64,000 nucleotides of DNA from Alteromonas sp. (GTDB taxonomy: Bacteria; Margulisbacteria; Marinamargulisbacteria; UBA6595). Where the stretch lies: NCBI GenBank assembly GCA_964220215.1, contig CAXPTH010000003.1, positions 5,246-69,245 of the forward strand, in the 5' to 3' direction. The translations under genes were made by a program, and so were the position numbers. This document shows positions 1 through 64,000 of the stretch, piece by piece; position 1 is the first letter of the stretch; each line of letters opens with the position of its first letter. Under the pieces are notes generated by a model. It ran no database searches and had not been told where the DNA came from. It worked only from the letters and a program-made list of their open reading frames with translations.

Positions 1-91
1 TCTTTATAGTGTTTTTCCATATGAAAAAGCATTGTACCGTGTTTTCGGTGTAGTCATCAATATAAAAATCAAGTACACTGAGAAGGTATAG

Positions 92-1909
92 ATGAGTAAA
101 CAAGCAAACCAATTACCCCATTCGTTTCATATTCCAGTGATGGGGACGGCCTTCACGGTGGATACACCATTGAAAGTTGCGCCCTATGGTATTTCATCCG
201 TTATATCTTTATGTGACGATGAATTATTTGAAGAAATGCGTCAGTCTTTACTGCTGGAGCACCCCCATCATGGTGCGTTTACAGCGATTCCAAAATCAGA
301 GTTGGATTATCGTGCCAAGCGAATTACAGCCTATTTGAATTTGATTCATGATTTGGTAAATGAAAAATTCAAATCAATACAAGACTCCGAATTTAAACCG
401 GGTACTGAAATTACTCGGTATTTTGAATTGTTGGCGTCCAACCATCCACTTCGCATGGCGTATGAGACAATGCTGAACGTATCCGATACTCAAGAAAAAA
501 CAGACAAACAAAATCAGTTGCGCCGGGCTATGCAAATCGGGTCCATTGATGTGAATATTATGACGAAGTTGGATCGGGACATTTATGCGCGGAAAACCGG
601 CGAGAAGTTGCCGGAGATGTATTCCGATGCTATTTCTGGATTGCGGGGATATGCCAATAGTCGACTCAATCAATCCTGTATTGTGTTTTCTGCGGGGTTT
701 AATCGCCGTCTATTTGCTTATATTGAACAATCCCCAGATTTTTTTCCAGATGCGACGGGCCATGTTAAGAAACGTATTATTCTAAAAGTATCGGATTTTC
801 GGTCCTCTCAAATACAGGGGACATTTTTAGCCAAGAAAGGAATCTGGGTCTATGAACATCGCATTGAATCCGGACTCAATTGTGGGGGGCATGCCTTTGC
901 TACCGATGGCTTATTAATGGGGCCAATACTAGCCGAATTTCGGGATCAAAAGGAGTCTCTAACAGATAAACTGTATCGGCTGTGCAATCAAGCGTTAGCC
1001 AATAAGCAGTTGCCAGAATACACCCAAAAACCAGAGTCTCGAGTCACTTTTCAAGGCGGCATTGGGACCTATGATGAAGAACGGGTTTTGTTGGATCATT
1101 ACCAAGTGGATGGAACCGGGTGGGCCAGCCCATTTTTGCTAGTCCCAGAAGCAACAACTGTGGATGAGAAAACCCGGCAACAGCTTGCCAATGCAACACC
1201 CAATGAGTTGTATTTAAGCAAAATATCGCCTTTGGGTGTTCCCTTCAATACGATGAAAGACACCCAAAGTGAAGTAGAAAAATGGGAACGGGTTCAGCAA
1301 GGAACTCCGGGAAGTATTTGCCCCAAGGGGTATTTGGTTAGCAATACAGAATTTACAAAAGTGCCAATTTGTACGGCATCCAAGACGTACCAGCGGCTAA
1401 AAGTTAAGGCAATTGAGGCGTCGGGTGTTGTTGGTGAGGCTTTGGAAAAAGCCAAAAAACAGGTGTACACAAAAGCCTGCCTGTGCGAAGACTTGGCGGC
1501 CCCTGCGTTGCAGCAGCGGGATATTGCGTCTAAGCGCATTCAGGTATCCGCTGTGTGCCCGGGGCCGAATATTGCGTATTTTAAAGAGTTTTTCCGGCTG
1601 GATGCTATGGTAGACCATATTTATGGACGAGCGTCGATTATGCAGGATGCTTTAAGGCCCAATGTGTTTGTAAAAGAATTGCAGTTGTATGTTGCGTATT
1701 GGGTCGATCAAGTGAATGCGTCTATGCATGAATTAGACAAACGACAAAAAGACTATTTTATTGCATTCAAAGAAAATCTAATAGCGGGGATTGACCATTA
1801 TTTGGGTATTGTTGATACAGCGTTTAATTTTTCAAGCGAAGAATTATTAAGCCTTAAAGAGACGCTTAATGCGCATATGAAACAGTTCTCAGGCGTTTTA
1901 TTGAGCTAA
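92..1909 (+). CDS. FMN-dependent TIM-barrel oxidoreductase, nitronate monooxygenase/FabK-like, long form with Cys-rich C-terminal extension
   Basis: 605-aa ORF. Motifs ESGLNCGGHAF and QGGIGTYDEERVLLDHYQVDGTGWASPFLLVPEAT resemble the GaEAGGH and GGIxDGrG...GADGVxxGTrF motifs of the NMO/2-nitropropane-dioxygenase/FabK superfamily. Assignment from motif memory only. Confidence 0.4.
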   Translation: MSKQANQLPHSFHIPVMGTAFTVDTPLKVAPYGISSVISLCDDELFEEMRQSLLLEHPHHGAFTAIPKSELDYRAKRITAYLNLIHDLVNEKFKSIQDSEFKPGTEITRYFELLASNHPLRMAYETMLNVSDTQEKTDKQNQLRRAMQIGSIDVNIMTKLDRDIYARKTGEKLPEMYSDAISGLRGYANSRLNQSCIVFSAGFNRRLFAYIEQSPDFFPDATGHVKKRIILKVSDFRSSQIQGTFLAKKGIWVYEHRIESGLNCGGHAFATDGLLMGPILAEFRDQKESLTDKLYRLCNQALANKQLPEYTQKPESRVTFQGGIGTYDEERVLLDHYQVDGTGWASPFLLVPEATTVDEKTRQQLANATPNELYLSKISPLGVPFNTMKDTQSEVEKWERVQQGTPGSICPKGYLVSNTEFTKVPICTASKTYQRLKVKAIEASGVVGEALEKAKKQVYTKACLCEDLAAPALQQRDIASKRIQVSAVCPGPNIAYFKEFFRLDAMVDHIYGRASIMQDALRPNVFVKELQLYVAYWVDQVNASMHELDKRQKDYFIAFKENLIAGIDHYLGIVDTAFNFSSEELLSLKETLNAHMKQFSGVLLS

Positions 1910-2769
1910 GAACGCGTTAGTTTAGAAAATTGAATATTGCCATGAATGGCAAATTGAACTACGGCATCGCATACCAACCGATGTTCGCGGTGGTTGGGAC
2001 TGGAAAAACACCGATGCCACCGGCCTTTAATCCAAAATACAGCGCCCATTAGGCATCGGTACGCACCATAGGCCAACCGGCCATAGTGTTTTTTAACAAT
2101 CCAAAATCCACCCCGATACCCTTCGATTAATACAAAGTGCTTCACGGTTTTAGACGATGCTCCAATAATATGTGTGGCGGATACGTTGGGGTAATAATAC
2201 ACTTTTTTGTTGTCTTTTCGAATTCGCAAGCATAAATCAATATCATCATTATAAAAGAAAAACGCTGGGTCAAGGCCGTGGAGTGTGTCTCGGAAATAGG
2301 CGGTGTTGAGCAGCATAACAGCCCCAGATAAAAATCGAACAGACCGTGGTTTATTTGTCTTGTACACCCAATGCGCTAGGGGATTGCCGGGCACTTGCAA
2401 GCGCCCATCTTCATGCAACAATTGGGGGGCAATAACGCCGATGCTGGAATCGGATCGCATAACCGAAACCAGCGTGTCAATCAGTGTGGGTTCAATAAAG
2501 GCATCGCTATTGAGGAGCAGGGTGTATTCGCCAGTTGCGTGGGGCAATAAATAATTGACACCATTGGGAAAGCCAATATTTTCGTCCAGCTCAATGAGTG
2601 CGACACGATCGCGATACGGTTGCAGAACCGCCAGGGAATTGTCGCTGAAATTGTTGTCTAAAATTAACGTTTCTAAGCGCAAGTCTGTTTGACTTTGCTC
2701 AATGCAAGCCAGGCACTGGTCTAAAAAGGCAGCACCATTAAAATTAACAATGAGTATACTAACGTCCAC
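1906..2769 (-). CDS. family 2 glycosyltransferase
   Basis: 287 aa with N-terminal ILIVNFNG, DNNFSDNS and NSDA motifs typical of the GT-A/GT2 fold. 4-nt convergent overlap with the preceding ORF's end. Confidence 0.75.
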   Translation of the reverse strand: MDVSILIVNFNGAAFLDQCLACIEQSQTDLRLETLILDNNFSDNSLAVLQPYRDRVALIELDENIGFPNGVNYLLPHATGEYTLLLNSDAFIEPTLIDTLVSVMRSDSSIGVIAPQLLHEDGRLQVPGNPLAHWVYKTNKPRSVRFLSGAVMLLNTAYFRDTLHGLDPAFFFYNDDIDLCLRIRKDNKKVYYYPNVSATHIIGASSKTVKHFVLIEGYRGGFWIVKKHYGRLAYGAYRCLMGAVFWIKGRWHRCFSSPNHREHRLVCDAVVQFAIHGNIQFSKLTRS

Positions 2770-3229
2770 GCGTTAACGTATAGGTTTCTCCAATCGTATT
2801 AACCAACAAGGGCTCAACAATTGTGTCAACGACATCGGATTCATGAATGCCCGCTTGCATATGAATCCCCCATGCATGATTGTGTTGCATATCGGTAATA
2901 TGAATAACCCCCAATTGGTTAATAATAGCCACACGATCGGCATAACTAACGGGCGTCTTATCGGTAATATTTAAGCAATAACTATCATAGGATGGATGCT
3001 CTAAAAACTCCGGTTCAGTGAGTGAAAAGGCGGTGTTATTGGGATTAATCAAGCAATCGTAGTCCGTGAGCAGTTGAATAACGTTTTGTGTATCCAAGGG
3101 TTTTTCAGCGTGAAGGGTAATAATGCCAAATCGATACAAGGCTTTTAAGCCGGGTTGATTTTTGAGCGCAGCAAAGGCTGAAATAGCATGCAAGTCTGTG
3201 TTTTTTGGCCAGGTGTAGATTTTAAGCAT
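2759..3229 (-). CDS. hypothetical protein (156 aa) inside an overlapping operon
   Basis: Clean ORF whose start overlaps the upstream GATase gene and whose stop overlaps the GT2 start. No motif recognised. Confidence 0.45.
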   Translation of the reverse strand: MLKIYTWPKNTDLHAISAFAALKNQPGLKALYRFGIITLHAEKPLDTQNVIQLLTDYDCLINPNNTAFSLTEPEFLEHPSYDSYCLNITDKTPVSYADRVAIINQLGVIHITDMQHNHAWGIHMQAGIHESDVVDTIVEPLLVNTIGETYTLTRGR

Positions 3230-3992
3230 GGGTCACCGATGAATGGGTCAGCTGTGTGGCTAAATTATGAAATAAGACATGCCAGGGTCCGGGAGCTTGG
3301 GGATTTTGCTTTAGTATGGTTCCTTGGTTTGGGGCAATGTGATGGGGCAGTTGCCGGGTCAAATACCCGCGCTCTGGGTGGGGCATCATGGCCAGCACAT
3401 TCCCAGCGGCATTGGTCACAGCCGCAATATTTTGGGTGCTCCCATTGGGATTGCTGGCATCCGTTTGGGTTCCATCGGGTTCGCAATACTGCATGACCGG
3501 AATGGCATCGGCAGGGGTTTTAAATAAAAATCGGCCCTCGCCATGGTTAATCGGAATGGGCAAGACGGTTTCAATGCCTTGAGTAAATACCGTGTTGCTG
3601 CTCACAGAAACGTACACCCACTCACAAATAAACCCCGTTGTTTGGGTGCCTGTTTGATTGGCCGCCAACATCGTATTGGGAATAATCCCACTTTGGGCTA
3701 AAATTTGGCACCCATTGCAAATCCCTAAAATGGGCTTTTGGTGGTCATTGGCTGCACGCAACCAATCCACAATTCTGGATGTGGCTGCAATGGCGCCGGC
3801 ACGGACCCGATCTTGATACGAAAATCCACCCGGAATAACATAGGCATCGCAGGCATTAAAATCCGCCAAGTCACACGACCATGCGGGCAACCATCGGGTA
3901 GATAGCCCTGCAAAGGTTAGGGCGGCGTGGGTTTCACGTTCGCAATTGGTCCCTGGAAATAAAATAATGCCAACGGTTGCCATACTTAACAC
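3222..3992 (-). CDS. class I glutamine amidotransferase, PurQ-like (FGAM synthase subunit I-like) with a C-terminal extension
   Basis: VGIILFPGTNCERE...ILGICNGCQILAQSGIIP...MPHPER match the PurQ Cys-His-Glu triad regions. No purL/purS is adjacent, so the function may differ from purine synthesis. Confidence 0.65.
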   Translation of the reverse strand: MLSMATVGIILFPGTNCERETHAALTFAGLSTRWLPAWSCDLADFNACDAYVIPGGFSYQDRVRAGAIAATSRIVDWLRAANDHQKPILGICNGCQILAQSGIIPNTMLAANQTGTQTTGFICEWVYVSVSSNTVFTQGIETVLPIPINHGEGRFLFKTPADAIPVMQYCEPDGTQTDASNPNGSTQNIAAVTNAAGNVLAMMPHPERGYLTRQLPHHIAPNQGTILKQNPQAPGPWHVLFHNLATQLTHSSVTHA

Positions 3993-4951
3993 GCAATAAT
4001 TTTCCCAATATTAACCGCAGCAATCATGCCGTCGGCAATAGCGGGCTGAATTTGTCGGATCTGTTTGGATCGAATATCGCCAGCGGCGTAAATACCGGGG
4101 ATATCCGTTCGCATATAATCATCGGTTAAAATAAAGCCTTCTTCATCCAAGGCAACCCCAACTCGACAGGTTTCTTCAGATGGAATACGCCCCACGTAAA
4201 TAAACAAGCCTTTTAAATCCAACCACGTTGTTTGATGATTGTGTAAATTTTCAACTTTAATTTTTTCTAATTTATCAATTCCGAATGCTTCAGTCACATG
4301 GGTTTGCCACATAATTTGAATTTTGGGATTGTTTAAAATTCGTTTTTTCAAGTAACTGACCGATTTCAAACTATCGGATCGGTGAATCATGTAAATCTTT
4401 TCGGCAAATTGACTTAAGTAATCAGCCGCATAGCAGGCACAGTTGCCGCCGCCCACGACGCCGATGGTTTTGCCTGTATACGAGGACCCATCACAATCGG
4501 CAAAATACGAAATGCCACGCCCGGTGAATTGCGATTCAAAATCAGTATTTAAAAGCTTGGGCTCTAAGCCTGTTGCAATGATAATGTATCGGGTATAGTA
4601 ACATTCACCCAATTCGGTTACGACTTTTTTCTCAAGACCGTGTTTGTTTTCAATTGCGTCAACCGAGGCATTGGTGTACGCCAAATTATAATCTAAGATA
4701 TGCGATTCCATGCGTTTGCCCAACTCTTGCCCAACAATACCGCCAGGAAATCCCAAAACATTGTGGACTTTAAAGGCGCTGGATACACCACCACCGGGTA
4801 AAGCACGCTCAATGATTAACGTTTTTAAGTCTGCACGGGCACAACACACGGCCGCTGACATGCCAGCAGGGCCAGCCCCAATAATCACCACATCAAATCG
4901 TTCATTATGGGTGGGCTTCAGTGAGTCTAAAACAGCTAATGGTTCTAACAT
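3986..4951 (-). CDS. thioredoxin-reductase-like FAD/NAD(P)-binding flavoprotein lacking the CxxC redox disulfide (YumC/FNR-like)
   Basis: VVIIGAGPAGMSAA Rossmann FAD motif, second GxGxxA/G motif (IGVVGGGNCACYAADYL), and C-terminal GIYAAGD. The position of the TrxB CATC motif reads FADCDG, with a single Cys. Confidence 0.7.
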   Translation of the reverse strand: MLEPLAVLDSLKPTHNERFDVVIIGAGPAGMSAAVCCARADLKTLIIERALPGGGVSSAFKVHNVLGFPGGIVGQELGKRMESHILDYNLAYTNASVDAIENKHGLEKKVVTELGECYYTRYIIIATGLEPKLLNTDFESQFTGRGISYFADCDGSSYTGKTIGVVGGGNCACYAADYLSQFAEKIYMIHRSDSLKSVSYLKKRILNNPKIQIMWQTHVTEAFGIDKLEKIKVENLHNHQTTWLDLKGLFIYVGRIPSEETCRVGVALDEEGFILTDDYMRTDIPGIYAAGDIRSKQIRQIQPAIADGMIAAVNIGKIIAC

Positions 4952-4956
4952 ATTGA

Positions 4957-5310
4957 TTAATCCAGTTGAATAGTAATGGTTGACTTCTCAGATGATATTA
5001 CACTATTCTCTCTTAATTTAACCATAAAATCCGATCCTTTTAAATGGTTTTGTTTATATTGAATGACGGAGTCCCCTGAAAAGTTCACGATATCGGCTAA
5101 ATAATTGTACTCAATATAGGGCGTTTGAGCTTGAATATCAGCCGCTTCAATGGCCACATTGCCAGAAGCTGTAATTATTTTTTTCTTATAATTAACAACA
5201 ATTAAATCCGCTTCAATGTCTACAGTGCCATAACTCATTCCAACGGCATTCATGATCCAGCCAATGATGAGCAGCGTATATAGTGACCGGTTTCTGTTTT
5301 TTTGATCCAT
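4957..5310 (-). CDS. small membrane-anchored protein, tentatively LptC/OstA-like beta-jellyroll
   Basis: Start moved to the internal Met (MDQKNRNRSLYTLLIIGWIMNAVG = N-terminal TM) to limit overlap with dprA. The short beta-rich remainder is weakly LptC-like. Tentative. Confidence 0.3.
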   Translation of the reverse strand: MDQKNRNRSLYTLLIIGWIMNAVGMSYGTVDIEADLIVVNYKKKIITASGNVAIEAADIQAQTPYIEYNYLADIVNFSGDSVIQYKQNHLKGSDFMVKLRENSVISSEKSTITIQLD

Positions 5311-6368
5311 GATTTTATTTCCAATAGACTTATATAGTGTAGCAAACTTGAAATGGGAATGCTCGTTTTTTCGCACAAGTCATCCAGAGATAGGCCGGTG
5401 TCCATGCCCATGCAACTCAGTATGTGGGCCTCATCGGTGGATAAATCCACGGGTTTTCGGGTCGGTTCTGTGGATGCGTGTTCAACACGCTTGTCTGGAA
5501 ACTCCAGGTAGTCGGATAAAATATCGGCACTATGATGCACCAACTTGGCCCCGTCTTGAATCAGTTGATGGGTACCGATGCTTTTTTCAGAATTAATCGG
5601 CCCGGGAACAGCATAGACATTTCGGTTTTGTTCCAACGCCAAATGAGCGGTAATCACAGCCCCACTGGCATGCCCTGCTTGTGTTACCAACAACCCTTCG
5701 CACAACCCACTAATAATGCGGTTGCGCTGGGGGAATCGGTAGGGGATTGCGGGAATCCCCAGGGGCTGCTCGCTCACCCATGCGCCGGTGTCGAGCATGG
5801 CTTCAGCAATGCGGCTGTTTTTTTTGGGGTAGATGTCATCCAATCCAATGGCCAGTACGCCAATTGTGGGAGTGTTGTGCTGCAATGCCGTTTGATGCAC
5901 ATGCGCATCCACGCCTAGGGCCAAGCCCGATACTAAGGTGAAATGGGCGCTGAGGTCGGCGCACAAACTTTGGGTGGCTTGAATCCCATACATGCTGGGG
6001 TGGCGGGTACCGACAACGGCAAACAGCCGATGGTGTAGGGTCTCTGGGTTGCCTTTGCAATATAAAATTAAGGGTGGGTGATAAATATGAGTCAGCCATT
6101 GGGGGTAGTCGGGTGTGTCGTAAACGATGCAGGCAATGCCATGGGCGTTGAGCTGCTGACGATATGCATCGGCATTCCAGCTGCGATGCCGTTGTAGCCA
6201 ATAGTGTTTGGTTTTTTCATTGGCTCGGCGGCTGTGAATAAAGGATTCCATGTTGGCGAGACAGTCGGCATACTCGGGGTATTCGGCCAAGCAGGCGTGC
6301 ATGGTCGTGGGGGCATCGTGAAAGACCACGTTAAGATTTAAATAATGATCCAGTTTTTTATCAGTCAC
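5250..6368 (-). CDS. dprA: DNA processing protein DprA (Smf)
   Basis: FAVVGTRHPS...GLALGVDAHVHQTAL Rossmann-like DprA core; 372 aa. Confidence 0.85.
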   Translation of the reverse strand: MTDKKLDHYLNLNVVFHDAPTTMHACLAEYPEYADCLANMESFIHSRRANEKTKHYWLQRHRSWNADAYRQQLNAHGIACIVYDTPDYPQWLTHIYHPPLILYCKGNPETLHHRLFAVVGTRHPSMYGIQATQSLCADLSAHFTLVSGLALGVDAHVHQTALQHNTPTIGVLAIGLDDIYPKKNSRIAEAMLDTGAWVSEQPLGIPAIPYRFPQRNRIISGLCEGLLVTQAGHASGAVITAHLALEQNRNVYAVPGPINSEKSIGTHQLIQDGAKLVHHSADILSDYLEFPDKRVEHASTEPTRKPVDLSTDEAHILSCMGMDTGLSLDDLCEKTSIPISSLLHYISLLEIKSWIKKTETGHYIRCSSLAGS

Positions 6369-6429
6369 TGCATTTAGTATACTGGCTTTTGGGTTAATTG
6401 GCTATGTGCGCGTGGATTTAATACGTGAA

Positions 6430-7584
6430 CTAACGGTGGGACGCCCCTGCAGTGACCCATTGCTTAACCCGGTTATCCAGGTCAATAATGGCGTCAATAT
6501 CATCGGCTGTTTCATGCTGGAAGTGGTCAATCGCTCGGCTGATCCACGGATAAATAGCGTCAAACCCAATGGCATGATTTAAAAATTGATACACCGCAGC
6601 TTCATTGGCTGCGGTTAAAATGCTGGGTAAAACCCCACCCTGTTTGCCACAGGCAATGGCCAAGTCCAACAATGGGAATCGGGTGGTATCCGGTTGCGCA
6701 AAGGTCAGGGTATGCTCATGCAAATTCAACGTGGGCCAGGTGGCTCGTTGGGGCTCCGGGTAGGTCATAGCATATTGAATGGGGATGCGCATATCCGCCG
6801 GCCCCACTTGGGCCAAACTCACGCCATCGACAAAATCCACCAAGCTATGCACCACACTTTGCGGATGAATCAGCACGGCTAATTGATCGTAGGCAATATC
6901 AAATAAATAATGCGCCTCAATGAGCTCCAAGCCTTTATTCATGAGGGTTGATGAATCAATGCTAATTTTCTTTCCCATGGACCATTTTGGGTGCTGAACG
7001 GCTTGTTCTGGAGTAACGGACGCCCAATCTAAATCGGGTTGATCCCAGAAAGGCCCCCCAGATGCGGTTAAGGTCATGCGCCGAACCTGGGTGCTGTCAT
7101 GATCAACATACGCAAGGCATTGGTGAATGGCCGCATGTTCAGAATCAATGGGCAGTAGGGGAACCCCATAGTCTCGGGCTGTGCGTTGAATCAAGCTGCC
7201 AGCAGAGACCAACACTTCTTTACAGGCCAGTGCAATGGGAATGCGTGCACAAATAGCCGCATAACTAGCGGCTAAACTCGCCGTTCCGACAATGGCTAAA
7301 ATTAATAAATCGGCTTGGCATTCTTGCGCCATAGTCGCCAGGGATTCTGGGCCTATCAAACACTGCGTTTTTGGGGGCAATTCGGCCGCTATACGGTGAG
7401 CCGCTGCCGCATCGGGGACATGCACATACTCGGGTTGAAACGCCAGGCAATCTTGAATTAATTGCGCAAGATTGCGATGCCCACTGAGACCGACAACCGT
7501 AAACTGGTCCGGGTGTTGCCGAACCACATCCAAACTCTGTTGGCCAATGGAGCCGGTTGCGCCTAGAATACACAACCGTTTCAT
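6430..7584 (-). CDS. dxr: 1-deoxy-D-xylulose 5-phosphate reductoisomerase
   Basis: MKRLCILGATGSIGQQSLDV N-terminus and conserved Dxr body. Start taken at the internal Met, giving a 4-nt overlap with cdsA. Confidence 0.9.
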   Translation of the reverse strand: MKRLCILGATGSIGQQSLDVVRQHPDQFTVVGLSGHRNLAQLIQDCLAFQPEYVHVPDAAAAHRIAAELPPKTQCLIGPESLATMAQECQADLLILAIVGTASLAASYAAICARIPIALACKEVLVSAGSLIQRTARDYGVPLLPIDSEHAAIHQCLAYVDHDSTQVRRMTLTASGGPFWDQPDLDWASVTPEQAVQHPKWSMGKKISIDSSTLMNKGLELIEAHYLFDIAYDQLAVLIHPQSVVHSLVDFVDGVSLAQVGPADMRIPIQYAMTYPEPQRATWPTLNLHEHTLTFAQPDTTRFPLLDLAIACGKQGGVLPSILTAANEAAVYQFLNHAIGFDAIYPWISRAIDHFQHETADDIDAIIDLDNRVKQWVTAGASHR

Positions 7585-8375
7585 AGACTCGTTAAAACAA
7601 CACAAAGATACAATGCCGATGCGCTAAATAGAAGGCTGTCCATACGATCATAAACACCCCCATGACCGGGAATAATCGCAGACGAATCTTTGATCTTGCA
7701 ATAGCGCTTGATTAACGACTCATGCAAATCCCCAAGCTGAGCACAAACAATAGCAATGGGCGTCATCCAAATGATTGTATTGGGTAAGGGAATGTGGCCA
7801 TGCAATAGCGCAACCAACCCCGTTAATAGGATTAACGGGCCCACTGCGCCCGCAATGGTTTTGCCCGGGCTAATGCGAGGGGCTAATTTCCGCTTGCCCA
7901 TTGTTTTGCCAATGAATAACCCCAAACTATCCGTTAACCAGGTTAAGGCCAGGGCTAGGCAAACCCACAGGGCTCCATGGGGTAGCGCACGCAGGGCAAT
8001 GAGACTAAATAGCAATACAGCAATGGTTACAGGGATTCGAATTTGATGCACACGATAGCGATGGGCGGCGAATAACTGGCCACGTGCCAATTCAATGAAT
8101 AGGATCCCCAATACGCTGATTAGTAGGCCGGCATACAGCATGTGCGGCAGGATGCTGATGCTGCTATAGTGTCCAATAATCCAACAAGCAAACAGGCTGT
8201 GTCCCAGCCAGTGCGATGCTGTGATGGAAAATGTGTGATCAATCATTGCGTAATATTCTTTGAGTATCAAATGGCCCACGCCTAAGACACACACGGTTGC
8301 AATCCATCCACCCGTGTAGACAATGAATAAGGCCAATGGAATCAGGATTGCGGCAGCTATAATCCGAGTTATCAT
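7581..8375 (-). CDS. cdsA: phosphatidate cytidylyltransferase
   Basis: Polytopic membrane protein with C-terminal GDLHESLIKRYCKIKDSSAIIPGHGGVYDRMDS signature. Confidence 0.85.
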   Translation of the reverse strand: MITRIIAAAILIPLALFIVYTGGWIATVCVLGVGHLILKEYYAMIDHTFSITASHWLGHSLFACWIIGHYSSISILPHMLYAGLLISVLGILFIELARGQLFAAHRYRVHQIRIPVTIAVLLFSLIALRALPHGALWVCLALALTWLTDSLGLFIGKTMGKRKLAPRISPGKTIAGAVGPLILLTGLVALLHGHIPLPNTIIWMTPIAIVCAQLGDLHESLIKRYCKIKDSSAIIPGHGGVYDRMDSLLFSASALYLCVVLTSL

Positions 8376-8378
8376 AGG

Positions 8379-9080
8379 CTATTCTCCAAAATTGCGTTGA
8401 CGACTCTTGTAAGCATCCAAAACGTTGGCCAAATGCTCAGGGGCAAAATCAGGCCATAAGATTGGCAAAAAAAACAATTCGCTGTAGGCACATTGCCACA
8501 ACATAAAATTGCTGAGTCGAATATTGGTATCGCCGCCAGTTCGAATTAAAATATCGGGTGCTGGCATTGTCTCGGTGTACAAATGGTCTTGAATCGTTTG
8601 TGGGGTAATGGCTTCAGGGGCTAAATCACCGGCATGAACTGTTCGGGCAATGCGTTGGCAGGCATGGGTAATTTCTTCATGAGCCCCATAATTAATCATA
8701 ATATTTAAATTAAGCGTTGTGTGATGCTGCGTTTTTTCATGGGCCGTGGCAATGGTCGATTGCAAGGATTTGGGTAGGGCGGATAAATTGCCCAAACAAC
8801 GGACACGAATATCGTTTTGGCAGGCTGTTTTGACATGCTCATTGAGCACATGTTCCATTAACGTCATCAAAAATTTGATTTGAGATTGCGGGCGCTTCCA
8901 ATTTTCAGTTGAAAATACGTATGCACTTAAATACGCAATGCCTTGTTCAATGCAGGCATCGATCGTATTTTGGAAGGCTTTTGCCCCTGCACGGTGCCCA
9001 TCGTGTTCACTGTGCCCATTGGCGGTGGCCCATCGGCGGTTTCCATCCATAATAACCGCAATATGTGCCGGTGAATGCAT
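8379..9080 (-). CDS. uppS: undecaprenyl diphosphate synthase
   Basis: HIAVIMDGNRRWA and cis-prenyltransferase body. Confidence 0.9.
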   Translation of the reverse strand: MHSPAHIAVIMDGNRRWATANGHSEHDGHRAGAKAFQNTIDACIEQGIAYLSAYVFSTENWKRPQSQIKFLMTLMEHVLNEHVKTACQNDIRVRCLGNLSALPKSLQSTIATAHEKTQHHTTLNLNIMINYGAHEEITHACQRIARTVHAGDLAPEAITPQTIQDHLYTETMPAPDILIRTGGDTNIRLSNFMLWQCAYSELFFLPILWPDFAPEHLANVLDAYKSRQRNFGE

Positions 9081-9082
9081 GA

Positions 9083-9616
9083 CTAAACAGTCGTTAACGC
9101 CTCAACTTTTTTATCTAGAGCGGTATTGATGGTTTGATTAAATCGCTCGGTCGTTTTTTGAATGCGCTGCTCTTCTTGTTTTTTGTCATCATCCGATAAG
9201 TCTGAATTTTTCTTGATATCGTCCATAGCGGATCGACGGAGATTTCGAACACCGATTCGGGCCTCTTCAGCCAATTGGTTAACCTGCTTCACCAGTTGAC
9301 TGCGTCGCTCAGCAGTCAAAGGCGGAACTTTTAATAGGATACTGGTTCCATCCACGTGGGGATTAATGCCTAAGGATGACATAACCAAAGCTTTTTCAAT
9401 CGCTTCAACTGCGCTTTTATCAAACACTTGCAAGGACAAGGTTGTCGAATCCGGAACAGAAATGCTGGCCAATTGTTTCAATGGGGTAGGCGCACCATAG
9501 TAATCCACCACAATGCCGTCCAATAAATCAGGCGATGTGCGGTTGGTCCGAACCGACTTGAACCGCGTGATAAGATTATCCACACATTTATTTAATTTTT
9601 GTTCAAACTCGCTCAT
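9083..9616 (-). CDS. frr: ribosome recycling factor
   Basis: 177 aa, RRF-like throughout. Canonical pyrH-frr-uppS-cdsA-dxr order. Confidence 0.9.
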
Positions 9617-10332
9617 TCAGTACTCCCAACTAGGCTGCCAATTTTATGACCCAAAATAATATTTTGAATATGATTCTCTTCGGTTAGTTTAAATACAATG
9701 GTTGGAATATTATTATCCATACTCAGGGACAATGCCGTGCTGTCCATGACTTTTAACTCTTTTTGCAAAGCATCCATATAGGAAATTGATTCAAATTTTT
9801 TGGCATCGTCATATTTAACCGGGTCTTTATCATAAACCCCATTTACTTGCGTTGCTTTTAATATAACATCGGCTTTGATTTCTGCTGCACGTAAGGCGGC
9901 TGTCGTATCGGTTGTAAAGTAAGGATTCCCAGTTCCACCACAAAAAATAACCACTCGGTTTTTTTCAAAATGACGCAAGGCTCGACGCAACACAAAGGGC
10001 TCGGCAATTTCAGTCACTTCCAAGGAACTTTGCAACCGTGTGCTTACCCCACTTTTCTCTAAGGCATCTTGCAAGGCAATGCCATTCATGACAGTGGCCA
10101 ACATGCCGCTGTAATCGGCCGCAACACGATCCATGCCCTGGGCAGAGGCAGACATGCCTCTAAAAATATTGCCGCCACCAATGACGATGCCAATGTCAGC
10201 CCCGAGTTCGTGCCCTTTTTTGATTTCATTGGCAATGAACATTAAAAAATGCGGATCAATCCCATAGCTGCGGGATCCTTTGAAGGCTTCGCCACTGAGT
10301 TTGAGTAAAATTCGTTTGTAAGTTATTGACAT
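9613..10332 (-). CDS. pyrH: UMP kinase
   Basis: [11 protein letters not shown]-terminus and amino-acid-kinase fold. Confidence 0.9.
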
Positions 10333-10387
10333 GTGTTTACTAAAGTGTAGCTTGAATGTTCAAATTCATCAACGGTATGATTGATGT

Positions 10388-11578
10388 ATGAGCCATCAAT
10401 CGCCCAATATTTTCATCAGTGCCGGCGAAATATCCGGTGATTTGCATGCCGCTGAATTGGTCAAGGCGTTGAAAACCCACATGCCACAGGCTCAATTTTT
10501 TGGGATGGGGGATTCCGCAATGGCCGACGCAGGGGTGGAATTGTTGGCCACGATTCGGGATCATAGTGCCATTGGCATGTGGCAGTCGGTGCGTGAACTA
10601 ACCCGGGTTCGTCGAACCATTCGGGACCTTACGGCCATCATTAAAACCCAGCGGCCGGATTATATTATTGTGGTGGATTGCGAGGCCATTCATGTGCCAT
10701 TGTTGCGTGCGGTTCAGGATCTTAATATTCCCAACTGTTACTACATATCGCCTCAAATATGGTGGACACGCAATCGGCATGACCAACACCAAATAGCGAC
10801 ACGTGTAATGGCTGTGACGGATCATATTTTGGCCATTTTTAAAGCCGAAGCCGACGTGTACACCCACTTGGGGCATCCATCAGTTCAGTATATTGGCCAT
10901 CCGTTGTTGGACATGGCGCATGCGACGCAATCCAAAGCAGACGCCTATGCGCTGTTGGGGCTTTCACTAGACCGTCCTATTATTGGGGTGTTTCCAGGGT
11001 CCCGATGGCAAGAAATTAAATCCACGTATTCCCACCTGATTCAAGCGGCACAGGCCGTGGTTCAGCGTGGGGTTTCCGCCCACATTGTGGTGGTATTGCG
11101 GTCGGCAAAGTATGCAGCCTATATTCGAAAAAACACGCCCGATGGGATACACATCTATACGGGCGATTCCTACGGGATTATTCCGCATCTGACGGCATCG
11201 TTGGTATTGTCTGGCACGGTAACGTTGGAGCATGCCTTATTTCAGGTTCCGATGGTGGTTGCGTATCGGTTTGGCCCCCTGATAACCTTATTTATTCGGC
11301 TCTGGCTACGGGTCAAGTCGATTCAGCTGCGTTGGGTATCCTTGCCTAATCTAATGCTGCAACAACCCGTGGTCCCGGAATGCCTGCAACGCCAAGCGAC
11401 AGTGTCTAATTTAGCGCACGAACTGTATCAATTGTGCGATCCACAGTATCCGGTTGAGCAAAACCCATATCGGCAACGACAACGGCATGGGTTTCAAACA
11501 ATCAAAGCCTATATGGGACCAGCCGGCGCTGTCAATCGAGCTGCGGGGTTACTTGCCAGCTGGATTAACGCCAGTTAA
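10388..11578 (+). CDS. lpxB: lipid-A-disaccharide synthase
   Basis: IFISAGEISGDLHAAELVKALK N-terminus and GT-B body; 396 aa. Confidence 0.8.
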   Translation: MSHQSPNIFISAGEISGDLHAAELVKALKTHMPQAQFFGMGDSAMADAGVELLATIRDHSAIGMWQSVRELTRVRRTIRDLTAIIKTQRPDYIIVVDCEAIHVPLLRAVQDLNIPNCYYISPQIWWTRNRHDQHQIATRVMAVTDHILAIFKAEADVYTHLGHPSVQYIGHPLLDMAHATQSKADAYALLGLSLDRPIIGVFPGSRWQEIKSTYSHLIQAAQAVVQRGVSAHIVVVLRSAKYAAYIRKNTPDGIHIYTGDSYGIIPHLTASLVLSGTVTLEHALFQVPMVVAYRFGPLITLFIRLWLRVKSIQLRWVSLPNLMLQQPVVPECLQRQATVSNLAHELYQLCDPQYPVEQNPYRQRQRHGFQTIKAYMGPAGAVNRAAGLLASWINAS

Positions 11579-12846
11579 AAGTTTGATTGAATCCATCCGG
11601 TTTGGCCTGTTCCCAATTGTATTTGTTGCCAATTTCCGTTGGGTTTTTTGTAATAAACGGGTAGATCCCGGTGCAGCATAAACAATGCCGTTTGGCTATC
11701 TTTATGCGCATAAAAAGCGGTCCGTTCGGCGTCAAGCAGGACAATCGGGTACGGGTATAGGGTAAAATAGGCAATCCAAACGCCTACATGCATTCCCAGC
11801 CATAGCCATAGCAGTCGATGGCGTTGATAGGCATAGGCAATCCCGGCTAGCCCTGCACTGAAAAATAGCAACGCAAGCCACTCATACCGACCCAATCGCC
11901 GTGGTGGGCTTGGAAATAAGTGGCGATCCGGATGGGTCTGAATGAGGCTTGCCCAGCGATGGTGCCGATCGGTATCGCGGGGATGTAACTGCAGTTCTTT
12001 CCAAAGATTGGGGATTGATTCGGTGGTTTGTTCTTGCCGAATGACAGCGGCATTGGGGCTATGCTCATCGTATACGGTGACATAGCGTTTGGGGGCTTCG
12101 AGCCATTGGTAATGCCCGCTTTTTGGGTCTAATGTCCATAACTGAATGGCCGGAAGTGGAAAATCGCCACTCCGGTTGGGGATAAAAATATAGGATAATC
12201 GATGCGTTTGCACCCATGGATCCTCGGTTGTTTCTGTTTCATGGCTGTCTAAGTAATGCCGGAATACGTGACTGCGCCCAATACGAATGGATTGGATCGT
12301 CAAATTCCCGGTTGCATGAATAATAATGGGGACGGCAATGGGGGCGTTGGCCACAACATCGTAGGTCACACGAGGGGCATCCAACCAAAACTGCCCCACA
12401 CTAACGGGGTGGGTAACACGGGTGCTTGGGGGCGCTTTAACCATGAGAACGGTTGGGTTGGATACATGGGGGCGTTCGGCATAACTGACAGCTGGTGGAA
12501 TTGTAATCGGACCGGCATGTTGCGGCAGAAGCTTGAGCTTCATGCGCGTGTATACATAGTATCGGGTTTGGTTGCGGTACTCGATACTGGGGTGATCGGG
12601 CAATGCCTGGGATTCGCTCCATAGGGATGCGGTGGGAATGTGTGGGGATTCAAGTGTTGCATAATTGGGCGCAATGCTGGTTCGGTATTCCAAGACCGTA
12701 TAAATGAGCGGTTCTCCAACAATGGGCGTGGTTTGATTGACCGTTGCGACTAACATCACGGGCGGGTTTGGGTTCATCGGATGCGCCCACTCTGCCCATG
12801 AACTGCTGCCAATCATCAGGAACCAAATAGTGGCTAAAATTACCAC
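11575..12846 (-). CDS. BatD-like protein (oxygen-tolerance operon family)
   Basis: N-terminal signal/TM, large extracytoplasmic domain and C-terminal TM. Sits downstream of vWA genes as BatD does in Bat operons. Similarity is weak. Confidence 0.45.
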   Translation of the reverse strand: MVILATIWFLMIGSSSWAEWAHPMNPNPPVMLVATVNQTTPIVGEPLIYTVLEYRTSIAPNYATLESPHIPTASLWSESQALPDHPSIEYRNQTRYYVYTRMKLKLLPQHAGPITIPPAVSYAERPHVSNPTVLMVKAPPSTRVTHPVSVGQFWLDAPRVTYDVVANAPIAVPIIIHATGNLTIQSIRIGRSHVFRHYLDSHETETTEDPWVQTHRLSYIFIPNRSGDFPLPAIQLWTLDPKSGHYQWLEAPKRYVTVYDEHSPNAAVIRQEQTTESIPNLWKELQLHPRDTDRHHRWASLIQTHPDRHLFPSPPRRLGRYEWLALLFFSAGLAGIAYAYQRHRLLWLWLGMHVGVWIAYFTLYPYPIVLLDAERTAFYAHKDSQTALFMLHRDLPVYYKKPNGNWQQIQLGTGQTGWIQSNF

Positions 12847-14243
12847 GTGCGCCCCTCCAATTGTATGGATGGTGTGGGCGTCTGATTGTAATTTTGATAG
12901 TTGCTGGTGTCGATGGCTTCAATCGATTGCCACGATGCCGGTAGTGGCATTGGCCCAATATTCGTATGAGTCCTGGTTAATGGTTCTGGTGGATAGGTTT
13001 TGACGGTGGCATTGTTGCGATACGCATGCTCAAATAACACGCGGGCAGACTCGTGCAAGGGGTTCTGGATAATCAGTGGTTTGAGCAGTGTCATCGCCGT
13101 GTCAAATTGGCCCATCATATACAGCGAAATAGCCTGCTCATATACTGAATGGCTATGCGCAAAGGCTTGGGCTGCTTGGGCATATTCCCCCCGTGCTTGA
13201 TGCAATTTTCCACGGTTAAACCATAGCCAATCTGGTGACGTGCCTGAGGGATCGGCCATTGTCTGGATCTGACGCATAGCCAGCGATGGGTTGTTCTGTC
13301 GCCAGGCTAGTTTGGCTTCATGATTGTGCCAGTGGCTGGGAAGTGATGCAAAGGCAGTGGTGTGCACCAGCAGTACCAGCAGTATCCAAGGCCGTGAATA
13401 CAGGAAGGGAACCAGCAACAATCCAACCCCAATAATGAGGATAGGCATGGGGTTGATGGGGGCAGGGGATGTCTGGGTGGGGCCACGCATTTGCATAATG
13501 TGTGTGTATACACGTTGGGGAATAGCTGGGGTTTTGGTGGCTTCCAAATAATGCCCCTGGGTTTGCTCAGCAATGCCCATGAGGGTGTCTCGGTTTAATT
13601 TTGATAAAATGATCGCCCCATTTTCTTTTTCAAAGCCACCGGATAATTTGGGAACCGGATCGCCATCCAGAGACCCCATGCCAATGCTGATGATGCGCAT
13701 GTTTAATTGGTTTGCATAAAATAGCATGCGGTAGGCATCGCCAGCGGTGCTGTCTCCATCACTCCAGATCACTAAAACAGGGTCGCTCGATTGGTTTAAA
13801 AACCCCCGATAGGCCGCTAAAATAGCATCAGACAATCGGCTACCGGGCCAATCATACAGTGGGGATATTGACGCAATACGTTGCTGGACACTGGCTAAAT
13901 CTTGGGTTAAGGGGCAGGTGATTCGCGCGTCGCCGGCAAACTGAATAATGCCCAGCCGGTAATTGCCCAATAGACGCGCCAATTCCGTCGCCTGTTGCTT
14001 GGCGACAGCCAGTCGATTGGGGTGTACATCTTGGGCCATCATGCTGGTTGAGCTATCAATGGCGAAGTAAATATCGGGGTGACGCAGTGGCTGTATGGGG
14101 GTGTGTGGGGGCTGAAGCGCATAGACAAGCAGCCCAATAGCGACGCAAATTAATCCCAAACACTGAGTTAATAATGGCCCCATGGGCGCCTCCATTGAAT
14201 GAATACGCTCAGAATAGCGATGCCGGCTCCGATGCCCAGGCAA
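12840..14243 (-). CDS. vWA domain plus TPR protein (BatB/BatC-like fusion)
   Basis: vWA MIDAS region (FAIDSSTSM...IIQFAGDARITCPLTQD) followed by TPR-like helices. True start is probably an internal Met (MEAPMGPLL or MGPLL). Confidence 0.55.
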   Translation of the reverse strand: MPGHRSRHRYSERIHSMEAPMGPLLTQCLGLICVAIGLLVYALQPPHTPIQPLRHPDIYFAIDSSTSMMAQDVHPNRLAVAKQQATELARLLGNYRLGIIQFAGDARITCPLTQDLASVQQRIASISPLYDWPGSRLSDAILAAYRGFLNQSSDPVLVIWSDGDSTAGDAYRMLFYANQLNMRIISIGMGSLDGDPVPKLSGGFEKENGAIILSKLNRDTLMGIAEQTQGHYLEATKTPAIPQRVYTHIMQMRGPTQTSPAPINPMPILIIGVGLLLVPFLYSRPWILLVLLVHTTAFASLPSHWHNHEAKLAWRQNNPSLAMRQIQTMADPSGTSPDWLWFNRGKLHQARGEYAQAAQAFAHSHSVYEQAISLYMMGQFDTAMTLLKPLIIQNPLHESARVLFEHAYRNNATVKTYPPEPLTRTHTNIGPMPLPASWQSIEAIDTSNYQNYNQTPTPSIQLEGRTW

Positions 14244-15553
14244 ATGAATTGAACGGATTGTTTTTGTGTGCGATACGCTAGTGTGCTTTTGGGCAATGTG
14301 AGGGCGCGAAGGGATTGCACCAGCGGGTGGGTATCGGTTGCCTTGGTGAGTGTAAACGCATGGCCTTGCGTGATATGGCTAATGGCCGTTAGTTCTGCGT
14401 CATTGCGGTAGGTGGACACAATGGTGTTGCTGGCATTGCGCCGATACAGTTGGGTATACGTTGGGTTGTCTACAATTTGATAAATGCCGTCGGGTGAGCC
14501 AAATCCAAGGGTATCAATGGCAATGTCGTACTGCTGAGCCAGTTGAGCCAGTGTTGTGGGGTTGATTGCCGTTGGGCTATCGGGCTGGGAGCCACTGCTG
14601 AGCAACACAATGCGCTTAGGGCCCGGAACGTCTTTCAATCGATGAATGGCCATGGCCAAGGCAAGCCCCACATTGGGGGGGGACCCCACGTCATTGTGGG
14701 TACGTTCCGCAATGGCTTTTTTGACGAGGCTATGATCTTGAGTCAAGGGAACAACCGTGTAGGGGTGTGCCCCCAACGCAATGAGCCCAACGCGATCATA
14801 GTGGCTGGTGTCGAGCCAGTCTTCCAGCAATAGCTGTGCGGTTTTTAATCGGTGTTGGGGTTTGAAATCAATGGTTTGCATGGCTTGGGACGTGTCTAAA
14901 ACAATCATAACGTGATAGGGCCTTTGGGTATGAATGGGTTGATCGGTGACATAAACAGGGTGGGCAAGCCCCACAACAACAATCCCCACGCCGAGACGAA
15001 AAGCCAGGGGCATTAGCATGCGAAACAGGCCGGGCAATGCCACAATATAATGCAAGGGTTTGGGGAGGCTATGCGGCTGAATGCGCCGGGCCATAATGAG
15101 GGGAAGTATGGCCAGAAGCCACAGGGGTGCGGCGAGTTGCCAATAGGTATGCGGATAGGGGGTTTGATGGGTGGTTAAAAACGTGCTGGATACTTTGGGC
15201 GTGGTTTTCTGGGTCATGGCACTAACATCGATCATTTGACTGGGAATTATGCCGCTATGGGTATTCACACTGGGAATGACACGAGCACCCAGTGAAAACG
15301 GAATTAGGGTTGCTTGGATTGTTGTTTGGTCAATATGAAGGGATTCAACATGAATACCGGTACTCAGTTGTTGGTGAATCGATGCCCAAGCATTGCTGGA
15401 TACGGGCTCTGGCATATGCACGGTGTATTCGATGGGTGTTCCGATTGTGGTATGAATGGGATAAAGGCTGACATTGGGGGTGCTGGCATGCAAAATAAGG
15501 CCGATCCCCAACAGCGTTACCCCCCGGATGATCGCCACCATTATACCCACCAT
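14168..15553 (-). CDS. vWA domain membrane protein (BatA-like)
   Basis: N-terminal TMs then vWA (HVMIVLDTSQAM...). The 3' end overlaps the next gene. Confidence 0.55.
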   Translation of the reverse strand: MVGIMVAIIRGVTLLGIGLILHASTPNVSLYPIHTTIGTPIEYTVHMPEPVSSNAWASIHQQLSTGIHVESLHIDQTTIQATLIPFSLGARVIPSVNTHSGIIPSQMIDVSAMTQKTTPKVSSTFLTTHQTPYPHTYWQLAAPLWLLAILPLIMARRIQPHSLPKPLHYIVALPGLFRMLMPLAFRLGVGIVVVGLAHPVYVTDQPIHTQRPYHVMIVLDTSQAMQTIDFKPQHRLKTAQLLLEDWLDTSHYDRVGLIALGAHPYTVVPLTQDHSLVKKAIAERTHNDVGSPPNVGLALAMAIHRLKDVPGPKRIVLLSSGSQPDSPTAINPTTLAQLAQQYDIAIDTLGFGSPDGIYQIVDNPTYTQLYRRNASNTIVSTYRNDAELTAISHITQGHAFTLTKATDTHPLVQSLRALTLPKSTLAYRTQKQSVQFICLGIGAGIAILSVFIQWRRPWGHY

Positions 15554-16065
15554 TGGGGCACCAGGTTAAGCTGCTGACAAATATAATTTAATCGCGATCG
15601 ATTCACCGATTGACTATGCTGATAGCGAGCCCGAAGATCGGCACTGTCTGCGTGAATCATGCGAGTGGTGAACCACGGCGCGTTTGGCTTGGACACGGAC
15701 TGCCATCCGGTTGTGGGGCATAGCGCATCAAATGTAAAATCAACAAACACCGGAGTAATTGAATGGCATTGACTGGCTACTTGTAAGGATGCTTGGTAAT
15801 TTGGTTCATTAAAATCCGATACAAGCCATACGGTGTGTGGCACGCGAAGGGTGTCGATCCAATGGTCTAAACAGGCCGACAGGCTCGTATACGCTTGGGT
15901 ATTGGCAATAGACGCTTGAATATCGCGATGGGTGAGTGCTGCGTAATAGTGCCCCGATACCCACAAGCGGACATCGGGCTGAGAATCATACAGCTGACAG
16001 GCAATTGCGGCAATAGCTTCATGCTGATATGCATCGGTTAATAACGGAACGATGCATGCGGGCAT
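15541..16065 (-). CDS. DUF58-like protein, C-terminal half only (possible gene remnant)
   Basis: 174 aa with the VWLVSDF motif typical of the DUF58 C-terminus. The N-terminal half and the MoxR ATPase usually preceding it are absent. Confidence 0.35.
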   Translation of the reverse strand: MPACIVPLLTDAYQHEAIAAIACQLYDSQPDVRLWVSGHYYAALTHRDIQASIANTQAYTSLSACLDHWIDTLRVPHTVWLVSDFNEPNYQASLQVASQCHSITPVFVDFTFDALCPTTGWQSVSKPNAPWFTTRMIHADSADLRARYQHSQSVNRSRLNYICQQLNLVPQWWV

Positions 16066-16074
16066 TCACGCGAC

Positions 16075-17019
16075 CTAGTTAAACAAACTGGATATAGACC
16101 GGCGTTGGTAGTTGCGTCGAATGGCTTCGGCCAATAGCGGGGCGGCTGATAGTACGGTTAACCCATCAAAGTGTTTATCAGACTCAAGCGCCATAGTATT
16201 GGTTACAATGACTTCTTTTATCGGGGCTTCAGACAACCGTTCAATGGCGGGGCCTGAAAAAACGGGGTGGGTCGCCGCCAAATACACATCGCCACAGCCG
16301 GCTGCTTTTAATGCCTCGATACCTGAAATGACCGATCCAGCCGTGTCAATCATATCATCAACCAATAAAATGGTTTTGTCTTTGACATCCCCAATCACGT
16401 TGGTAATTTTAGCCACTTGTTGTGCGGGCCGGGTTTTGTACATCATGGCTAAGGATGCATGCAAGCGATCAGCCAATCGTTTGGAAAACTTTACCCGTCC
16501 AGCATCCGGTGCCACGACGACTAAATTGGCCAATGATTTTTGATTGATATAATCCGCAATAATCGGCAAGGCCGTTAAGTGATCCACGGGTTGAGAAAAA
16601 AAGCCTTGAATTTGATCCGAATGCAGATCCATCGTAATGAGCCGATCAAACCCAATCGAGTCCAGCAAATCCGCAATCAATCGGGCTGTAATGGGCTCAC
16701 GCGGAGCGGATTTTTTGTCTTGGCGACCGTACGCAAAATGAGGCACAATTAAGTTAACCGATTTGGCCGATGCCCGTTTCAACGCATCCATTAAAATAAA
16801 CAGTTCCATATAGGCATCGTTGGGGTTATGGCCAATGGACTGCAACACAAAACAATCAAAGCCTCGGATACTTTCTTGGATTCGGGCATAGCTTTCCCCA
16901 CCACTGAATTTAAATAATTCAACCAACCCCTCTTGGATGCCCAACTGAGCGGCAATTTCTTGCGCCAGTTTGTGGTTGCTTGAACCACAAAAAAACCGCA
17001 TGTTATCCAAGGTATTCAT
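16075..17019 (-). CDS. prs: ribose-phosphate pyrophosphokinase
   Basis: DLHSDQIQGFF and PRPP-binding VVVAPDAGRVKFSKRLA motifs. Confidence 0.9.
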   Translation of the reverse strand: MNTLDNMRFFCGSSNHKLAQEIAAQLGIQEGLVELFKFSGGESYARIQESIRGFDCFVLQSIGHNPNDAYMELFILMDALKRASAKSVNLIVPHFAYGRQDKKSAPREPITARLIADLLDSIGFDRLITMDLHSDQIQGFFSQPVDHLTALPIIADYINQKSLANLVVVAPDAGRVKFSKRLADRLHASLAMMYKTRPAQQVAKITNVIGDVKDKTILLVDDMIDTAGSVISGIEALKAAGCGDVYLAATHPVFSGPAIERLSEAPIKEVIVTNTMALESDKHFDGLTVLSAAPLLAEAIRRNYQRRSISSLFN

Positions 17020-17022
17020 GGC

Positions 17023-18633
17023 TTAGGCCGTGGCTAGTACAGGGCCAGCCTGTGTGAGGGATTTGGCGATGCTAAACGATTCGTATTTTTTAAAGTTTTC
17101 AACAAATTGTTTGGCTAATTGCTCACGTTGTGCGTCAAAGGCTTGTGCATCTGCCCAGGTATTTGCCGGATTTAAAATGCTTGATTCTACGCCATTTAAT
17201 TGAGTGGGAATTGAAAAATTAAATACACCGAAGATTTCAGTGGGTGCAGACTCAATGCTGCCGTCTAAAATTGCATTAATAATGGTTCGTGTATTTTTGA
17301 GTGAGATTCGATGCCCAACCCCAAATGCACCACCGGTCCAACCGGTATTGACCAAATAGGTTCGGCTGTTGTGGGCCTTGATTTTATCCCCCAATGTTTT
17401 AGCATAAGCGGTTGGATGTAGGGTTAAAAAGGGCTTTCCAAAACACGTTGAAAACGTCGAGGTGGGTTCAGTCACGCCCAGTTCAGTACCGGGAATTTTA
17501 GCCGTATAGCCACTTAAATACTGATACATGGCCTGCTCCGTGGTGAGTTTGGATACGGGGGGCAAAACGCCATACGCATCGCACGTCAAAAAGATAATAA
17601 TTTGGGGGTGCTGGCCAACGGATCGGGGGGTTACAATGTTATCAATGTGTTCAATGGGATACGATACCCGGGTGTTTTCTGTTTTGCTACCATCGGCAAA
17701 ATCCACAACCCCATTACTATCTAAAACAACATTTTCAAGCAAGGCATTGCGGCGAATGGCACGGTAAATATCGGGCTCTTTTTCCTCAGATAAATCAATT
17801 GTTTTAGCGTAACAACCGCCTTCAAAATTAAAAATACCATCGTCGTCCCATCCATGCTCGTCATCCCCAATTAATTTTCGATCCGGGGAGGCAGACAGCG
17901 TTGTTTTCCCGGTTCCGGATAACCCAAAGAACAAAGCGGTATCGCCAGCACTGCCTTGGTTAGCCGAACAATGCAAGGCGGCAATGTCTTGCAGGGGCAA
18001 GAAGTAGTTCATAATACTAAACATGCCTTTTTTAATTTCTCCACCGTACCAGGTATTGCCAATAATTGTTTGGCGTTCTTGGATATTAAACGCAATATAG
18101 GTTTCAGACCGAATGCCCAACTCGTCATAATTGTCGCACTTGGTTTTGCAGGCATTTAAAATGGTCCAGTCGGGAGAGAAATTGGCTTTTTCAGCGTCCG
18201 TAGGCTCAATAAACATGTTTTTGAAAAAATGGGCCATCCACGCAACTTCAGTCACCAATCGAACGGCCAATCGGGTATTGGGGTTTGCACCACAAAATCC
18301 GTCCATAATGTATAGGGTTTTTCCGTTGAGTTGATCCGTTGATAGGGTTTTTAAGGCGTCCCAACTTTCAGGCAATAGGGGTTGGTTATCGGAGCCTTCG
18401 GCTTTCCACCAAATCGTATCTTTGGTGGTGTCATCGTATACAATGTATTTGTCTTTGGCGGATCGGCCTGTAAATTCGCCGGTGTCGACAGCAACGGCTC
18501 CGGTTTGGGTTACGGTGCCTTTTTCAAAGCCTGAAGCGGCCGTTTCATGCTCAAACAATGCATCATAGCTTAAATTAACATGCAGGTCAGACGCCTGAAT
18601 GTTTAGTGTCTTCAATTCGGATTCAATACTCAT
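17023..18633 (-). CDS. pckA: phosphoenolpyruvate carboxykinase (ATP)
   Basis: 536 aa; [13 protein letters not shown] kinase-1a loop and ATP-type PckA N-terminus. Confidence 0.9.
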
Positions 18634-18724
18634 ACTTTATACTCCTTCAATAAATAAAAATCTATTGTTCTCTAGTATAACGATGGGAGGTCCGATGCGT
18701 CAAAATTAATACAAAAAAATCGTT

Positions 18725-19792
18725 TTAAATGCTAGCGTGTAGCCGATCCAGATCCGCTTGGTCTTTGACGGGTTGAAATCGACTGCGCGGAACCTGAACA
18801 ATGGTGACGTTGGTCATGGCTTGGATGGCAGACCCCATGGCGGACTCCAGTTGAATAATCGGGGTGCCGGCTCGATTTTTTGGGTTGGCAATGCATTGCG
18901 TTAGCCCTATGGGCTTGAGCGTTTTAAGATAGGGAATGGATAGCCACAATGAGTTGGTGTTAAACAATGGCAACGCATTAAACAGGGCTTGGGTATGGGT
19001 ATCCGATGCCTGAATATTGCCGCGCTCCAGCAGGGTGATAGTCCCTGCGTGGCGAACGAAGCCTCCGCCTTTTTTATCCGCTTCGGTTTTAGGCGTTGCT
19101 TCGACCAAAGCATGCAGCCCATGCTCACGCATGTAACACACAAAGCGTGGGTCCCAGGTGGCGGCTAAATTATCGGAATTGGAAATAAACACGTACTCGT
19201 ACCCATTGGCGAGCCATTGATCTAAAATGCCAGTATCGTGAAACACTGAAAAAATATCCCCATGACCGGGAGGTGCCCAAGAATCCGCTTCGCTAGCGGC
19301 TGAATGATAGGGGGTTACTGGCTGTGTGTCTGTGTTTAAGCATGGCCATCGATTTTGAATTAAGGCAGGAATGCCGTGCGCGTCTAGGTGCTTGACGCAA
19401 CCTGGGTGGGTGTAAAAACTGTTGAGTAGCCATAGGTGTGTGTGCGGGCAGTTGGCATTTTGTTCAATAATAATGTCTAGAAAGGATCGGTGGCGCTTTG
19501 GGTCTGCAATGACCAGGCATTTGGGGCCTTGGCAGCCGAGTGTTGTGGCAAGGCCGCCGTTGAGTTTTAAGACAATCGTTTTGGGTGGGTTTTGCGTGTC
19601 GGTTAGCTGGGATAGGGCGATGGTGTCTGTGGGGTGCAGGGACTCAACATCACCAATACAATGGGGTTGCATGCAGTGTCCATCGGGATTGAGTTGGTTT
19701 AGGAATGATTGAAAGATAGCATGGCTGGTGGGGCGGTCGGGGCTATCGTTTTGCAGTTGATTTAAAAAGGGCTGATGCCAATCCTGGGTCAT
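18725..19792 (-). CDS. UDP-sugar pyrophosphorylase of the eukaryotic UDPGP family (UGPase/UAP-like)
   Basis: VLKLNGGLATTLGCQGPK matches the UDPGP nucleotide-binding signature (LNGGLGTxMG). 4-nt overlap with upstream crcB. Confidence 0.7.
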   Translation of the reverse strand: MTQDWHQPFLNQLQNDSPDRPTSHAIFQSFLNQLNPDGHCMQPHCIGDVESLHPTDTIALSQLTDTQNPPKTIVLKLNGGLATTLGCQGPKCLVIADPKRHRSFLDIIIEQNANCPHTHLWLLNSFYTHPGCVKHLDAHGIPALIQNRWPCLNTDTQPVTPYHSAASEADSWAPPGHGDIFSVFHDTGILDQWLANGYEYVFISNSDNLAATWDPRFVCYMREHGLHALVEATPKTEADKKGGGFVRHAGTITLLERGNIQASDTHTQALFNALPLFNTNSLWLSIPYLKTLKPIGLTQCIANPKNRAGTPIIQLESAMGSAIQAMTNVTIVQVPRSRFQPVKDQADLDRLHASI

Positions 19793-20124
19793 TTAACGAT
19801 CCAGTATCCCAAGGCTGTTGCCAGTATGCCGCCAAAGACATTGCCCATCATGTAAAGCAAGGCGGTGCCGTAGGCGCCAGCATGAATAAGAACGAGGCTG
19901 TCTTTTGAAAAGGTTGAAAATGTGCTAAACGCACCGAGAAATCCAACGGATAGCCAAGCGATAGTGGGTGTGTTGATGGACTCAGATAGTCCGTATAGGC
20001 ACCCGATTAAACTGCAGGCGACAAGATTAATCCCCCACGTGGTCCAATGGCTGTATACCCAACAATACAGCCCATACCGTGCCAATGTGCCCAGAACGCC
20101 ACCCACTGCTATCCCAATAATCAT
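19789..20124 (-). CDS. crcB: fluoride channel CrcB
   Basis: 111-aa four-TM protein with GxxGxxxR-type CrcB N-terminus (GGVLGTLARY). Confidence 0.8.
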   Translation of the reverse strand: MIIGIAVGGVLGTLARYGLYCWVYSHWTTWGINLVACSLIGCLYGLSESINTPTIAWLSVGFLGAFSTFSTFSKDSLVLIHAGAYGTALLYMMGNVFGGILATALGYWIVK

Positions 20125-20219
20125 TGATGTTGACTATAGCACTTTTAAGGGGTTTCGGCTACTTGGTAGCGATTGGTAGTGCTTTGCGATTGAATTATTT
20201 AGGGTTATATTTAGGTAAA

Positions 20220-23200
20220 TTATTTCTTATCAAGATGATCTAGACTTATTACCTTCGTACAATCTTTTTCTGCTTTTAAAGGAGGGAAAGAACTGTCTAC
20301 TGCTGCTGCTCGTGCTTCTGGAGACTCCTCTAATGCTTGTATCACTTTTTCAAAATATATCATATTGATATGGAAATCGTTGCCTTTTATATTGAACGTC
20401 GAGTTATATAAATACTTTTTATACATATTAAAACGAAAATATGGATAAATATTTAATTCTTTCTTAATTTTTTCTAGTTCGCTTTTAAAACTCTCTGGTA
20501 AATTTTGAATAGCTATTGCTTCATCCAGGTTTTCTAATACTTGTTTTTTTGTTGTTATATGATTGAAGTTATCTATATTAAGGAAAAAACTATCATTAGT
20601 TTTTATATTTTTATTTAGTATCTCGCTTGCAGATATCACTGCTTCTGCTCGTGCTTCTGCTCGTGCTTCTGCTTTTGCTTCTGCTCGTGCTTCTGCTGCT
20701 GCTTCTACTCGTTTTGCTGCTCGTGCTTCTTCTGCTTCTGCTGCTGCTAGTGCTGCTACTGGTGCTGCATCTGATTCTACTGATGCTGCATCTGATTCTA
20801 CTGCTGCTGCTGCTCGTGCTTCTGCTATTTTAATTGAACTCATTTCAACGCCTACACTGAAAAAATTAGAAATTAGATATGACAATGAGTTATTAGAAAC
20901 GCTCTTGTTAATAAAATAATCAAGTACTAACAACGGAATAACTGGAACAAATGTAGCCAGTGATTTTTTATATTTATGATCGGGGTATTTTGAACTAATT
21001 ATAGAAATTAAAATCTGTGCTAGAGCAGCTAAACCAGGGGCTATAAAACTAGGGGCTATATTAAGGTTATCAGAAATAGAAGCAGGTATTAGACTCACCT
21101 CATCAAGACAATTCAAAATAAGTCTGACTAGAGGAGGTGCTTCATAGTCAAACTGCCTCAAGATATCGATTCCTAAACGACCAAATACGCTAATAAGTAT
21201 TAGTGCAAAAGCTATGTATCCTAAAAGATCTTTTTGATATTTTATATCTTGAATATTGGTTTTTAGTCTACTGAGCAAAGCTGTTTTTTCTTGAGGACTA
21301 AGATTATCCAATTTATCTCTTAATTCTTTATCACTAATTAAATCAAGAAGAGCCGTAAAGGCCTTCTCATTTTCATAACTTAATCGACGACCAGAGGGGG
21401 TATGCGAATCGAGTGCACGCAAAAGCTTGTCTATGCTGTCCGTTTTTGGAAGCCGATAAAGCTCCATAACATTTTTGTTTTTAATTATATCTATTAATTC
21501 TTCATCTGTGAAAGACAAGGTTATTGATGTGCCTGTTGTTGTGTCAATCACGGTGACGACGGTGCTAGTGGTTCTGGTTGCTGTGTTGGTTGTGGAAACA
21601 ATGGTGGCGGTGGTGGTGCCTGTTGTTGATAGGGTTGTGGTTGTGGTGGTGGTGGATGTCTTACTTGTGGTGCTTGAGGTTGACGTGGGCGATGTGGTGG
21701 TGGATGTTGCTGTCGTTGTTGAGGTTGCTGATATGCCTGTTGTTGTGTCAGTCACGGTGGTAGTGGCGGTGGTGTTTCCGGTTGCTGTGTTGGTTGTGGT
21801 CACGGTGGTGGTGGTGGTGGTGGGTGTTGTTGATAGGGTTGTGGTTGTGGTGGTGGTGGGTGTAGTCGTGGTGGTGCTTGAGCTTGATGTGGTTGATGTG
21901 GTGGGCGTTGTTGTCGTTGTTGAGGTTGTTGATGTGCTTGTTGTTGTGTCAGTCACGGTGGTAGTGGCGGTGGTGGTTCCGGTTGCTGTGTTGGTTGTGG
22001 TCACGGTGGTGGTGGTGGTGGTGGGTGTTGTTGATAGGGTTGTGGTTGTGGTGGTGGTGGGTGTAGTCGTGGTGGTTGACGTGGGCGATGTGGTGGATGT
22101 TGTTGTCGTTGTTGAGGTTGTTGATGTGCCTGTTGTTGTGTCAGTCACGGTGGTAGTGGCGGTGGCGGTTGTGGTGCCTGTTGTTGATGTACTTGTTTCT
22201 GTTACTGTTTTTGTTGTCGATGTTGGTGTGATCGTTGTTGTGGTGGTTGATGTTGATGTTGATGTTTTTGATGTTGTTGTGATTGTTAATGATGTGGTGG
22301 TACCTGTGCTTGGTGAAGTTGTTAGCGTGACCGATGTTGTGAATGCACACTGAATAGCGGCATCGAAATTTTCATTCGTATCCAAGCAATTTGCAATATG
22401 TTTTTCGCTCAAGTCAAGCTGGCCACCTTGGCCATCATCTAAAATAGCATTTACAGCCTGTTCAATGTTATTTGAAATTTCTCCAAGTTTAGCTAAAATA
22501 ATTTGTTTTATATTATTGTATTGTGCATTGTTTAAATCGTTTGCGTTATAAATTCCCCATGCTAACCATTGTGCAGCAGCGTCTGCAGTACCAGATACTT
22601 TTGCCTGATCAACAGCATATTGCCAATTTGATGAACTTTTTTGCCCGGATCCTCTGAGATTACCTATTTTACTCGTAGTTTTAGGTCTGGTGCTTGATCC
22701 ATCTGCACGTGAACCTGTTGCTGGCACTATTCCCATAAAACCTGATGGCTGTGCGTCTGCAGTAGTTGCTGCCATAAGTAGAGTAGCGATTCGTAAAATA
22801 CTAATAGCAGCTGAACTACCAGCTCTCCTGTTTCTACTTCTCTTAGCATCTTTCTGCTCTTCCCAGGCAAATTTAACGCTATGTATAGTATCTTCAAACA
22901 CTGGTTCTTGATACAGATTGTCTATCATGTTGGCTGTGTTGATGTTTTCTAATAACTCCGTTATCGATTCTTTATTACAGGTATAGTGAGTCACCGTGTC
23001 GTTATCAAATTCAAATAACACTGGAGGGTTATTGTTGAATTCTTTTAGTTCAGCGATGCTTTTTTCAATATCTGTCTGTAATTCTTTACTTTTTTTTGCA
23101 GTGCTCTTTAAATGCTCCAAACACGTGATTGTCTTTCTGTAATTATCTAAGTTTGTTAGAAATCGTTTTGCTTGACTAATTGATTTCTGTACTTCTAATG

Positions 23201-24299
23201 AACTTTCAATACAATTAATCGGATTGGCAAATAATTGGTTTGGATTGTTTTTATGGTTATTTAAGTTTTCGTTGAATATCGTTGTGTCAATAGTTTTAGC
23301 TTCTTTTTTTAATTCGGCGATTGTTTCAAATTGACCGATTGAATCATTTAGCCAACTTACTGCTCGTTCCAACTCAGGAGTAACAGACGCTGAATTGAGC
23401 AAGTGTTCTAATAAAGTATTGTTTGTTATGTTTGCTAACTGGTTTTTTAGGTCCTCATTAATAACGCCATCTTTTTTTAATGCCTTAAGTCGTTGAGGAA
23501 AATTACTTAGTGTGGTGTAGTGTTGAGTCAATAACTTAGCATTCAAAGCAATGGTGTCTACAGTGGCCTTAGTTAGTGGTTTTTCAGAAGAAAGAGCCTC
23601 ATGAATAGTGGTTAAAATTTTGTTTTGAATCGCTGAGTGTTTTGTCTGAAGGGTTTCATCCAATACTTGGGTGAGTTCTGTAAGCCTATTGAGTAAGTTG
23701 TTGGGATCACTTGATTTCAGATTTTCTATTTTTTTACAAATAACCTTAATTGTTTCAGAATCGCTATCCTTATGCTTGTCTAGAACAAATTGTATATAGT
23801 GTTTGGATACTTCTTGCTTGATTTTGGTTGCTTGTTGGCTAATCTGACAAATGTTTTCTTTTTTAGTTAGAACGGCATCCAATTCATTAAGCGTATTACT
23901 TAGTTCTGTGCTTTTTTTATTTATTTCTTTGTTTAAATAGCACGCTGTGCTTAAGTTAAGCAGCAATTGTGATTTTGTTAAAATTTTCCCTGGTAGCTGG
24001 TTGTCATTTTGATTGTTTCTGGATTGGTTTATTTGCTCATTTATAATATTTTTTAGTTTAATTAATTGTTGTGGACAGTCTTTCCCGAGTTTAACCATGA
24101 TTTCGTAAGATTTTATATTAAACTGATAAGCCTCTTGAATTTTTTGATTGGTAGGAGTGACTGGATTAGGCCCCCATGCTGGTATAGGGGAGGTCTGACT
24201 TTTTGTAAATGGTTTTGTTTTCACGCCATTTTTCGTTTGGCTTGATGCTAATCTAGCTGATGCTGGTCTAGCTGATAATTTTTGTATTTTTGTTGTCAT
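20220..24299 (-). CDS. giant coiled-coil / mucin-like Thr-Pro-rich repeat protein with C-terminal hydrophobic segments and an (EARA)n tract
   Basis: 1359-aa ORF. The N-terminal ~480 aa are Asn/Lys/Leu-rich and coiled-coil-like. A central ~330-aa run is almost pure Thr/Ser/Pro in ~64-67-aa repeats. The C-terminus has three hydrophobic helices and AEARAEAKAEARAEARAEA. The DNA is visibly AT-rich relative to its neighbours. Confidence 0.7.
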   Translation of the reverse strand: MTTKIQKLSARPASARLASSQTKNGVKTKPFTKSQTSPIPAWGPNPVTPTNQKIQEAYQFNIKSYEIMVKLGKDCPQQLIKLKNIINEQINQSRNNQNDNQLPGKILTKSQLLLNLSTACYLNKEINKKSTELSNTLNELDAVLTKKENICQISQQATKIKQEVSKHYIQFVLDKHKDSDSETIKVICKKIENLKSSDPNNLLNRLTELTQVLDETLQTKHSAIQNKILTTIHEALSSEKPLTKATVDTIALNAKLLTQHYTTLSNFPQRLKALKKDGVINEDLKNQLANITNNTLLEHLLNSASVTPELERAVSWLNDSIGQFETIAELKKEAKTIDTTIFNENLNNHKNNPNQLFANPINCIESSLEVQKSISQAKRFLTNLDNYRKTITCLEHLKSTAKKSKELQTDIEKSIAELKEFNNNPPVLFEFDNDTVTHYTCNKESITELLENINTANMIDNLYQEPVFEDTIHSVKFAWEEQKDAKRSRNRRAGSSAAISILRIATLLMAATTADAQPSGFMGIVPATGSRADGSSTRPKTTSKIGNLRGSGQKSSSNWQYAVDQAKVSGTADAAAQWLAWGIYNANDLNNAQYNNIKQIILAKLGEISNNIEQAVNAILDDGQGGQLDLSEKHIANCLDTNENFDAAIQCAFTTSVTLTTSPSTGTTTSLTITTTSKTSTSTSTTTTTITPTSTTKTVTETSTSTTGTTTATATTTVTDTTTGTSTTSTTTTTSTTSPTSTTTTTPTTTTTTTLSTTPTTTTTTVTTTNTATGTTTATTTVTDTTTSTSTTSTTTTTPTTSTTSSSSTTTTTPTTTTTTTLSTTPTTTTTTVTTTNTATGNTTATTTVTDTTTGISATSTTTATSTTTSPTSTSSTTSKTSTTTTTTTLSTTGTTTATIVSTTNTATRTTSTVVTVIDTTTGTSITLSFTDEELIDIIKNKNVMELYRLPKTDSIDKLLRALDSHTPSGRRLSYENEKAFTALLDLISDKELRDKLDNLSPQEKTALLSRLKTNIQDIKYQKDLLGYIAFALILISVFGRLGIDILRQFDYEAPPLVRLILNCLDEVSLIPASISDNLNIAPSFIAPGLAALAQILISIISSKYPDHKYKKSLATFVPVIPLLVLDYFINKSVSNNSLSYLISNFFSVGVEMSSIKIAEARAAAAVESDAASVESDAAPVAALAAAEAEEARAAKRVEAAAEARAEAKAEARAEARAEAVISASEILNKNIKTNDSFFLNIDNFNHITTKKQVLENLDEAIAIQNLPESFKSELEKIKKELNIYPYFRFNMYKKYLYNSTFNIKGNDFHINMIYFEKVIQALEESPEARAAAVDSSFPPLKAEKDCTKVISLDHLDKK
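20640..20830. repeat. 12-bp simple sequence repeat (gcttctgctcgt)n encoding (EARA)n, plus a duplicated ESDAASV unit
   Basis: Read directly: gcttctgctcgtgcttctgctcgtgcttctgcttttgcttctgctcgt... Confidence 0.8.
21480..22350. repeat. intragenic tandem repeat, about four copies of a 192-201-bp unit encoding the Thr-rich module
   Basis: The unit tgttgttgtgtcagtcacggtggtagtggcggtgg... recurs at about 21738, 21939 and 22131, with a diverged copy near 21534. Confidence 0.8.
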
Positions 24300-24329
24300 A
24301 TATCTCCCCTTTCTTGATTCTTAATTTCT

Positions 24330-25265
24330 TTAAAATGTTATGCCTGCAAACACGGTGCCAACGAGGGTTCGTTCTTTGGTTAGTCGTTTCCGACCATATT
24401 CATCTACGGATAGCTCCCCTGGATTTTCTTGAAATCTGGCTTGCGTGCCAATTAGTATCGAATTTATGCTGAGCATAGCCCCCAATTCGCCATATACTGA
24501 TACTTGATTATTGGTGTAATAGAATTGCCGGGGTTGAACAATAAGATCTTCCCTCTTGATATTATCGATATCATTCACAATAGATTCAATTAGATTTTGT
24601 CTTGGTAACGTGTAGTTTTTCCCATAAATGCTGGCTGTGCTAATCACGAGCCCTCCGCCAATGTACAGATCAAATTGGGTATTGTATGCGTGTTTGGCGT
24701 ACAGTGATTTGCGCACTCCCAACCGGCCGGCGTGGATGTATTTGCTGCTACCACTGTTGGATAAGTTAAATATTTCGGTTAGGTTACTTGTGTCCCGGAA
24801 AGCATACATATTCGCATCAATAGCTATATATATAACTGGCATCTTTATGGTAACCCCTGGACGATATTCATGAACAACGGTATGCCCGTATCCGGCGACA
24901 ACCCATAGTTGAGGGCTTAGCCATTGCCGGCTAATTTCAATGCCTTGTTCATACCCAAACCGTTTGCTTGGTTTTAGGCTTACTGTGTAATTTGTATTTT
25001 CATTTCCATTAATATAGTATTCCTCAACCGATTTAGCTGGCGGTTGACTGCTTTGGTATGGCCCGGGTCCCAGGGGTAGACCACCATATAGTCGTACTTG
25101 CCACATGCCCCAGTTGGGTTTTCGAGTCTGTTTATTGTGTGTCGTGTTTACTTCATCCGTAGCGTTTTCGTGAATGTTGTAATGCAGCTCGGCAAATCCA
25201 TTGGTTGTGTATAAACCGATGAATACAGCGATGATAAATTTAGTGTGCAAGTTTAGTTTTTTCAT
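24330..25265 (-). CDS. outer-membrane beta-barrel protein (signal peptide, C-terminal Phe)
   Basis: MKKLNLHTKFIIAVFIGLYTTNGFA signal peptide, alternating amphipathic strands, terminal ...FAGITF. Confidence 0.55.
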   Translation of the reverse strand: MKKLNLHTKFIIAVFIGLYTTNGFAELHYNIHENATDEVNTTHNKQTRKPNWGMWQVRLYGGLPLGPGPYQSSQPPAKSVEEYYINGNENTNYTVSLKPSKRFGYEQGIEISRQWLSPQLWVVAGYGHTVVHEYRPGVTIKMPVIYIAIDANMYAFRDTSNLTEIFNLSNSGSSKYIHAGRLGVRKSLYAKHAYNTQFDLYIGGGLVISTASIYGKNYTLPRQNLIESIVNDIDNIKREDLIVQPRQFYYTNNQVSVYGELGAMLSINSILIGTQARFQENPGELSVDEYGRKRLTKERTLVGTVFAGITF

Positions 25266-25325
25266 TTTTCCCTTCTAATTCCCCTTCTATTTTTCCCTTC
25301 TAATTCTCCTTCTAATATTTTTGAT
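25265..25325. repeat. short direct repeats (cccttctaattc / ccttcta, 4 copies) upstream of the OMP gene
   Basis: Seen in sequence. On the gene strand these read as reiterated AGAAGG(G/A)GAATTAG, i.e. repeated SD-like elements. Confidence 0.5.
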
Positions 25326-25455
25326 TTTATGTGTTTCTCTGTTTTATTTTTAAAAACACAACTTAAATTATAATAAAATTCGATACAAATGTCAACAATT
25401 TATTTTAAAAATGGATTAATTTGTGTCAAAAATAGAGGGGCGGTTTGGGTGTTGA

Positions 25456-26505
25456 TTAGAGATAGTTGTCTGGGTGGGGGATGGGTAGATTTAGATGGGG
25501 GTATCGATCCGTGAGTGATCGGGCAAAATGGTAGTCAAGTTCTTGAATAGACTGGGGCAGTGGGTATAAGTGCCCATAGTGCATGGCGGTGTAGTGGGGG
25601 CCTTCTCCAAAAAACCGTTGCCACATGTCCCAGCGTTCCATACAGAAGTAAATGAGGGTTTCTGGCTTCAGGTATCGGTAAAGATCGGCCAAAATATGGG
25701 CATACATCTGGTTTCGAATGGGTTTTGGGTATCGCAATTTGCCATCATCCCCCAGTACCATTTCAGCGGCAGTGAGTGAAGACGTTGGAAAATTGCTTTC
25801 CATTTTCTTTTTCATTTCGGGTTTGAATCGCAAGGAGCCAATGGATAGCCAGGCTAATCGATCGGGTTGAATGTGTGCAAACAATTGATCCACTAAATCG
25901 GTGTATTCGGCTTCCCAGTTATCATGAATAATCATGGGGTCAATGTGCACGCCCACCAGGTAGCCGGCATCGTAAACCGCTTTCATGGCGGCCAATCGAT
26001 CCGCTAGTCGCGCGGTTTTATGTTCTTCGGCATTCACTACGGCATGGGTGTTTAGCGACCAAGACACAACGGTTTTTTGCCCGTGATCTAGGGTTAAAAT
26101 GGGGGCGACTACATCGGATTTTGTTTTTAGCTCCAGTAAGGCATTGGGGATATCTCGAAATCGCTCAATGAGCGCCGCCGCTTGACCGGTTTGAACCTCC
26201 AATGCGAGGCTGTCGCCCAGTTCCCAGGTGCCAATTCGAAAGAGCCGGTTGGGTTCTCGATCCACTTTTTCGTGGACATTGGCCATGATGGCGTCAATGT
26301 CTTGAATGACTTTGGTGTTGCCGTCGTTGAGGTAGTCTTGTAAAAAACAGTAGCTGCAATCAAAGGGGCAATTGCTTACGGTTTTAATAACTTGAACATT
26401 GCAGCATACATATTTGTTGCTAATGGTGGCACAGGTGTCCATGACATCGCCTTTTTTGGGGATATATTGGATCTTCGCTTTGCCGTCGCGATAGTATCGG
26501 CTCAT
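25456..26505 (-). CDS. radical SAM enzyme of the spore-photoproduct-lyase (SPL/COG1533) family
   Basis: CPFDCSYC (CxxxCxxC) radical SAM cluster motif near the N-terminus; 349 aa; overall SPL-like arrangement. Confidence 0.7.
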   Translation of the reverse strand: MSRYYRDGKAKIQYIPKKGDVMDTCATISNKYVCCNVQVIKTVSNCPFDCSYCFLQDYLNDGNTKVIQDIDAIMANVHEKVDREPNRLFRIGTWELGDSLALEVQTGQAAALIERFRDIPNALLELKTKSDVVAPILTLDHGQKTVVSWSLNTHAVVNAEEHKTARLADRLAAMKAVYDAGYLVGVHIDPMIIHDNWEAEYTDLVDQLFAHIQPDRLAWLSIGSLRFKPEMKKKMESNFPTSSLTAAEMVLGDDGKLRYPKPIRNQMYAHILADLYRYLKPETLIYFCMERWDMWQRFFGEGPHYTAMHYGHLYPLPQSIQELDYHFARSLTDRYPHLNLPIPHPDNYL

Positions 26506-27416
26506 AGCAATGCCATCATACTGGATACTACGGGTTCAGCCTTTTGAAGTTGTTGGCTTAAGTGGTTGAGTTCGTGCGGGTCTCTGAGTGTGCAATGCAG
26601 GGCCAATTGGCGATTTTCCAAGCTATGGTCCCACTGAATTTGAATGCCGTCAGGTGCGGTTTGAGATAGTTGGGTTAGCTGGGCATTGACGGTATGCACG
26701 GTGGGTTGGACTTGGTTGCTTAGATGCTGAATTAATGCGGAAGCTCCCTGGGTCTTGAGAATGTGCTGCGTGTCTGGCTCAGCAAGGATGGCGGATGCGG
26801 GTGTATTGTGACGTTTAGATAAGTCATGCAATTGATCGGCAATGCGAAGCCAATTGCTGCTGGATACGTGTACAGACGCAACGACTGTTTCTAGAGTATG
26901 CAAGAGCTCTTGGGTATAGGAAGCCAGTCGCAAGCACACGGCAAAACTTAGGGCGTGTTGGTGGCAGCGGGTTTGAATTGTTTGGGGTAGCTGAGCGATT
27001 TTTTTACTGTGAACGAGCAGTGCGTTGTAATGCTGAAGGCCCAAGGGGGCGCAGTGGTCGGCCAATGAGGCCGTCGTGGATTTCCAGTTTAATAAAAACA
27101 AGACTTTTTGCATCACTGAACGGTTTAGTTTTTCTGCGTGGGCCTCGAGCATGAGCGTGTATTGCTCAAATTCAGACGCGGGTATTAGGCTGGCCAGGAT
27201 ATGCGTGCTGGGGCAGTGTGTTAAGCGTTGGTAGCCGTCTAGTAGCGTATAGCCATCTGCGGTAGGGGTTACCCATATGGGCGATAGGATTCCGGTTTGA
27301 TGCATTGACTGAACCAACGATTCGCGTGGTGGCGTGGCTAGATGTTTGGGGAAGCTGGATTCGTAGTCTGTGATGTTAATGTCTGCAATCGCAATAGTGG
27401 TTTGGCGTATTCCCAT
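26502..27416 (-). CDS. ParB/Sulfiredoxin-like N-terminal domain protein with helical C-terminal region
   Basis: ILSPIWVTPTADGYTLLDGYQRL resembles the ParB/Srx core (DGxxR). Its stop overlaps the SPL start (ATGA). Confidence 0.5.
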   Translation of the reverse strand: MGIRQTTIAIADINITDYESSFPKHLATPPRESLVQSMHQTGILSPIWVTPTADGYTLLDGYQRLTHCPSTHILASLIPASEFEQYTLMLEAHAEKLNRSVMQKVLFLLNWKSTTASLADHCAPLGLQHYNALLVHSKKIAQLPQTIQTRCHQHALSFAVCLRLASYTQELLHTLETVVASVHVSSSNWLRIADQLHDLSKRHNTPASAILAEPDTQHILKTQGASALIQHLSNQVQPTVHTVNAQLTQLSQTAPDGIQIQWDHSLENRQLALHCTLRDPHELNHLSQQLQKAEPVVSSMMALL

Positions 27417-27528
27417 AATTGTCTAATCAGTGTACCATTTTGATTAAAGACTTTAAATTGATTAATTAACTTGATTGAATTTTAGATATAGTCTTAATCT
27501 TAATTGCATAAAATCAAGAGGAGCTTTT

Positions 27529-28242
27529 ATGACAAACATATCCAGATGTAATGCCCGTCAATACCATGCATTATCGACACAAGGTAGTATTCCGCCTGCT
27601 CTGGCGGTAGTGATAGAAGAAGAAAAAAATATGCTTTGCTAAAGGCTTTGGAATACGTTCAATCTAGCGGAAAATACTTGGCTCATCTCCCACAGTTTGC
27701 AGATAATAAAGACGTTGTTATGGCTGCGATTAATCAGAATCCGGTAGCAATTCATTGGGCAGATAGTAGTCTTAAAGAAGATCCAGAAATTGCGTCTATG
27801 GCTCTCAATAAGGAACCCAAAACCTTGGAGTTTTTGCCTGATAGTATAAAAAATAACAAGGAATTAGTGCTGGAAGCGGTTCAAAAATTCGGCTTAGTTT
27901 TTCGGCTTAGTTTTAGAGTACGCATCGGATGCGCTGAAAGATGATTCAGACGTAGTTGAAGCCGCTGTGAAAAGTTCTTGGGAATCATTTTTATTTGCAT
28001 CTGATCGATTGAAGCAGTCTGGGCATATTCGTGCGGCTTCAGGCAAGGAAGATAGATTTCTAAACCGTTTGAAGTGCGTTCACTCAACAATAAGTGGGCG
28101 AATTAGATTGCAACCAATTACTTTTTTTGATGATCGTTGTGAAGCTTCTGATAAAATCCGTATTGTTTTGTCTGATTCTAATGATGAAAATATGAAAAAT
28201 TGTTGGGGTTTACAATGGCTATTAAACTTTCCTTGCCAATAA
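27529..28242 (+). pseudogene. DUF4116 (eukaryote-like repeat) gene disrupted by two frameshifts
   Basis: Strong SD (aagaggag) then ATG at 27529. The frame is lost at the A7 run (27623-27629). It resumes as KALEYVQSSGKYLAHLPQFADNKDVVMAAINQNPVAIHWADSSLKEDPEIASMALNKEPKTLEFLPDSIKNNKELVLEAVQKFGL, is lost again at a 13-bp tandem duplication, then continues as LEYASDALKDDSDVVEAAVKSSWESFLFASDRLKQ. These are DUF4116 repeats. Confidence 0.6.
27888..27913. repeat. perfect 13-bp tandem duplication (ttcggcttagttt x2) causing a frameshift in the DUF4116 gene
   Basis: Read directly. Removing one copy restores ...AVQKFGLVLEYASDALKDD... Confidence 0.85.
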
Positions 28243-28536
28243 CTCGGCAGCTAATCCCCCTCGATAGCATTGCGTTAGGTGGACGTATTTTTCAGCCCAT
28301 TGCAAATGGGTATCATAGTTCCCCTGGACTGTTTTTACATAGCGTCCGGGAACGCCCACCCACAATTCATTGGGGCCGACTCGGGTGTTTTCTTTGATCA
28401 CAGTTCCGGCGCCAATCGTGACCGACTCCCCAATAACCACGCACCGATTATTATCCCCAATAATATCCGCACTGGGCGCCACCCAGGCCGATTCATGAAT
28501 CCGTGGGGATTGACTGGGGATGACCATGCATGGCAA
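28222..28536 (-). CDS. hexapeptide-repeat (gamma-carbonic-anhydrase/YrdA-like) protein, internally shortened, possibly inactive
   Basis: N-terminus (ESAWVAPSADIIGD) and C-terminus (VVIGESVTIGAGTVIKENTRVGPNELWVGVPGRYVKTVQGNYDTHLQWAEKYVHL) are gamma-CA-like. About 60 central residues, including the His ligands, are missing. Confidence 0.45.
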   Translation of the reverse strand: MPCMVIPSQSPRIHESAWVAPSADIIGDNNRCVVIGESVTIGAGTVIKENTRVGPNELWVGVPGRYVKTVQGNYDTHLQWAEKYVHLTQCYRGGLAAELLARKV

Positions 28537-28687
28537 TCGTGATTTTATTCTGGAAGCGGTGAAGCAGAATGGGGATGCGTTGCAGTTTGCGAGTGAGGAA
28601 GTGCGTGGTGATCGTGATATGGTGAAGGCAGCGGTGTGGGATTGTGAAAATGCGGTTCGGTATGTGAGGTGGTATAGTACTCAATGA
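28526..28687 (+). pseudogene. orphan DUF4116 repeat fragment (53 codons)
   Basis: MHGNRDFILEAVKQNGDALQFASEEVRGDRDMVKAAVWDCENAVRYV is one DUF4116 repeat. It lies on the far side of the inverse hexapeptide gene from the main DUF4116 pseudogene. Confidence 0.45.
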
Positions 28688-29551
28688 CTAAGTAGTTACA
28701 ATCAATACAATACCAATCCCAATACTAAACACGAGTAAAAACAAGGCTGTTTGAGCTAAGGCCGAATTAAACGCTGGGCTTGGTGGCGTGTGTATAATTT
28801 GTAATGGGCGAATTAGCAGCGGTGTCGCTACATAGGCAATCGCAATGGGGTAACGGGACGCAAGAATGGCGGGGACACACAATGCAATGCCCAGCATTAT
28901 CCAATACAGCACCCGGCCCATCGGCAGGCCAAACCGGACGACCAATGTGTATTTGCGGTTGTGCTGATCCTCCACACAATCTCGCATATTATTAACCAGC
29001 AAAATAGCCGCAGCCATGCAACCCGGAATTAGGCTCAGAATCAGGGCGTCTGAATGCCACTGATGCGTATGCAAATAATACGCACTCCCCGTCGCCAGTG
29101 GACCCAGCAAACTAAATACGGCCAGATCTCCCAGACCATGATACGCCAATGGGTACGGCCCGCCTGTATACATATACCCAACCGTAGCGCCCAAACCAAT
29201 AATGCCCATCAAAATCCAGCCTCCCGCATATACTAGAGGCACACTACACATCAAACCAGCCAAAAAGGTGCCCACCATCCACGCATACATGGTCGGAGGA
29301 GCGACCCATCCAGCGGCGGTCAATCGGGTGGTGCCATGCTGCCGGTTCCGATCGCCACCTCGTTTTGCATCGTAATAATCATTGGCTAAGTTCGTTCCCA
29401 TTTGAAGGCAAATAATTGTTCCGCAGCCCCACGCAAATACCCAGGGTGAAAACGCCCCATGATGGTAGGCTAACGCACTGCCCAATACGGCTGGAGACAA
29501 ACTAGCGGCCAATGTTTTAATGCGAATAGCGTATAGAAATAAGCGGAGCAT
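28688..29551 (-). CDS. menA: 1,4-dihydroxy-2-naphthoate octaprenyltransferase
   Basis: UbiA-family prenyltransferase, 287 aa, MenA-like N-terminus (RIKTLAASLSPAVLGSALAY). Confidence 0.75.
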   Translation of the reverse strand: MLRLFLYAIRIKTLAASLSPAVLGSALAYHHGAFSPWVFAWGCGTIICLQMGTNLANDYYDAKRGGDRNRQHGTTRLTAAGWVAPPTMYAWMVGTFLAGLMCSVPLVYAGGWILMGIIGLGATVGYMYTGGPYPLAYHGLGDLAVFSLLGPLATGSAYYLHTHQWHSDALILSLIPGCMAAAILLVNNMRDCVEDQHNRKYTLVVRFGLPMGRVLYWIMLGIALCVPAILASRYPIAIAYVATPLLIRPLQIIHTPPSPAFNSALAQTALFLLVFSIGIGIVLIVTT

Positions 29552-30148
29552 CTAGGCCTGGCGCTGAATAATAAATCGGCCTCGGGGGGCAGCCAGATTG
29601 TCCAGGCAATGGGGGATTATGGCATTGAGCCATGCCGCATTAAACAGCGGTAAGGGTTTAACCAATTCAATGGCATGCCGATGGCAAAACTGTTTAAAAT
29701 CATAAATCGATAAAAAGCGAATATTGGGACTTTCAAACCACGTATGAGGCAAGGATGCGCTTTGAGGGGTGCGTCCCAACAAGCCTTGAATCCGATTGGG
29801 TAAAAAAGCAAAATTGGGAAAACTAATGATGCAGGTGGTGGCAATGCGTAAAATGGCATCCAATGTTGACACGGGGTCTTTAATTTCTTGCAATGTTTCG
29901 GAAAAAATAACCACGTCAAACGTATTGGGGCTAAATAAATCCAATCCACTATTAATGTCGTGTTCAATAACATTCAACCCTTTGTTTAAGCATGTTAAAA
30001 TATTATCCGGGTCAATATCAATGCCATAGGCGATAACCTGCTTGGTTTGAATTAATAGCTCCATAAACTCCCCATTGCCACATCCCAGGTCCAAGACGCG
30101 AGCCCCTTGGTGTATTTCATTGACAATACTATGCTGAAATCCGATCAT
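29552..30148 (-). CDS. metW: methionine biosynthesis protein MetW
   Basis: VLDLGCGNGEF SAM-MTase-like motif, about 198 aa, immediately downstream of and overlapping metX. Confidence 0.8.
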   Translation of the reverse strand: MIGFQHSIVNEIHQGARVLDLGCGNGEFMELLIQTKQVIAYGIDIDPDNILTCLNKGLNVIEHDINSGLDLFSPNTFDVVIFSETLQEIKDPVSTLDAILRIATTCIISFPNFAFLPNRIQGLLGRTPQSASLPHTWFESPNIRFLSIYDFKQFCHRHAIELVKPLPLFNAAWLNAIIPHCLDNLAAPRGRFIIQRQA

Positions 30149-31140
30149 AGCGCACTCCGAAGCAATTGACTTAACTGTTCATTGGCCAATAAAAACCCGT
30201 CGTGTCCGTAGGGCGAATGCAGGGTTGCATACCGAACGGGCTTACCCAGCTCAACCAAGGCCTGAACCATTCGCTTGCTTTCTGAAACAGGGTAGAGCCA
30301 ATCGGAACTAATGGCAATAAAAAAATGCTGGGCTGTTGTGTTGGCAAACGCCGTTTTTAAATCGCCATACCGACGGTCCAGGTCAAAATAACTAATGGCT
30401 TTAGACAAATACTGATAACTGTATGGATCAAACTGATCTTTAAACTTGGTGCCTTGATAATGCAGGTAACTTTCAATTTGAAAATCATTGATAAAGTTGT
30501 AACTGTAGTCGGGTTTCGCATCTTGAAGATCACGGCCAAATCGATCCGCCAATAAATCGCCAGACAAATAAGTAGTATGCCCCAGCATTCGAGCTAAAAC
30601 CAAGCCGTCTCGTTGATGATTCAAAATGGCCTGTCGGCCAATGGCGTTAAACGCAAGGGCTTGGGTGGACAACCGGCTGGTGCACGCAATGGGGATGCAC
30701 AATCGCAGAGCATCCGGATAACACAAGCTCCAGGTCAACGCTTGCATGCCACCCATTGATCCCCCAATCACGGCGGCTAGTTGCTCAATTCCCAACTGCT
30801 GAATGCATGCGTGTTGAACCGCAACCATGTCTTCAATGGTAATGACCGGAAAGGCATCGGACGTGGGGCCTGTGCTGCCTTTGCAGCTGCCCAGCACGTT
30901 GGTGCATAGGACATAGTACCGGGTTGTATCAATGGCTTTGTGGGGGCCAACGTAGTCATCCCACCAGCCATCTGGCCCAGCAGCATGGCTGTCTGCTGTG
31001 AGGGTGTGGCACAGTAAAATGGCGTTGCTTTTTTTGGCATTTAATGTGCCCCAGGTTTCATAGGCAACCGTAATATTACCCAAGGATTCCCCAGACGCTA
31101 AGCGTAATGGCTCGGATTCAAAGCATTGCATGGTTGGCAT
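30145..31140 (-). CDS. metX: homoserine O-acetyltransferase
   Basis: alpha/beta hydrolase with GGSMGGMQAL nucleophile elbow; MetX-like N-terminus. Confidence 0.85.
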   Translation of the reverse strand: MPTMQCFESEPLRLASGESLGNITVAYETWGTLNAKKSNAILLCHTLTADSHAAGPDGWWDDYVGPHKAIDTTRYYVLCTNVLGSCKGSTGPTSDAFPVITIEDMVAVQHACIQQLGIEQLAAVIGGSMGGMQALTWSLCYPDALRLCIPIACTSRLSTQALAFNAIGRQAILNHQRDGLVLARMLGHTTYLSGDLLADRFGRDLQDAKPDYSYNFINDFQIESYLHYQGTKFKDQFDPYSYQYLSKAISYFDLDRRYGDLKTAFANTTAQHFFIAISSDWLYPVSESKRMVQALVELGKPVRYATLHSPYGHDGFLLANEQLSQLLRSAL

Positions 31141-31181
31141 AGTCTTAATGATACCGGGTTTTTTGCTGGTAGTGCCAGTCT

Positions 31182-32252
31182 TTAGCTGGATCCAATAATG
31201 CCGCCGCCCACCACGCGATTTTTGTCATAGAGCACTAGCGACTGTCCATTGGCTGTGGCATGGGTGGGGGTATTGAGTTGGATGACAGCCGTTGCCGATA
31301 CGGGATCATAGGCTTGAACAGTGCCTAAAATTGGGGGCATTTGATACCGGGTTTTAATGGAATATGTCTGGGTATGGATGGGTTCATTGGGATTCATAAA
31401 GCTCACGGTATGAAGCGAAACCGTTTGAATACTCATGGCGGGTTGTGTGTCCACAATGACGCGGTTGGTGTCGGTGTCTAGCTCAATGACGTAGTAGGGT
31501 ACTTCGGTTCCTAAGTTAAGTCCCCGACGTTGGCCCACCGTGTACAAGTACAGGCCCTGGTGGTCCCCCAAATAGCGCCCGGTTGTGTCCACAATCGACC
31601 CGGGTTTTCGATCCGCCGGATCACTGTGTTTTTCCACAAACGGTTTGTAGTTTTGCACGAAGCAAATATCTTGACTTTCTTTTTTATTGGCGGTAATTAG
31701 GCCGTGGTCTTGGGCAATGCGTCGAATCTCGGTTTTGGTGTAGCCACCCAATGGAAACAACACACGGCTGAGGGTGGCTTGATTTAGCATGTATAAAAAA
31801 TACGTTTGATCTTTTTGGTCATCCGCTGCTTGATTCAGGCGATAGGTTTTTGTTTTGTTCGAATAGGTTTTTTTGCAGTAATGCCCGGTGGCCACATAAT
31901 CAATACCAAGCGCATTGGCTTTGTCTAACAAGGCATCAAATTTAATAAATCGATTGCAATTAACACAAGGATTTGGGGTTTCACCGTTTAAGTAGCTGCG
32001 AATAAATGGATCAATGACGGCATCTTTAAACAAGGTTTTGGTGTTGAGGGTGTAGTGGGGGATTCCCAATTGTGCGCACACGCGTTTGGCGTCGGTCACA
32101 TCGCTAACATTGCAGCAGCGTGAAGCATGGGCATCATCCAGCAATTGCATGGTCATGCCAATCACCCGATACCCACGTGATTTTAAAATAGCGGCACAGA
32201 CCGATGAATCCACACCGCCACTCATCCCCACAATAACTGATTTTTTGCTCAT
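31182..32252 (-). CDS. mnmA: tRNA 2-thiouridine synthase MnmA
   Basis: VIVGMSGGVDSSV PP-loop and MnmA body. Confidence 0.9.
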   Translation of the reverse strand: MSKKSVIVGMSGGVDSSVCAAILKSRGYRVIGMTMQLLDDAHASRCCNVSDVTDAKRVCAQLGIPHYTLNTKTLFKDAVIDPFIRSYLNGETPNPCVNCNRFIKFDALLDKANALGIDYVATGHYCKKTYSNKTKTYRLNQAADDQKDQTYFLYMLNQATLSRVLFPLGGYTKTEIRRIAQDHGLITANKKESQDICFVQNYKPFVEKHSDPADRKPGSIVDTTGRYLGDHQGLYLYTVGQRRGLNLGTEVPYYVIELDTDTNRVIVDTQPAMSIQTVSLHTVSFMNPNEPIHTQTYSIKTRYQMPPILGTVQAYDPVSATAVIQLNTPTHATANGQSLVLYDKNRVVGGGIIGSS

Positions 32253-32364
32253 TATTAACTCTATTTTAGCATAATGCGTAAAATAATTTGACCGGTTAAG
32301 AATTGTTTGGAGCTCATCAAATTTATGTTTTATTTCAAATCGATTTTAATGGTATACTAAAAAG

Positions 32365-33702
32365 GTGGGAACAACTCAGACAGAGCAAATTTATATTGAA
32401 ACATACGGATGCCAGATGAATGTCTACGACACCCAATTGGTGGAGTCGATTGTGTGCGAAGCTGGGCATACCCTGGTTAATACCGTAGAGGCGGCATCCG
32501 TTGTCATGCTCAACACCTGCTCGGTGAGAGAAAATGCGAATACCAAAGTGTACAATCGCATTCACACCATTCGGCAAGCCAAGCAGAACCAACCCGTTAA
32601 AATTGGGATTCTAGGTTGCATGGCAACCAATTTCAAATCCGATTTACTCAATGATCCCAAACTGAACATTGATTTTATTGCTGGGCCCGATAGTTACAAA
32701 CAATTGCCGTCATTAATTAACAATTGTTACGACTCACAAGAAAAACCCTTTGATGTTACCTTGTCTGAGTTTGAAACCTATTCCGATGTAATGCCGGCTC
32801 AAAAAAGCGGGGTGAATGCCTGGTTGGCCATCATGCGCGGATGCAACAATTTTTGTTCGTTTTGTGTCGTGCCCTTTACCCGTGGGCGCGAACGCAGTCG
32901 CAGTGCCGACAATATTGTTGAGGAAGTGGAGCGCTTGGTCGCTCTGGGTTATGAACAAGTTACGCTATTGGGCCAAAATGTTAATTCGTATCGGGATGAG
33001 CACTATGATTTTGCTGATTTAATGGCAAAAGTGAGTGATGTGCCGGGGATTCGACGCATTCGATTTACATCCCCACACCCCAAAGACTTCCCCGAAAAAT
33101 TGCTGCATGTGATTGCCGAGCGGGACAACATTTGCAATCAATTGCATATGCCCTTGCAATCAGGAAATACCGAATTGTTGAAAAAAATGAATCGCCCCTA
33201 TACCAAAGAAGAATTTTTAGGTTTATTAGACACCGCACGTGCTATTATTCCCAATGTGAGTATTAGCACTGATATTATTGTTGGGTTTCCCGGAGAAACG
33301 GACGCTGCTTTCGAAGATACGGCCGATGTCACCCGGCGCGCTAAGTTTGAAAAAGCCTATATATTTGAGTATTCGCCCCGAGAAAACACGTTAGCAAGCC
33401 GCCGGTACCCCGATGATGTTCCCAAGGCCATTAAAAACCAACGGTTGCAAATACTCAATGCCATTCAAAAAGAAAACAGAAGTCAAATTTTACTCAGTCA
33501 AGTGGGGCACGTTCAACGCATTTTGATGGATCAAGCCACGACTAAAAAAGGCAACGATATGGCCGGTCGCAATGAATCGGATACCATTGTGATTGTGCCT
33601 GAAGCCATGGCGACCCATTTGGCTGTGGGGGATTGGGTGGATGTTACCATCACTGGGGCAACGCCTTTGGTTTTGTATGGCACGCCGGTGAATCATGAAT
33701 AA
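32365..33702 (+). CDS. miaB: MiaB-family tRNA methylthiotransferase
   Basis: GTG start. YIETYGCQMNVYDT MTTase N-domain, CNNFCSFC radical SAM motif, TRAM-like C-terminus. Confidence 0.75.
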   Translation: MGTTQTEQIYIETYGCQMNVYDTQLVESIVCEAGHTLVNTVEAASVVMLNTCSVRENANTKVYNRIHTIRQAKQNQPVKIGILGCMATNFKSDLLNDPKLNIDFIAGPDSYKQLPSLINNCYDSQEKPFDVTLSEFETYSDVMPAQKSGVNAWLAIMRGCNNFCSFCVVPFTRGRERSRSADNIVEEVERLVALGYEQVTLLGQNVNSYRDEHYDFADLMAKVSDVPGIRRIRFTSPHPKDFPEKLLHVIAERDNICNQLHMPLQSGNTELLKKMNRPYTKEEFLGLLDTARAIIPNVSISTDIIVGFPGETDAAFEDTADVTRRAKFEKAYIFEYSPRENTLASRRYPDDVPKAIKNQRLQILNAIQKENRSQILLSQVGHVQRILMDQATTKKGNDMAGRNESDTIVIVPEAMATHLAVGDWVDVTITGATPLVLYGTPVNHE

Positions 33703-34993
33703 AAAAGAAGCGGTTCTTGCAGCCCTATCCAGTGTATACCATGAGGATCAAGACATTGTTCGATTGGGATATGTGAAACACTTAGTTGTCAAAGGGGATG
33801 CGGTATCCTTAGCCTTGGATCTGGGTGGTAGTGCGTATGATGAACGCCATGCGTATAAGCAACAGGCCCAAACGGTGATATCGGGTTTAGCGTGGGTAGC
33901 CAGTGTGGAGATTGGCTTAATTCCACGGTCCCAGTCAACCCATCCGCAACCGGAGCAGGGATTGGATCGCGTCAACACCATTGTGGCCGTTTCCAGTTGT
34001 AAAGGCGGGGTCGGGAAATCCACCGTTGCGGTTAATCTGGCGTTTTCGTTGGCAAAACAAGGCTATTCTGTTGGCTTTTTTGATGCCGATATTTATGGCC
34101 CCAGTCTGGATACGTTAATTCATTTACCCCCAGAACCGTTGGGTATGATTAACGAGCAAATAATTCCCAAAGTGTTTCAGGATGTTAAATTAATGTCCTT
34201 TGCTTATACCCAAGATCCCAGCGAACCCGAGCCAGCCATTATGCGAGGCCCCATGGTGAGTCGCCTGATTCAGCAATTGTTAATGGGTACCCAATGGGGA
34301 GAGTTGGATTATTTGATTTTGGATTTGCCGCCAGGAACCGGCGACATTCACATTACCTTGGCCCAATTAATTCCCATTGCAGCCGCCCTGATTGTAACCA
34401 CGCCACAAGCCCTGAGCTTGGTGGATGTGATTAAAGGCATTCATATGTTTGATTCGTTAAACATTCCAACGGTAGGGGTGGTTGAAAACATGAGCTACTT
34501 TCTATGCGAGGGGTGTACCCATCGGCATTATCCATTTGGGCAAGGCGCCAAAGACTATTTGGAAAGCCAATATGGCTTTAGCCATACCATTCAGTTGCCG
34601 TTGGATGCCGTGTTGACAACAGCGTGCGATCATGGAGTTCCGCTGGTCTTGGCGGATCCCGATCATTCGGTTAGTGTGGCGTTTCAAGAACTGGCACAAG
34701 GCCTGACGCAGCGTTTGGCCGAACAAGGGGATCGAACCCTGCCTGCCCTAAGCTATGCAGACAATCAGCTAACCCTGACGCATCAGAGTCATGCGCATTC
34801 AATTCATTTAGATGCATTAAGACAGGCGTGTCAGTGTGCATTGTGCACATCGGATACCCCCACGGGTATTCAGAGCGATGCCGTTCCGGTTGATATTCAG
34901 CCGGTTGGTCAATATGCCATTGGGGTTCAATGGTCGGATGATCATGCGTCGTTGTATCCCCACACCGCTTTGCTGGCCTTGACGCATGTCTAA
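33695..34993 (+). CDS. apbC: Mrp/ApbC Fe-S cluster carrier ATPase with C-terminal Cys-rich DUF971-like extension
   Basis: VSSCKGGVGKSTVAVNLA deviant Walker A; C-terminal ...CQCALC... Confidence 0.8.
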   Translation: MNKKEAVLAALSSVYHEDQDIVRLGYVKHLVVKGDAVSLALDLGGSAYDERHAYKQQAQTVISGLAWVASVEIGLIPRSQSTHPQPEQGLDRVNTIVAVSSCKGGVGKSTVAVNLAFSLAKQGYSVGFFDADIYGPSLDTLIHLPPEPLGMINEQIIPKVFQDVKLMSFAYTQDPSEPEPAIMRGPMVSRLIQQLLMGTQWGELDYLILDLPPGTGDIHITLAQLIPIAAALIVTTPQALSLVDVIKGIHMFDSLNIPTVGVVENMSYFLCEGCTHRHYPFGQGAKDYLESQYGFSHTIQLPLDAVLTTACDHGVPLVLADPDHSVSVAFQELAQGLTQRLAEQGDRTLPALSYADNQLTLTHQSHAHSIHLDALRQACQCALCTSDTPTGIQSDAVPVDIQPVGQYAIGVQWSDDHASLYPHTALLALTHV

Positions 34994-36338
34994 TCAGCAC
35001 CCACAGCTATTGATTATGGGACGCCCCAATGTGGGAAAGTCCACGATTATTAATCGATTATTGGGAAAGCGACAAGCCATTACATCGGATGAATCAGGCG
35101 TCACTCGGGATATTGCGATGTACCCGTTAACGTGGGATTCCCATGCGCTGCTATTGGTGGACAGTGGGGGGGTGTTTTTAAGCAATTCCAGCGATATTTA
35201 TTTACAATCGGCTATTGAATCCAGGGTCAAGCATGCCATTGAGCAAGCCAGCGCAATTTTATTTGTCGTGGACTACCAAGCGGGTATTCAAACGCATGAT
35301 CAACTGATTGCACGGTATTTGCACCAGGCCAACCGACCGGTGTATGTGTTGGTGAATAAAGTGGACGATACCCGGGTGCATCATGAGTATACGGAGTTTT
35401 ATCGCTTGGGATTTGATGCGGTGTATCCAGTATCGGGGGCGCACGGCACTGGCTTTTCGGATTTGTTGGATGCCGTGTGCACGCAGGTGTATGCTGAAGC
35501 AGATAAGGTAGAGGCGGTAGAATCAGACGCTAGTCACAGCATTGCGTTTATTGGGCGCCCGAATGTGGGCAAGTCGTCGTTGCTCAATACAATTTTAAAT
35601 GATGAGCGTGTGCTGGTGGATAATAAAGCTGGAACCACCCGAGATTCCATTCGGGTGCCGTTTCAATTTCAGGATCAGTCGTTTATGTTGGTGGATACGG
35701 CGGGTATTCGCCGAAAATCAAAAATTACCGATGATGTTGAGTATTATTCGGTCGTTCGGTCCTCCTCTGCCATGAGTGATGTGGATGTGGTTGTGCTAGT
35801 TTTGGAGGCGGATCCGTTTTTAACCGATCACGATAAGCGGTTGCTTAGTATGGCCATGGATTCGGCCAAGGCCATTATTGTCTTTGTGAATAAATGGGAT
35901 TTGTTGGAACGCAGCGATGCCAATCGGCGTTCGTTAATTAAAAAAGCGACCTGGGCGATGCCCGCCTTGCAGCATTATCCGTTTATTTTTGGGTCGGCCC
36001 ATTTGGGGCATCAGCATCACAGTATTTTTGCAAAGATTCCGGATTTGGTGGCTCGGAGTCAGCAACGCATTCAAACATCGCGGTTAAATCAGTTTATTCG
36101 ATCGGTGGTGGATCACAGCCAACCGCCCTCAAAAACGGGGCAGCCGTTGCGTATTTTTTATGCCACACAAGCGGAAAGCAGCCCGCCAACGTTTATCTTT
36201 TTTGTGAATAACAAACAGTTGCTATCGCCACAATACCAACGATTTTTAGAGAAACGCTTTCGAGAGGCGTTTGATTTTGAGGGGGTCCCCATTCGGTTAT
36301 TTTTTAAGAATCGAGCTAAAGTTAATATTCGAGAGTAA
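34986..36338 (+). CDS. der: ribosome-biogenesis GTPase Der (EngA)
   Basis: Two tandem GTPase domains (GRPNVGKST x2) plus KH-like C-terminus. Confidence 0.9.
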   Translation: MSNQHPQLLIMGRPNVGKSTIINRLLGKRQAITSDESGVTRDIAMYPLTWDSHALLLVDSGGVFLSNSSDIYLQSAIESRVKHAIEQASAILFVVDYQAGIQTHDQLIARYLHQANRPVYVLVNKVDDTRVHHEYTEFYRLGFDAVYPVSGAHGTGFSDLLDAVCTQVYAEADKVEAVESDASHSIAFIGRPNVGKSSLLNTILNDERVLVDNKAGTTRDSIRVPFQFQDQSFMLVDTAGIRRKSKITDDVEYYSVVRSSSAMSDVDVVVLVLEADPFLTDHDKRLLSMAMDSAKAIIVFVNKWDLLERSDANRRSLIKKATWAMPALQHYPFIFGSAHLGHQHHSIFAKIPDLVARSQQRIQTSRLNQFIRSVVDHSQPPSKTGQPLRIFYATQAESSPPTFIFFVNNKQLLSPQYQRFLEKRFREAFDFEGVPIRLFFKNRAKVNIRE

Positions 36339-37734
36339 GCGATTCTTTTTCTCTTCCCCATAATTGTTGATGAAGCGTCCCATTTTTTTGAGCGCCCCTG
36401 TATAAAATTTTAAATTTATTTTGAATCGTAGCCAGTATTTTTTTTTGATAAACAGGGTGGTGTTCGATGAGCAAATGGCGAATTAAACTAGCCAGTCGAT
36501 AGATATCCATGGCCAGGTAGCGGTGCGATAATTGATCGGCATGGCCACCGTATTTCACAACCGTGGGTATCGGGGATAGCCCAATTGGTAATTCTCTTGA
36601 TAGAGACAACCATAAATCATAATCTTCACAAGCGGGCAACTGGGTTTGGAACCCCCCATGAGCCAGGAGCCAGTCCCGCCGAATTAATACCGCAGAGGGG
36701 GACACCATACACCGTTGGCAAGCGGCATCAAATATCCAGCCGGCAACCTTAATATGATGCCGTTGGGGCATGACTGGCTTACCATGACGAATCCATTGCT
36801 CAGGACTTTGCAACCAATAGTAAAAGGGGGCTTCCGCATGCGTTTTGCACAGCCGTTCAATGTGATCTGGCAACCAATAATCATCGTTATCTAAAAAGGC
36901 CACCCACGGTGTTTGGGCGTGGTGAATTCCACAATTTCGAGCATAGGAAACCCCTCGAGCCGATTCCGGTTCTCGAATGACCGAACATGCCGATACGGGG
37001 TACGTTTGGTCATAGACTGATTGAATGGCCCGGCGTGTTTCACGCGGTCGTTGAAAAGCTGGAATAATTGCCGTAATATCATCGGGGGTTACAGGCGCCC
37101 AGGTCAATAGTGCTTGAATATCGGCATGCAAACTCGGCAACTGGTTTTTATAGTCCCGAATCGATGGTTGATGGCCAAAATCACTCACACGCTTAAGCAC
37201 ATGAAAGGAGGTTGGGGTATTGTGAAAAACAGCCGCCTGAGCACTCGCTTCCATATCAACACACGGTGCCAAGGGCCACGCTGGCACAGCATGCACCGGC
37301 GTGGGGCTGCTATACAAGGTATCCGTACTGTATGGGGCCAGTGGCCACGGAATCGGCAAACGGTCTGGCATTGTATACCGGGTAGTTTGCGTCTGCACAT
37401 GCGTTATATGCAACCAAGTGCCCCAAGGATGGTGACGCTGTAACGCCGCACAGGTTCCAATATTAACCACATACCGGGGATTGAGCTCGGTGTGAATATA
37501 CTCAGCGGCCTGGTGCGACTGAGCCAGTCCAAGACCGGTAACAACAATGGCCACACGATCAAATAAGTAATAAATGGATGTGCCCTTAGGTGGACGCCAT
37601 TGGGGGGGCAGTTCAGCGGCCAAGGCCACAGTAATGACTAATTCGAGCTTATAGGTTGCTGGCAAGCCGACCGCGATTGCGTTGTTCCCGAAGCGCATCC
37701 AATTCGGGGTTTTTGGGGTCATCCGGACGTCCAA
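36322..37734 (-). CDS. fusion protein: PNP_UDP (nucleoside phosphorylase/MTA-nucleosidase)-like N-domain plus family 2 glycosyltransferase
   Basis: N-terminus ...VVTGLGLAQSHQAAEYIHTELNPRYVVNIGTCAAL (PNP_UDP_1-like). C-half IIPAFQRPRETRRAIQSVYDQTYP...ARNCGIHHAQTPWVAFLDNDDYW...CEDYDLW (GT2 DxD and ED motifs). The 5' end overlaps the upstream oxygenase gene. Confidence 0.6.
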   Translation of the reverse strand: MDVRMTPKTPNWMRFGNNAIAVGLPATYKLELVITVALAAELPPQWRPPKGTSIYYLFDRVAIVVTGLGLAQSHQAAEYIHTELNPRYVVNIGTCAALQRHHPWGTWLHITHVQTQTTRYTMPDRLPIPWPLAPYSTDTLYSSPTPVHAVPAWPLAPCVDMEASAQAAVFHNTPTSFHVLKRVSDFGHQPSIRDYKNQLPSLHADIQALLTWAPVTPDDITAIIPAFQRPRETRRAIQSVYDQTYPVSACSVIREPESARGVSYARNCGIHHAQTPWVAFLDNDDYWLPDHIERLCKTHAEAPFYYWLQSPEQWIRHGKPVMPQRHHIKVAGWIFDAACQRCMVSPSAVLIRRDWLLAHGGFQTQLPACEDYDLWLSLSRELPIGLSPIPTVVKYGGHADQLSHRYLAMDIYRLASLIRHLLIEHHPVYQKKILATIQNKFKILYRGAQKNGTLHQQLWGREKESLTLEY

Positions 37735-38452
37735 TAAATGTTGTGGAGTGTGCTGGCAATGTCACGCTAGATTCCAAAGCCGTGTAATAGTACACAGCAA
37801 TAGACTTTCGCGTCATGGACTCGGGACATTGAATGGGGTCTGGGAACCCATGGTAAGATCGCTCCGACGTATTAAATAAGACAAATCGATTAAAGAGTGG
37901 GGCAACACTGGCCATTTTTTTTGTTAAAACATGCTGATTGTTGGCATCTTGGTGGCCATCCCAAATGTCAAAAAAACCACCGTAAGCATCCTCCCAGTCT
38001 TTGTTTAAATATAAAATTCCATTGAGCCTGCGATGCAATTTGAGTTTTGGGTGAATATTAAAATCAATGTGGATGTCCAATTTGCCCCCACGCTGCGATT
38101 GATGGATGCCCCCGCCCCGATAATACGGATCCGGAATCAGGCCGTCAATGCCGGTCAACGCTTCTAAAAAATTTAAAAATTGCGCACTGTTTAATTCTTG
38201 GAGAATCGCCACAATGGGGTCTGGCAACACCGATAATCGATCCATGCCGAGTTTTTTTTCTAAGGGGTTGTCGTATTTGTAAAAGGCCATCGAATCGGGG
38301 CTTGGGAACGCATCCAAAGCTGCATTCGCTGCATCGGTTTGTGCAAAATTATCAAATTGAATATAGGGATACGGTTCTGTGTTTTGATACGATTGTGCGT
38401 GTGTATTGGCTAAATCGGTTAGTGTTGTGTAATCAAAAATCATGTTCATCAA
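37649..38452 (-). CDS. 2-oxoglutarate/Fe(II) oxygenase, prolyl-4-hydroxylase-like
   Basis: HIDFN (HxD), RLNGILYLNKDWEDAYGGFF (P4H-type YLN...W...GG motif), distal SYHGF His and RK about 14 aa later. Confidence 0.6.
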   Translation of the reverse strand: MMNMIFDYTTLTDLANTHAQSYQNTEPYPYIQFDNFAQTDAANAALDAFPSPDSMAFYKYDNPLEKKLGMDRLSVLPDPIVAILQELNSAQFLNFLEALTGIDGLIPDPYYRGGGIHQSQRGGKLDIHIDFNIHPKLKLHRRLNGILYLNKDWEDAYGGFFDIWDGHQDANNQHVLTKKMASVAPLFNRFVLFNTSERSYHGFPDPIQCPESMTRKSIAVYYYTALESSVTLPAHSTTFIGRPDDPKNPELDALREQRNRGRLASNL

Positions 38453-38493
38453 TAATACCCAACACTAATAAATTGTGTCAATTTATTTCTTTA

Positions 38494-39219
38494 TCAATGG
38501 GATAAATAATTCGCAATAATACCCGCTGTAACCGCAACGTTCAACGATTCAACGTGGGGTGCTGTTGGAATTCGAATTTTTTCTGGCTTATAGCGGCTAT
38601 TTAGTGATTCTCGCACACCGTGGCCTTCAGACCCTAATATAATCCCCAATTTGACTGGTTTTTTTAGGCGTTTGAAATCGGGGTTCCCCGTTGGATCCAG
38701 TGCATACCAAGCTCGGTCCACTGGCAGCGCATCGTCGGCTAGGCTGACAACCGGTTGACGATGAATCATGCCGGCACTGGCTCGTACACAATCCGGATGA
38801 AACGGATCCGAACCTTGCCCACAACACACAACCAACGCACTGGGCAAAAATGCCGATACGGACCGAATAATGGCTCCCAAATTACCTGGATTTTGAATGG
38901 TATCGCACACAACCCAATGCGTATACTCAGCTTCAGCCGACCATGTCGGTTGGCGAATAATGGCGAAAACCCCTTGGGATCGCTGGGTTAACTTAATGCG
39001 ATTAAACCAGGATTCGCTAACGGTATAAACGGGCGCTTGAGCATTCAAGTCAAGGGCTGTCCCGTCGCGCAGAATGAAACATACAATATCAGCGGGCGGC
39101 ACTGCCTGCAAATGCTTGATTGACTCACTGACATAAACCCCATAAGACTTTCGTGCATCCGCTGCCGTCGCTAACCGATTAATTGTTTTATACGAGTAGG
39201 GCAGAGACTCAATAGACAT
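38494..39219 (-). CDS. SpoU/TrmH-family RNA 2'-O-methyltransferase
   Basis: GNLGAIIRS and SPOUT knot motifs (LGSEGHGV, LNVAVTAGI). Confidence 0.75.
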   Translation of the reverse strand: MSIESLPYSYKTINRLATAADARKSYGVYVSESIKHLQAVPPADIVCFILRDGTALDLNAQAPVYTVSESWFNRIKLTQRSQGVFAIIRQPTWSAEAEYTHWVVCDTIQNPGNLGAIIRSVSAFLPSALVVCCGQGSDPFHPDCVRASAGMIHRQPVVSLADDALPVDRAWYALDPTGNPDFKRLKKPVKLGIILGSEGHGVRESLNSRYKPEKIRIPTAPHVESLNVAVTAGIIANYLSH

Positions 39220-39401
39220 AGTCCCTATAATACGACTGTTTAGCCTTACAATTCAATAACGGATGCCCTTTATTTAATAGTTTTTTGTGATGATTTTTAA
39301 AAAATAATAACACATTTAAATTAAAATGCAGAGGGTGTTTGAAAATATTGGACAGCGGGTATTCGTTACTAGAGATACATTGAACAACAAAGGAGTCCAT
39401 C

Positions 39402-40523
39402 ATGAATAGTCAACAGTTTCAATATCATCGACGACATGGTTGGTCCAGTCCAATCCAATTGGATGCCGATGTGGATTTGGTGCTTGTGTTTGGGGATAAA
39501 CGGTTGGTTAAAGCGGATTCGCATAACCAAATAATTAATCGAAACTTTCCCAATGCGGTGATTGCCGCTGTATCCACAGCGGGTGAAATTCAGGGCAATC
39601 AAATTTACGATAACACGTTGTCTATAACGGCGATTACCTTTGAAAAGACATCTGTGAGTGGCATTCAGGTTGATTTAAGTAACTTTAAGGATAGTTTTGA
39701 TGCTGGGCAGGAGTTGGGTCAATCATTTAACCAAAAAGACTTGTCTCATGTTCTAGTATTTGCTGATGGCATGATGACCAATGGGTCCGATCTTGTTGAG
39801 GGTTTGGAATCCGTTTTATTGGATCACATTACGATTTCTGGTGGATTGGCTGGGGATGGCGTCAGTTTTAATGAAAGCATTGTGGGCTTAAATGGCAATA
39901 ACCAAACCAATCAGGCTATTGTTATCGGGTTTTACGGCACGGCCATTCATATTGAGCATGCCTTGCGATCGGGATGGACACCCCTAGGCCCCAAAAAGAA
40001 AATTACGTTATCAACTAAAAATACAGTGTATGAATTTGATCATAAACCCGCAATTGAGTTTTACAAATCGTATTTAAAAGAACAGGCGGATTCACTGCCT
40101 TCCTCCGGCTTATTGTTTCCGATTAAGCTATTCAATGATGATGATACACAGGTTATTCGAACCGTTGTCGGGCTTGATACACACGATCAGTCCTTACGCT
40201 TTGCAGGCAATATGCCCGAAGGCGCTTTCACTCAAATTATGCACGCAACAGCTGATGATTTGTTAAATGGAGTCACGCAAGCTGCCCAAACACTCGAGCC
40301 CCATCATCCGGATCTGGTTATTATGGTTAGTTGTGTGGCGCGAAAATTAGTGTTAGATAACCAAATCCACGAGGAAGTGCAGGATGTCTACAACTGTCTT
40401 TCGCATTCAAACTATTCAATGGCTGGATTTTATTCGTACGGACAAATTAATCCTGGACACACAAGTAAAAAAAGTCGTTTGCATAATCAAACCATGACAC
40501 TCATTGCGATTCGGGAGTCCTAA
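39402..40523 (+). CDS. FIST domain protein (FIST N + FIST C)
   Basis: 373 aa, SD aaggag. Paralogous along its full length to the ORF at 42283-43446 (MNSQQFQYHRRHGW... versus MNVEQFQYHDKTGW...). Confidence 0.7.
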   Translation: MNSQQFQYHRRHGWSSPIQLDADVDLVLVFGDKRLVKADSHNQIINRNFPNAVIAAVSTAGEIQGNQIYDNTLSITAITFEKTSVSGIQVDLSNFKDSFDAGQELGQSFNQKDLSHVLVFADGMMTNGSDLVEGLESVLLDHITISGGLAGDGVSFNESIVGLNGNNQTNQAIVIGFYGTAIHIEHALRSGWTPLGPKKKITLSTKNTVYEFDHKPAIEFYKSYLKEQADSLPSSGLLFPIKLFNDDDTQVIRTVVGLDTHDQSLRFAGNMPEGAFTQIMHATADDLLNGVTQAAQTLEPHHPDLVIMVSCVARKLVLDNQIHEEVQDVYNCLSHSNYSMAGFYSYGQINPGHTSKKSRLHNQTMTLIAIRES

Positions 40524-40581
40524 ATAGCGGACAACCTTACGCCGATTGCGTGGGTGTTACTCAAACGCATTGACTTGATTG

Positions 40582-41421
40582 TTAAACCACATGCAAGCTT
40601 AGCCCTTCATAGGCCATTGTAATTGAAAATGAATACGATTTTTCTTTAATGTAAAAGTTTATGCGTTCTCGCATTTCATCAATATCCTGATCGGTTCGGC
40701 AAGGATCGTGATGGGTCAGCACCAATTGTTTGATATTAGCCATGGCTGCCAAATCACACACTGATCGATAATCACTGTGTCCCCAACCGGACTTTTCTTT
40801 AATCTCTTCCGGTAAATATTGGCAATCGTGAATCAGCAAGTCACACTGTTTAAAAACGTTGGCAAAGTCTGAGACGGATCGCGCGGATGAGTCAGTAGAC
40901 AATAGCTCATTATCGGTACAAATGGCGATTGATTTTTGATCCAGGGTCAGTTTATAAACGGTATAACCACCCGGATGATTGGCCGGCACCGTATCCATAC
41001 GCAATGTACTGGGCAATGTTCTAGACTGTGAGTTAAATTGGTGAAATGTACAATTGCTGGGCAGGTGATCAAATTCAACCGGAAACTGCTGCCCATTCAT
41101 TTGCGATATAATATTGTTTTCCCATCCTTTCGGATAATCGGCAATGAAATGAATGTCTTGATTGGGAATGTACAAGGGCTTAAAAAAGGGAAGTCCCTGA
41201 ATATGATCCCAATGAAAATGGGTGAAGTATAAATAGAGTGGGTCGGTTTTATTAATAATTTGATCCCCTAAATCAACGATACCCGTTCCAGCATCAATAA
41301 TCATCGAATGCCCATTTTCCAGTATAATTTGCAAGCACGTTGTTTTGCCCCCATACCGGCAATAGGCGTCCCCAGAAATGGGAAGAGACCCCCGAACACC
41401 AAAAAATTTAATGCGTATCAT
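40582..41421 (-). CDS. metallo-beta-lactamase-fold hydrolase with class II cyclic-nucleotide-phosphodiesterase-like motif
   Basis: THFHWDHIQGLPFF is close to the class II PDE signature HxHLDHxxG. It is the last gene of the FIST-cyclase operon. Confidence 0.65.
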   Translation of the reverse strand: MIRIKFFGVRGSLPISGDAYCRYGGKTTCLQIILENGHSMIIDAGTGIVDLGDQIINKTDPLYLYFTHFHWDHIQGLPFFKPLYIPNQDIHFIADYPKGWENNIISQMNGQQFPVEFDHLPSNCTFHQFNSQSRTLPSTLRMDTVPANHPGGYTVYKLTLDQKSIAICTDNELLSTDSSARSVSDFANVFKQCDLLIHDCQYLPEEIKEKSGWGHSDYRSVCDLAAMANIKQLVLTHHDPCRTDQDIDEMRERINFYIKEKSYSFSITMAYEGLSLHVV

Positions 41422-42286
41422 GATGATTGCTCCTGTCTTGATCCAATAAGCACAAGTAACTCACTAGATTCGGCATTTCTTTCAAATTTAAGTGTTTATT
41501 TTTTTTAAATCGTGTTTGATACGGAGGGGATAATTTATGATACGTATGTTCTGTAATATGAATGGCATTGCCCACACCGTGTGATTCCATACGGCTAGCA
41601 ATGTTAACGGTATTGCCCCAAACATCATAATTAAACACCGTTTTTCCAATGAGACCCGCAATAATCGGACCAGAATGAATCCCGACTTTTAATTTTGATT
41701 GAATTGAATACGACAGTATCTTTTTTGAAAATCCCTGAATAATTGACTGTGCCATATCAATGAGTTGATCCAATTGCCCCTGACGGTGGTTATGGATCCC
41801 AGATACGACCATATAGCAATCCCCAATGGTTTTGATTTTCTGAACGTTGTACTGCAGGGCAATATCGTCAAACAGGCAAAAGACATCATTTAAGAAGCTC
41901 ACAACCGTTTGGGTACCCATTTGATCCGTTAATGCCGTAAACCCAACAATGTCAGCAAACAGAACATGGGCCTCTGGAATCGCATCCGCAATGGATGCTT
42001 CGCCCTGTAATACACGGTTGCTAATATCTTGTGGCAATATATTTAATAATATAGTTTCAATGCTTTTTTTATTGGATTCGATCAGTTCGTTTTTTTCTAA
42101 CAATTCACTGGAGACTAGAGATAGGGAATGCTCGGCACGAGCGCGGTGTGCCATTAGGTCATTAAACGCGATGTCACAGGCCTCAACAAACGCTTGAATG
42201 GGTGGGGGGAGTTGATTAAACGACTCCGACATCGGCAAATATTTTTTAAGGAGCCGCAATAACAGTCGATTGTTTACAGGGATCAT
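41408..42286 (-). CDS. class III adenylate/guanylate cyclase with N-terminal coiled-coil helix
   Basis: VLFADIVGFTALTD...KIKTIGDCYMVVSG...GIHSGPIIAGLIGKTVFNYDVWGNTVNIASRMES cyclase homology domain. Confidence 0.8.
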   Translation of the reverse strand: MIPVNNRLLLRLLKKYLPMSESFNQLPPPIQAFVEACDIAFNDLMAHRARAEHSLSLVSSELLEKNELIESNKKSIETILLNILPQDISNRVLQGEASIADAIPEAHVLFADIVGFTALTDQMGTQTVVSFLNDVFCLFDDIALQYNVQKIKTIGDCYMVVSGIHNHRQGQLDQLIDMAQSIIQGFSKKILSYSIQSKLKVGIHSGPIIAGLIGKTVFNYDVWGNTVNIASRMESHGVGNAIHITEHTYHKLSPPYQTRFKKNKHLNLKEMPNLVSYLCLLDQDRSNHHDTH

Positions 42287-43446
42287 TCAATTTCTCGCAT
42301 CGCTGTAATGGTCATGGTTTGATTATGCAGCAAGCTAACTGAATTGGCTTGATGATCAAATGGGCATAGTTCGCCATATGAATAAAATCCAGCTATTGAA
42401 TTTTTAGATTTGCTAAAAATTGCTGCAATTTCTTCAATTTCTTCATCAGCCTGCTGACCCATAATGAGCTTTCGGCCAACACAGCTGACCAAGATAATAA
42501 ACTCCGGATCGGGATTCATAGCCATGCTTGATTCAGCGGCTTCAATCGCGCCGCCAATGAGATCATCGGTTGTGGCATGCATCATTTGAGCCACAGTGCC
42601 TTCTGGAACATCCCCGGCAAAAATTAATGCGTTTTCCGTTTCATCAATGCCCACAACAGTACGAACCAATGATTTTTGTTTAGAATTTTGGTTATAAATT
42701 GATAATGGAAATAGTAGGCCGGAAGCCGGTAAATTTAATTCTTGATCTTGGGTATACAATTTATAGAGATCCAATGCGGCTTGTTTATCCAGCTCATACA
42801 GTATATTGTTATCCGCCCGTGTAATAGATCGCTTGGGGCCAAAGGGCCGCCATCCCCCACGGGACCCATATCCAATTTTTAATGATTGTCCATAAAACCC
42901 AATCATACAGGTTTGATGCGGTTTGTAATGACCATTGAGGCCCAATACAGATTCATTAAAGTCAGCACCGTCTCCAGACAGTCCGCCCGTAACAGCAATT
43001 GTTTTTGGAATCACGGAGTAAATACCGGCTAATAGTTCAGTGGCATTGGTGACGACCCCATCGGAAATAACAAATAGATGGCATAGATCATCGTGATTGA
43101 GTGCATTGGCCATGGCTTGACCCGCCATAAAATTGCTTGAAAAATCATTTAAATCCAACTGAATGCTTTTAATAGTTGTTTTTTTAAAGGTAACCGCGCT
43201 GACCGATAGGCTATCATCGTAGGTTTGGTTGCCATGTATTTCACCCGATGTTGATGAGACTAAAATAATGGCATTTGGAAAGGTGTCGTCTAATACCGAC
43301 ATAATTGCGTGTGTTTCTACTAATTTTTTAGCACCAAACACCAACACCCAGTCCACATTGGGCTGTATGTATAGTGGACGAACCCAGCCGGTTTTATCAT
43401 GGTATTGAAATTGCTCCACATTCATATTAAGCTCCTTATTATTCAC
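42283..43446 (-). CDS. FIST domain protein (paralog of 39402-40523)
   Basis: 387 aa. By paralog alignment the likely start is the internal Met at about 43425 (MNVEQFQY...). 4-nt overlap with the cyclase gene. Confidence 0.7.
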   Translation of the reverse strand: MNNKELNMNVEQFQYHDKTGWVRPLYIQPNVDWVLVFGAKKLVETHAIMSVLDDTFPNAIILVSSTSGEIHGNQTYDDSLSVSAVTFKKTTIKSIQLDLNDFSSNFMAGQAMANALNHDDLCHLFVISDGVVTNATELLAGIYSVIPKTIAVTGGLSGDGADFNESVLGLNGHYKPHQTCMIGFYGQSLKIGYGSRGGWRPFGPKRSITRADNNILYELDKQAALDLYKLYTQDQELNLPASGLLFPLSIYNQNSKQKSLVRTVVGIDETENALIFAGDVPEGTVAQMMHATTDDLIGGAIEAAESSMAMNPDPEFIILVSCVGRKLIMGQQADEEIEEIAAIFSKSKNSIAGFYSYGELCPFDHQANSVSLLHNQTMTITAMREIE

Positions 43447-43527
43447 AATCGTATTGCATCAATCATGATTGCTTATACGTTTATACCCGTTTAACAAAAT
43501 GATTAAACATAATTTGACAGGCTAATT

Positions 43528-43890
43528 TTGAATATGGTAATTTTCATTACTGTGATTTCCAATATTCTCATTGATAGTATTCGCATCAGTATTGCTATAT
43601 CTATTTTTTTTGTTTGGATTGTACGATACACCAATATTGTTGAAGAATTTCAAGAATACGGCTTCCCCAATTGGTTTCGAGACATCATGGGTATCTTAAA
43701 ATGCATTGCAGCCGCATTTTTGTTGATTGGCAGTGTGCCGCTGATGGGTGTTGCAACCGCTGTATTATCTATTCTAATGCTATCTGCCTTTATTGTTCAT
43801 ATTAAGCATTCGCATACATTCATTCAAATGCTCCCGTCCTTTAGCTTGGCTGTAGCCAATGCTTTTTTGTTCTATTCCTTAGTTTTATAG
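43528..43890 (+). CDS. DoxX-family membrane protein
   Basis: 120 aa, four hydrophobic helices, DoxX-like. Confidence 0.5.
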   Translation: MNMVIFITVISNILIDSIRISIAISIFFVWIVRYTNIVEEFQEYGFPNWFRDIMGILKCIAAAFLLIGSVPLMGVATAVLSILMLSAFIVHIKHSHTFIQMLPSFSLAVANAFLFYSLVL

Positions 43891-43892
43891 CC

Positions 43893-45065
43893 TTGACTCA
43901 AGCTGATGTTTTAATCATCGGTGGCGGTCTATCCGGCCTTGTCTGTGCACATGATTGTCAGCAAAATGGCGTTCGCGCGCATATTCTTGAAGCCAATGAA
44001 ACGGTTGGGGGTCGGGTGCGATCGGATCATATTGAGGGGGTGGTGTGTGACCGAGGGTTTCAAGTGTTTTTGCCCGCATACCCCACAGCCAGCGCGGTGT
44101 TTAAGCCTCTGGGCATTGACTGGAAAGCGTATCCAAAATCCGCCATCATTCATGGGGATAACCAACAATGGTTTGGGGCTCCATTTACCTCTGGAATAGG
44201 CGAAAAGCTTCGCCTAACCCCCCGGGATTATTGGCATTTTTTTCGCGATGTTTCCGCTGGCTTACAGAATCCCAAATGCACGGACACGGTACCAACCCAC
44301 ACGCATCTGAATCGCTATTCCAAAACGGTATCGGACCAGTTTTTGAAGCCATTTTTTTCCAGTGTCTTTTTAGACCCCGAGTTGCACGCTCCGGCATCGT
44401 TGTTTCAGTATTATTTGTCGTTGTTTGTCCGGGGTGGGGTGGCTGTACCCAGCCACGGCATGGGTGAAATTACTCAGCGTTTAGCTGCGCAATTAAATCC
44501 GGACACGGTGCAAACCCACACGCCTGTGACACGCATTAGCAAAGCAGACGGTATTTGGCAGGTTGAGACCGAAACGGGATCGTTTCTAGCCCCCATTATT
44601 GTGATGGCAACTGCGCATCACCATGCCTGTGCGTTGTTACAAGAATTGCCAAGCCCTACGCGTGCGCTACCAGTATCCACGCATTATTTTTTAACCGATA
44701 CTATTCCCAATACCTTGGGGCCGCTGACGCTATTTCCCAATGGGACAACGTGCCACCATGTAGCTATTCCAACACGGGTTGCCCCAAACTATACCCCCGA
44801 TCATCGGCATTTAATAATGGCCACAACGTATGGCACAGACGCCGTATCGGCTGAGGCTGTTTTGGATGAATTAGCACGCTACACCCAAACCCAACACTGG
44901 CGCTGGATTCACCATGTGAAATTGGCGCATAGCTTACCGGATACGCATGCCATCAAGCATCCTGATCCAACGTGTATTCTAGCCGGGGACTGGACAACAC
45001 TCCCATCGATTGAAGGGGCTTGTCGATCTGGCAAATTAGCCGCTCAGGCTATTGGCGTTACCTAG
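43893..45065 (+). CDS. FAD-dependent oxidoreductase (amine oxidase / protoporphyrinogen-oxidase-like)
   Basis: DVLIIGGGLSGLVCA...GGRV dinucleotide-binding motif; 390 aa. Confidence 0.65.
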   Translation: MTQADVLIIGGGLSGLVCAHDCQQNGVRAHILEANETVGGRVRSDHIEGVVCDRGFQVFLPAYPTASAVFKPLGIDWKAYPKSAIIHGDNQQWFGAPFTSGIGEKLRLTPRDYWHFFRDVSAGLQNPKCTDTVPTHTHLNRYSKTVSDQFLKPFFSSVFLDPELHAPASLFQYYLSLFVRGGVAVPSHGMGEITQRLAAQLNPDTVQTHTPVTRISKADGIWQVETETGSFLAPIIVMATAHHHACALLQELPSPTRALPVSTHYFLTDTIPNTLGPLTLFPNGTTCHHVAIPTRVAPNYTPDHRHLIMATTYGTDAVSAEAVLDELARYTQTQHWRWIHHVKLAHSLPDTHAIKHPDPTCILAGDWTTLPSIEGACRSGKLAAQAIGVT

Positions 45066-45598
45066 TGTTTTGTAAGCAATGTACCGCATCCATGCAGCGC
45101 TGTGTCCCCGAGCACGATACCCACGAGCGATGGGTGTGTTCGGCGTGTGCGTTTATTGATTACGAAAATCCAAAGATTATTACCGGTGTTTTGCCTGTAC
45201 TGGGCGATGAGGTCCTGTTATGCCAACGTGCCATTGAACCCCAAAAAGGATTGTGGACGATTCCATCTGGATTTATGGAAAACAACGAAACCGTGGAAGC
45301 GGGTGCCCTTCGAGAAGCCCATGAAGAAGCGGGAATCCACCCTAAAATTCAACAACTGTACTGCTTGTATAACTTGCCCCATATTGGCCAAGTGTATTTA
45401 TTATATTTGGCCACATTAGATTCAAAAAAAACCGATCCGGGTATTGAAACACAGGCGACGGCGTTTTTTAAATTGGATGCGATTCCATGGGATCAGTTGG
45501 CATTTTCAGCGGTATCTTTTGCTTTAAAGCAGTATGTTTCAGAGTATTTAAATGGCAAGCCGTTCCAACTTCATACTGAAACGTTTAAGCCTGAGTGA
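45020..45598 (+). CDS. NUDIX hydrolase with N-terminal zinc ribbon
   Basis: CKQC...CSAC ribbon, then NUDIX box GFMENNETVEAGALREAHEEAGI. Confidence 0.7.
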   Translation: MSIWQISRSGYWRYLVFCKQCTASMQRCVPEHDTHERWVCSACAFIDYENPKIITGVLPVLGDEVLLCQRAIEPQKGLWTIPSGFMENNETVEAGALREAHEEAGIHPKIQQLYCLYNLPHIGQVYLLYLATLDSKKTDPGIETQATAFFKLDAIPWDQLAFSAVSFALKQYVSEYLNGKPFQLHTETFKPE

Positions 45599-46058
45599 GC
45601 AACACCACACAGTGCACACAAATGCCTTCTTTTCGGCCAATAAATCCCAGGCTTTCACCCGTAGTTGCTTTAATATTAATCGTGGCACGGTCACACTGCA
45701 AATGATCGGCGAGTGTGGCACGCATTTCAGGAATATAGGGATTTAATTTCGGCGATTGGCACAAGATCGTGGCATCTAAATTGTTGAGTTGATAGTGCCG
45801 ATCCTGCATCAGGGCCACAACCTGATCCAATAAGTGTACGCTGTTGGCATTTTTATACTGAGGATCCGTATCGGGAAAATGAGTGCCAATATTACCCAAA
45901 GCCAATGCGCCCAACAGGGCATCCATAACGGCATGGGTTAAAACATCCGCATCACTATGCCCAGCTAAACCTTGAGAGTAAGGAACCGTAATGCCGCCTA
46001 AAATGAGGGGGCGGTTATCCTCAAACCGATGAATATCAATTCCAATCCCAATACGCAT
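45585..46058 (-). CDS. ispF: 2-C-methyl-D-erythritol 2,4-cyclodiphosphate synthase
   Basis: MRIGIGIDIHRF...GHSDADVLTHAVMDALLGA. Confidence 0.9.
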   Translation of the reverse strand: MRIGIGIDIHRFEDNRPLILGGITVPYSQGLAGHSDADVLTHAVMDALLGALALGNIGTHFPDTDPQYKNANSVHLLDQVVALMQDRHYQLNNLDATILCQSPKLNPYIPEMRATLADHLQCDRATINIKATTGESLGFIGRKEGICVHCVVLLTQA

Positions 46059-46582
46059 TAGCCAATCGATTGAATCAACACTACAACCGTTAGGATGACA
46101 ATGATTAAACTACTTAGCCCAGGCAAGGCCATCAACCAAGCGGTTTTTAATCCAGAGAGTCGATACTGATGCTGAATCACGTGATAGGCTTGAATGCCAA
46201 TATAAATATGAATAATAGACGATACCCACGACCATCCGGTCGGGTGAATCAATTGAAAGGGCAGATACAAAACCAATGGCCACGCAATTAGGGCCAAGGA
46301 TGCGTATAGCGATTTTAATTTTGACCGATACCCCAAATATTGAGCCCAAAAGTCCAAGCTAGCACTAATAATAGCCAATGCAATCAACCAGCCCATGCAT
46401 TCCAAGCCAACCCGCGATACCCACAGGCCCCAACTTGAAAACGGTTGGTGCGCTTGATGCGCCACACTAATCAGCACAGAAACATAAATCGCATGCCGCC
46501 AGGACAACTGAAAATCATGTTGGCGAATAAAGCCAATCGGTGACTCCACAATGCGCATAATCGTATGAACGGCTTGGCGCAT
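46058..46582 (-). CDS. Yip1-family membrane protein
   Basis: Five TM helices. Start trimmed to an internal Met to avoid a ~190-nt overlap with sppA. Confidence 0.45.
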   Translation of the reverse strand: MRQAVHTIMRIVESPIGFIRQHDFQLSWRHAIYVSVLISVAHQAHQPFSSWGLWVSRVGLECMGWLIALAIISASLDFWAQYLGYRSKLKSLYASLALIAWPLVLYLPFQLIHPTGWSWVSSIIHIYIGIQAYHVIQHQYRLSGLKTAWLMALPGLSSLIIVILTVVVLIQSIG

Positions 46583-46583
46583 A

Positions 46584-47504
46584 CTACTGGAGTTCAGGCA
46601 ATTGTGGGAACACCCATTGCATCGGAGATGAACTTGAGAATCGCAGCGACAGCTTATCAAACCAATCGGTAACGGATTGATCTCGGGCATAAACCAGCGG
46701 AGCGGATTCATCCAAACCCACAATGGCTTTACTGTGCGCAACGGCCATTTCAAAACCGCCAATTGCATCAATCAAGCCATTGTCTAATGCTTGGCGGCCT
46801 GAAAATACTTGCCCCATTGCCAAAGTATTGACCTGTTCGGCTGTTAAATTGCGTCGTTGTTGCACATACTCTTTAAATTGGACATGCACATCGTCGATCA
46901 ATTCTTGAACCAAGTGTTCCTCTTCGTCGGTTGGGTCTCGCCAGCTGGATAATAAATCCTTGTATTTTCCGGATTTGTAAGTTCGGGTATCAATGCCATA
47001 TTTATCCGGAACTTCGGTTAAATCCAATCCCTGCATAATCACCCCAATGCTCCCAACTAAACTACCGGAATTGGCAAAAATAGTATCACCAGCCAAGGCC
47101 ACCCAATAGCCACCCGATGCACATACATCGGCAACCGATACCGTTACGGGTATTGCATTTTCAGATTTAAACGCCACGATGGCCGAATAAAGCTCCTGAG
47201 ACGCCCCCACAGTACCGCCCGGGCTGTTTATGCGAACAACCAAACTTTTGATCGCCTTGTTTTTACGCAATTGTTTTAAATTTTTAATCACATGGTCCAC
47301 GGTTTGCGAATAAAAGCTGGTGCTTGAATAATTGTATGAAATAGGACCGTTAATCACAACAACGCCAACACTAGGGGTTGCTTTCCAGCTGGGCAGCGTC
47401 ACGCTAGCCGTGGGCTCAGGCTGAAAATTTTGAATACTTGAAACCCCCAATGCAATTAAAAACAATAGAATTAAAGCATAGGAAACCCAGGGACTTTTTT
47501 TCAT
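46584..47504 (-). CDS. sppA: signal peptide peptidase SppA (36K type)
   Basis: ClpP/crotonase fold, N-terminal TM, Ser/Lys dyad region (GYWVALAGD...). Confidence 0.8.
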   Translation of the reverse strand: MKKSPWVSYALILLFLIALGVSSIQNFQPEPTASVTLPSWKATPSVGVVVINGPISYNYSSTSFYSQTVDHVIKNLKQLRKNKAIKSLVVRINSPGGTVGASQELYSAIVAFKSENAIPVTVSVADVCASGGYWVALAGDTIFANSGSLVGSIGVIMQGLDLTEVPDKYGIDTRTYKSGKYKDLLSSWRDPTDEEEHLVQELIDDVHVQFKEYVQQRRNLTAEQVNTLAMGQVFSGRQALDNGLIDAIGGFEMAVAHSKAIVGLDESAPLVYARDQSVTDWFDKLSLRFSSSSPMQWVFPQLPELQ

Positions 47505-47517
47505 TATTTATACTATA

Positions 47518-50500
47518 TCACCGAATTGCATGCGTTTTCCAGTTTGTAATAACCAACCATAGGTACCAGAAAAGGCTTAAAGCGAAAATTAACAGTGCCG
47601 ATATTAAATATAAACCCAATGCCCCATCAAACGGTTGGTACAGCCCCTGTTTAAGCGTATGAATTGTGGCGAAAAATCCAGTAATCAGTGGAATAAATGG
47701 CAAATGTTTACGAATCACTAATTTTGTAATAACCAGCAAACTAATGCCCATTAACACAGCCATGACGACTCCATGCGCCAATGCGCTGGGTAACTGAGTC
47801 ATGCCTAAAATAAATCCAGTAATAAAAATAACAAGCGGGCGAATACTCCAATGCCAATGAAATAAGCGAGACAATCGATCATAGACGTACAGTGTCATAA
47901 AAATAGTTAAGCTAATAATAATGTAATGCCGAATGGGGGACAGTATTGCTGATACGGTAGTGAAATACGTATTAACAGCCGTATAATCTGAAAAAACCAA
48001 TGTGTTGGGTTGAATATAGTATGCAACTGAGAGTAAGCCAAGCGCAATAAACGTGACCCCGCCACACAATAAAACCCGGTGAGACAAACACATTTCCAAT
48101 CGGCGGAACGATCCGTGATGAATAAACCCCGCAATAACCGATAAAACCATTGATTCAATCACAATAAAAGCGCCCGCTTTAACATTTAAAAGAACCAATT
48201 GATACGTCCACGATTTACCATCAATAACACGAAATAACAACTCCGGGTAGTGGTTAACATGAAGAACGGTGTTCAGGCACAACAGGCCAAAGAAAAAAAC
48301 ATAAAAAACGCGATAACTAAAATAATGATGCTGCCAACTATAAAGACTAAAAATAAATACCGCCAAAATAGCACTGTAGTACACTAGCTTTAAAATACCG
48401 AGAATTTGACTGCGAATCGATTGATTGGCTTTGGTTTTATGCACCCATTCTTTTGGCATTTTCAAAAGCTGAAACGTATCCACACTATAATTGTTGGCTA
48501 CATTTAAAATTAGCGATGCGCGATTAAACGGTTGGGGAACCTCGGTGTGATCCAGCATATACTGATAATATTGCGTATTATCTTTAATCTTGGTTGCCCG
48601 TTTGGCAACACCAAACGGGTGCTTCTGATCATAATCAAACAATTGAATGGTTTGTTTAATTAACGCTGAATGATTCGTTGTTGAAAACGACTCCGGAATG
48701 ACCATGCGCTTAAACCGCACCAGCTCACCGTGACTCCCTAGTGTAATGGCATATAAATCTTGAACGCGATGCTGCGTATTGACAATGCGAATGCGCCAAT
48801 ACGGTGCTACGGTATAGTGACCAAACTGTTGAGAATCTAGCTGGTTTTCCCATAAAAACGTATCCAGCATAGTGGGTTCTTGGCGAATGCTCATCAGCAA
48901 TTTCCACTCCGGCTGCCAGGTAATTCCCTGAGACTTTAAGAGGGATTCAACCCGACTGGGAACCAATTCTTTGTCTAAAGTAAGCATTGGCGAATTGGCA
49001 GTAAAGGGCGTTAGCATGACCCAAGCAGCAATCCCAATAAGGCTGCACACGCCAATGGCGTATAATTTCCCCTTTTTAAAGTGGCTAAACGCTTCAATTG
49101 GGCGCAATTGCCGATAAATTGTTTTGGTGCTGGGCTCCCAGGCTTTGTTAAGCACAGCCTCCGTAATTGGAGAAAACCCCCCCTGCTTGAGCCGCATCGC
49201 AATGGCATACATAAACGGAGCCGCAGCACCCAAAATAATAATGGCTTGATCAATAATCGTGTGCTGCTCAATAACGGTAAATAATGGAAGCGCATAAACA
49301 CTAATACTATAAATAAACTGCGCAATGATAATGGGCAATAACCCAAAGCGTAAATACACACACCCCAAGAGCAACGCAGGAACAATCAGCTTAGTCAGAT
49401 ACAACGAAGCTGGAATGCTGGCCCCTGAGTACATACCATGAAACGCCGCATAAATAAACGCCTGTGCCAGTAGTGCAAACCCAATCCAAGCTGATTTAAA
49501 CCCAAATCGTTTACCAAGCAACGCCGCTCCAGCCAATGGAATCGCGCGAAACAAACATTCTTTCCAGATACTATTGCTCAGACTATAAACAACCGGGCTA
49601 ACCCCCGGAAAATAGCTGCTCAGGATGGATTGATGCGCAAATAAATTGGATGGTGTCCATCCCGAGACCAATGGCGCTAACACATGATTGAATAAAATCA
49701 TATAGCCGATCAAAAAAATTCCAAGCAAATACCCGCCAAGAATACGTCCAAATACAGACGGGCTACTAACCACGCGGGACGACAGCAATTGCCACAATTG
49801 AATTCGATTTTCAAACGCTTTACGTGTTAAACTTTCGGCAACCATTAATGCCAGTGAAAATAAGATCAACCAAAACACCAGAGACCCAACAAACTGTGTC
49901 CCCAATTCAATTAAAAATGTTGTCTGTGCAATTAATGGATTGTAGGTATGCAATCGTATGGGCATCAAATTTAAGTTTGATAGTCCAACCAATGTAGCCA
50001 AAAGACTCCCGGCAATAATGGGTTTTTTCCAAATGAGATAGCCCCGCTTGATTAAAAAAGCAAGTCCAAAAAAACAGCCAATAATACCGTAAAATATTCC
50101 AAAACCGACACGGCCAATTAATGTAATTAATTGATGCGTTTTATTGGCGCGTTGGTAGTTCGCTAAAAAAGAATCTGGAATAACCAATCGATATTGGAAG
50201 CCGCTCACTGTATTATTTCTTAGACTCACCACAAGCTCTATTGTTTTAGTGTAGCCATTGGACGGCTGATCGTATTGATAGCGGCACATATAGCGAGACT
50301 TGGTTTGATCGCCACACCCGAGCCAACGCATCTGGCTTAAATTGACCCCCCACGTTTGTGTCAATTGCTTGGATACCGCATCAACACCCAGGGGCATTGC
50401 TTTTGTTAAGGGCTGGTCAGAACGACTGCGATCATCAAATCCATAGAGTTCCCCATTGGCTCTTAAATAAATTCGAACATCCTGTTGGGTTTGCGCGCTT

Positions 50501-50832
50501 AAGTGCCGAACTTCCCAGAAAAAGGGCTCATACGGTGTACTGACAAGGCTATCGCCATGCACGCTGGCCTTGAAGTCCACATACTGTGTTTCTGCTTTAT
50601 TGGAACGAAATACGGCCGTTTGTTGATACGTATTGGGCCCAATTCCCAGTGATTTAGCCAATTCATGCGCCTGATCCAAGGCCATAGATCGGTTCATACT
50701 AATCGGCGGCGTGATTTTACTCACCATGGGCTGAACCTTCATATATGTAAACGCAAGAGAAATCATTGCTAAAAGAATCAAGGCGTCCCAAAATAGCTTG
50801 TTTCTAAATAATGTGCCGGTTTTTATGCCCAT
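47518..50832 (-). CDS. giant polytopic membrane protein with CPBP (CAAX-protease/Abi)-like core and two large extracytoplasmic domains
   Basis: 1104 aa, more than 15 hydrophobic helices. KECLFRAIPL and AAFHGMY resemble CPBP motifs 1 and 2 (EExxxR, FxxxH). Confidence 0.5.
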   Translation of the reverse strand: MGIKTGTLFRNKLFWDALILLAMISLAFTYMKVQPMVSKITPPISMNRSMALDQAHELAKSLGIGPNTYQQTAVFRSNKAETQYVDFKASVHGDSLVSTPYEPFFWEVRHLSAQTQQDVRIYLRANGELYGFDDRSRSDQPLTKAMPLGVDAVSKQLTQTWGVNLSQMRWLGCGDQTKSRYMCRYQYDQPSNGYTKTIELVVSLRNNTVSGFQYRLVIPDSFLANYQRANKTHQLITLIGRVGFGIFYGIIGCFFGLAFLIKRGYLIWKKPIIAGSLLATLVGLSNLNLMPIRLHTYNPLIAQTTFLIELGTQFVGSLVFWLILFSLALMVAESLTRKAFENRIQLWQLLSSRVVSSPSVFGRILGGYLLGIFLIGYMILFNHVLAPLVSGWTPSNLFAHQSILSSYFPGVSPVVYSLSNSIWKECLFRAIPLAGAALLGKRFGFKSAWIGFALLAQAFIYAAFHGMYSGASIPASLYLTKLIVPALLLGCVYLRFGLLPIIIAQFIYSISVYALPLFTVIEQHTIIDQAIIILGAAAPFMYAIAMRLKQGGFSPITEAVLNKAWEPSTKTIYRQLRPIEAFSHFKKGKLYAIGVCSLIGIAAWVMLTPFTANSPMLTLDKELVPSRVESLLKSQGITWQPEWKLLMSIRQEPTMLDTFLWENQLDSQQFGHYTVAPYWRIRIVNTQHRVQDLYAITLGSHGELVRFKRMVIPESFSTTNHSALIKQTIQLFDYDQKHPFGVAKRATKIKDNTQYYQYMLDHTEVPQPFNRASLILNVANNYSVDTFQLLKMPKEWVHKTKANQSIRSQILGILKLVYYSAILAVFIFSLYSWQHHYFSYRVFYVFFFGLLCLNTVLHVNHYPELLFRVIDGKSWTYQLVLLNVKAGAFIVIESMVLSVIAGFIHHGSFRRLEMCLSHRVLLCGGVTFIALGLLSVAYYIQPNTLVFSDYTAVNTYFTTVSAILSPIRHYIIISLTIFMTLYVYDRLSRLFHWHWSIRPLVIFITGFILGMTQLPSALAHGVVMAVLMGISLLVITKLVIRKHLPFIPLITGFFATIHTLKQGLYQPFDGALGLYLISALLIFALSLFWYLWLVITNWKTHAIR

Positions 50833-50916
50833 AGTTATTCCAAAAATTTTATTATACCATGATTTAAATGTGATAGAATAAACTCAGTATACAAATACGT
50901 ATACCCCATTAACATT

Positions 50917-51531
50917 ATGCGAACATTTGCAATCGGTGATATTCATGGTGAGATTAACAAACTTTGTGGGTTAATCCAGTTGCTTAATCCAACACCATCG
51001 GATCGATTAATATTTCTAGGAGATTACATTGATCGTGGTCCCGATAGCCAAGCCGTTGTGTCGTTTCTGTGTGATTTATCAACTCAGACCCAGTGTTTGT
51101 TTCTAAAAGGAAACCACGAAGCTTTACTGGAACAAGCGGCTGTCAGCAACCGACGCTTACACGTTTGGCTAAAAAATGGGGGAGACACAACGCTACTAAG
51201 CTATGGGTCTATGGATAATCTTTGGGTTCAACACGCTGAGTTTTTTAAGAATATGCCACTGTATCATGAAACGGACAGCTATATTTTTGTCCATGCCGGA
51301 ATTAAGCCCAATGTTCCCATGTATCAACAGCATGAAAGCGATTTATTATGGATCCGAAACGAGTTTTTGGATCAACCCACGGGTTTAAGCAAAGTCGTTG
51401 TTCACGGCCATTCCCGAGTCAACCATGTCGATATTCAATCGGATAAAATTAATATTGATACAGGGGCCGTGTACGGGGGTGCGCTCAGCGCCATTGAATT
51501 GCCCAGTCAACAGGTTATCCAATTTAAATAA
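50917..51531 (+). CDS. PPP-family serine/threonine phosphatase / ApaH-like metallophosphoesterase
   Basis: GDIHG...GDYIDRG...GNHE metallophosphatase motifs. Confidence 0.75.
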   Translation: MRTFAIGDIHGEINKLCGLIQLLNPTPSDRLIFLGDYIDRGPDSQAVVSFLCDLSTQTQCLFLKGNHEALLEQAAVSNRRLHVWLKNGGDTTLLSYGSMDNLWVQHAEFFKNMPLYHETDSYIFVHAGIKPNVPMYQQHESDLLWIRNEFLDQPTGLSKVVVHGHSRVNHVDIQSDKINIDTGAVYGGALSAIELPSQQVIQFK

Positions 51532-51609
51532 ACTTAACATGCAAGTTTTGTTTATATAACTCACGATAAGTGATTATGTAAATCAAAAATTTACAACAAT
51601 CCGGTTATA

Positions 51610-51801
51610 GTGTTTAAAAAATATGGGAGGGGAACTGTGGGGCATTACGATTTTTCAGATGATCATTATGATTATGAGGCACTTTTTGATTACGATGATT
51701 TTGAAGAGATCATGGATTCGATTGATATTGACTTAGACTTAGAGGAAATCAATAAAGAAACTATGTTTGAAGACATATCCGAAGATATGTATAACGCATA
51801 A
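51610..51801 (+). CDS. very acidic small protein (about 54-63 aa)
   Basis: ORF with SD-like gggagggg before an internal GTG. About 21 Asp/Glu against very few basic residues. Followed by a clean hairpin terminator. Confidence 0.35.
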   Translation: MFKKYGRGTVGHYDFSDDHYDYEALFDYDDFEEIMDSIDIDLDLEEINKETMFEDISEDMYNA

Positions 51802-51825
51802 TAGAATTATTAAACTCAGTGTCTA

Positions 51826-51860
51826 AAGTGGGCCTGAACCGGCCCACTTTCATTTTGTTT
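51826..51860 (+). terminator. rho-independent terminator
   Basis: agtgggcc-tgaacc-ggcccact stem-loop followed by ttcattttgttt. Confidence 0.6.
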
Positions 51861-51935
51861 GCGTCATGCTTTGTGCTACAATAAAATACAGATGAAAAAA
51901 TCAGGTTATTTAAGTATTGTAGTAAGGAGAAAGCA

Positions 51936-52877
51936 ATGAACCAAAAGAAAATAACAGTCGTGGGTGCGGGTCATGTTGGCGCCACAGCAGCACAGCGGTT
52001 ATTAGAAAAACAATTGGGGCCAATTTGTCTGATTGATGTTGTTGAAGGCTTAGCCGCAGGCAAGGCTTTGGACATGATGCAATCCGGTGCCACGGAAGGG
52101 TTTGGCACACAGATTGTTGGCACAACAGACTACGCCGATACAGCTAATTCAGACATTGTCTTAATTACAGCTGGGATTGCGCGGAAGCCTGGTATGTCAC
52201 GGGATGATTTGTTGGCAACAAATGCAAAAATCGTCTTAAGCATTGTGGATCAAATTATTGCTCATTCTCCAAACGCAATCATTGTCATGGTCACGAATCC
52301 TCTGGATGTGATGACGCAATTGGCCGCTGATCGGGTGGGGGATACCAATCGCGTCGTTGGTATGGCCGGCGTCTTAGACTCATCCCGTTATGCCTGCTTT
52401 ATTGCAGAAGCCCTGCAGTGCTCTATCCAAGATGTTCGCGCCATGGTTTTGGGGGGTCACGGGGATTCTATGGTTCCGGTGCCACAATATTCAACGGTTA
52501 ACGGTGTTCCAATTACGGAGCTTTTGCCCGCAGATACCATTGAGGCGATTAACAAGCGAACGCAGACCGGTGGGGCTGAAATTGTTCAATTACTAAAAAC
52601 GGGGAGTGCCTACTATGCGCCTTCTGCATCAGCAGTGGCCATGGTAGAGGCCATTGCCTTGGACACAAATCGCTTACTACCCGCTTGTGTTAAATTAAAT
52701 GGAGAATACGGAATCTCAGATATTTATTGTGGGGTTCCCGTTCGACTGGGTGCTTCGGGATTGGTTGATATCGTAACCATTTCATTAACCGATGAACAGC
52801 AAGCAGCCTTACACCAATCGGCTGAATCGGTTAGAGAAACATATGTAAAATGTCAGGAGCTCGTGCAAGTCAAATGA
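51936..52877 (+). CDS. mdh: malate dehydrogenase (LDH-like family)
   Basis: [13 protein letters not shown]...; strong SD (aaggag). Confidence 0.9.
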
Positions 52878-53557
52878 TAAAACAGTATATACAATCCCAA
52901 ATCGGCAAGAAGCAACTCGTTGCCATCAGCGGTCTTGCCTTGATCTTATTTGTTATGTTTCATTTATCGGCCAACCTGTTGCTGTTTCTTGGGCCAGATT
53001 ATTTTAATTTTTTTCCTGAATTAATTCATTCCACAGGTATTGGATTGCGAATGATTGAATCGGGATTGGCCGCTGTTTTTTTTCTTCACATTGGGCTAAC
53101 CGTTGCACTGGTTCGACAAAACCGAAAAGCCCGTGGGCAGCAATACAAAACAGTGAACTACGCCAAGCGAAGCATTGCCACTCGGTTAATGCCCTATACC
53201 GGAACCCTGCTGCTATTATTCTTGGCCGTGCATATTAATGATTTTGTTCTTCAAGATCATTTTGGTGCTAAAAGTATTGTTGGCGGAGAGTCCCTTGGTT
53301 TGTACGGACTCGTATACAATGCATTTGCCAATCCGTTTCGCGTTGGTCTTTATGTTCTGGGTGTTTTTTCTTTGGGCTTTCATTTATCGCATGGCATTCA
53401 AAGTGTGTTTCAAACGCTGGGCTATCACAGCCCCAAATACACCCCGATTATTAAACACATGAGTCGTGGTTTGGGTGTGCTTGTTGCCGTGTTATTTGCA
53501 AGTATTCCGTTTTATTTTTCATATATGAATATAGTGGGGTGTTGTTATGTCTCATAA
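52874..53557 (+). CDS. sdhC: succinate dehydrogenase/fumarate reductase cytochrome b subunit (single 5-TM type-B anchor)
   Basis: About 227 aa, five helices with conserved His positions. Start moved to the internal Met to give a 4-nt overlap with mdh. Confidence 0.7.
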
Positions 53558-55466
53558 ATTAAATTCTAAAGTTCCAACTGGTGATATTGATAAACAATGG
53601 GATTCCCATCGGTTTAATCTTAAGTTAATCAATCCCAGCAATCGACGAAAGTATCGAATTATTATTGTCGGCACCGGTTTAGCGGGTGCTTCTGCAGCTG
53701 CATCGTTTGCTGAAATGGGCTATTCCGTTGATGTCTTCTGTTTCCAAGACAGTCCACGACGGGCGCATAGTATTGCCGCTCAGGGCGGTATTAATGCAGC
53801 AAAAAATTACTGCAACGATGGGGACAGTATTTATCGGCTGTTTCACGATACAATTAAAGGCGGGGATTTTCGAGCGCGAGAATCCAATGTTTATCGACTT
53901 GCTCAAAACAGCGTCAATATCATTGACCAATGCGTGGCTCAGGGTGTTCCTTTTGCTCGCGAATATGGCGGTCATTTAGCCAATCGTTCTTTCGGGGGTG
54001 CGCAAGTATCGCGAACATTTTATGCCAAGGGACAAACTGGTCAGCAATTATTGTTAGGCGCATATTCAGCGATGATGAAAGAAGTGCATCGCAAACGTAT
54101 TCGGTTGCATACTAAGACCGAAATGTTGGATTTGGTCTTGGTTGACGGCAAAGCGCGTGGAATTATCACCCGGCATTTAGAAACTGGAAAGATAGAAGCG
54201 CATGCTGCTGAAACGGTGATTTTAGCAACCGGCGGATACAGCAATGTGTTCTTTTTATCCACCAATGCAAAAGGGTGTAATGTCACAGCAACATGGCGAG
54301 CGCACAAGAAGGGGGCGTTTTTCGCCAATCCGTGTTTTACACAAATTCATCCTACCTGTATACCCGTTAAAGGGGATTACCAATCCAAGTTAACGCTAAT
54401 GAGTGAAAGCCTTCGAAATGATGGGCGCGTTTGGGTGCCTAAAGACAAAAATGACAGCCGACATCCCAATGATATTCCGGATGCAGAGCGCTATTATTAC
54501 TTAGAGGAACGCTACCCCAGCTTTGGAAACTTGGTTCCCCGAGACTTAGCCTCACGAAATGCAAAATATGTCTGCGACGAGGGCTTGGGTGTTGGGGCCA
54601 CGGGCTTAGCCGTCTATTTGGATTTTGCTGATGCAATTAAACGCGATGGACGATCGGCTATTGAACAACGCTATGGAAATTTGTTTGAAATTTATGAGCG
54701 TATCACGGGCGATGATCCATATACGCAACCCATGATGATTTATCCCGCTGTTCACTACACGATGGGAGGACTCTGGGTGGATTATAATCTTATGAGCACG
54801 ATTCCAGGGTTGCATGTTTTGGGTGAAGCAAACTTTTCTGATCATGGTGCCAACCGACTGGGCGCCAGTGCCCTAATGCAAGGGTTGTCCGATGGGTATT
54901 TTGTTGCTCCGTACACTGTTCCAGATTATTTGGCAACAACCGATCTAGAAACGGTAGATACAACGCATTCCGAGTTTGTCACAGCTATCCAAGCCTGTGA
55001 ATCTCGAATTGAAAAACTTTTGTCTATTAAAGGGGACAAAACTGTGGATGATTTTCACCGAGAATTGGGATTAATTATGTGGGATAAATGCGGCATGTCT
55101 CGCAGTCAATCGGGTCTAGAAGAAGCTTTAGACGCGGTAAAAAAGCTAGAACAAGAGTTTTGGACCCGTGTAAATGTTCCTGGATCTGGGGATACATTAA
55201 ATCAAAGCCTTGAAAAAGCGGGGCGTGTGGCAGACTTCTTTGAATTTTCAAAATTAAAAATACAAGATGCCTTGCATCGCAATGAATCTTGTGGCGGACA
55301 TTTTCGAGAGGAATACCAAAGTCAAGATGGGGAAGCCGTTCGGGATGATGAGAATTTTCGATACGTTGCTGCGTGGGAATTGAATCCAGAAACGGGTGAA
55401 GAAATATTGCATAAAGAGGTCCTGGAGTTTCCAAATGCACCACTGTCAACAAGGAGTTATAAATAG
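53547..55466 (+). CDS. sdhA: succinate dehydrogenase flavoprotein subunit
   Basis: [16 protein letters not shown]...[15 protein letters not shown] covalent-FAD His region; 639 aa. Confidence 0.9.
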
Positions 55467-55468
55467 TC

Positions 55469-56236
55469 ATGGGTAAAACATTGGATTTAACATTACGAAT
55501 ATGGCGTCAAAAGAATGCAGATTCAAGCGGTGAATTTGTGACATATGACTTGGAAAATGTCGATGTAAACGCATCGTTTCTTGAAATGTTGGATGTTTTA
55601 AACGAAAAACTGACATTATCGGGTGACGAGCCTGTTGCCTTTGAGCATGATTGTCGAGAAGGTATTTGTGGCAGCTGTGGGGCCATGGTCAACGGAAAGG
55701 CCCACGGTGGTGAAGATAAAACAACGCTGTGTCAATTGCATATGCGTCACTTCAAATCCGGTGATGTGATTGTAATTGAACCATTTCGAGCCAAAGCGTT
55801 GCCCGTTGTTAAAGACTTGGTTGTGGACCGATCGGCGCTGGATCGCATTATCGAATCCGGTGGCTATATATCCGTAAAAACGGGAAGTGCTCCTGAAGCC
55901 AATCAAATTTTAGTTAAAAAAGATTTGGCTGATCGCGCCATGGATGCGGCATCCTGTATTGGTTGTAGCGCCTGCGTAGCCGCTTGCCCGAATGCATCAG
56001 CTATGTTGTTTACCAGTGCTAAAGTCGTTCATTTAGGCAGCTTACCCCAAGGATCCACTGAAGCAGCGTCTCGAGTGATTAATATGGTAGATGAAATGAA
56101 AAATAGTGGGTTTGGCAATTGTTCCAATGAATATTTATGTGAAGCAGCATGCCCCAAAGGCATTAAAGTTTCAAATATCGCCAAAATGAATCAATGGTAT
56201 AAACAAGCCATGACCAACCAAGAATTGAGTGAGTAA
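55469..56236 (+). CDS. sdhB: succinate dehydrogenase iron-sulfur subunit
   Basis: [15 protein letters not shown] (2Fe-2S) and [12 protein letters not shown] (4Fe-4S). Confidence 0.9.
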
Positions 56237-57833
56237 TACTGTATTTATTTTTATTACAGGGGGAGTCGTTTCTTCTATTGGTAAAGGCATAACCATTGCA
56301 TCGCTGGGCCTATTATTAAAGCGGCGCGGCTTGTCTGTGGCTGTTCAAAAATTTGATCCCTATTTAAATGTTGATCCTGGCACCATGAGCCCATATCAAC
56401 ACGGGGAGGTATTTGTCACTGAAGATGGGGGCGAGACCGACTTGGATTTGGGGCATTACGAACGATTTATGGATCAAAATCTATCCCGACTCAGCTCCGT
56501 AACATCCGGCATGGTGTACTGGGATGTATTATCAAAAGAGCGACGGGGGGACTTTTTAGGTAATACCGTTCAAATTATTCCTCATGTCACCAATGAAATT
56601 CAACGGCGTTTGGTCAGCGTCTTGGATGAAACCCATTACGATGTTGTGTTAACCGAAGTTGGGGGAACCATTGGCGATATGGAAAGCATGGCGTTTTTAG
56701 AAGCCATTCGTCAATTTCAATACAACAATCGCGCCAATTGTTTTCACATTCACATGACCTTGGTTCCTTACATACAAGCTGCTGGCGAACTAAAAACAAA
56801 ACCAACCCAACACAGTGTTAAAGAATTGCGTGAAATCGGTATTCACCCCGATGCAATTGTGTGCCGAGCAGAATTGCCTTTAGATGAAAGCGTTAAAAAG
56901 AAAATTGCCTTATTTTGTGATGTGGATGAAACCGCAGTCATATCCGCACATGATGTGCCCAGTTTATATGAAGTGCCGTTTGTCTTAGCGAAAGAAAATC
57001 TAGATGGCGTCGTTGCTAAAAAGTTTGGATGGGAATCTGTTCCCATTGATTTAAGCGATTGGGCGCAATTTGTTGAATTATCAAAATCCACCCCAAACCA
57101 AACACTAACCATTGCTATTGTGGGTAAGTACACGGCCCTAAGTGATGCCTATATTAGTGTTGTGGAAGCCCTAAAACATGCCGCCATGGCATACAATTGC
57201 AGTGTCAAAATTCAATGGGTGCATGCCGATGAGCTGGAAAACACAGACAGCTTGGACACACAGTTTAGCAACGTGGATGGCATTTTAGTTCCCGGTGGAT
57301 TTGGCGATCGGGGATTGGGAGGTAAAATTCGAGCGGCGAACTATGCACGCGAGCACAAAATCCCCTATTTTGGGTTGTGTTTAGGTATGCATGTTGCCGT
57401 TATTGAATTTGCTCAAAATGTGTTGCAATGGCCCAATGCCAACAGCCGTGAATTTAGTTCTGAAGACAAATTGGTCATTGACCTCATGGAAGATCAACAC
57501 AATCAAACAGACAAAGGTGGCAGCATGCGATTGGGCGCTTACGATTGTTATTTAGTCACCGATAGCTTAGCCTATCAAGCCTATCAAACATCGGTTGTAT
57601 CGGAACGCCATCGCCACCGATACGAATTTAATAATACGTATCGCCAGGCGTTTGAATCGGCCGGTTTGCGTATTGTTGGCGAAAACAAAGAACGCAATCT
57701 TGTTGAAATTATCGAAATTCCGGATCATCCTTGGTATCTAGCTTGTCAATTTCATCCAGAGTTTAAATCACGACCCAATCGGCCCCATCCCTTGTTTTCA
57801 TCGTTTATTCAAGGAGTATTAAGCAACCAATGA
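56229..57833 (+). CDS. pyrG: CTP synthase
   Basis: [17 protein letters not shown]-terminus and GATase C-domain (GLCLGMH). Confidence 0.9.
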
Positions 57834-59227
57834 AAGACGAATGCGGTGTTTTTGGTGTTTTTGGTCATTTAGAAGCCTCTGAATTGTGTTACTTGGGGTT
57901 GTATGCACTCCAACATCGGGGGCAGGAAAGTGCCGGTATTATTTCCTCGGACAATGGGGAGTTTTATGTGGTTAAAGATATGGGACTGGTGGGAGAGGTT
58001 TTTGATTCAAATCGACTGGAATCATTAAAAGGCACTGCGGCCATTGGGCATGTTCGGTATTCGACAACAGGGTCATCCCATGCCCACAATATTCAGCCAT
58101 TATATGCCAAAACAGCCCATGGCAAATTAGCAATTGCCCACAATGGCAATTTAACCAATGCCGCCCATTTGCATAAAATTCTAAAAGATGATGGCGCTCT
58201 GTTTCAATCCACTGTGGATACCGAAGTACTCTTGCATATTATGGCCCAACTAAAAACCATGGACTTTTCCGATCGATTAATACAAGCGTTGCAAAAAATT
58301 GAAGGGGCTTTTTCATTGGTTGGCATGGATGAACACTGCTTATTTGGTGTTCGGGATCCGCATGGGTTTCGCCCGTTGGTTTTGGGCAAAAAAGATGAGG
58401 CCTTTGTCTTGGCGTCTGAAACGTGTGCCTTGGATTTAATTGGGGCCAGCTACGAACGCGAGATACGACCCGGTGAATGTGTCATTATTACTGAATCAGG
58501 GCTTCAATCAATTCAGTATAGCACCATTGCAATGCCTAAACAGTGTGTGTTTGAACACGTGTATTTTGCTCGACCCGATAGCATTGTCTATGACCAAAGT
58601 GTACACAAGGTACGCAAAGCGTTTGGCCGTGTTTTAGCTAACGAATTTCCAAGAAAAGCAGATCTTGTTATTGCCATTCCCGATTCTGGAAATAGCGCAG
58701 CCTTGGGCTATTCAGAAGCCTCAGGCATTCCGTTTGAGTTTGGGATTACGCGCAATCATTACGTGGGGCGTACGTTTATTCAACCCACGCAAAGTGTTCG
58801 CAATTTCTCAGTTCGAATTAAACTGAATCCGGTATCGGCTATTCTTAGAGGAAAATCAATTGTCGTGGTGGATGATTCCTTGGTTCGAGGCACAACAGCA
58901 AAACGTCGGATTGTTGCCTTGCGACGTGCGGGTGTCAAAGAAATTCATGTGCTGATATCATCGCCACCCGTGATTGCTCCCTGTCATTTTGGTATTGATA
59001 CCCCAGAAGAATCCCAATTAATTGCCAATCATAAAACAGTGGATGAAATTTGTGACTACATTGGCGCCGATAGCTTGGGATTTTTATCCCGAGAGGGAAT
59101 GTTGTCCGCCATTGAAGGTGTGGATAGCCGGGCGTTTTGCACCGCCTGTTTTGATGCGAATTACCCGATTGAAATTAAAGACAAAGGCAAATACAGCTTA
59201 GAATCCGACCCCATTCATTTTTGCTAA
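57830..59227 (+). CDS. purF: amidophosphoribosyltransferase
   Basis: [12 protein letters not shown] Ntn-Cys N-terminus, PRTase motif VVVDDSLVRGTT. Confidence 0.9.
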   Translation: MKDECGVFGVFGHLEASELCYLGLYALQHRGQESAGIISSDNGEFYVVKDMGLVGEVFDSNRLESLKGTAAIGHVRYSTTGSSHAHNIQPLYAKTAHGKLAIAHNGNLTNAAHLHKILKDDGALFQSTVDTEVLLHIMAQLKTMDFSDRLIQALQKIEGAFSLVGMDEHCLFGVRDPHGFRPLVLGKKDEAFVLASETCALDLIGASYEREIRPGECVIITESGLQSIQYSTIAMPKQCVFEHVYFARPDSIVYDQSVHKVRKAFGRVLANEFPRKADLVIAIPDSGNSAALGYSEASGIPFEFGITRNHYVGRTFIQPTQSVRNFSVRIKLNPVSAILRGKSIVVVDDSLVRGTTAKRRIVALRRAGVKEIHVLISSPPVIAPCHFGIDTPEESQLIANHKTVDEICDYIGADSLGFLSREGMLSAIEGVDSRAFCTACFDANYPIEIKDKGKYSLESDPIHFC

Positions 59228-59889
59228 TGAGTATTCGCATTATGCTGGATGCTACGGGGTCCACTCAAGACCATTTAGACCAGGATAATGCGAATTTAAC
59301 AGCATTGGACCAGAATCCAAATCAAGGGGGAATCCTGCGTTTTTGGGAATCGGATACCTATTGTGTTGTGCTGGGTCGCTCGGGGTCTATTGAGGATGAC
59401 GTGTATGCATCACGCTGTGACACCGATTCTGTGCCCGTAATCCGTCGCAGCAGTGGCGGTGGAACAGTCTTACAGGGCCCTGGGTGCTTGAGTTATTCAT
59501 TAATCATGCCCATTCAGGCCCATGGCGCATTTAAAACCATTGGTAGTACCAATACTTTTATAATGCAAACAATGGCCGATAGTTTTCGCACTGATTTATC
59601 GACGGTATCGGTTCAGGGGCATACGGATCTAACGATTGGGATGAATAAATTCTCAGGCAACGCACAACGACGATTGCGCCATGCCTTATTGTTTCATGGC
59701 ACTATTTTATATGACTTTGATTTGGATAAAATCAGCTATTATCTCAAGCAACCACCCAAACAGCCCGAGTATCGAAACAATCGACCGCATGGCAATTTTA
59801 TTGTCAATTGCAAGCTATCTAGAAATCAGATTTGCGACTGCTTAACACACGCATGGACAAGCGTCCCAATGCACACTCGTCTGGAATAA
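59221..59889 (+). CDS. BPL/LplA/LipB-family lipoate (octanoate) protein ligase-like
   Basis: RRSSGGGTVLQGPG and the following lysine region; 222 aa (catalytic domain only). Confidence 0.6.
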   Translation: MLMSIRIMLDATGSTQDHLDQDNANLTALDQNPNQGGILRFWESDTYCVVLGRSGSIEDDVYASRCDTDSVPVIRRSSGGGTVLQGPGCLSYSLIMPIQAHGAFKTIGSTNTFIMQTMADSFRTDLSTVSVQGHTDLTIGMNKFSGNAQRRLRHALLFHGTILYDFDLDKISYYLKQPPKQPEYRNNRPHGNFIVNCKLSRNQICDCLTHAWTSVPMHTRLE

Positions 59890-59977
59890 AAAACTATGCT
59901 AGACTGTAACTTAATCACTCAGATTTGGAGGTTTAGTTATTAATTTATTTATTTTTATTGGAATCTTTGCACTTGGT

Positions 59978-61117
59978 GTGCTGAGCGCTTTTTCATATAG
60001 CAATCAAGCGGTTACCCTTAATATAGATGTTTCAAAAATCGAAATCCGAAACGATCTTGGATCCTTCCTTGATGGGCAAAAAACAGTGGTGGGTTATGCC
60101 TTTGTTGAGTCTGATTTTGAAGTCGAACTGGATCCTCGGTTTTCAATCAAATCCAAAGCCGCTTTTGAACCTATTTACGCAAGACAATACTATCACAAAC
60201 ACTATTCCAACAATGTGTTTTTTAAAGATCAGGGCCTTTACATTAAAGATTTGTACGCAAATTATGGATCCAAAGAAGGCTCGGTATTTTTAGGTAAGTT
60301 CGCCCCTGAATTTGGTAAAGCCTTCAACGACGATTCGGGAATTTGGAGCAACTTAGGCCTTCCACAAAAATATGAAGTCTATGAACAAATTGGAATTGGC
60401 GGCCGTAAACACACCCGATGGTTACGCAACACCCAGCCGTTAACACTATCTGCCAGCCTATTTAAACCCGATACAACCCCATTGCAACATTCATGGTTCG
60501 TCGATCGATACACAGAAGACCCACCCAGCATGAAAACAAAAGAATTGGAATCTATGGCCATACAAGCAAGTAGCCGTTACAATGATTTGTTTGATTATTA
60601 TCTAGGCTATCGGTCCATTGCGCATCCAAAAGCATCCCATGAAACGGGGTATGTGGTGGGTATCGTTGGGGATGCCATGGTCAATGGTATGGCGGTAAGT
60701 CGACTACTCGAATATACGCATTTGATTAATCATGATGGGCGTGATGCGATATCAAGTTATTGGACATATAGTGTGCATGGGGAAAAAGATTTTCGATTGT
60801 ATTCAATCGCCTATACAAACTATGAAAGTGCGGATGATCAAGCCTCCCAGTTTCAAGTATCCACCGGCTATCGATTTAAAAATAATGTGGTTTGGGATAT
60901 TGGAATTCAGTACACAACGGGTAAGCAAAAAGAATGGTATATTGGCAGTCGGCTTTCAATTCCAATCCAATCCTATACACGGTCCGTCGCATTGGAAACC
61001 ACATATGAAAACTATGAACCATTGGTTCAGAACGGTTCAACATCCGACTCAAGCTATCGCCCAGATACTAACATAGCAGATACGGCATCGCCAACCCCAT
61101 TTCCCGGCTTTTATTAA
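59978..61117 (+). CDS. putative outer-membrane beta-barrel protein
   Basis: Beta-rich, terminal ...FPGFY aromatic residue. A signal-peptide-like segment (LFIFIGIFALGVLSAFSYS) lies in frame upstream of the GTG but has no canonical start. Confidence 0.45.
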   Translation: MLSAFSYSNQAVTLNIDVSKIEIRNDLGSFLDGQKTVVGYAFVESDFEVELDPRFSIKSKAAFEPIYARQYYHKHYSNNVFFKDQGLYIKDLYANYGSKEGSVFLGKFAPEFGKAFNDDSGIWSNLGLPQKYEVYEQIGIGGRKHTRWLRNTQPLTLSASLFKPDTTPLQHSWFVDRYTEDPPSMKTKELESMAIQASSRYNDLFDYYLGYRSIAHPKASHETGYVVGIVGDAMVNGMAVSRLLEYTHLINHDGRDAISSYWTYSVHGEKDFRLYSIAYTNYESADDQASQFQVSTGYRFKNNVVWDIGIQYTTGKQKEWYIGSRLSIPIQSYTRSVALETTYENYEPLVQNGSTSDSSYRPDTNIADTASPTPFPGFY

Positions 61118-61750
61118 TTAGAATAGTTTTTCAGCTAAATCATGAATAAGCGCACGCTCGGAATCCGATTTTGCGACCAATAACGCATGATCAATGGATT
61201 TTTTTGCATTATCACGATCCTGACAATGCATAAACGCAATCGCTAAATTATAAAAAATCATCGTGTCCCGGGGGGCTAACTGAGCCGCTCGCTTCAAGTA
61301 ATCCAATGCCGATAAATACGCTTTTTTTCCGGCATACAAACTGGCCAATCGTTTATACGCCAACAGCACCTTAGGATGCGTATCAATAATGGATTGATAG
61401 GTCTCTATCGCAAGATCATCGAGCTGTTTTGCGGCATAAAAATGCCCCAACTCTAGGCGTATTTTAGGATCATTGGGTTTGTCTTTAAGCGCTGCTTGAA
61501 TACTTAAAAATATAGGATCTAATTTATAATTTGTTTTTTCCGATAACTCAATACTGCCTTGGGTGCGTGTTGGTGCTTCAGGCATTTTCTTAGTGCCCAC
61601 AGCGTGCTGTGGCGATAACTTCACAATTTCGCTGCCAAAATAGACCAATTGTTCGTTGCACTGTGGGCATAAAAATTCCAAGTTATCAACAACAGCATCG
61701 GCATCATTCACCGATTGATTGCACTTTTTACAAAACTGCTTGCCCATCAC
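61118..61750 (-). CDS. TPR-repeat protein with N-terminal zinc ribbon
   Basis: CKKC...CPQC then TPR helices (AIAFMHCQDRDNAKKSIDHA...). Confidence 0.55.
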   Translation of the reverse strand: MMGKQFCKKCNQSVNDADAVVDNLEFLCPQCNEQLVYFGSEIVKLSPQHAVGTKKMPEAPTRTQGSIELSEKTNYKLDPIFLSIQAALKDKPNDPKIRLELGHFYAAKQLDDLAIETYQSIIDTHPKVLLAYKRLASLYAGKKAYLSALDYLKRAAQLAPRDTMIFYNLAIAFMHCQDRDNAKKSIDHALLVAKSDSERALIHDLAEKLF

Positions 61751-62630
61751 TCAAGGCCCCAATGCGATAATGGTATTCCGTTAAAAACCAGGTCCCTAGT
61801 TTTTTTTGCCATTGAAATCGACCCTGATCCGCATAATGCTTGGCCAACCGATACCAACAACTGGTTGGTGTTATGCGCTTCGCTAAACCCATAGCCAGTG
61901 CATTAAAGCCTAAAAAGCATTTTAACTCTGGATGCTTGGCCATAAAAATAAGCGCCGATTTTCCCTTTTCTTCATGCCGACTTAACTCGGCCACAGAATC
62001 AACAATATGATAATGATAGTTGATTGAAGTCGGCAAATACAGCAAGGGGATATTGAGCTGATGCAAGCGATACCCCAGCTCCAAATCTTCCCATCCATAG
62101 CCTTTAAAATCGGTTGAAAAGCCATTGACATGATGAAATAGATGCGTGGGGATGGACACATTGCCGGTTAAAAAATAATACCACCCTAAGGGCTTTTGCT
62201 TCTTCAAAACTTTACCAATTTGAGGCGTCATGCCTGTCAAATTTAGAGGCCATTCAAGTGTTTTTAAATTAAAGGCAGCCCCTTCAAAACAGGTCGGATC
62301 TTGGGTAGCGTCATGCGCCTTAATATGCGCTTGAATAAAATTTTCATCGGGAATCATATCCGCATCGGTAATCAATAAATACGCTCCGGAGGCTTGTTGC
62401 GCCGCGTAGTTACGGGCATACGCCTTTCCTTGATTTTCAATACAATGGTATTGAATGGGTAGCATTGAAAAATCAGCGACAATATCGGCTGTATTATCGG
62501 TGGAACTGGAATCGGCAATAATAATTTCAAATTGATCGCTCGGCACAGTTTGCTGGGTATAGCCACCCAACACTTTGCGCAATAAATGCCCTTGATTGTA
62601 TGTACCAATAATAACTGAAATAAGAATCAT
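61728..62630 (-). CDS. family 2 glycosyltransferase
   Basis: ISVIIGTYNQGHLL...IIADSSSTDNT...ITDADM GT-A motifs. Confidence 0.7.
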   Translation of the reverse strand: MILISVIIGTYNQGHLLRKVLGGYTQQTVPSDQFEIIIADSSSTDNTADIVADFSMLPIQYHCIENQGKAYARNYAAQQASGAYLLITDADMIPDENFIQAHIKAHDATQDPTCFEGAAFNLKTLEWPLNLTGMTPQIGKVLKKQKPLGWYYFLTGNVSIPTHLFHHVNGFSTDFKGYGWEDLELGYRLHQLNIPLLYLPTSINYHYHIVDSVAELSRHEEKGKSALIFMAKHPELKCFLGFNALAMGLAKRITPTSCWYRLAKHYADQGRFQWQKKLGTWFLTEYHYRIGALSDGQAVL

Positions 62631-63160
62631 GGTTGAAACAATGCCGCTGCTTTATCTTTGTCTGACAACTGAATGGGATGGTCTAATAACGGCCAATCAA
62701 TGCCCAGTGTTGGGTCATCCCATCGAATGGCTCGTTCGGATTCTTTATGGTACACCGCATCGCATTTGTATACCACATCCGCTAGATCACTCAACACATA
62801 AAACCCGTGGGCAAATCCGTGTGGAATGATCAACATATGCCGATTCTCATCCGATAAATGCACGCCCACCCATTGCCCATAAGTACTAGACTCTGGCCGA
62901 ATATCCACAGCAACATCAAAAATATGCCCACGAACAACATGGACCCATTTGGATTGTGCATGGGGGGCAATCTGATAATGCAATCCCCGTAACGTTCCCT
63001 GAGCGGATCGGGATATATTTTCTTGCTGAATAGGCATATGAATGCCGTATGCACGGAGTTTTTCAGCATGAATGTTTTCATAAAAAAAGCCCCGTGAATC
63101 ACTCAAAATAGTGGGCTGAATTAATTTAATATCGGGAATATGAGTATCAATAATCTTCAT
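62627..63160 (-). CDS. rfbC: dTDP-4-dehydrorhamnose 3,5-epimerase (RmlC-type cupin)
   Basis: LSDSRGFF...GTLRGLHYQ...FDVAVDIR RmlC motifs; 177 aa. Confidence 0.8.
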   Translation of the reverse strand: MKIIDTHIPDIKLIQPTILSDSRGFFYENIHAEKLRAYGIHMPIQQENISRSAQGTLRGLHYQIAPHAQSKWVHVVRGHIFDVAVDIRPESSTYGQWVGVHLSDENRHMLIIPHGFAHGFYVLSDLADVVYKCDAVYHKESERAIRWDDPTLGIDWPLLDHPIQLSDKDKAAALFQP

Positions 63161-64000
63161 AATGCCGTATCCGTTAACGACCCCATAATCGTGCGGGCAT
63201 GTTGAATAACACTATCGGGAAGCCCAGCCATTGTTGCCACATGAATCCCATAACTGCGATTGGCATGCCCAGGTTCCAACTGATAGGTAAACGTAATGGA
63301 TGAATCCGATTCAATGATTCCCATTTTATAACAGCATACCCGGGCTAAATCTTGCGTCAACTCCACCAACTCATGGTAATGCGTGGCAAACAATGTTCGT
63401 GCGCGAATTGTATTATGAATATAGTGCGTCATGGCAGTGGCTAAGCTTAGGCCATCGTATGTGGCCGTTCCCCGGCCAATCTCATCCAATAAAATCAAAC
63501 TGTTTTCCGTGGCTTGATTTAAAATAGCGGCACTTTCGAGCATTTCAACCATAAAGGTGCTGTGCCCTGCATACAAATTGTCCATGGCACCAATACGAGT
63601 AAATAAATGATCCACTGGGCCAAACTGGCATACCGATGCGGGAACAAAACTACCCATTTGCGCCATGACAATACACACGGCGACTTGGCGCATAATTGTG
63701 GACTTGCCCGCCATATTGGGGCCGGTAATAAGCCCTAAATTTCCCGATTCATTGGATAACGTGACGCTATTCGAAATAAAGGTTATATCCGATTGTCGCG
63801 CTAAAATAGGGTGATAACTATCACTCAAATGCAAGACCGGTTCGGCCAATACGTGGGGGCGCGTGTACCCATACTCGTGCGCCACTGTGGCTAAACTTTG
63901 AATGACATCCAACTGGGCGATCACTTGCGCCAATGCCTGCATCTCTGCAACATGGGGGGTTAGCGTGTCAATTAATTGATTGTACACACTGGTTTCTCGA
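63157..64000 (-). CDS. mutS: DNA mismatch repair protein MutS, C-terminal portion (gene continues beyond the window edge)
   Basis: GPNMAGKSTIMRQVA Walker A, ...STFMVEM..., LILLDEIGRGT, THYHEL. The reading frame is open to coordinate 64000. Confidence 0.85.
   Translation of the reverse strand, partial: RETSVYNQLIDTLTPHVAEMQALAQVIAQLDVIQSLATVAHEYGYTRPHVLAEPVLHLSDSYHPILARQSDITFISNSVTLSNESGNLGLITGPNMAGKSTIMRQVAVCIVMAQMGSFVPASVCQFGPVDHLFTRIGAMDNLYAGHSTFMVEMLESAAILNQATENSLILLDEIGRGTATYDGLSLATAMTHYIHNTIRARTLFATHYHELVELTQDLARVCCYKMGIIESDSSITFTYQLEPGHANRSYGIHVATMAGLPDSVIQHARTIMGSLTDTAL

Follow-up and report, generated by a model that had tools for sequence, protein, structure and literature searches.

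The window is a 64-kb stretch of DNA whose source organism is a planktonic Marinamargulisbacterium. It features a giant gene that occupies positions 20220-24299 of the minus strand as a single ORF of 1359 aa. The ORF had been claimed in the initial annotation and is real, the chance of a stop-free run of 1359 codons at the observed composition being ~4e-41. The gene is flanked by crcB and a PF01704 UDPGP gene (E 1.8e-72), the latter corresponding to the UDP-sugar pyrophosphorylase named earlier, and it adjoins an OMP-like gene. Nearby DUF4116 and hexapeptide genes are decayed remnants. Rather than matching the average, the giant gene has the lowest GC (0.381) and GC3 (0.297) of the 51 ORFs in the window, whose means are 0.460 ± 0.036 and 0.460 ± 0.060, respectively. 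The GC is 0.334 in the N part, 0.515 in the Thr-rich middle, and 0.341 in the C part, and the two ends have GC3 values of 0.30 and 0.19 (the latter in the C part) versus 0.46 ± 0.06 for the window ORFs, in agreement with the AT-rich ends noted at first.

The protein begins with a basic, Pro/Thr/Ser/Gln-rich N-terminus (aa 1-50, 24150..24299; all feature coordinates are on the minus strand), which is predicted to be unstructured based on hydropathy, AF2, and alignment. This is followed by an Asn/Lys/Leu-rich all-helical domain (aa 51-485, 22845..24149) that was assigned from alpha periodicity and low-confidence AF2 and is predicted to be cytoplasmic. The AF2 models of the protein are unusable, with pLDDT values of 39.9 and 38.7, the latter for the model with the helices of aa 51-485. 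The N part contains 13% Leu, 11% Asn, and 11% Lys. The initial annotation described the first ~480 residues as Asn/Lys/Leu-rich and coiled-coil-like. The composition and helical periodicity hold, however, strong heptad periodicity was found in only 3% of the 28-aa windows, a level reached by 13 of 200 shuffles, and with this weak periodicity a giant coiled coil is not supported. The alignment reveals that unchanging blocks alternate with fast-changing patches within aa 51-485 (dN/dS 0.9-2.4). Hydropathy confirmed that the N-terminus has no hydrophobic signal, however, a conserved internal segment resembling a signal peptide or signal anchor had been overlooked. This segment (aa 486-516, 22752..22844) features a basic n-region (KRSRNRR), a hydrophobic core of 13-15 residues with a hydropathy peak at aa 493-511, and A514-x-A516 followed by Q/N-P (ADA|QP). 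An alignment of four alleles shows that the n-region/h-region/AxA-(Q/N)P pattern is kept in the window, L007, and L016 and is duplicated in L015.

The next region, a Gly/Ser/Thr-rich linker and a small helical domain with conserved Cys residues (aa 517-652, 22344..22751), is predicted to be exported and varies more than any other part (dN 0.39-0.63, dN/dS 1.4-2.0). It leads into a mucin-like tract of 63% Thr, 14% Ser, and 3% Pro (aa 653-927, 21519..22343). TRF determined a tandem repeat at 21518-22170 with a period of 201 nt, 3.3 copies, and an 88% match, and the motifs in the tract are spaced by 64, 67, or 68 aa. Thus the Thr/Ser/Pro segment proposed earlier is present with 64-68-aa repeats, however, it spans 275 aa and not more than 300. 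The length differs among orthologues (275 aa in the window versus 223 aa in L016). Metagenome contigs end within this tract. A helical juxtamembrane region (SFTDEEL...; aa 928-1023, 21231..21518), seen in the alignment and in low-confidence AF2 secondary structure, precedes a conserved hydrophobic domain (aa 1024-1158, 20826..21230) for which hydropathy indicates three strong and one or two weaker helices. The three closely spaced hydrophobic helices of the initial annotation correspond to the peaks at aa 1029-1047, 1084-1102, and 1113-1131, and a weaker peak is located at aa 1057-1075. This domain is the best-conserved part, with long invariant runs though the homologues are only 55-64% identical overall, and nowhere in the gene is dN lower (0.117). 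The (EARA)n tract was likewise recovered as an Ala/Glu/Arg(Lys)-rich low-complexity helix (aa 1159-1220, 20640..20825, GC3 ~0.12) that differs in length and sequence among orthologues. The protein ends in an Asn/Lys/Phe/Ile-rich helical domain, which includes the stop codon (aa 1221-1359, 20220..20639, GC 0.22-0.32) and features conserved motifs in the homologue alignment.

The OMP-like gene (24330..25265) encodes a 311-aa protein with a signal peptide and a predicted beta-barrel ending in ...AGITF. The barrel fold is assigned from sequence features only; the protein is Gly/Tyr-rich, contains no Cys, and has a beta periodicity of 0.59 versus 0.47 ± 0.07 in shuffles. No Pfam match was found for it, nor any match in sequence to OmpM or SlpA chains of solved structure. 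It has eight homologues, and all of those with a source name are from Marinamargulisbacteria. It appears to be a short, SLH-less form of an OmpM-like family of this lineage, the long forms of which (517-544 aa) feature a borderline SLH motif (17-21 bits versus a cut-off of 20.8). One relative was found in the 0.45-0.8 µm Tara surface fraction. Two patches are hypervariable among strains, and the gene has a dN/dS of 0.34-0.57. The gene had been called AT-rich; it does adjoin the giant gene, however, it is only mildly AT-rich (GC 0.425, GC3 0.41).

The two genes are separated by a 30-nt spacer (24300..24329) that includes a good RBS, AGGGGAG, at 24304-24310. The gap between the OMP gene and the next gene is 18-30 nt in the window, L015, L016, L020, and L021. 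In the first three the next gene is the giant gene. L020 and L021 have a positional analogue instead, and there the pairing is recognized from location and architecture only (hhalign probability 1.3%). A perfect sigma-70 consensus promoter, TTGACA-17-TATAAT (25367..25395), precedes the OMP-like gene by ~100 nt and probably drives the OMP-giant operon. It is the only perfect consensus in the 64-kb window, versus 0.07 expected. In L006-L008 the OMP gene is likewise preceded by such a consensus, as are the long OmpM-like genes of L020 and L021.

About six relatives of the giant protein were found among 1.84 billion representative proteins, and all the placeable ones belong to the same clade. The protein has no matches in Pfam, NCBIfam, PHROGs, PADLOC, or the PDB. 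A full-length orthologue is located in L016 with the same ParB-like/SPL/OMP/giant/UDPGP/pckA synteny, and L013 and L014 feature C-terminal halves directly upstream of crcB/UDPGP. The gene is missing at this site in L001 and L002, and the locus sits in a rearrangement-prone region. The initial annotation considered the gene to be likely horizontally acquired. Recent acquisition, on a genomic island, of a gene that came from an AT-rich donor and had a function unrelated to the resident envelope would be consistent with a GC and GC3 below those of all other window ORFs, with the interval from crcB to the hexapeptide gene (~8 kb versus ~0.5 kb in UBA6595, L002), and with the homology to the 95%-identical L001, which ends at 20166. 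It would also fit a divergence from L015 at four-fold sites of 0.15-0.25 versus 0.45-0.53 in core genes. However, the neighbours in the shared synteny of L016, L013, and L014 are 91-99% identical, the low GC3 is common to all orthologues and to the positional analogue in a distant lineage (L020), and the dS versus L016 is 0.17, close to that of the flanks. Additionally, no tRNA, integrase, or flanking direct or inverted repeats were found at the locus, and the searches revealed neither viral relatives nor homologues outside Marinamargulisbacteria. A recent import is therefore decidedly improbable. The synonymous divergence from L015, which is 2-3 times lower than in core genes, suggests that exchange among related lineages is possible.

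The dN/dS of the giant gene is 1.69 versus L007, 1.22 versus L016, and 1.0-1.25 versus L015, values determined by the NG86 method, which can come out inflated where codon usage is biased. The flanking genes have values of 0.03-0.16, and flanking and core genes together 0.03-0.20, except SPL versus L007, where 0.56 results from only two nonsynonymous changes and one synonymous change. Amino-acid change in the giant protein is about 10 times faster than in its neighbours, and dN peaks in the predicted exported segments, aa 481-654 and 1151-1359. A dN/dS of ~1 along most of the gene, the low GC3, an in-frame stop in the L015 copy, and the decayed DUF4116 and hexapeptide neighbours in the window could point to a functionless ORF that drifts neutrally toward an AT-rich composition. 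This explanation is largely refuted and highly improbable: no stops have arisen where 25.2 ± 4.7 are expected without constraint, a result that none of 2000 simulations reproduced, and outside the Thr-rich tract each of the 20 indels preserves the frame. Separate lineages retain an intact ORF of 1359 or 1383 aa, invariant blocks and the membrane domain are conserved, and the consensus promoter and RBS are in place. Fast amino-acid change in an intact ORF suggests an envelope protein under diversifying selection and not a recently imported effector.

We tentatively favor, at somewhat under an even chance, a lineage-restricted cell-envelope membrane protein that is expressed from the same transcript as the OmpM-family barrel and serves as a long spacer or tether under diversifying selection. 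A surface or envelope protein had been proposed initially, and this is supported indirectly by the conserved unit behind the OMP gene, the internal export signal or anchor, the membrane domain, and the mucin-like tract; the conservation of homologues in the lineage, putatively as envelope proteins, counts in part against the acquired effector-like protein first proposed. The helical N-domain of ~485 residues would remain cytoplasmic and export would begin at the internal signal/anchor (aa 486-516), so that residues 517-1023, including the 275-aa Thr-rich tract, would be located beyond the inner membrane. This tract, probably an extended O-glycosylated chain, would form a spacer, and the hydrophobic bundle (aa 1024-1158) would anchor the chain again. 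The basic loops at aa 486-492, ~1048-1056, and 1103-1112 would fit the positive-inside rule in an N-in, five-pass topology. The Ala/Glu/Arg helix would take the C-terminal domain into the periplasm, like TolA or Omp-alpha stalks, and the protein may contact the barrel. A 485-residue domain before a signal peptide is unusual, and the topology thus derives from hydropathy and charge only. The non-membrane parts may be reshuffled by recombination, and their diversifying selection may result from exposure to phages, bacteriocins, grazers, or a host. However, a Thr-rich loop held in the inner membrane at both ends would lie in the periplasm, which makes exposure to external agents harder to explain. 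The persistently AT-rich codons may result from rapid evolution under weak codon constraint rather than from a foreign origin.

The arrangement resembles Thermotogae Omp-alpha/Omp-beta, in which a barrel-only OMP gene adjoins a gene for a long, mostly alpha-helical rod or spacer envelope protein, the spacer sequence diverges fast while the architecture is kept, and the hosts are likewise diderm Terrabacteria (PMC10160955). Omp-alpha, of ~45 kDa, has an SLH domain at the N-terminus and forms a genuine coiled coil of 45-50 nm (PMC10160955). In contrast, the giant protein has 1359 aa, no SLH match, a weak heptad signal, a Thr-rich tract instead of a coiled-coil rod, an internal signal, and a multi-helix membrane domain, and the barrel gene comes first. 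OmpM homologues have been reported in Margulisbacteria (bioRxiv 10.1101/2021.05.31.446380), and the long homologues of the partner (P0010-P0013) resemble OmpM/SlpA (PMC10628300, bioRxiv 10.1101/2021.05.31.446380) in having a signal peptide, an SLH-like motif, a Pro/Thr/Glu linker, and a C-terminal barrel-like region ending in Phe, whereas the 311-aa window copy lacks any SLH region. The Thr-rich tract resembles mucin-like linkers of secreted and surface proteins in its ~80% Thr+Ser+Pro and its tandem repeats of variable copy number, however, its glycosylation is putative and it lies between membrane segments and not between catalytic or binding modules. TolA and TonB feature a membrane anchor, then a helix or rigid spacer of low complexity rich in Ala/Glu/Lys/Arg, and finally a small domain at the C-terminus; their function is coupled to that of outer-membrane proteins, and phages and bacteriocins parasitise them. 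The giant protein shares the order of anchor, Ala/Glu/Arg helix, and C-terminal domain, but it matches no TolA or TonB profile, is much larger, and has an extra, predicted cytoplasmic domain and the Thr-rich tract.

Cleavage at A516|Q517 could instead release a Thr-rich glycoprotein that passes through or sits on the partner barrel as an external coat or fibril, shielding the cell as a variable phage-receptor mask. The conserved AxA site, the mucin-like composition with variable repeat length, the hypervariable loops of the partner OMP, and the pattern of diversifying selection are consistent with such a coat. It nevertheless appears unlikely, as the conserved C-terminal hydrophobic helices point to membrane retention and no known export route fits: lacking any Pfam match, the giant protein has no TPS/autotransporter domain and no recognizable RTX-type T1SS substrate domain, the partner also has no Pfam match, and its barrel is small (~260 residues).

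A translocated effector or Inc-like protein is improbable. The unstructured N-terminus would act as the signal for secretion and the C-terminal hydrophobic helices as the insert in a eukaryotic host membrane, exposing the helical domains to the host cytosol and leading to an arms race. The absence of an N-terminal Sec signal, the clustered hydrophobic helices, the helical soluble domains, and the fast-evolving, orphan nature of the protein (dN/dS of at least 1) resemble chlamydial Inc proteins and eukaryote-like effectors. Additionally, the Marinamargulisbacteria include one intracellular symbiont of Trichoplax (bioRxiv 10.1101/568287). However, there is no homology to Inc proteins, and the protein features 3-5 hydrophobic helices and not a bilobed pair. 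The lack of homologues outside Marinamargulisbacteria means that the searches found none in Legionella, Chlamydiae, amoeba symbionts, or any known effector-bearing lineage. No T3SS has been demonstrated in the lineage and the DNA examined showed no secretion system, and the tight conserved operon with the OMP barrel and the internal Sec-type signal suit an envelope protein better. Eukaryote-like ubiquitin+DUF4116 and DUF4116/nSTAND3 genes adjoin the module in L007 and L015 and survive as remnants in the window, which leaves some room for an effector, but this linkage is not steady, as L016 has no DUF4116 genes and those of the window are decayed. Relatives are present in the 0.45-0.8 µm planktonic fraction, which also argues against an effector. 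Oceanic Marinamargulisbacteria are predicted to be aerobic heterotrophs (PMC6349859).

The giant gene is a single unbroken ORF on the minus strand (20220-24299) encoding a protein of 1359 aa, and the probability that 1359 codons of its composition run without a stop by chance is ~4e-41. It is a real, unusual orphan gene, whose anatomy the initial annotation had drawn largely correctly. The N-terminal part is rich in Leu, Asn, and Lys and has no hydrophobic signal at the N-terminus, as described, and a windowed comparison confirmed that both ends are AT-rich relative to the neighbors, with a GC of 0.334 and a GC3 of 0.30 for aa 1-480 and a GC of 0.341 and a GC3 of 0.19 for aa 929-1359. The middle part has a GC of 0.515 because it is made of ACN Thr codons. 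Across the gene as a whole, GC (0.381) and GC3 (0.297) are lower than in any other of the window's 51 long ORFs (means 0.460 ± 0.036 and 0.460 ± 0.060). The Thr tract (aa 653-927; 63% T, 14% S, 3% P) features a 201-nt unit in 3.3 copies, and its motifs recur at intervals of 64, 67, and 68 aa; the Thr/Ser/Pro repeats of 64-68 aa thus stand, and the tract is 275 aa long, not the more than 300 claimed. The expected C-terminal features were also borne out. Within aa 1024-1158, strong hydropathy peaks at aa 1029-1047, 1084-1102, and 1113-1131 mark three hydrophobic helices, accompanied by one or two of lesser strength, and an Ala/Glu/Arg low-complexity tract (20640-20825) is followed by an Asn/Lys/Phe/Ile-rich C-terminal domain. 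Two ORFs on the opposite strand are antisense shadows and not genes, a Val-rich one of 292 aa (21475-22353 (+)) over the Thr-rich tract and an Ala/Ser-rich one of 118 aa (20563-20919 (+)) over the Ala/Glu/Arg-rich tract.

The description as a giant coiled coil was not supported. The N-domain has alpha-helical amphipathic periodicity; however, strong heptad periodicity is found in just 3% of the 28-residue windows, a level matched by 13 of 200 shuffles. AF2 run on aa 1-690 as a single sequence gave a low-confidence model (pLDDT 38.7) in which loops interrupt helices of 20-40 residues, and the C-terminal module, modeled from a four-sequence alignment, reached a pLDDT of 39.9. Absent from the initial annotation is a stretch inside the protein, at aa 486-516, that resembles a signal peptide; it consists of KRSRNRR, a hydrophobic core of 13-15 residues, A514-D-A516, and then Q-P. 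The gene is flanked, as stated, by crcB and a UDP-sugar pyrophosphorylase gene (UDPGP, PF01704); the outer-membrane protein (OMP) gene (24330-25265 (-), 311 aa) is indeed adjacent, but it is only mildly AT-rich (GC 0.425). A second large ORF in the window (47518-50832 (-)) had no Pfam match at E<=0.1 and encodes a polytopic membrane protein of 1104 aa with many hydrophobic helices.

Searches of Pfam, NCBIfam, PHROGs, PADLOC, and PDB sequences with the giant protein and with alignments A1, built from homologues of its C-terminal module, and A2 returned nothing significant, and neither the protein nor its orthologue from locus L016 had a significant match in Pfam or any match to the SLH domain. 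No phage family matched the protein, two viral-contig scans revealed no viral relatives, and a scan of GTDB genomes gave no match. A word-indexed search of 5.8 billion proteins with aa 1-653 also gave no match, a weak negative because true orthologues, later reached through the neighboring gene, were missed. The C-terminal query retrieved 3 proteins in the word-indexed search, and an exhaustive HMMER search of 1.84 billion representatives, started from the C-terminal alignment, retrieved 4; neither search had a match outside the Marinamargulisbacteria clade. Taken with the context searches, these results therefore describe a tiny, clade-restricted family.

The family is not confined to the window strain. 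Near-identical copies are found on contigs that break within the Thr repeat (L003-L005, L009, and L012), a sister-strain allele is found on L006-L008, and C-terminal halves lie immediately upstream of crcB-UDPGP on L013 and L014. A complete orthologue of 1383 aa is located in L016 in the window-like order ParB-like/SPL/OMP/giant/UDPGP/pckA/prs, where SPL is a spore-photoproduct-lyase-like gene. The orthologue in L015 has another neighborhood, after MiaB-MnmA-MetX-MetW-UbiA and amid DUF4116 genes, and is split by one in-frame stop in the Thr repeat (9300-10060; PTTT*TSST, with PTTTSTSST in the next unit); the copy may have become a pseudogene very recently, or else the stop is a mistake of assembly or sequencing within the repeat. 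The UDPGP gene led to two further contigs, L001, a Caspian Sea MAG with 95% DNA identity over window positions 9887-20166, and L002, named 'bacterium UBP8_UBA6595'. UBP8 corresponds to Marinamargulisbacteria (bioRxiv 10.1101/568287), and the NCBI names on the OMP-gene homologues are likewise those of Marinamargulisbacteria. One OMP relative comes from a Tara surface fraction of 0.45-0.8 µm, and oceanic Marinamargulisbacteria are predicted to be aerobic heterotrophs (PMC6349859).

The giant gene evolves much faster than its surroundings. By the Nei-Gojobori method, in which omega may be inflated by biased codon usage, dN/dS between the window and L016 is 0.03-0.16 for flanking and core genes (91-99% aa identity), 0.42 for the OMP gene, and 1.22 for the giant gene (68.5% aa identity); its four-fold-site divergence in this comparison (0.119) is likewise below dN (0.21). 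Against L015 the values are 0.06-0.13 for flanking and core genes, 0.34 for the OMP gene, and 1.25 and 0.96 for the N and C parts of the giant gene. Against the sister-strain allele in L007 they are 0.20 for the ParB-like gene and 0.56 for SPL (98.7-99.4% aa identity), the latter from only 2 nonsynonymous and 1 synonymous changes, 0.57 for the OMP gene, and 1.69 for the giant gene (87.6%), where identical patches alternate with divergent ones in a mosaic. Variation is lowest in the membrane domain (dN 0.117) and aa 61-350 and highest in aa 481-654 and aa 1151-1359. A neutrally decaying ORF is essentially excluded. When the 677 nucleotide differences from L016 were placed randomly, 25.2 ± 4.7 stops arose and 0 of 2000 runs were stop-free; there are 0 stops in the observed gene and 20 of the 20 indels outside the Thr repeat are in frame, which shows that it is not decaying. 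The protein also has invariant sequence blocks and conserved cysteines. The ORF is kept open by selection, and the change, diversifying or relaxed, falls mainly outside the membrane segments. The locus is among the fastest-evolving in these genomes, which makes it a natural marker for strain-level arms races with phages, grazers, or hosts. At four-fold sites, the OMP-giant module diverges from L015 by 0.15-0.25, 2-3x less than adjacent core genes (0.45-0.53), which hints that module alleles may move between related lineages.

The initial annotation had proposed that the gene was likely acquired horizontally. The atypical composition, with the lowest GC and GC3 of the 51 ORFs, is what a recent foreign island gene would show, but L016, L013, and L014 carry the gene in the synteny of the window, the low GC3 is common to the orthologues (0.277 in L016; 0.30 and 0.22 in L015), and the locus has no tRNA or Rfam element as an integration site, no integrase, and no flanking direct repeats or inverted repeats. 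A recent island is thus very unlikely, and a recent acquisition is not supported. A diversity-generating retroelement or an IS was rejected as well, there being no template/variable repeat pair and no inverted or flanking repeats. The analogous gene in the distant lineage L020 has a GC3 of 0.324 versus 0.45-0.58 in its neighbors. The giant gene is absent at the site in the distant L002 and in L001, a rearranged, very low-coverage contig. Similarity of L001 (1-7046) to the window (20167 onward) ends exactly in the intergenic region upstream of crcB, and xth-nth-recN-glmS take the place of the module; this break may be a chimeric assembly, as the contig name gives a coverage of 0.06. The simplest reading is that of a clade-level gene near AT-biased mutational equilibrium through weak codon constraint, in a rearrangement-prone segment.

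The distance from a hexapeptide-repeat gene to crcB is ~0.5 kb in UBA6595 versus ~8 kb in the window. This gene (LbH, gamma-carbonic-anhydrase-like; 28222-28536 (-)) forms the far edge of the ~8-kb variable segment in the window, where it is truncated to 104 aa after two internal deletions; the UBA6595 gene (L002 8582-9133) encodes 183 aa. The conserved stretch at 28277-28515, considered as an RNA gene, is actually the truncated gene. In UBA6595, the short stretch from the hexapeptide gene to crcB contains a 153-aa ORF (L002 9150-9611 (-)), which features a signal peptide and a C-terminal Phe and is unrelated to the window OMP (BLASTP E 0.17).

The locus is a putative two-gene envelope module, probably highly expressed, that consists of a barrel-only OmpM relative and a giant orphan spacer protein. 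The gap from the OMP-like gene to the giant gene is 28-30 nt in the window, L015, and L016, and in the window an RBS, AGGGGAG, precedes the giant gene's ATG. A TTGACA-17-TATAAT promoter upstream of the OMP gene (25367-25395 (-)) is the sole perfect match in the 64-kb window (0.07 expected), and an equally perfect match precedes the OMP gene in L006-L008 and the long OmpM-like genes in L020 (9852-9880) and L021 (7376-7404), both distant lineages. The conserved perfect promoter suggests that the OMP would be a very strongly expressed major outer-membrane protein. The sequences place the giant gene in an operon with a predicted outer-membrane barrel gene under this consensus promoter. A ParB_N-like (304 aa) and an SPL-like radical SAM (349 aa) gene with a 4-nt overlap and genome-typical GC precede the OMP gene in the window (25456-27416 (-)); the pair is just upstream of OMP in L007 and L016 and is not found there in L015 and L020.

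A barrel is predicted for the OMP from its signal peptide, terminal Phe, Gly/Tyr-rich composition, lack of Cys, and beta periodicity (0.59 versus 0.47 ± 0.07 in shuffles); it had no match among PDB sequences. It features two strain-variable patches, and its final 45 residues are almost invariant. All 8 homologues are within Marinamargulisbacteria. Four are long (517-544 aa), with ~230 extra N-terminal residues and then a Pro/Thr/Glu linker, and this N-terminal region has a borderline match to SLH (PF00395; 17-21 bits, cut-off 20.8 bits, E 2.5e-4 to 5e-3). Together with the barrel-like part, this is an OmpM-like layout. OmpM, by definition SLH plus barrel, has been reported in Margulisbacteria (bioRxiv 10.1101/2021.05.31.446380). 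The window OMP had no Pfam match and lacks the whole SLH and linker region in the alignment, and is therefore a short form with the barrel only. A gene of >515 aa, at which the contigs end, begins 18 nt after the long OmpM-like gene in L020 and L021. The product of this downstream gene has a disordered start, a helical part of ~400 residues, and, near aa 470-490, a hydrophobic segment, the layout of the N half of the giant protein, and the gene itself has a similarly low GC3. The L020 protein was rejected as a homologue (hhalign probability 1.3%, no detectable similarity), and the deep pairing is only suggestive because of this lack of sequence similarity.

The giant protein is plausible as an envelope or surface protein. 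It carries a conserved internal segment that reads as an export or anchor element and a conserved, predicted hydrophobic domain. With an N-in topology, the helical N-domain would be in the cytoplasm, and residues 517-1023 would lie outside the inner membrane, including the Thr tract, which would probably be O-glycosylated. Four more membrane passes with basic loops inside may follow, and the Ala/Glu/Arg helix and the C-terminal domain would then reach into the periplasm towards the barrel. The Thr/Ser/Pro-rich tandem repeats are a trait shared with mucin-like O-glycoproteins. The protein could also be a coat protein displayed externally, which is rather unlikely. The spacer module would resemble the bipartite Omp-alpha/Omp-beta tether of Thermotogae (PMC10160955) in function only. 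An operon with a barrel-only OMP, as for Omp-alpha, is found with gaps of 18-30 nt in five lineages (the window, L015, L016, L020, and L021), however, the N-terminal SLH domain of Omp-alpha has no match in the giant protein or its L016 orthologue, and its long continuous coiled coil is not matched either. The likeness to TolA-type stalks is limited to an Ala/Glu/Arg-rich helix after a membrane anchor; no TolA/TonB profile from Pfam or NCBIfam matched the protein. The bilobed domain of Inc proteins has two closely spaced TM helices, whereas the giant protein has three strong and one or two weaker helices and no simple pair.

Marinamargulisbacteria are an uncultured sister lineage of Cyanobacteria. 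The locus adds a new, fast-evolving two-gene envelope module from a poorly known phylum and bears on outer-membrane tethering in diderm Terrabacteria. A host-directed effector is unlikely: the resemblance to effectors that had been suggested found no counterpart in the homology searches, with no homologues among the effector sets of Chlamydiae, Legionella, and amoeba symbionts. This reading is still alive because ubiquitin/DUF4116 genes adjoin the module in sister genomes. A ubiquitin-domain protein in a bacterium hints at a possible interaction with eukaryotes and raises the question whether the clade's pelagic members, like their relative Ruthmannia in Trichoplax, have such an interaction. 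In a broader form, which is quite unlikely, the barrel and the giant protein, with its internal signal and mucin-like tract, would be an undescribed envelope-spanning apparatus of Marinamargulisbacteria, positively selected because it mediates contact with a eukaryotic host; these 'planktonic' bacteria would then be associated with protists or animals, as the nearby ubiquitin-DUF4116 and nSTAND3-DUF4116 genes would also signal.

The eukaryote-like genes group round the module in L007 (5107-6438 (-) and 3343-4056 (-)) and L015 (4440-5696 (-), 11975-15922 (-), and 16241-17053 (-)). Among their products are one of 443 aa that combines a ubiquitin domain (E 8e-11) with 8 DUF4116 repeats (E 2.6e-138), two DUF4116 proteins of 237 aa and 1315 aa, the latter with a faint nSTAND3 match, and a 270-aa ubiquitin and DUF4116 protein. 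The window retains only broken DUF4116 remnants (27636-27944 (+), 27967-28242 (+), and 28520-28687 (+)). In L015, part of the coding sequence for the UbiA/MenA prenyltransferase is duplicated (5602-5952) beside a 418-aa DUF4116 gene, in what looks like an insertion or duplication scar at the end of ubiA.

What the first reader, a model, noticed from the sequence alone, without database searches (positions are those of the whole stretch)
25456..27416. Translationally coupled ParB/Srx-like protein and SPL-family radical SAM enzyme
A 304-aa protein with a ParB/sulfiredoxin-type N-terminal domain (ILSPIWVTPTADGYTLLDGYQRL) ends in ATGA overlapping the start of a radical SAM enzyme. That enzyme carries the CPFDCSYC cluster motif and has spore-photoproduct-lyase-family (COG1533) organisation. 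SPL-like enzymes outside spore formers have no assigned function. Pairing one with a ParB-like (DNA-binding, CTPase or nuclease) module suggests a DNA-directed radical reaction such as repair, modification or a defence function. The pair sits in an accessory-looking stretch, between an AT-rich OMP/giant-protein island and a decaying eukaryote-like gene.
Basis: partly seen in the sequence, partly recalled or inferred. Interest (0 to 1): 0.65.

Follow-up and report, generated by a model that had tools for sequence, protein, structure and literature searches.

The report
ParB-like/radical-SAM pair in glycosylation operon
The two overlapping genes are real and form the centre of an undescribed operon conserved in many bacterial phyla, which joins a spore-photoproduct-lyase-like radical SAM enzyme to an adenine-releasing nucleosidase, a sugar transferase and a reductase, so it probably builds a new glycosylated product and does not repair UV damage.

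Summary
On the minus strand, a 304-aa ParB-fold protein (27416..26502) overlaps by ATGA a 349-aa radical SAM enzyme (26505..25456) of the spore photoproduct lyase (SPL) fold. The genome is a Candidatus Marinamargulisbacteria chromosome.

The pairing is not local. The ParB-like gene lies immediately upstream of the rSAM gene in 66 of 82 loci examined (about 75 have usable upstream DNA), under at least seven phylum labels.

Two more genes recur with the pair: an MTA/SAH-nucleosidase-like domain fused to a GT2 glycosyltransferase (in the window at 36322..37734) and an aldo/keto reductase (absent from the window).

Metagenomes hold ParB-less variants: GT2, a free-standing nucleosidase, an SPL-like rSAM and an SDR or AKR reductase. 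The deeper core is therefore rSAM plus GT2, with nucleosidase and reductase recurring.

The rSAM lacks SPL's hydrogen-donor cysteine (E95 instead) and relay tyrosine (F54). It has four extra invariant cysteines.

No curated family, defence model, plasmid, phage or paper covers the module.

My best reading, inferred and not shown, is a hopanoid-side-chain-like route: adenosylation, adenine removal, reduction, glycosylation. The ParB-like protein would act as an NTP-gated adaptor, possibly to nucleic acid. The substrate is unknown.

The parts
26502..27416 (-). ParB-like protein, 304 aa: ParB N-terminal fold plus ParB-type helical DNA-binding-like middle domain plus a family-specific C-terminal domain of about 100 aa
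   Evidence: ORF. Exhaustive phmmer family. hhalign against a canonical ParB profile: 97.2%, E 3e-11, 149 columns. AF2 model pLDDT 82. Foldseek top hits ParB 6t1f/7bnr, Noc 7nfu, Spo0J 1vz0 at probability 1.00. NCBI names an identical-cluster member 'ParB/Srx family N-terminal domain-containing protein'.
27225..27239 (-). DGYQR motif (residues 60-64), the DGxxR/GxxR nucleotide-binding motif of ParB-family NTPases (family consensus DGFKR)
   Evidence: Read from the sequence. Aligns with GERR of Spo0J and ParB. G61 is kept in 94% and R64 in 88% of 64 family members. DGQQR is the NTPase motif of DpdB and SspE (PMC10164549).
26613..26633 (-). WDHSLEN (residues 262-268) in a predicted beta-hairpin of the C-terminal domain, the most conserved stretch of the family
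   Evidence: D263 and E267 are kept in 100%, W262 in 92% and L266 in 97% of 64 sequences. Strands 258-262 and 271-275 in the model. This C-terminal part is the only part kept in the short variant-3 partners.
26502..26505 (-). ATGA stop/start overlap between the two genes
   Evidence: Across 69 loci the two genes overlap or lie within 30 nt of each other in 52.
25456..26505 (-). SPL-fold radical SAM enzyme, 349 aa, of a distinct clade (signature GTWELGDS)
   Evidence: PF20903 at 90.3 bits. TIGR04070 at 112.5 bits against a cut-off of 400, and TIGR03886 at 67.9 against 437.55. AF2 model pLDDT 84. Foldseek best match is G. thermodenitrificans SPL, TM 0.71 over 293 columns, with the next rSAM at TM<=0.48.
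26347..26370 (-). CPFDCSYC: the radical SAM [4Fe-4S] motif C46-x3-C50-x2-C53
   Evidence: Read from the sequence. Invariant in 79 of 79 family members.
36322..37734 (-). Third module gene, about 9 kb away: a 470-aa fusion of an MTA/SAH-nucleosidase-like domain (about residues 20-215) and a GT2 glycosyltransferase (about residues 220-456)
   Evidence: E 4.4e-131 against the HMM of the fusion gene that precedes the ParB-like gene in 43 other loci. Pfam PNP_UDP_1 28.7 bits (cut-off 25.1) and GT2 52.3 bits. N-domain profile against PDB MTANs E 6e-15. Invariant E41, D160-M161-E162 and D185 correspond to E. coli MTAN E12, E174 and D197; DxDD at 282-285 is invariant.

Best explanation
The pair is the middle of a conserved chromosomal module. 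In its full form the module reads: [MTA/SAH-nucleosidase-like domain fused to GT2 glycosyltransferase] - [ParB-like protein] - [SPL-fold radical SAM enzyme] - [aldo/keto reductase].

SHOWN:
- The four gene families co-localise in the same order and on the same strand under several phylum labels.
- The rSAM has the SPL fold but lacks SPL's hydrogen-donor Cys and relay Tyr.
- The nucleosidase domain keeps the full MTAN catalytic triad.
- A carbonyl reductase recurs, as an AKR in one variant and an SDR in another.
- The ParB-like protein has the ParB N-domain and ParB-type middle-domain fold, with a DGxxR motif.

INFERRED mechanism:
1. The rSAM enzyme does not repair spore photoproduct. It uses the 5'-deoxyadenosyl radical productively, most likely by adding it to an sp2 carbon of its substrate, as HpnH and MqnE do. 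This gives an adenosylated intermediate.
2. The nucleosidase domain removes adenine and leaves a ribosyl adduct.
3. The reductase opens and reduces the ribose to a polyol.
4. The GT2 domain glycosylates the polyol.

This is the logic of bacteriohopanepolyol side-chain assembly (HpnH, HpnG, reduction, HpnI), carried out by unrelated or only distantly related proteins.

The ParB-like protein would dock through its conserved C-terminal domain onto the Cys-rich N-terminus of the rSAM. Through its DGxxR N-domain and basic middle domain it would act as a nucleotide-gated adaptor that brings the enzyme to its substrate. By analogy with DpdB helping DpdA, and given the DNA-handling SPL scaffold, that substrate may be a nucleic acid. 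The identity of the substrate is not established.
For: Module:
- The ParB-like HMM hits the ORF immediately upstream, on the same strand, in 66 of 82 loci. Spacing is within 30 nt or overlapping in 52 of 69.
- Clustering of flanking ORFs finds the nucleosidase-GT2 fusion in 43 loci and the AKR in 32.
- All four genes lie within 6 kb in 18 of 80 genome loci, labelled Nitrospirota, Desulfobacterota, Margulisiibacteriota and Binatota.
- The reciprocal scan from the GT2 fusion recovers the same operon in metagenomes (L088, L090-L092).
- The window itself holds the fusion gene at 36322..37734.

Nucleosidase:
- The profile matches MTA/SAH nucleosidases at E 6e-15, and also aminodeoxyfutalosine nucleosidases.
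- The equivalents of E12, E174 and D197 are invariant.

Not an SP lyase:
- Gt-SPL C140 aligns with E95 (96% of 79 sequences). Y98 aligns with F54 (100%).
- Equivalog scores are far below their cut-offs.

Reductase is integral: the ParB-less variant uses an SDR where the window-type variant uses an AKR, and L124 has an AKR.

Partner docking: the N-terminal Cys triad C25/C34/C35 is present exactly in the rSAM clades that have the ParB-like protein or its C-terminal part (variants 1 and 3), and absent in the ParB-less variant 2. The partner's only fully invariant residues (D263, E267) lie in its C-terminal domain.

Adaptor analogy: DpdB, a ParB-fold ATPase with a DGQQR motif, is required for DNA modification by DpdA (PMC10164549).

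Pathway analogy: HpnH adenosylates, HpnG removes adenine, and HpnI (GT2) glycosylates (PMC13459092).

The middle domain of the partner is basic, with median pI 8.8.
Against: - No biochemical data exist, and every chemical step is inferred from domain content.
- SPL-family enzymes are known only for hydrogen abstraction, not for adenosyl addition.
- The nucleosidase could simply remove the inhibitory by-product 5'-deoxyadenosine.
- About 9 of 75 informative loci lack an adjacent ParB-like gene.
- Variant 2 has no ParB-like protein at all, and variant 3 lacks the ParB N-domain. The ParB part is therefore not essential to the chemistry, which weakens the nucleic-acid inference.
- ParB boxes I and III (QPR, ENxQR) are not conserved.
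- The window lacks an AKR within 64 kb. Its GT2 domain deviates at several otherwise conserved positions: E255 for D, E257 for S, N283 for S.
- The closest characterised GT2 relatives act on lipid-linked or small-molecule acceptors.
- 42 of 80 loci found through the GT2 domain have none of the partners nearby.
Confidence: 0.35

Rival explanations
1. A hydrogen-abstraction enzyme acting on DNA or RNA. The SPL-like rSAM abstracts a hydrogen from a base or a lesion, for repair or modification. The ParB-like protein is an NTP-gated clamp that scans nucleic acid. The nucleosidase domain only clears the inhibitory by-product 5'-deoxyadenosine. GT2 and the reductase elaborate the resulting product or have a separate role.
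For: SPL fold at TM 0.71. ParB N-domain and ParB-type middle-domain fold. The MTAN family is known to relieve rSAM product inhibition (established knowledge), and the triad is conserved. An SprT-like gene is a neighbour in 16 mostly Nitrospirota loci.
Against: The fusion of nucleosidase to GT2 and the recurrent reductase (AKR or SDR) are not explained by by-product clearance. SPL's Cys and Tyr hydrogen-return relay is missing. ParB-less variants exist. Many carriers are labelled as coming from groundwater or other subsurface samples (record titles), where UV repair is not an obvious need (inference).
Confidence: 0.25
2. A small-molecule or lipid glycoconjugate pathway in which the ParB-like protein is only a transcriptional regulator or scaffold of the operon and does not touch the substrate.
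For: The nearest GT2 relatives are PglI, TuaG, WcaA and MftF, which use lipid-linked or small-molecule acceptors. ParB-less variants keep GT2, nucleosidase, rSAM and reductase. ParB-fold proteins such as DndB are named beside ParB in that superfamily (PMC10164549); that some act as regulators is established knowledge. No restriction-type partner genes were seen.
Against: A plain regulator would not be expected to co-vary with a Cys triad in the enzyme. Nor would it be expected to keep its invariant residues in a non-DNA-binding C-terminal domain and remain translationally coupled in mid-operon across phyla.
Confidence: 0.2
3. An anti-phage defence or other mobile accessory system, as the first reader suggested as one option.
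For: ParB-fold NTPases occur in Dnd, Ssp, Dpd and BREX-related systems (PMC10164549). PIN and DUF559 genes are inserted inside the cluster in a few loci.
Against: No PADLOC hit. No close relative on 72,556 plasmids or 50,697 phages. Only two distant (27%) hits in viral contigs, without partners. Core-like GC. Conserved housekeeping synteny within the lineage. 45-60% identity across phyla, which is unusual for defence genes.
Confidence: 0.05
4. A classical spore photoproduct lyase that happens to sit next to a ParB-like gene.
For: IMG and KEGG-style annotation as splB/K03716. SPL is the best structural match.
Against: TIGR04070 scores 112.5 bits against a cut-off of 400. The catalytic C140 is replaced by Glu and Y98 by Phe in essentially all members. 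The C-terminal 100 aa fall outside the SPL profile. None of the carrier taxon labels belongs to an endospore-forming group (labels; established knowledge). The obligate gene partners are unrelated to SP repair.
Confidence: 0.03

Closest known systems
Spore photoproduct lyase SplB (TIGR04070; PDB 4FHC, Geobacillus thermodenitrificans)
   Same: Radical SAM CxxxCxxC motif followed by a conserved Tyr (Y52 = Gt Y96). Same overall fold (TM 0.71, 293 aligned columns, 23% identity). Pfam PF20903 passes its cut-off.
   Different: The hydrogen-donor Cys140 is replaced by an almost invariant Glu, and the relay Tyr98 by an invariant Phe. Four extra invariant cysteines (C25, C34, C35, C288). Shorter N-terminus and a different C-terminal 100 aa. 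The equivalog score is about a quarter of the cut-off. The enzyme is encoded with GT2, nucleosidase, reductase and ParB-like partners in taxa not known to form endospores.
Bacteriohopanepolyol side-chain pathway (HpnH rSAM adenosylase, HpnG PNP-family nucleosidase, HpnI GT2)
   Same: Same set of activities in one gene cluster: a radical SAM enzyme, a PNP/MTAN-superfamily adenine-removing enzyme and a GT2 glycosyltransferase, plus here an explicit carbonyl reductase for the ribose-to-polyol step. This supplies the proposed logic.
   Different: No orthology. The rSAM is SPL-type, not HpnH-type. The HpnG and HpnB models score only 22.8 and 26.6 bits against cut-offs of 187 and 379. No hopanoid genes appeared among the recurrent neighbour clusters. 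The nucleosidase is MTAN-like and fused to the GT2. A ParB-like partner is present.
DpdB (and SspE, DndB): ParB-fold NTPase partners of DNA-modifying enzymes
   Same: ParB-fold N-domain with a DGxxR motif (DGQQR in DpdB and SspE; DGYQR here) followed by a helical domain. Encoded next to, and in the case of DpdB required by, an enzyme that modifies DNA.
   Different: No detectable sequence family relationship beyond the superfamily. The partner enzyme here is a radical SAM enzyme, not a transglycosylase or sulfur-transfer system. No restriction components. The C-terminal WDxxLE domain is specific to this family.
Chromosomal ParB/Spo0J/Noc CTPase clamps
   Same: N-terminal domain and the following helical DNA-binding-domain region align over 149 profile columns and about 200 structural columns. 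The G and the final R of box II are kept.
   Different: Box I (QPR) and box III (ENxQR) are not conserved. No canonical C-terminal dimerisation domain. No ParA partner is adjacent, and no parS site was examined. The gene sits in a metabolic-type operon.
MTA/SAH nucleosidase (MtnN/Pfs) and aminodeoxyfutalosine nucleosidase (MqnB-type)
   Same: The N-domain of the fusion protein matches them at E 6e-15 and keeps the E12, E174 and D197 equivalents. MqnB-type enzymes process the adenosylated product of the rSAM MqnE.
   Different: Fused to a GT2 domain (or carrying an extra C-terminal extension of about 80 aa in variant 2). Far below any NCBIfam equivalog cut-off. The substrate is unknown.

Membership tests
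Spore photoproduct lyase (SplB, TIGR04070 equivalog) | Radical SAM CxxxCxxC cluster motif and SPL fold | tested here: met
   CPFDCSYC at residues 46-53. PF20903 at 90.3 bits against a cut-off of 27. Foldseek TM 0.71 to 4fhc and 4rh0.
Spore photoproduct lyase (SplB, TIGR04070 equivalog) | Score at or above the curated equivalog cut-off (400 bits) | tested here: not met
   112.5 bits. Other family members score the same, e.g. L026 at 112 bits.
Spore photoproduct lyase (SplB, TIGR04070 equivalog) | Hydrogen-atom-donor cysteine (Gt C140 / Bs C141) and relay tyrosine (Gt Y98 / Bs Y99) | tested here: not met
   In the HMMER alignment to 4fhg (the C140S mutant), position 140 aligns with E95 and Y98 aligns with F54. 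E95 is kept in 76 of 79 and F54 in 79 of 79 family members.
Spore photoproduct lyase (SplB, TIGR04070 equivalog) | Repairs 5-thyminyl-5,6-dihydrothymine in DNA | not testable with these tools
   Needs anaerobic enzymology.
TIGR03886 'spore photoproduct lyase family protein' (non-sporeformer clade) | Score at or above the cut-off of 437.55 bits | tested here: not met
   67.9 bits. Plasmid-borne members of that clade have unrelated gene contexts.
ParB/Srx superfamily | ParB N-terminal domain fold | tested here: met
   The window protein alone is below the Pfam cut-off (15 against 26.3 bits). A family member passes (28.5 bits). hhalign of the family against a ParB profile: 97.2%, E 3e-11. Foldseek probability 1.00 to ParB, Noc, Spo0J, PadC and sulfiredoxin.
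ParB/Srx superfamily | GxxR / DGxxR nucleotide-binding motif (box II) | tested here: met
   DGYQR at residues 60-64 aligns with GERR. G is kept in 94% and R in 88% of 64 members.
Canonical ParB CTPase DNA clamp (Spo0J/ParB/Noc) | Box I (QPR) and box III (ENxQR) CTP-binding and hydrolysis motifs | tested here: not met
   These columns are not conserved in the family consensus in the hhalign alignment.
Canonical ParB CTPase DNA clamp (Spo0J/ParB/Noc) | Helix-turn-helix DNA-binding domain following the N-domain | tested here: inconclusive
   The profile and structure alignments extend through this region, including the 'LPxxI...S..H/Q' helices, and the segment is basic. DNA binding itself was not tested.
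Canonical ParB CTPase DNA clamp (Spo0J/ParB/Noc) | CTP binding/hydrolysis, parS recognition, ParA partner | not testable with these tools
   Biochemistry is needed. No ParA gene is adjacent in the window.
MTA/SAH nucleosidase family (PNP_UDP_1), for the window gene 36322..37734 | Domain match and catalytic Glu/Glu/Asp triad (E. coli E12, E174, D197) | tested here: met
   PF01048 at 28.7 bits against a cut-off of 25.1. Profile against PDB MTANs E 6e-15, with VDME and K..sD aligned to VEME and R..SD. E41, E162 and D185 are invariant. The residue numbering of E. coli MTAN is from my own knowledge.
GT2 glycosyltransferase, for the window gene 36322..37734 | GT-A domain with DxD motif | tested here: met
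   PF00535 at 52.3 bits against a cut-off of 23.3. D282-x-D284-D285 is invariant. The window copy deviates at the upstream D/S positions (E255, E257).
Hopanoid side-chain enzymes HpnH/HpnG/HpnI | Orthology to the Hpn families | tested here: not met
   TIGR03468 HpnG at 22.8 bits (cut-off 187.1) and TIGR03469 HpnB at 26.6 bits (cut-off 379). No Hpn rSAM model appears among the rSAM's NCBIfam hits, and SPL is its best structural match. The resemblance is in pathway logic only.
Known anti-phage defence systems (PADLOC-DB 2.0) | Match to any defence protein model | tested here: not met
   0 families for both proteins at E<=1.

The most novel reading that the evidence does not exclude
An SPL-scaffold radical SAM enzyme has switched from hydrogen abstraction to 5'-deoxyadenosyl addition onto a base in DNA or RNA. 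With its dedicated nucleosidase, reductase and glycosyltransferase, it installs a ribose-derived glycosylated polyol on nucleic acid. This would be a new class of nucleic-acid hypermodification made by free-living bacteria of many phyla. A ParB-fold NTPase would deliver the enzyme to its sites.
Probability: 0.12. Interest if true: 0.9.

Novelty: new variant of a known kind. Interest (0 to 1): 0.68.

Why it matters
SPL-family radical SAM enzymes outside spore formers have no assigned function. This clade gives a concrete and testable handle on that question.
- It is strongly conserved.
- It has lost the residues that define SP repair.
- It travels with three enzymes whose combined logic predicts what to look for: an adenosylated intermediate, a ribosyl or polyol adduct, and a glycoside.

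If the adenosylation reading is right, the small set of C-adenosylating rSAM enzymes would gain a new scaffold. A dedicated reductase would also be identified for a step that still has no assigned enzyme in hopanoid biosynthesis. If the substrate is nucleic acid, this would be a new modification chemistry with a ParB-fold targeting factor.

There is also a practical annotation point. These genes are currently labelled 'spore photoproduct lyase', 'DNA photolyase' or 'hypothetical', which is misleading.

Tried and rejected
- Literature: ten full-text searches found nothing on this pair or module. Terms combined SPL, SplB, COG1533, ParB, sulfiredoxin, radical SAM, nucleosidase, glycosyltransferase, aldo-keto reductase and adenosylation. 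Two further searches only supplied the Hpn and Dpd analogies.
- Word-indexed protein search for the ParB-like protein returned only 2 close hits. Exhaustive phmmer was needed. A profile search through the word index returned only 17 hits.
- PADLOC: no hits.
- Plasmids and phages: only SPL relatives at 31% identity or less. Two plasmid contexts I inspected were unrelated.
- Viral contigs: two distant jumbo-phage SPL-like genes without partners. The ParB-like alignment was too divergent to build search patterns.
- Riboswitch or other RNA clues near the operons: none, in 12 loci and in window 24000-39500.
- AKR and the 257-aa 'c37' gene that sits between the rSAM and the AKR in some marine relatives: no homologue in the window.
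- Genes inserted inside some clusters (PIN, DUF559, DUF4405) and neighbours of 'orphan' rSAM loci (two-component systems, cytochromes, ThiF, rhodanese, MotAB) are lineage-specific and uninformative.
- The 2OG-Fe(II) oxygenase next to the window's fusion gene is not found at the same position in relatives L002 and L005.
- I could not check whether C25, C34, C35 and C288 cluster in space, because model coordinates are not exposed.
Full report
**Observation**

One search lists two minus-strand ORFs. One is 26502..27416 (304 aa, containing ILSPIWVTPTADGYTLLDGYQRL). The other is 25456..26505 (349 aa, containing CPFDCSYC). The + strand reads tcat at 26502-26505, so the stop of the first gene and the start of the second share ATGA. 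The finding's coordinates and motifs are correct; it only omitted the strand.

**Organism and setting**

- Exact-sequence look-ups place the window's Der, MnmA, rSAM and ParB-like proteins in clusters whose NCBI members are named Candidatus Marinamargulisbacteria.
- NCBI already calls the 304-aa protein 'ParB/Srx family N-terminal domain-containing protein'. It calls the rSAM 'hypothetical protein', and IMG calls it 'spore photoproduct lyase'.
- The pair has GC 0.47-0.49, like the surrounding housekeeping genes. The adjacent island at 20-25 kb has GC 0.33-0.44.
- The island holds a 1359-aa Thr-rich repeat protein and a 311-aa protein, neither with a Pfam hit. On the other side lie DUF4116 fragments and a truncated hexapeptide-transferase ORF.
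- Relatives whose rSAM is 62-65% identical (L002-L005) carry the pair near the same MiaB, NadE, MnmA, BacA, MetX, MetW, MenB, MenA and MenC genes.
- The pair is therefore core-like, not accessory.

**The two proteins**

The rSAM:
- It passes Pfam SPL (90.3 bits against 27). It falls far short of both NCBIfam SPL equivalogs (112.5 against 400; 67.9 against 437.55).
- Its AlphaFold model (pLDDT 84) matches G. thermodenitrificans SPL much better than any other rSAM structure (TM 0.71 against 0.48 or less).
- In the HMMER alignment to 4fhg, the C140S mutant, SPL position 140 aligns with E95 and Y98 with F54. Y96 is kept as Y52.
- Across 79 family members, E95 is present in 96% and F54 in 100%. Seven cysteines are invariant: C46, C50 and C53, plus C25, C34, C35 and C288.
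- The enzyme therefore has the SPL scaffold but lacks the residues that return the hydrogen atom in SP repair.

The ParB-like protein:
- It diverges fast. The word-indexed search found only two close relatives. Exhaustive phmmer found 165 representatives, mostly about 320 aa and full-length.
- The window copy is sub-threshold on Pfam ParB_N (15 bits), while a family member passes (28.5 bits).
- The family profile aligns with a canonical ParB profile at 97.2% probability (E 3e-11) over 149 columns. These span the N-domain and the helical DNA-binding-domain region.
- The model (pLDDT 82) hits ParB, Noc and Spo0J at probability 1.00 over about 200 columns.
- Box II is kept as DGxxR (DGYQR here). 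DpdB and SspE use DGQQR for NTPase activity (PMC10164549). Boxes I and III are not kept.
- The last 100 residues or so have no structural match. They hold the family's only fully invariant residues, D263 and E267, in WDxxLE.
- The middle domain is basic, with median pI 8.8.

**Synteny**

- Their deposited labels are Nitrospirota, Desulfobacterota/Thermodesulfobacteriota, Margulisiibacteriota, Nitrospinaceae, Binatota, Bdellovibrio, Deferribacteres, Gammaproteobacteria and several unclassified MAGs.
- An HMM of the ParB-like family hits the ORF immediately upstream, on the same strand, in 66 of 82 loci. Most misses are contig ends, and nine loci with upstream DNA lack it.
- The two genes overlap or lie within 30 nt of each other in 52 of 69 loci.

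**The larger module**

- Clustering of flanking ORFs revealed two further recurrent genes. One is a protein of about 480-500 aa upstream (43 loci). The other is a protein of about 330 aa downstream (32 loci).
- The upstream gene is a fusion of a PNP_UDP_1 nucleosidase-like domain and a GT2 glycosyltransferase. The downstream gene is an aldo/keto reductase.
- All four genes lie within 6 kb in 18 of 80 loci under four phylum labels.
- The window has the fusion gene at 36322..37734 (E 4e-131 to the cluster HMM; Pfam cut-offs passed for both domains). It has no AKR.
- A profile of the N-domain matches MTA/SAH nucleosidases at E 6e-15, and also aminodeoxyfutalosine nucleosidases.
- The equivalents of E. 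coli MTAN E12, E174 and D197 (E41, E162, D185) are invariant, as is the GT2 DxDD motif. The domain therefore looks like an active adenine-releasing hydrolase.

**Variants**

A reciprocal scan of metagenome contigs from the fusion protein recovered the same operon, which I call variant 1 (L088, L090-L092, L097). It also recovered two others.
- Variant 2 (about 20 loci; OxyR, glutaredoxin and a 114-aa ORF as neighbours in five of them): GT2, a free-standing MTAN-like nucleosidase, a more distant SPL-like rSAM, and an SDR reductase (an AKR in L124). It has no ParB-like gene.
- Its rSAM lacks C25, C34 and C35 and has Tyr at position 95.
- Variant 3 (L101, L137, L153): GT2, a 190-aa protein that matches only the C-terminal 180 positions or so of the ParB-like family, and an rSAM that has the Cys triad and E95.
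- The constant core is therefore GT2 plus an SPL-like rSAM.
- The nucleosidase and a carbonyl reductase recur, and the reductase shows non-orthologous displacement between AKR and SDR.
- The ParB N-domain is a lineage-specific addition.
- The enzyme's N-terminal Cys triad co-varies with the presence of the partner's C-terminal part.
- NCBIfam has no equivalog for any of these proteins.
- 42 of 80 loci found through the GT2 domain have none of the partners nearby, so the GT2 family is broader than the module.

**Mobility and defence**

- No PADLOC match.
- No close relative on plasmids or phages.
- Only two distant jumbo-phage SPL-like genes, without partners.
- Other plasmid-borne 'SPL family' genes sit in unrelated contexts.
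- No riboswitch lies near the operons.

**Interpretation**

What is shown is a conserved, undescribed module built around this pair. What follows is inference.

An rSAM enzyme that has lost the SPL hydrogen-return relay is obligatorily encoded with three activities: an MTAN-type adenine-releasing hydrolase (fused to a GT2), a carbonyl reductase and a glycosyltransferase. This is the same set of activities that builds the bacteriohopanepolyol side chain. There, HpnH adds the 5'-deoxyadenosyl radical to an alkene and HpnG removes adenine. The ribose is then opened to a tetrol and HpnI glycosylates it (PMC13459092). MqnE with an MTAN-type nucleosidase in the futalosine pathway is a second precedent (established knowledge; both structures appear).

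I therefore favour, at about 0.35, an adenosylation, adenine removal, reduction and glycosylation route on an unknown substrate. In it, the ParB-like protein docks by its C-terminal domain on the Cys-rich N-terminus of the rSAM and acts as a nucleotide-gated adaptor. A nucleic-acid substrate is suggested by the SPL scaffold, the ParB N-domain and ParB-type middle-domain fold, the basic middle domain and the DpdB precedent. It is weakened by the ParB-less variants and by the GT2's nearest relatives, which use lipid-linked or small-molecule acceptors.

The main rivals are:
- Hydrogen-abstraction chemistry on DNA or RNA, with the nucleosidase only scavenging 5'-dAdo (about 0.25).
- A small-molecule or lipid pathway in which the ParB-like protein is merely a regulator (about 0.2).
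- Defence (about 0.05).
- Classical SP repair (about 0.03).

**Novelty and verdict**

The finding is better described as the ParB-like/rSAM core of a four-activity operon. The operon is widespread, uncurated and, as far as ten full-text searches could tell, unpublished. I rate it a new variant of known kinds (SPL-family rSAM, ParB-fold partner, MTAN, GT2), with interest about 0.68. It gives a direct experimental route to the function of non-sporeformer SPL-like enzymes and may reveal new adenosylation or nucleic-acid-modification chemistry.

Noticed in passing
window 20220..25265 (-): A low-GC island (0.33-0.44) with a 1359-aa protein carrying long Thr/Ser-rich near-repeats and Ala/Glu/Arg repeats, and a 311-aa protein. 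Neither has a Pfam hit. A perfect sigma-70 consensus (TTGACA-17-TATAAT) at 25395..25367 sits just upstream of the 311-aa gene. Contigs of the two closest relatives (L001, L006) end right after the rSAM gene, which suggests a hypervariable or repeat-rich junction.
   Followed up: partly
window 27636..28242 (+): A DUF4116 repeat protein (70.5 bits) broken into short overlapping ORFs, which looks like a decaying gene. Next to it lies a 104-aa remnant of a hexapeptide-repeat transferase at 28222..28536 (-).
   Followed up: partly
window 37649..38452 (-) and 38494..39219 (-): A 2OG-Fe(II) oxygenase (PF13640, 59 bits) overlaps the annotated 5' end of the nucleosidase-GT2 fusion gene and is followed by a SpoU-family RNA methyltransferase. 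The oxygenase is not found at this position in L002 or L005, so the link to the module is probably incidental. The true start codon of the fusion gene is uncertain (TTG at 37734, or downstream ATGs).
   Followed up: partly
window 36322..37734 (-): The window's GT2 domain deviates from its family at otherwise 92-97% conserved positions (Q228 for N, E255 for D, E257 for S, N283 for S, M322 for N, N451 for R). No AKR is present in the 64 kb. The module may be relaxing or rewired in this lineage.
   Followed up: no
L099, L100, L106, L108, L118, L124, L126, L128, L141, L142, L147, L149, L155, L159 (metagenome contigs): A ParB-less variant operon: GT2, a free-standing MTAN-like nucleosidase (277 aa, with a C-terminal extension of about 80 aa), a distant SPL-like rSAM (Tyr at position 95, no N-terminal Cys triad), and an SDR or AKR. 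In five of the loci it is flanked by OxyR-like LysR, glutaredoxin and a 114-aa ORF (unannotated here).
   Followed up: partly
L101, L137, L153: A variant in which the partner is a 190-aa protein corresponding only to the C-terminal 180 residues or so of the ParB-like family (no ParB N-domain). The rSAM still has the Cys triad and E95. No nucleosidase was detected nearby.
   Followed up: partly
L086 and L087 (IMG/VR contigs of 151 kb and 320 kb), 5911..6882: Jumbo-phage-sized viral contigs encode a distant SPL-like radical SAM protein (27% identity, CPYRCSYCFLQ motif) without ParB-like, GT2 or AKR partners.
   Followed up: partly
L016 4349-4795, L064 4823-5236, L026 2397-2816: PIN-domain toxin genes and a DUF559 (Vsr-like endonuclease) gene are inserted between module genes in some Nitrospirota loci. 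These are small mobile insertions inside an otherwise conserved operon.
   Followed up: no
L008, L009, L010, L028 (between the rSAM and the AKR): A conserved acidic protein of about 257 aa with no Pfam hit (cluster c37) sits between the rSAM and the AKR in L009 (Marinamargulisbacteria) and three MAGs with other or no taxon labels. It has no homologue in the window.
   Followed up: partly
L168 (Roseomonas plasmid NZ_CP061179.1) 2299..4420: Two tandem 'spore photoproduct lyase family' genes lie directly after repA/repB of a 421-kb replicon. This is a different SPL-like clade with a different context.
   Followed up: no

Follow-up and report, generated by a model that had tools for sequence, protein, structure and literature searches.

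A FIST sensor, adenylate cyclase and metallo-beta-lactamase operon in an uncultured marine bacterium as a candidate new-output variant of the NosP-type sensor-partner architecture

The locus described here comes from an uncultured marine bacterium of the Marinamargulisbacteria and was analysed within a 64-kb stretch of its DNA (the window). Three genes on the reverse strand follow one another closely: FIST2, the operon's first gene (43446 to 42283; 387 aa as the longest ORF, which opens at a GTG), a soluble cyclase predicted to be of the class IIIa adenylate type (42286 to 41408; 292 aa) and a metallo-beta-lactamase (MBL)-fold protein, a candidate cAMP phosphodiesterase (41421 to 40582; 279 aa, Pfam Lactamase_B_2). 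A fourth gene, FIST1 (39402 to 40523; 373 aa, from the ORF list and Pfam), is encoded convergently on the forward strand, and a spacer of 58 nt (40524 to 40581 in the ORF list) separates its stop from that of the MBL gene. The FIST2 stop and the cyclase start share 4 nt (ATGA), the cyclase stop and the MBL start lie in an overlap of 14 nt, and a Shine-Dalgarno-like AGGAG can be read in the 3′ end of the cyclase gene, 8 nt ahead of the MBL ATG (41430 to 41434, reverse strand). The coordinates, strands and overlaps of the initial annotation were thus confirmed for all four ORFs, and the three reverse-strand genes form what the sequence indicates is a translationally coupled operon. The true start of FIST2 is probably the ATG at codon 8 (43425), giving a protein of 380 aa; this start is favoured because a Shine-Dalgarno-like AAGGAG lies 6 nt upstream of it (43432 to 43437, reverse strand, by sequence reading) and because the relatives are 379-380 aa long. 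Compared with a relative of 80% identity, all four genes gave dN/dS values of 0.055-0.09 (0.055 for FIST1), which are approximate because dS is saturated; housekeeping controls were similar, and all four genes appear to be under purifying selection.

The order FIST2, cyclase, MBL recurs in six sequence-distinct Marinamargulisbacteria loci at 46-80% identity, with spacings of -14 to +11 nt. The conserved triad occupies two genomic contexts, one between DoxX/amine oxidase and SpoU genes and the other between CoaE-ankyrin and HflX genes. Because both the order and the tight spacing recur in six loci down to 46% identity, the arrangement is not a product of chance. Whether FIST and cyclase genes keep company in relatives was one of the points on which the initial annotation had been prepared to give up its proposal, and they do so in all six loci and in both contexts. 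In three relatives (L007, L014 and L178/9) the MBL gene is then followed by a gene for a membrane-anchored protein, in which a cNMP-binding domain precedes C-terminal hydrophobic segments; no cNMP-binding gene was found within the 64-kb window.

The HxHxDH motif is a general feature of MBL superfamily proteins. The MBL protein of the window carries THFHWDHIQG at residues 67-76, which the initial annotation had likened to the signature of class II cNMP phosphodiesterases. The ten residues are indeed there, but the canonical class is not: the PS00607 pattern, H-x-H-L-D-H-[LIVM]-x-[GS]-[LIVMA]-[LIVM](2)-x-S-[AP], is unmatched and there is no match to Pfam PF02112. Instead, THFHWDH (residues 67-73) fits [T/S]HxHxDH, the motif described for the PF12706 group as 'atypical class II' (PMC9293780), and the protein matches Lactamase_B_2 (PF12706) at 8e-10 (39.1 bits against a cut-off of 27). 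By both motif and domain it is therefore assigned, as a prediction, to the atypical class II phosphodiesterase group of YhfI, Rv1339 and CpdA. Its metal ligands form a full binuclear set and are invariant across 44 homologs. The AF2 model (pLDDT 93.5) matches the folds of BA1088/YhfI, RNase Z/BN, PDE1 and PhnP; YhfI and BA1088 rank near the top in both structural and profile comparisons, the YhfI profile aligning over the full length at E=3e-10, and YhfI prefers cAMP and cGMP (PMC9117128).

By fold, the protein is inseparable from RNase Z/BN, which fold and profile searches rank as high as the phosphodiesterase-type MBL proteins. It might be argued that the sensor-cyclase pair is real while the MBL protein is no cAMP phosphodiesterase, being an RNase Z/BN- or PhnP-like enzyme that acts on RNA ends, 2′,3′-cyclic phosphates or some other phosphodiester and shares no more than a transcript with the pair. 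At about 40% identity, the MBL family also has members without a nearby cyclase. We regard this alternative as unlikely. The RNase Z and PhnP models score about 41-50 bits against cut-offs of 252-293: the protein falls below the NCBIfam equivalog cut-offs for RNase Z/RNase BN and reaches 40.9 bits against 272 on the PhnP model (TIGR03307). No phn genes were found near the MBL gene. Even relatives at 46% identity retain the translational coupling of the MBL gene to the cyclase, the motif is of the atypical class II kind, and in three lineages it is a cNMP-binding gene that comes after the MBL gene. In addition, MBL genes adjoin unrelated class III cyclases in 12 of 80 metagenome loci, and they follow three other, unrelated cyclase architectures: the same MBL family is found after REC-cyclases (L116 and L140) and before a CHASE2-cyclase (L012), and a second MBL subfamily, counted within the 12, follows dCache-HAMP cyclases.

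The cyclase itself is a clear member of class III. Its catalytic domain (residues 104-272; 41471 to 41977, reverse strand) matches Guanylate_cyc (PF00211) at 2.5e-48 and 164.5 bits, far above the cut-off of 21.9. The full set of six catalytic residues is present, namely the metal-binding D112/D156, the adenine-specifying K152/D221 and the transition-state residues N228/R232, and they are conserved in all six cassette cyclases; the enzyme is accordingly predicted to be a catalytically competent homodimer of adenylate, not guanylate, type. Its best PDB matches are tmAC9, tmAC5 and tmAC8 (about 2e-52) together with Rv1625c-type structures, and the catalytic domain resembles soluble guanylate cyclase (sGC) and tmAC roughly as closely as it does bacterial enzymes. 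In the AF2 model (mean pLDDT 89), a continuous helix of 54 residues (residues 28-81; 42044 to 42205, reverse strand; block pLDDT 79-96) runs unbroken into the catalytic domain, linking the N-terminal part of the protein to an LLNILP transducer motif and the catalytic domain. The C-terminal end of the HNOBA model matches this helix region weakly (E 0.03).

The N-terminus of the cyclase had been taken for a coiled coil and nothing else. It is in fact a specific, conserved module common to the partners of this FIST subfamily, spanning residues 6-67 (42086 to 42271, reverse strand) and made up of a short helix, a loop with a proline and the initial stretch of the long helix; Pfam offers no model for it. 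An HMM trained on 54 FIST partners that are not cyclases finds the module in the cyclase at E=1.3e-10 (38.4 bits), the sole match among the ORFs of the window, in the relatives of the cyclase at 3e-12 to 5e-9, and at 4e-26 in an independent FIST-adjacent cyclase of Bradyrhizobium, which belongs to another class III subtype. Across many phyla, 71 of the 79 proteins whose genes immediately follow a stand-alone FIST gene begin with the module, in a sample that comprised the 80 most similar loci and was not random. Histidine kinases make up the majority of these partners (HATPase_c 45, GGDEF 11, EAL 7, SpoIIE 4, Guanylate_cyc 1). The coupling of a stand-alone FIST protein to an effector, initially seen as an oddity, is thus the norm for this subfamily, in line with the NosP paradigm (PMC12570481) and with the layout in 71 of 79 FIST loci. 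As to the neighbourhood survey that had been proposed to look for recurring cyclase partners, a stand-alone FIST gene upstream of an effector proved common, and a cyclase in the partner's place unusual (one of 71).

A sceptical reading of the same data denies FIST2 any direct control over the cyclase: the two genes would be co-transcribed and nothing more, and the module would be a common dimerisation or coiled-coil element of signalling enzymes. The module is indeed helical and runs on into a helix of coiled-coil character, and some FIST genes lack a partner, as with genes on Legionella plasmids and with the window's FIST1. However, the module is sequence-specific beyond a plain heptad pattern (LLxRQxxR...FxxxVxxAYxxxDxDRxxxERSLELSSxEL), and in the 79 FIST loci it was found nowhere but in the gene right after FIST. 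Only eight of 120 cyclase homologs have it, all of them clade members, and each of those whose upstream DNA was examined is preceded by a FIST gene; among 80 other cyclase loci there is a single instance, on a kinase. We consider the sceptical reading distinctly improbable.

Both FIST proteins belong to the FIST domain sensor family (PF08495 and PF10442), with FIST_N followed by FIST_C above the gathering scores of 23.2 and 28.5 bits. FIST2 matches FIST at 7e-39 (134.1 bits) and FIST_C at 2e-31 (109.3 bits), and FIST1 matches them at 4e-39 (134.9 bits) and 1.5e-28 (100 bits). The two are homologous to the NosP model over its full length, although neither qualifies as NosP itself (NCBIfam equivalog NF041558, cut-off 450 bits): FIST2 scores 46.1 bits and FIST1 71.6 bits, and a further ten proteins of the 379-aa subfamily range from 44 to 82 bits. 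They are, on these profile scores, a subfamily distinct from NosP. With scores of 46 and 72 bits against 450, ligand and mode of action cannot be transferred with confidence. The initial view of FIST as an amino-acid sensor has been overtaken by the work on haem and NO in NosP, and by analogy with this distant relative haem, in combination with NO, O2 or redox state, comes first among the candidate ligands, though it is offered as a lead only.

FIST1 shares 46% identity with FIST2 and 75% with the FIST protein that precedes a pseudo-cyclase in the 80% relative (L001), where a degenerate cyclase of 303 aa occupies the place of the window's 58-nt spacer. No partner gene was found downstream of FIST1 in the window, where it is convergent to the operon. 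FIST1 is apparently the leftover sensor of a second FIST-pseudo-cyclase pair, a pair still present in the 80% relative. The proposal of two ligand specificities converging on one messenger is not borne out in that form, as the FIST1 ortholog of this relative precedes a catalytically dead cyclase of its own. The dead cyclase is missing from the window. FIST1 may either act on the window cyclase as well or have a partner encoded outside the window.

The cyclase and the cNMP-binding protein with C-terminal hydrophobic segments that sister cassettes hold recall Pycsar defence, but a Pycsar-like anti-phage system, in which infection would trigger the cyclase, the cNMP-binding/TM protein of sister lineages would disrupt the membrane and an Apyc1-like MBL enzyme would serve as a built-in brake, is very improbable: in its favour are the resemblance of the fourth-gene proteins of L007, L014 and L178 to PycTM effectors, precomputed Pfam tables that label the MBL relatives Anti-Pycsar_Apyc1, weak PADLOC matches to PycC and the suggestion of Hobbs et al. 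that host Apyc1-like enzymes possibly regulate Pycsar, while against it the cyclase scores 32 bits on PycC and 164 bits on Pfam Guanylate_cyc, has the canonical adenine-specifying K152/D221 and is nearest to tmAC/Rv1625c-type enzymes, the effector-like proteins match only the generic cNMP-binding part of the PycTIR models, the effector gene is absent from the window, and the cassette, with a candidate phosphodiesterase and a FIST sensor of a kind absent from Pycsar systems, has housekeeping genes for neighbours, shows signs of vertical inheritance and evolves under strong purifying selection. The PADLOC models for the PycC cyclase and the PycTM/PycTIR effectors gave only generic, domain-level scores, and the locus was not classed as Pycsar. 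As for PF23023 (Apyc1), the tables list it for relatives of 80-97% identity, and the window MBL protein had no score in the profile search.

Among known systems, the sensor-cyclase pair is most readily set beside NosP-NahK/NosK of Pseudomonas, Vibrio, Legionella and Burkholderia, in which a stand-alone FIST-FIST_C haem/NO sensor is encoded beside the enzyme that it regulates. FIST proteins of the NosP type bind the kinase encoded next to them and regulate it (PMC12570481). In both cases the gene for a FIST_N and FIST_C protein of about 380 aa immediately precedes, in tight coupling, that of an effector in which no sensor domain is recognised, and the 4-nt overlap of FIST2 and the cyclase gives the operon layout of a NosP-type sensor and partner. 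Unlike those systems, the output in the window is a class III adenylate cyclase, and hence cAMP, and not a histidine kinase or c-di-GMP enzyme; the operon includes a dedicated candidate MBL phosphodiesterase; and the FIST subfamily scores 46-82 bits on the NosP model against the 450-bit cut-off. The MBL protein resembles the atypical class II phosphodiesterases of B. subtilis (YhfI), M. tuberculosis (Rv1339) and C. glutamicum (CpdA), and perhaps phage Apyc1, in its fold, its [T/S]HxHxDH motif and its binuclear metal ligands. The cyclase shares the six canonical catalytic residues with the class IIIa, transducer-bearing Rv1625c and mammalian tmAC C1/C2 domains, but it lacks their membrane anchor, and the FIST-partner module takes the place of a 6TM, HAMP or REC input. 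By analogy, the class IIIa catalytic domain after a long signalling helix with an LLNILP-type transducer motif may also be compared with sGC. In contrast to sGC, a heterodimeric guanylate cyclase, the window enzyme is predicted to be homodimeric and adenylate-specific (K/D), and its sensor is a separate polypeptide with a FIST fold and not an H-NOX.

Taken together, our data make it probable that the three-gene operon makes and removes cAMP under the control of a stand-alone FIST sensor. The core of the initial proposal, that a sensor, a cyclase and a degrading enzyme constitute one cyclic-nucleotide module, is supported by the preservation of the triad as a unit in two contexts, and further by the cNMP-binding protein added in three relatives and by the MBL genes placed directly after unrelated class III cyclases. 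In the model that we favour, FIST2, in its ligand-bound or ligand-free form, would dock on the N-terminal module of the dimeric cyclase, a contact suggested by the adjacency of the two genes. The signal would travel via helix 28-81 and the LLNILP transducer element to alter the geometry of the catalytic dimer, and so cAMP output, following the logic by which NosP controls its histidine kinase. Hydrolysis of cAMP by the co-translated MBL enzyme would keep the signal transient and local. In sister lineages, the membrane-anchored cNMP-binding protein encoded next in the operon may read that signal; in the genome of the window, the cAMP reader would have to be encoded elsewhere.

A bolder extension, in which these FIST proteins sense gas or redox state through haem in the manner of NosP and the module is a universal, transplantable docking and transducer element for kinases, c-di-GMP enzymes, PP2C phosphatases and cyclases, is speculative, and we consider it improbable. 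Were the haem reading true, the operon would represent an NO- (or O2-) regulated bacterial adenylate cyclase composed of two proteins and, though built of unrelated parts, functionally analogous to soluble guanylate cyclase. Overall, we view the operon as a new-output variant of the NosP-type sensor-partner architecture, in which a cAMP-making enzyme would be a new output for the widespread FIST sensor family.

The locus holds a compact minus-strand operon comprising FIST2 (42283-43446), a class III cyclase (41408-42286) and a metallo-beta-lactamase-fold (MBL) protein (40582-41421), with a second FIST gene, FIST1 (39402-40523), convergent on the plus strand. ORF calling recovered all four genes at the coordinates of the initial annotation, and Pfam searches confirmed their domains: FIST_N and FIST_C in both paralogs, Guanylate_cyc (2.5e-48) in the cyclase and Lactamase_B_2 (8e-10) in the MBL protein. 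The overlaps that chain the operon were read directly in the sequence, 4 nt (ATGA) between the FIST2 stop and the cyclase start and 14 nt between the cyclase 3′ end and the MBL start, and AGGAG lies 8 nt 5′ of the MBL ATG. The FIST2 ORF was drawn from a GTG; as a correction, we place its putative start at the codon-8 ATG (43425), which is preceded 6 nt upstream by AAGGAG, relatives being 379-380 aa long. Scanning the locus for promoters and terminators gave results at chance level, and an Rfam search of the window gave no match. The 90%-identity cluster mates of the locus proteins are named Candidatus Marinamargulisbacteria by NCBI, an uncultured marine lineage.

Several other ORFs in the window deserve mention. 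Two minus-strand ORFs of 1359 and 311 aa (20220-25265), with no Pfam match, lie in a stretch of low GC (0.38-0.41) and strong AT skew (-0.2 to -0.29). A 1104-aa multi-pass membrane ORF (47518-50832), also with no Pfam match, keeps the same length in L001, the 80% identical relative. A 470-aa ORF with a TTG start (36322-37734) joins a PNP_UDP_1-like N-terminal region to a family 2 glycosyltransferase domain.

The predicted co-occurrence of FIST and cyclase in relatives was borne out, as the FIST-cyclase-MBL triad is kept in six loci at 46-80% identity. The 80% relative (marine metagenomes, MAG GCA_002433595.1) shares synteny with the window, and the same gene order recurs at 46-57% identity (L004-6, L014/15, L007, L178/9) in another context, CoaE-ankyrin...HflX-TPR-Wzy. 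Intergenic spacing is -14 to +11 nt across all six cassette loci. Against the 80% relative, dN/dS for all four genes was 0.055-0.09, in line with the controls Der (0.063) and SpoU (0.15); the values are approximate because dS is saturated. The cassettes of L007 (2290-2898), L014 (2772-3401) and L178/9 (L178 10857-11474) include a fourth gene. Its product of ~205 aa has a cNMP-binding domain at the N-terminus (E 9e-15 and 2e-17 in the two proteins scored) and hydrophobic segments, probably two transmembrane helices, at the C-terminus; tblastn of the 64-kb window found no cNMP-binding gene. Directly 5′ of the sister-lineage cassette is a gene for an ankyrin-repeat protein of ~415 aa (L004 2057-3307, L178 6304-7545), a notable neighbour given that the lineage includes host-associated members.

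At the sequence level, the cyclase is catalytically competent. Its metal-binding (D112/D156), substrate-specifying (K152/D221) and remaining catalytic (N228/R232) residues are all kept in 6/6 cassette cyclases, and we therefore predict a homodimeric enzyme with adenylate cyclase activity; we take K152/D221 to be the adenine pair under established class III rules. The closest solved structures are mammalian tmAC9/5/8 and Rv1625c-type enzymes. Full-length relatives form eight 90% clusters at an identity of at least 46%, and further out the catalytic domain alone aligns.

The MBL protein belongs to a family of >5000 members of ~280 aa, with invariant residues D43, H68xH70xD72H73, H149, D170, H215 and H238. 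Its suggested likeness to class II phosphodiesterases (PDEs) holds in modified form: the PROSITE class II pattern is unmatched and PF02112 is absent, but the motif THFHWDH agrees with [T/S]HxHxDH, the defining motif of a group in PF12706 known as atypical class II PDEs (Rv1339/YhfI/CpdA; PMC9293780). Foldseek searches with the AF2 model (pLDDT 93.5) returned BA1088 and YhfI as best matches (about 1e-14) and RNase Z at 6e-14, and did not separate PDE from RNase Z. The modelled structure thus assigns the protein to the MBL superfamily's phosphodiesterase branch without settling its substrate, for which genomic context favours cAMP. YhfI prefers cAMP and cGMP (PMC9117128). An RNase Z/PhnP-like enzyme is an alternative that we consider unlikely. 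A match to PF23023, the model for the phage anti-Pycsar enzyme Apyc1, was not reproduced in a Pfam search with the window protein.

Pairing of cyclase and MBL genes extends beyond the cassette. A metagenome scan with the cyclase clade returned cyclases at 35-46% identity, without the clade itself, and an MBL gene lay immediately 3′ of the cyclase in 12/80 of these loci, both MBL subfamilies counted. The window MBL family itself was found 3′ of REC-cyclases in L116 and L140 (MBL-family HMM, E 4e-90 and 5e-94) and 5′ of a CHASE2-cyclase in L012. Genes of a second subfamily (~254-273 aa) overlap the stop of dCache-HAMP class III cyclases in metagenome loci L100, L106, L110, L111, L117, L123 and others. 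For this subfamily the NCBIfam 'cyclic nucleotide-degrading phosphodiesterase' model was best or near-best, though its ~43 bits fall far short of the 400-bit cut-off, and the pairing looks like a recurrent, apparently uncharacterized cyclase-PDE operon type.

The FIST2 subfamily is very large, found in many phyla as stand-alone proteins of ~379 aa at roughly 45% identity. From GTDB species genomes we surveyed the 80 closest FIST loci, a sample that does not include the window's own genome, taking the gene directly 3′ of FIST as its partner and assigning outputs by Pfam typing. Kinases were the commonest of the 71 partners (HATPase_c 45, HisKA 40), followed by GGDEF (11), EAL (7), SpoIIE (4), HD-GYP (1) and a single Guanylate_cyc. 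FIST-kinase pairs were not accompanied by MBL genes (1/80 loci).

Whatever their output domain, the partners share a start of ~65 residues, LLxRQxxR...P...FxxxVxxAYxxxDxDRxxxERSLELSSxELxxxN, a segment covered by no Pfam model. An HMM of this module trained on 54 non-cyclase partners had one match among the six-frame ORFs of the window, cyclase residues 6-67 (E=1.3e-10), and matched every cassette cyclase (3e-12 to 5e-9). The initial annotation had described the cyclase N-terminus as a coiled coil with no sensor; the segment is a specific FIST-partner module and not a generic coiled coil. The AF2 model (pLDDT 89) has a helix at 6-16, a loop and an unbroken helix 28-81 running through LLNILP into the catalytic domain. 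The end of the helix weakly resembles the HNOBA C-terminus (E 0.03).

The module is adjacent exclusively to FIST: 71 of the 79 FIST loci, which come from many phyla, carry it, and 71/71 matches lay directly after FIST and 0 elsewhere. Among 120 cyclase homologs it was confined to the eight clade members, and in 80 other cyclase loci it occurred once, in a kinase. A MASE7-cyclase comes after that kinase (L105 454-2881), and on the upstream side the contig edge is too near to show any FIST. The single cyclase of the genome sample, from the cultured bacterium Bradyrhizobium lablabi SZCCT0422 (NZ_JAFCJK010000003.1; L019 4998-7403), matched the module at 4e-26. This independent FIST-cyclase pair has no MBL gene within 5 kb, and its cyclase is of another class III subtype, in which Thr replaces D221. 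Co-transcription of overlapping genes could occur without direct regulation of the cyclase by FIST2; the specificity of the module argues otherwise, and makes such an arrangement distinctly improbable.

NosP proteins are haem-binding NO sensors that regulate the kinase encoded next to them by binding it directly (PMC12570481, PMC8846402, PMC11237717). The NosP equivalog model matched FIST1 and FIST2 over their full length at 72 and 46 bits, far below its cut-off of 450, and ten typical members of the FIST2 subfamily likewise scored far below it; the architecture is thus the same, but the NosP ligand is not transferable on these scores. The literature searched, with limited access to key papers, gave no residue-level haem ligand for NosP. 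Long FIST homologs (571-605 aa), considered as FIST-cyclase fusions, proved to be FIST duplications. A plasmid search found only a FIST-kinase pair in Azospirillum and an orphan FIST on conjugative Legionella plasmids (e.g. NZ_CP011106.1; L176 5001-6167), 40% identical, beside an efflux operon and, like FIST1, with no same-strand partner 3′.

FIST1 is 46% identical to FIST2 and 75% identical to the FIST directly 5′ of a second, 303-aa cyclase in the 80% relative (L001 8923-9834; also L002 and L003). Of its six catalytic positions (K, P, R, D, D, H), only the substrate Asp is retained, and judged by these residues this cyclase is a catalytically dead pseudo-cyclase; it matches the module weakly (3.6e-4) and could heterodimerize with the active enzyme. 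Its position in the window is a 58-nt spacer (40524-40581), which we read as loss in the window's lineage, and the approximate dN/dS of 0.055 for FIST1 indicates that purifying selection still acts.

A Pycsar-like defence system is a very remote prospect, membership being rejected because PADLOC matches are domain-level only (PycC 32 bits vs Pfam 164), and the adenylate-type specificity residues, housekeeping context and lack of an effector gene in the window also speak against it.

We rate the locus as a NosP-type sensor-partner pair that shares the architecture of NosP systems but differs in its predicted output, cAMP with a built-in phosphodiesterase instead of a kinase. In the model that we favour, FIST2 would dock onto the cyclase dimer through this module, and helix 28-81, together with the transducer element, would carry the signal on to the catalytic dimer. 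cAMP would be hydrolysed by the co-translated MBL protein; in sister lineages, a cNMP-binding membrane protein may read the signal. Known NosP/FIST partners are kinases and c-di-GMP enzymes, with phosphorelays and c-di-GMP as outputs, and the literature searched held no paper pairing a FIST domain with an adenylate cyclase, which is limited evidence of absence.

Overall, a conserved FIST-adenylate cyclase-phosphodiesterase operon would link the FIST/NosP sensor family to cAMP, and recurrent cyclase-MBL operons point to a large, largely uncharacterized group of bacterial cAMP phosphodiesterases. The unannotated module is the more general by-product of our analysis. NosP-type signal transmission is poorly understood, according to reviews, and the module provides a predicted docking site for FIST sensors on their effectors, offering a testable handle on that process.
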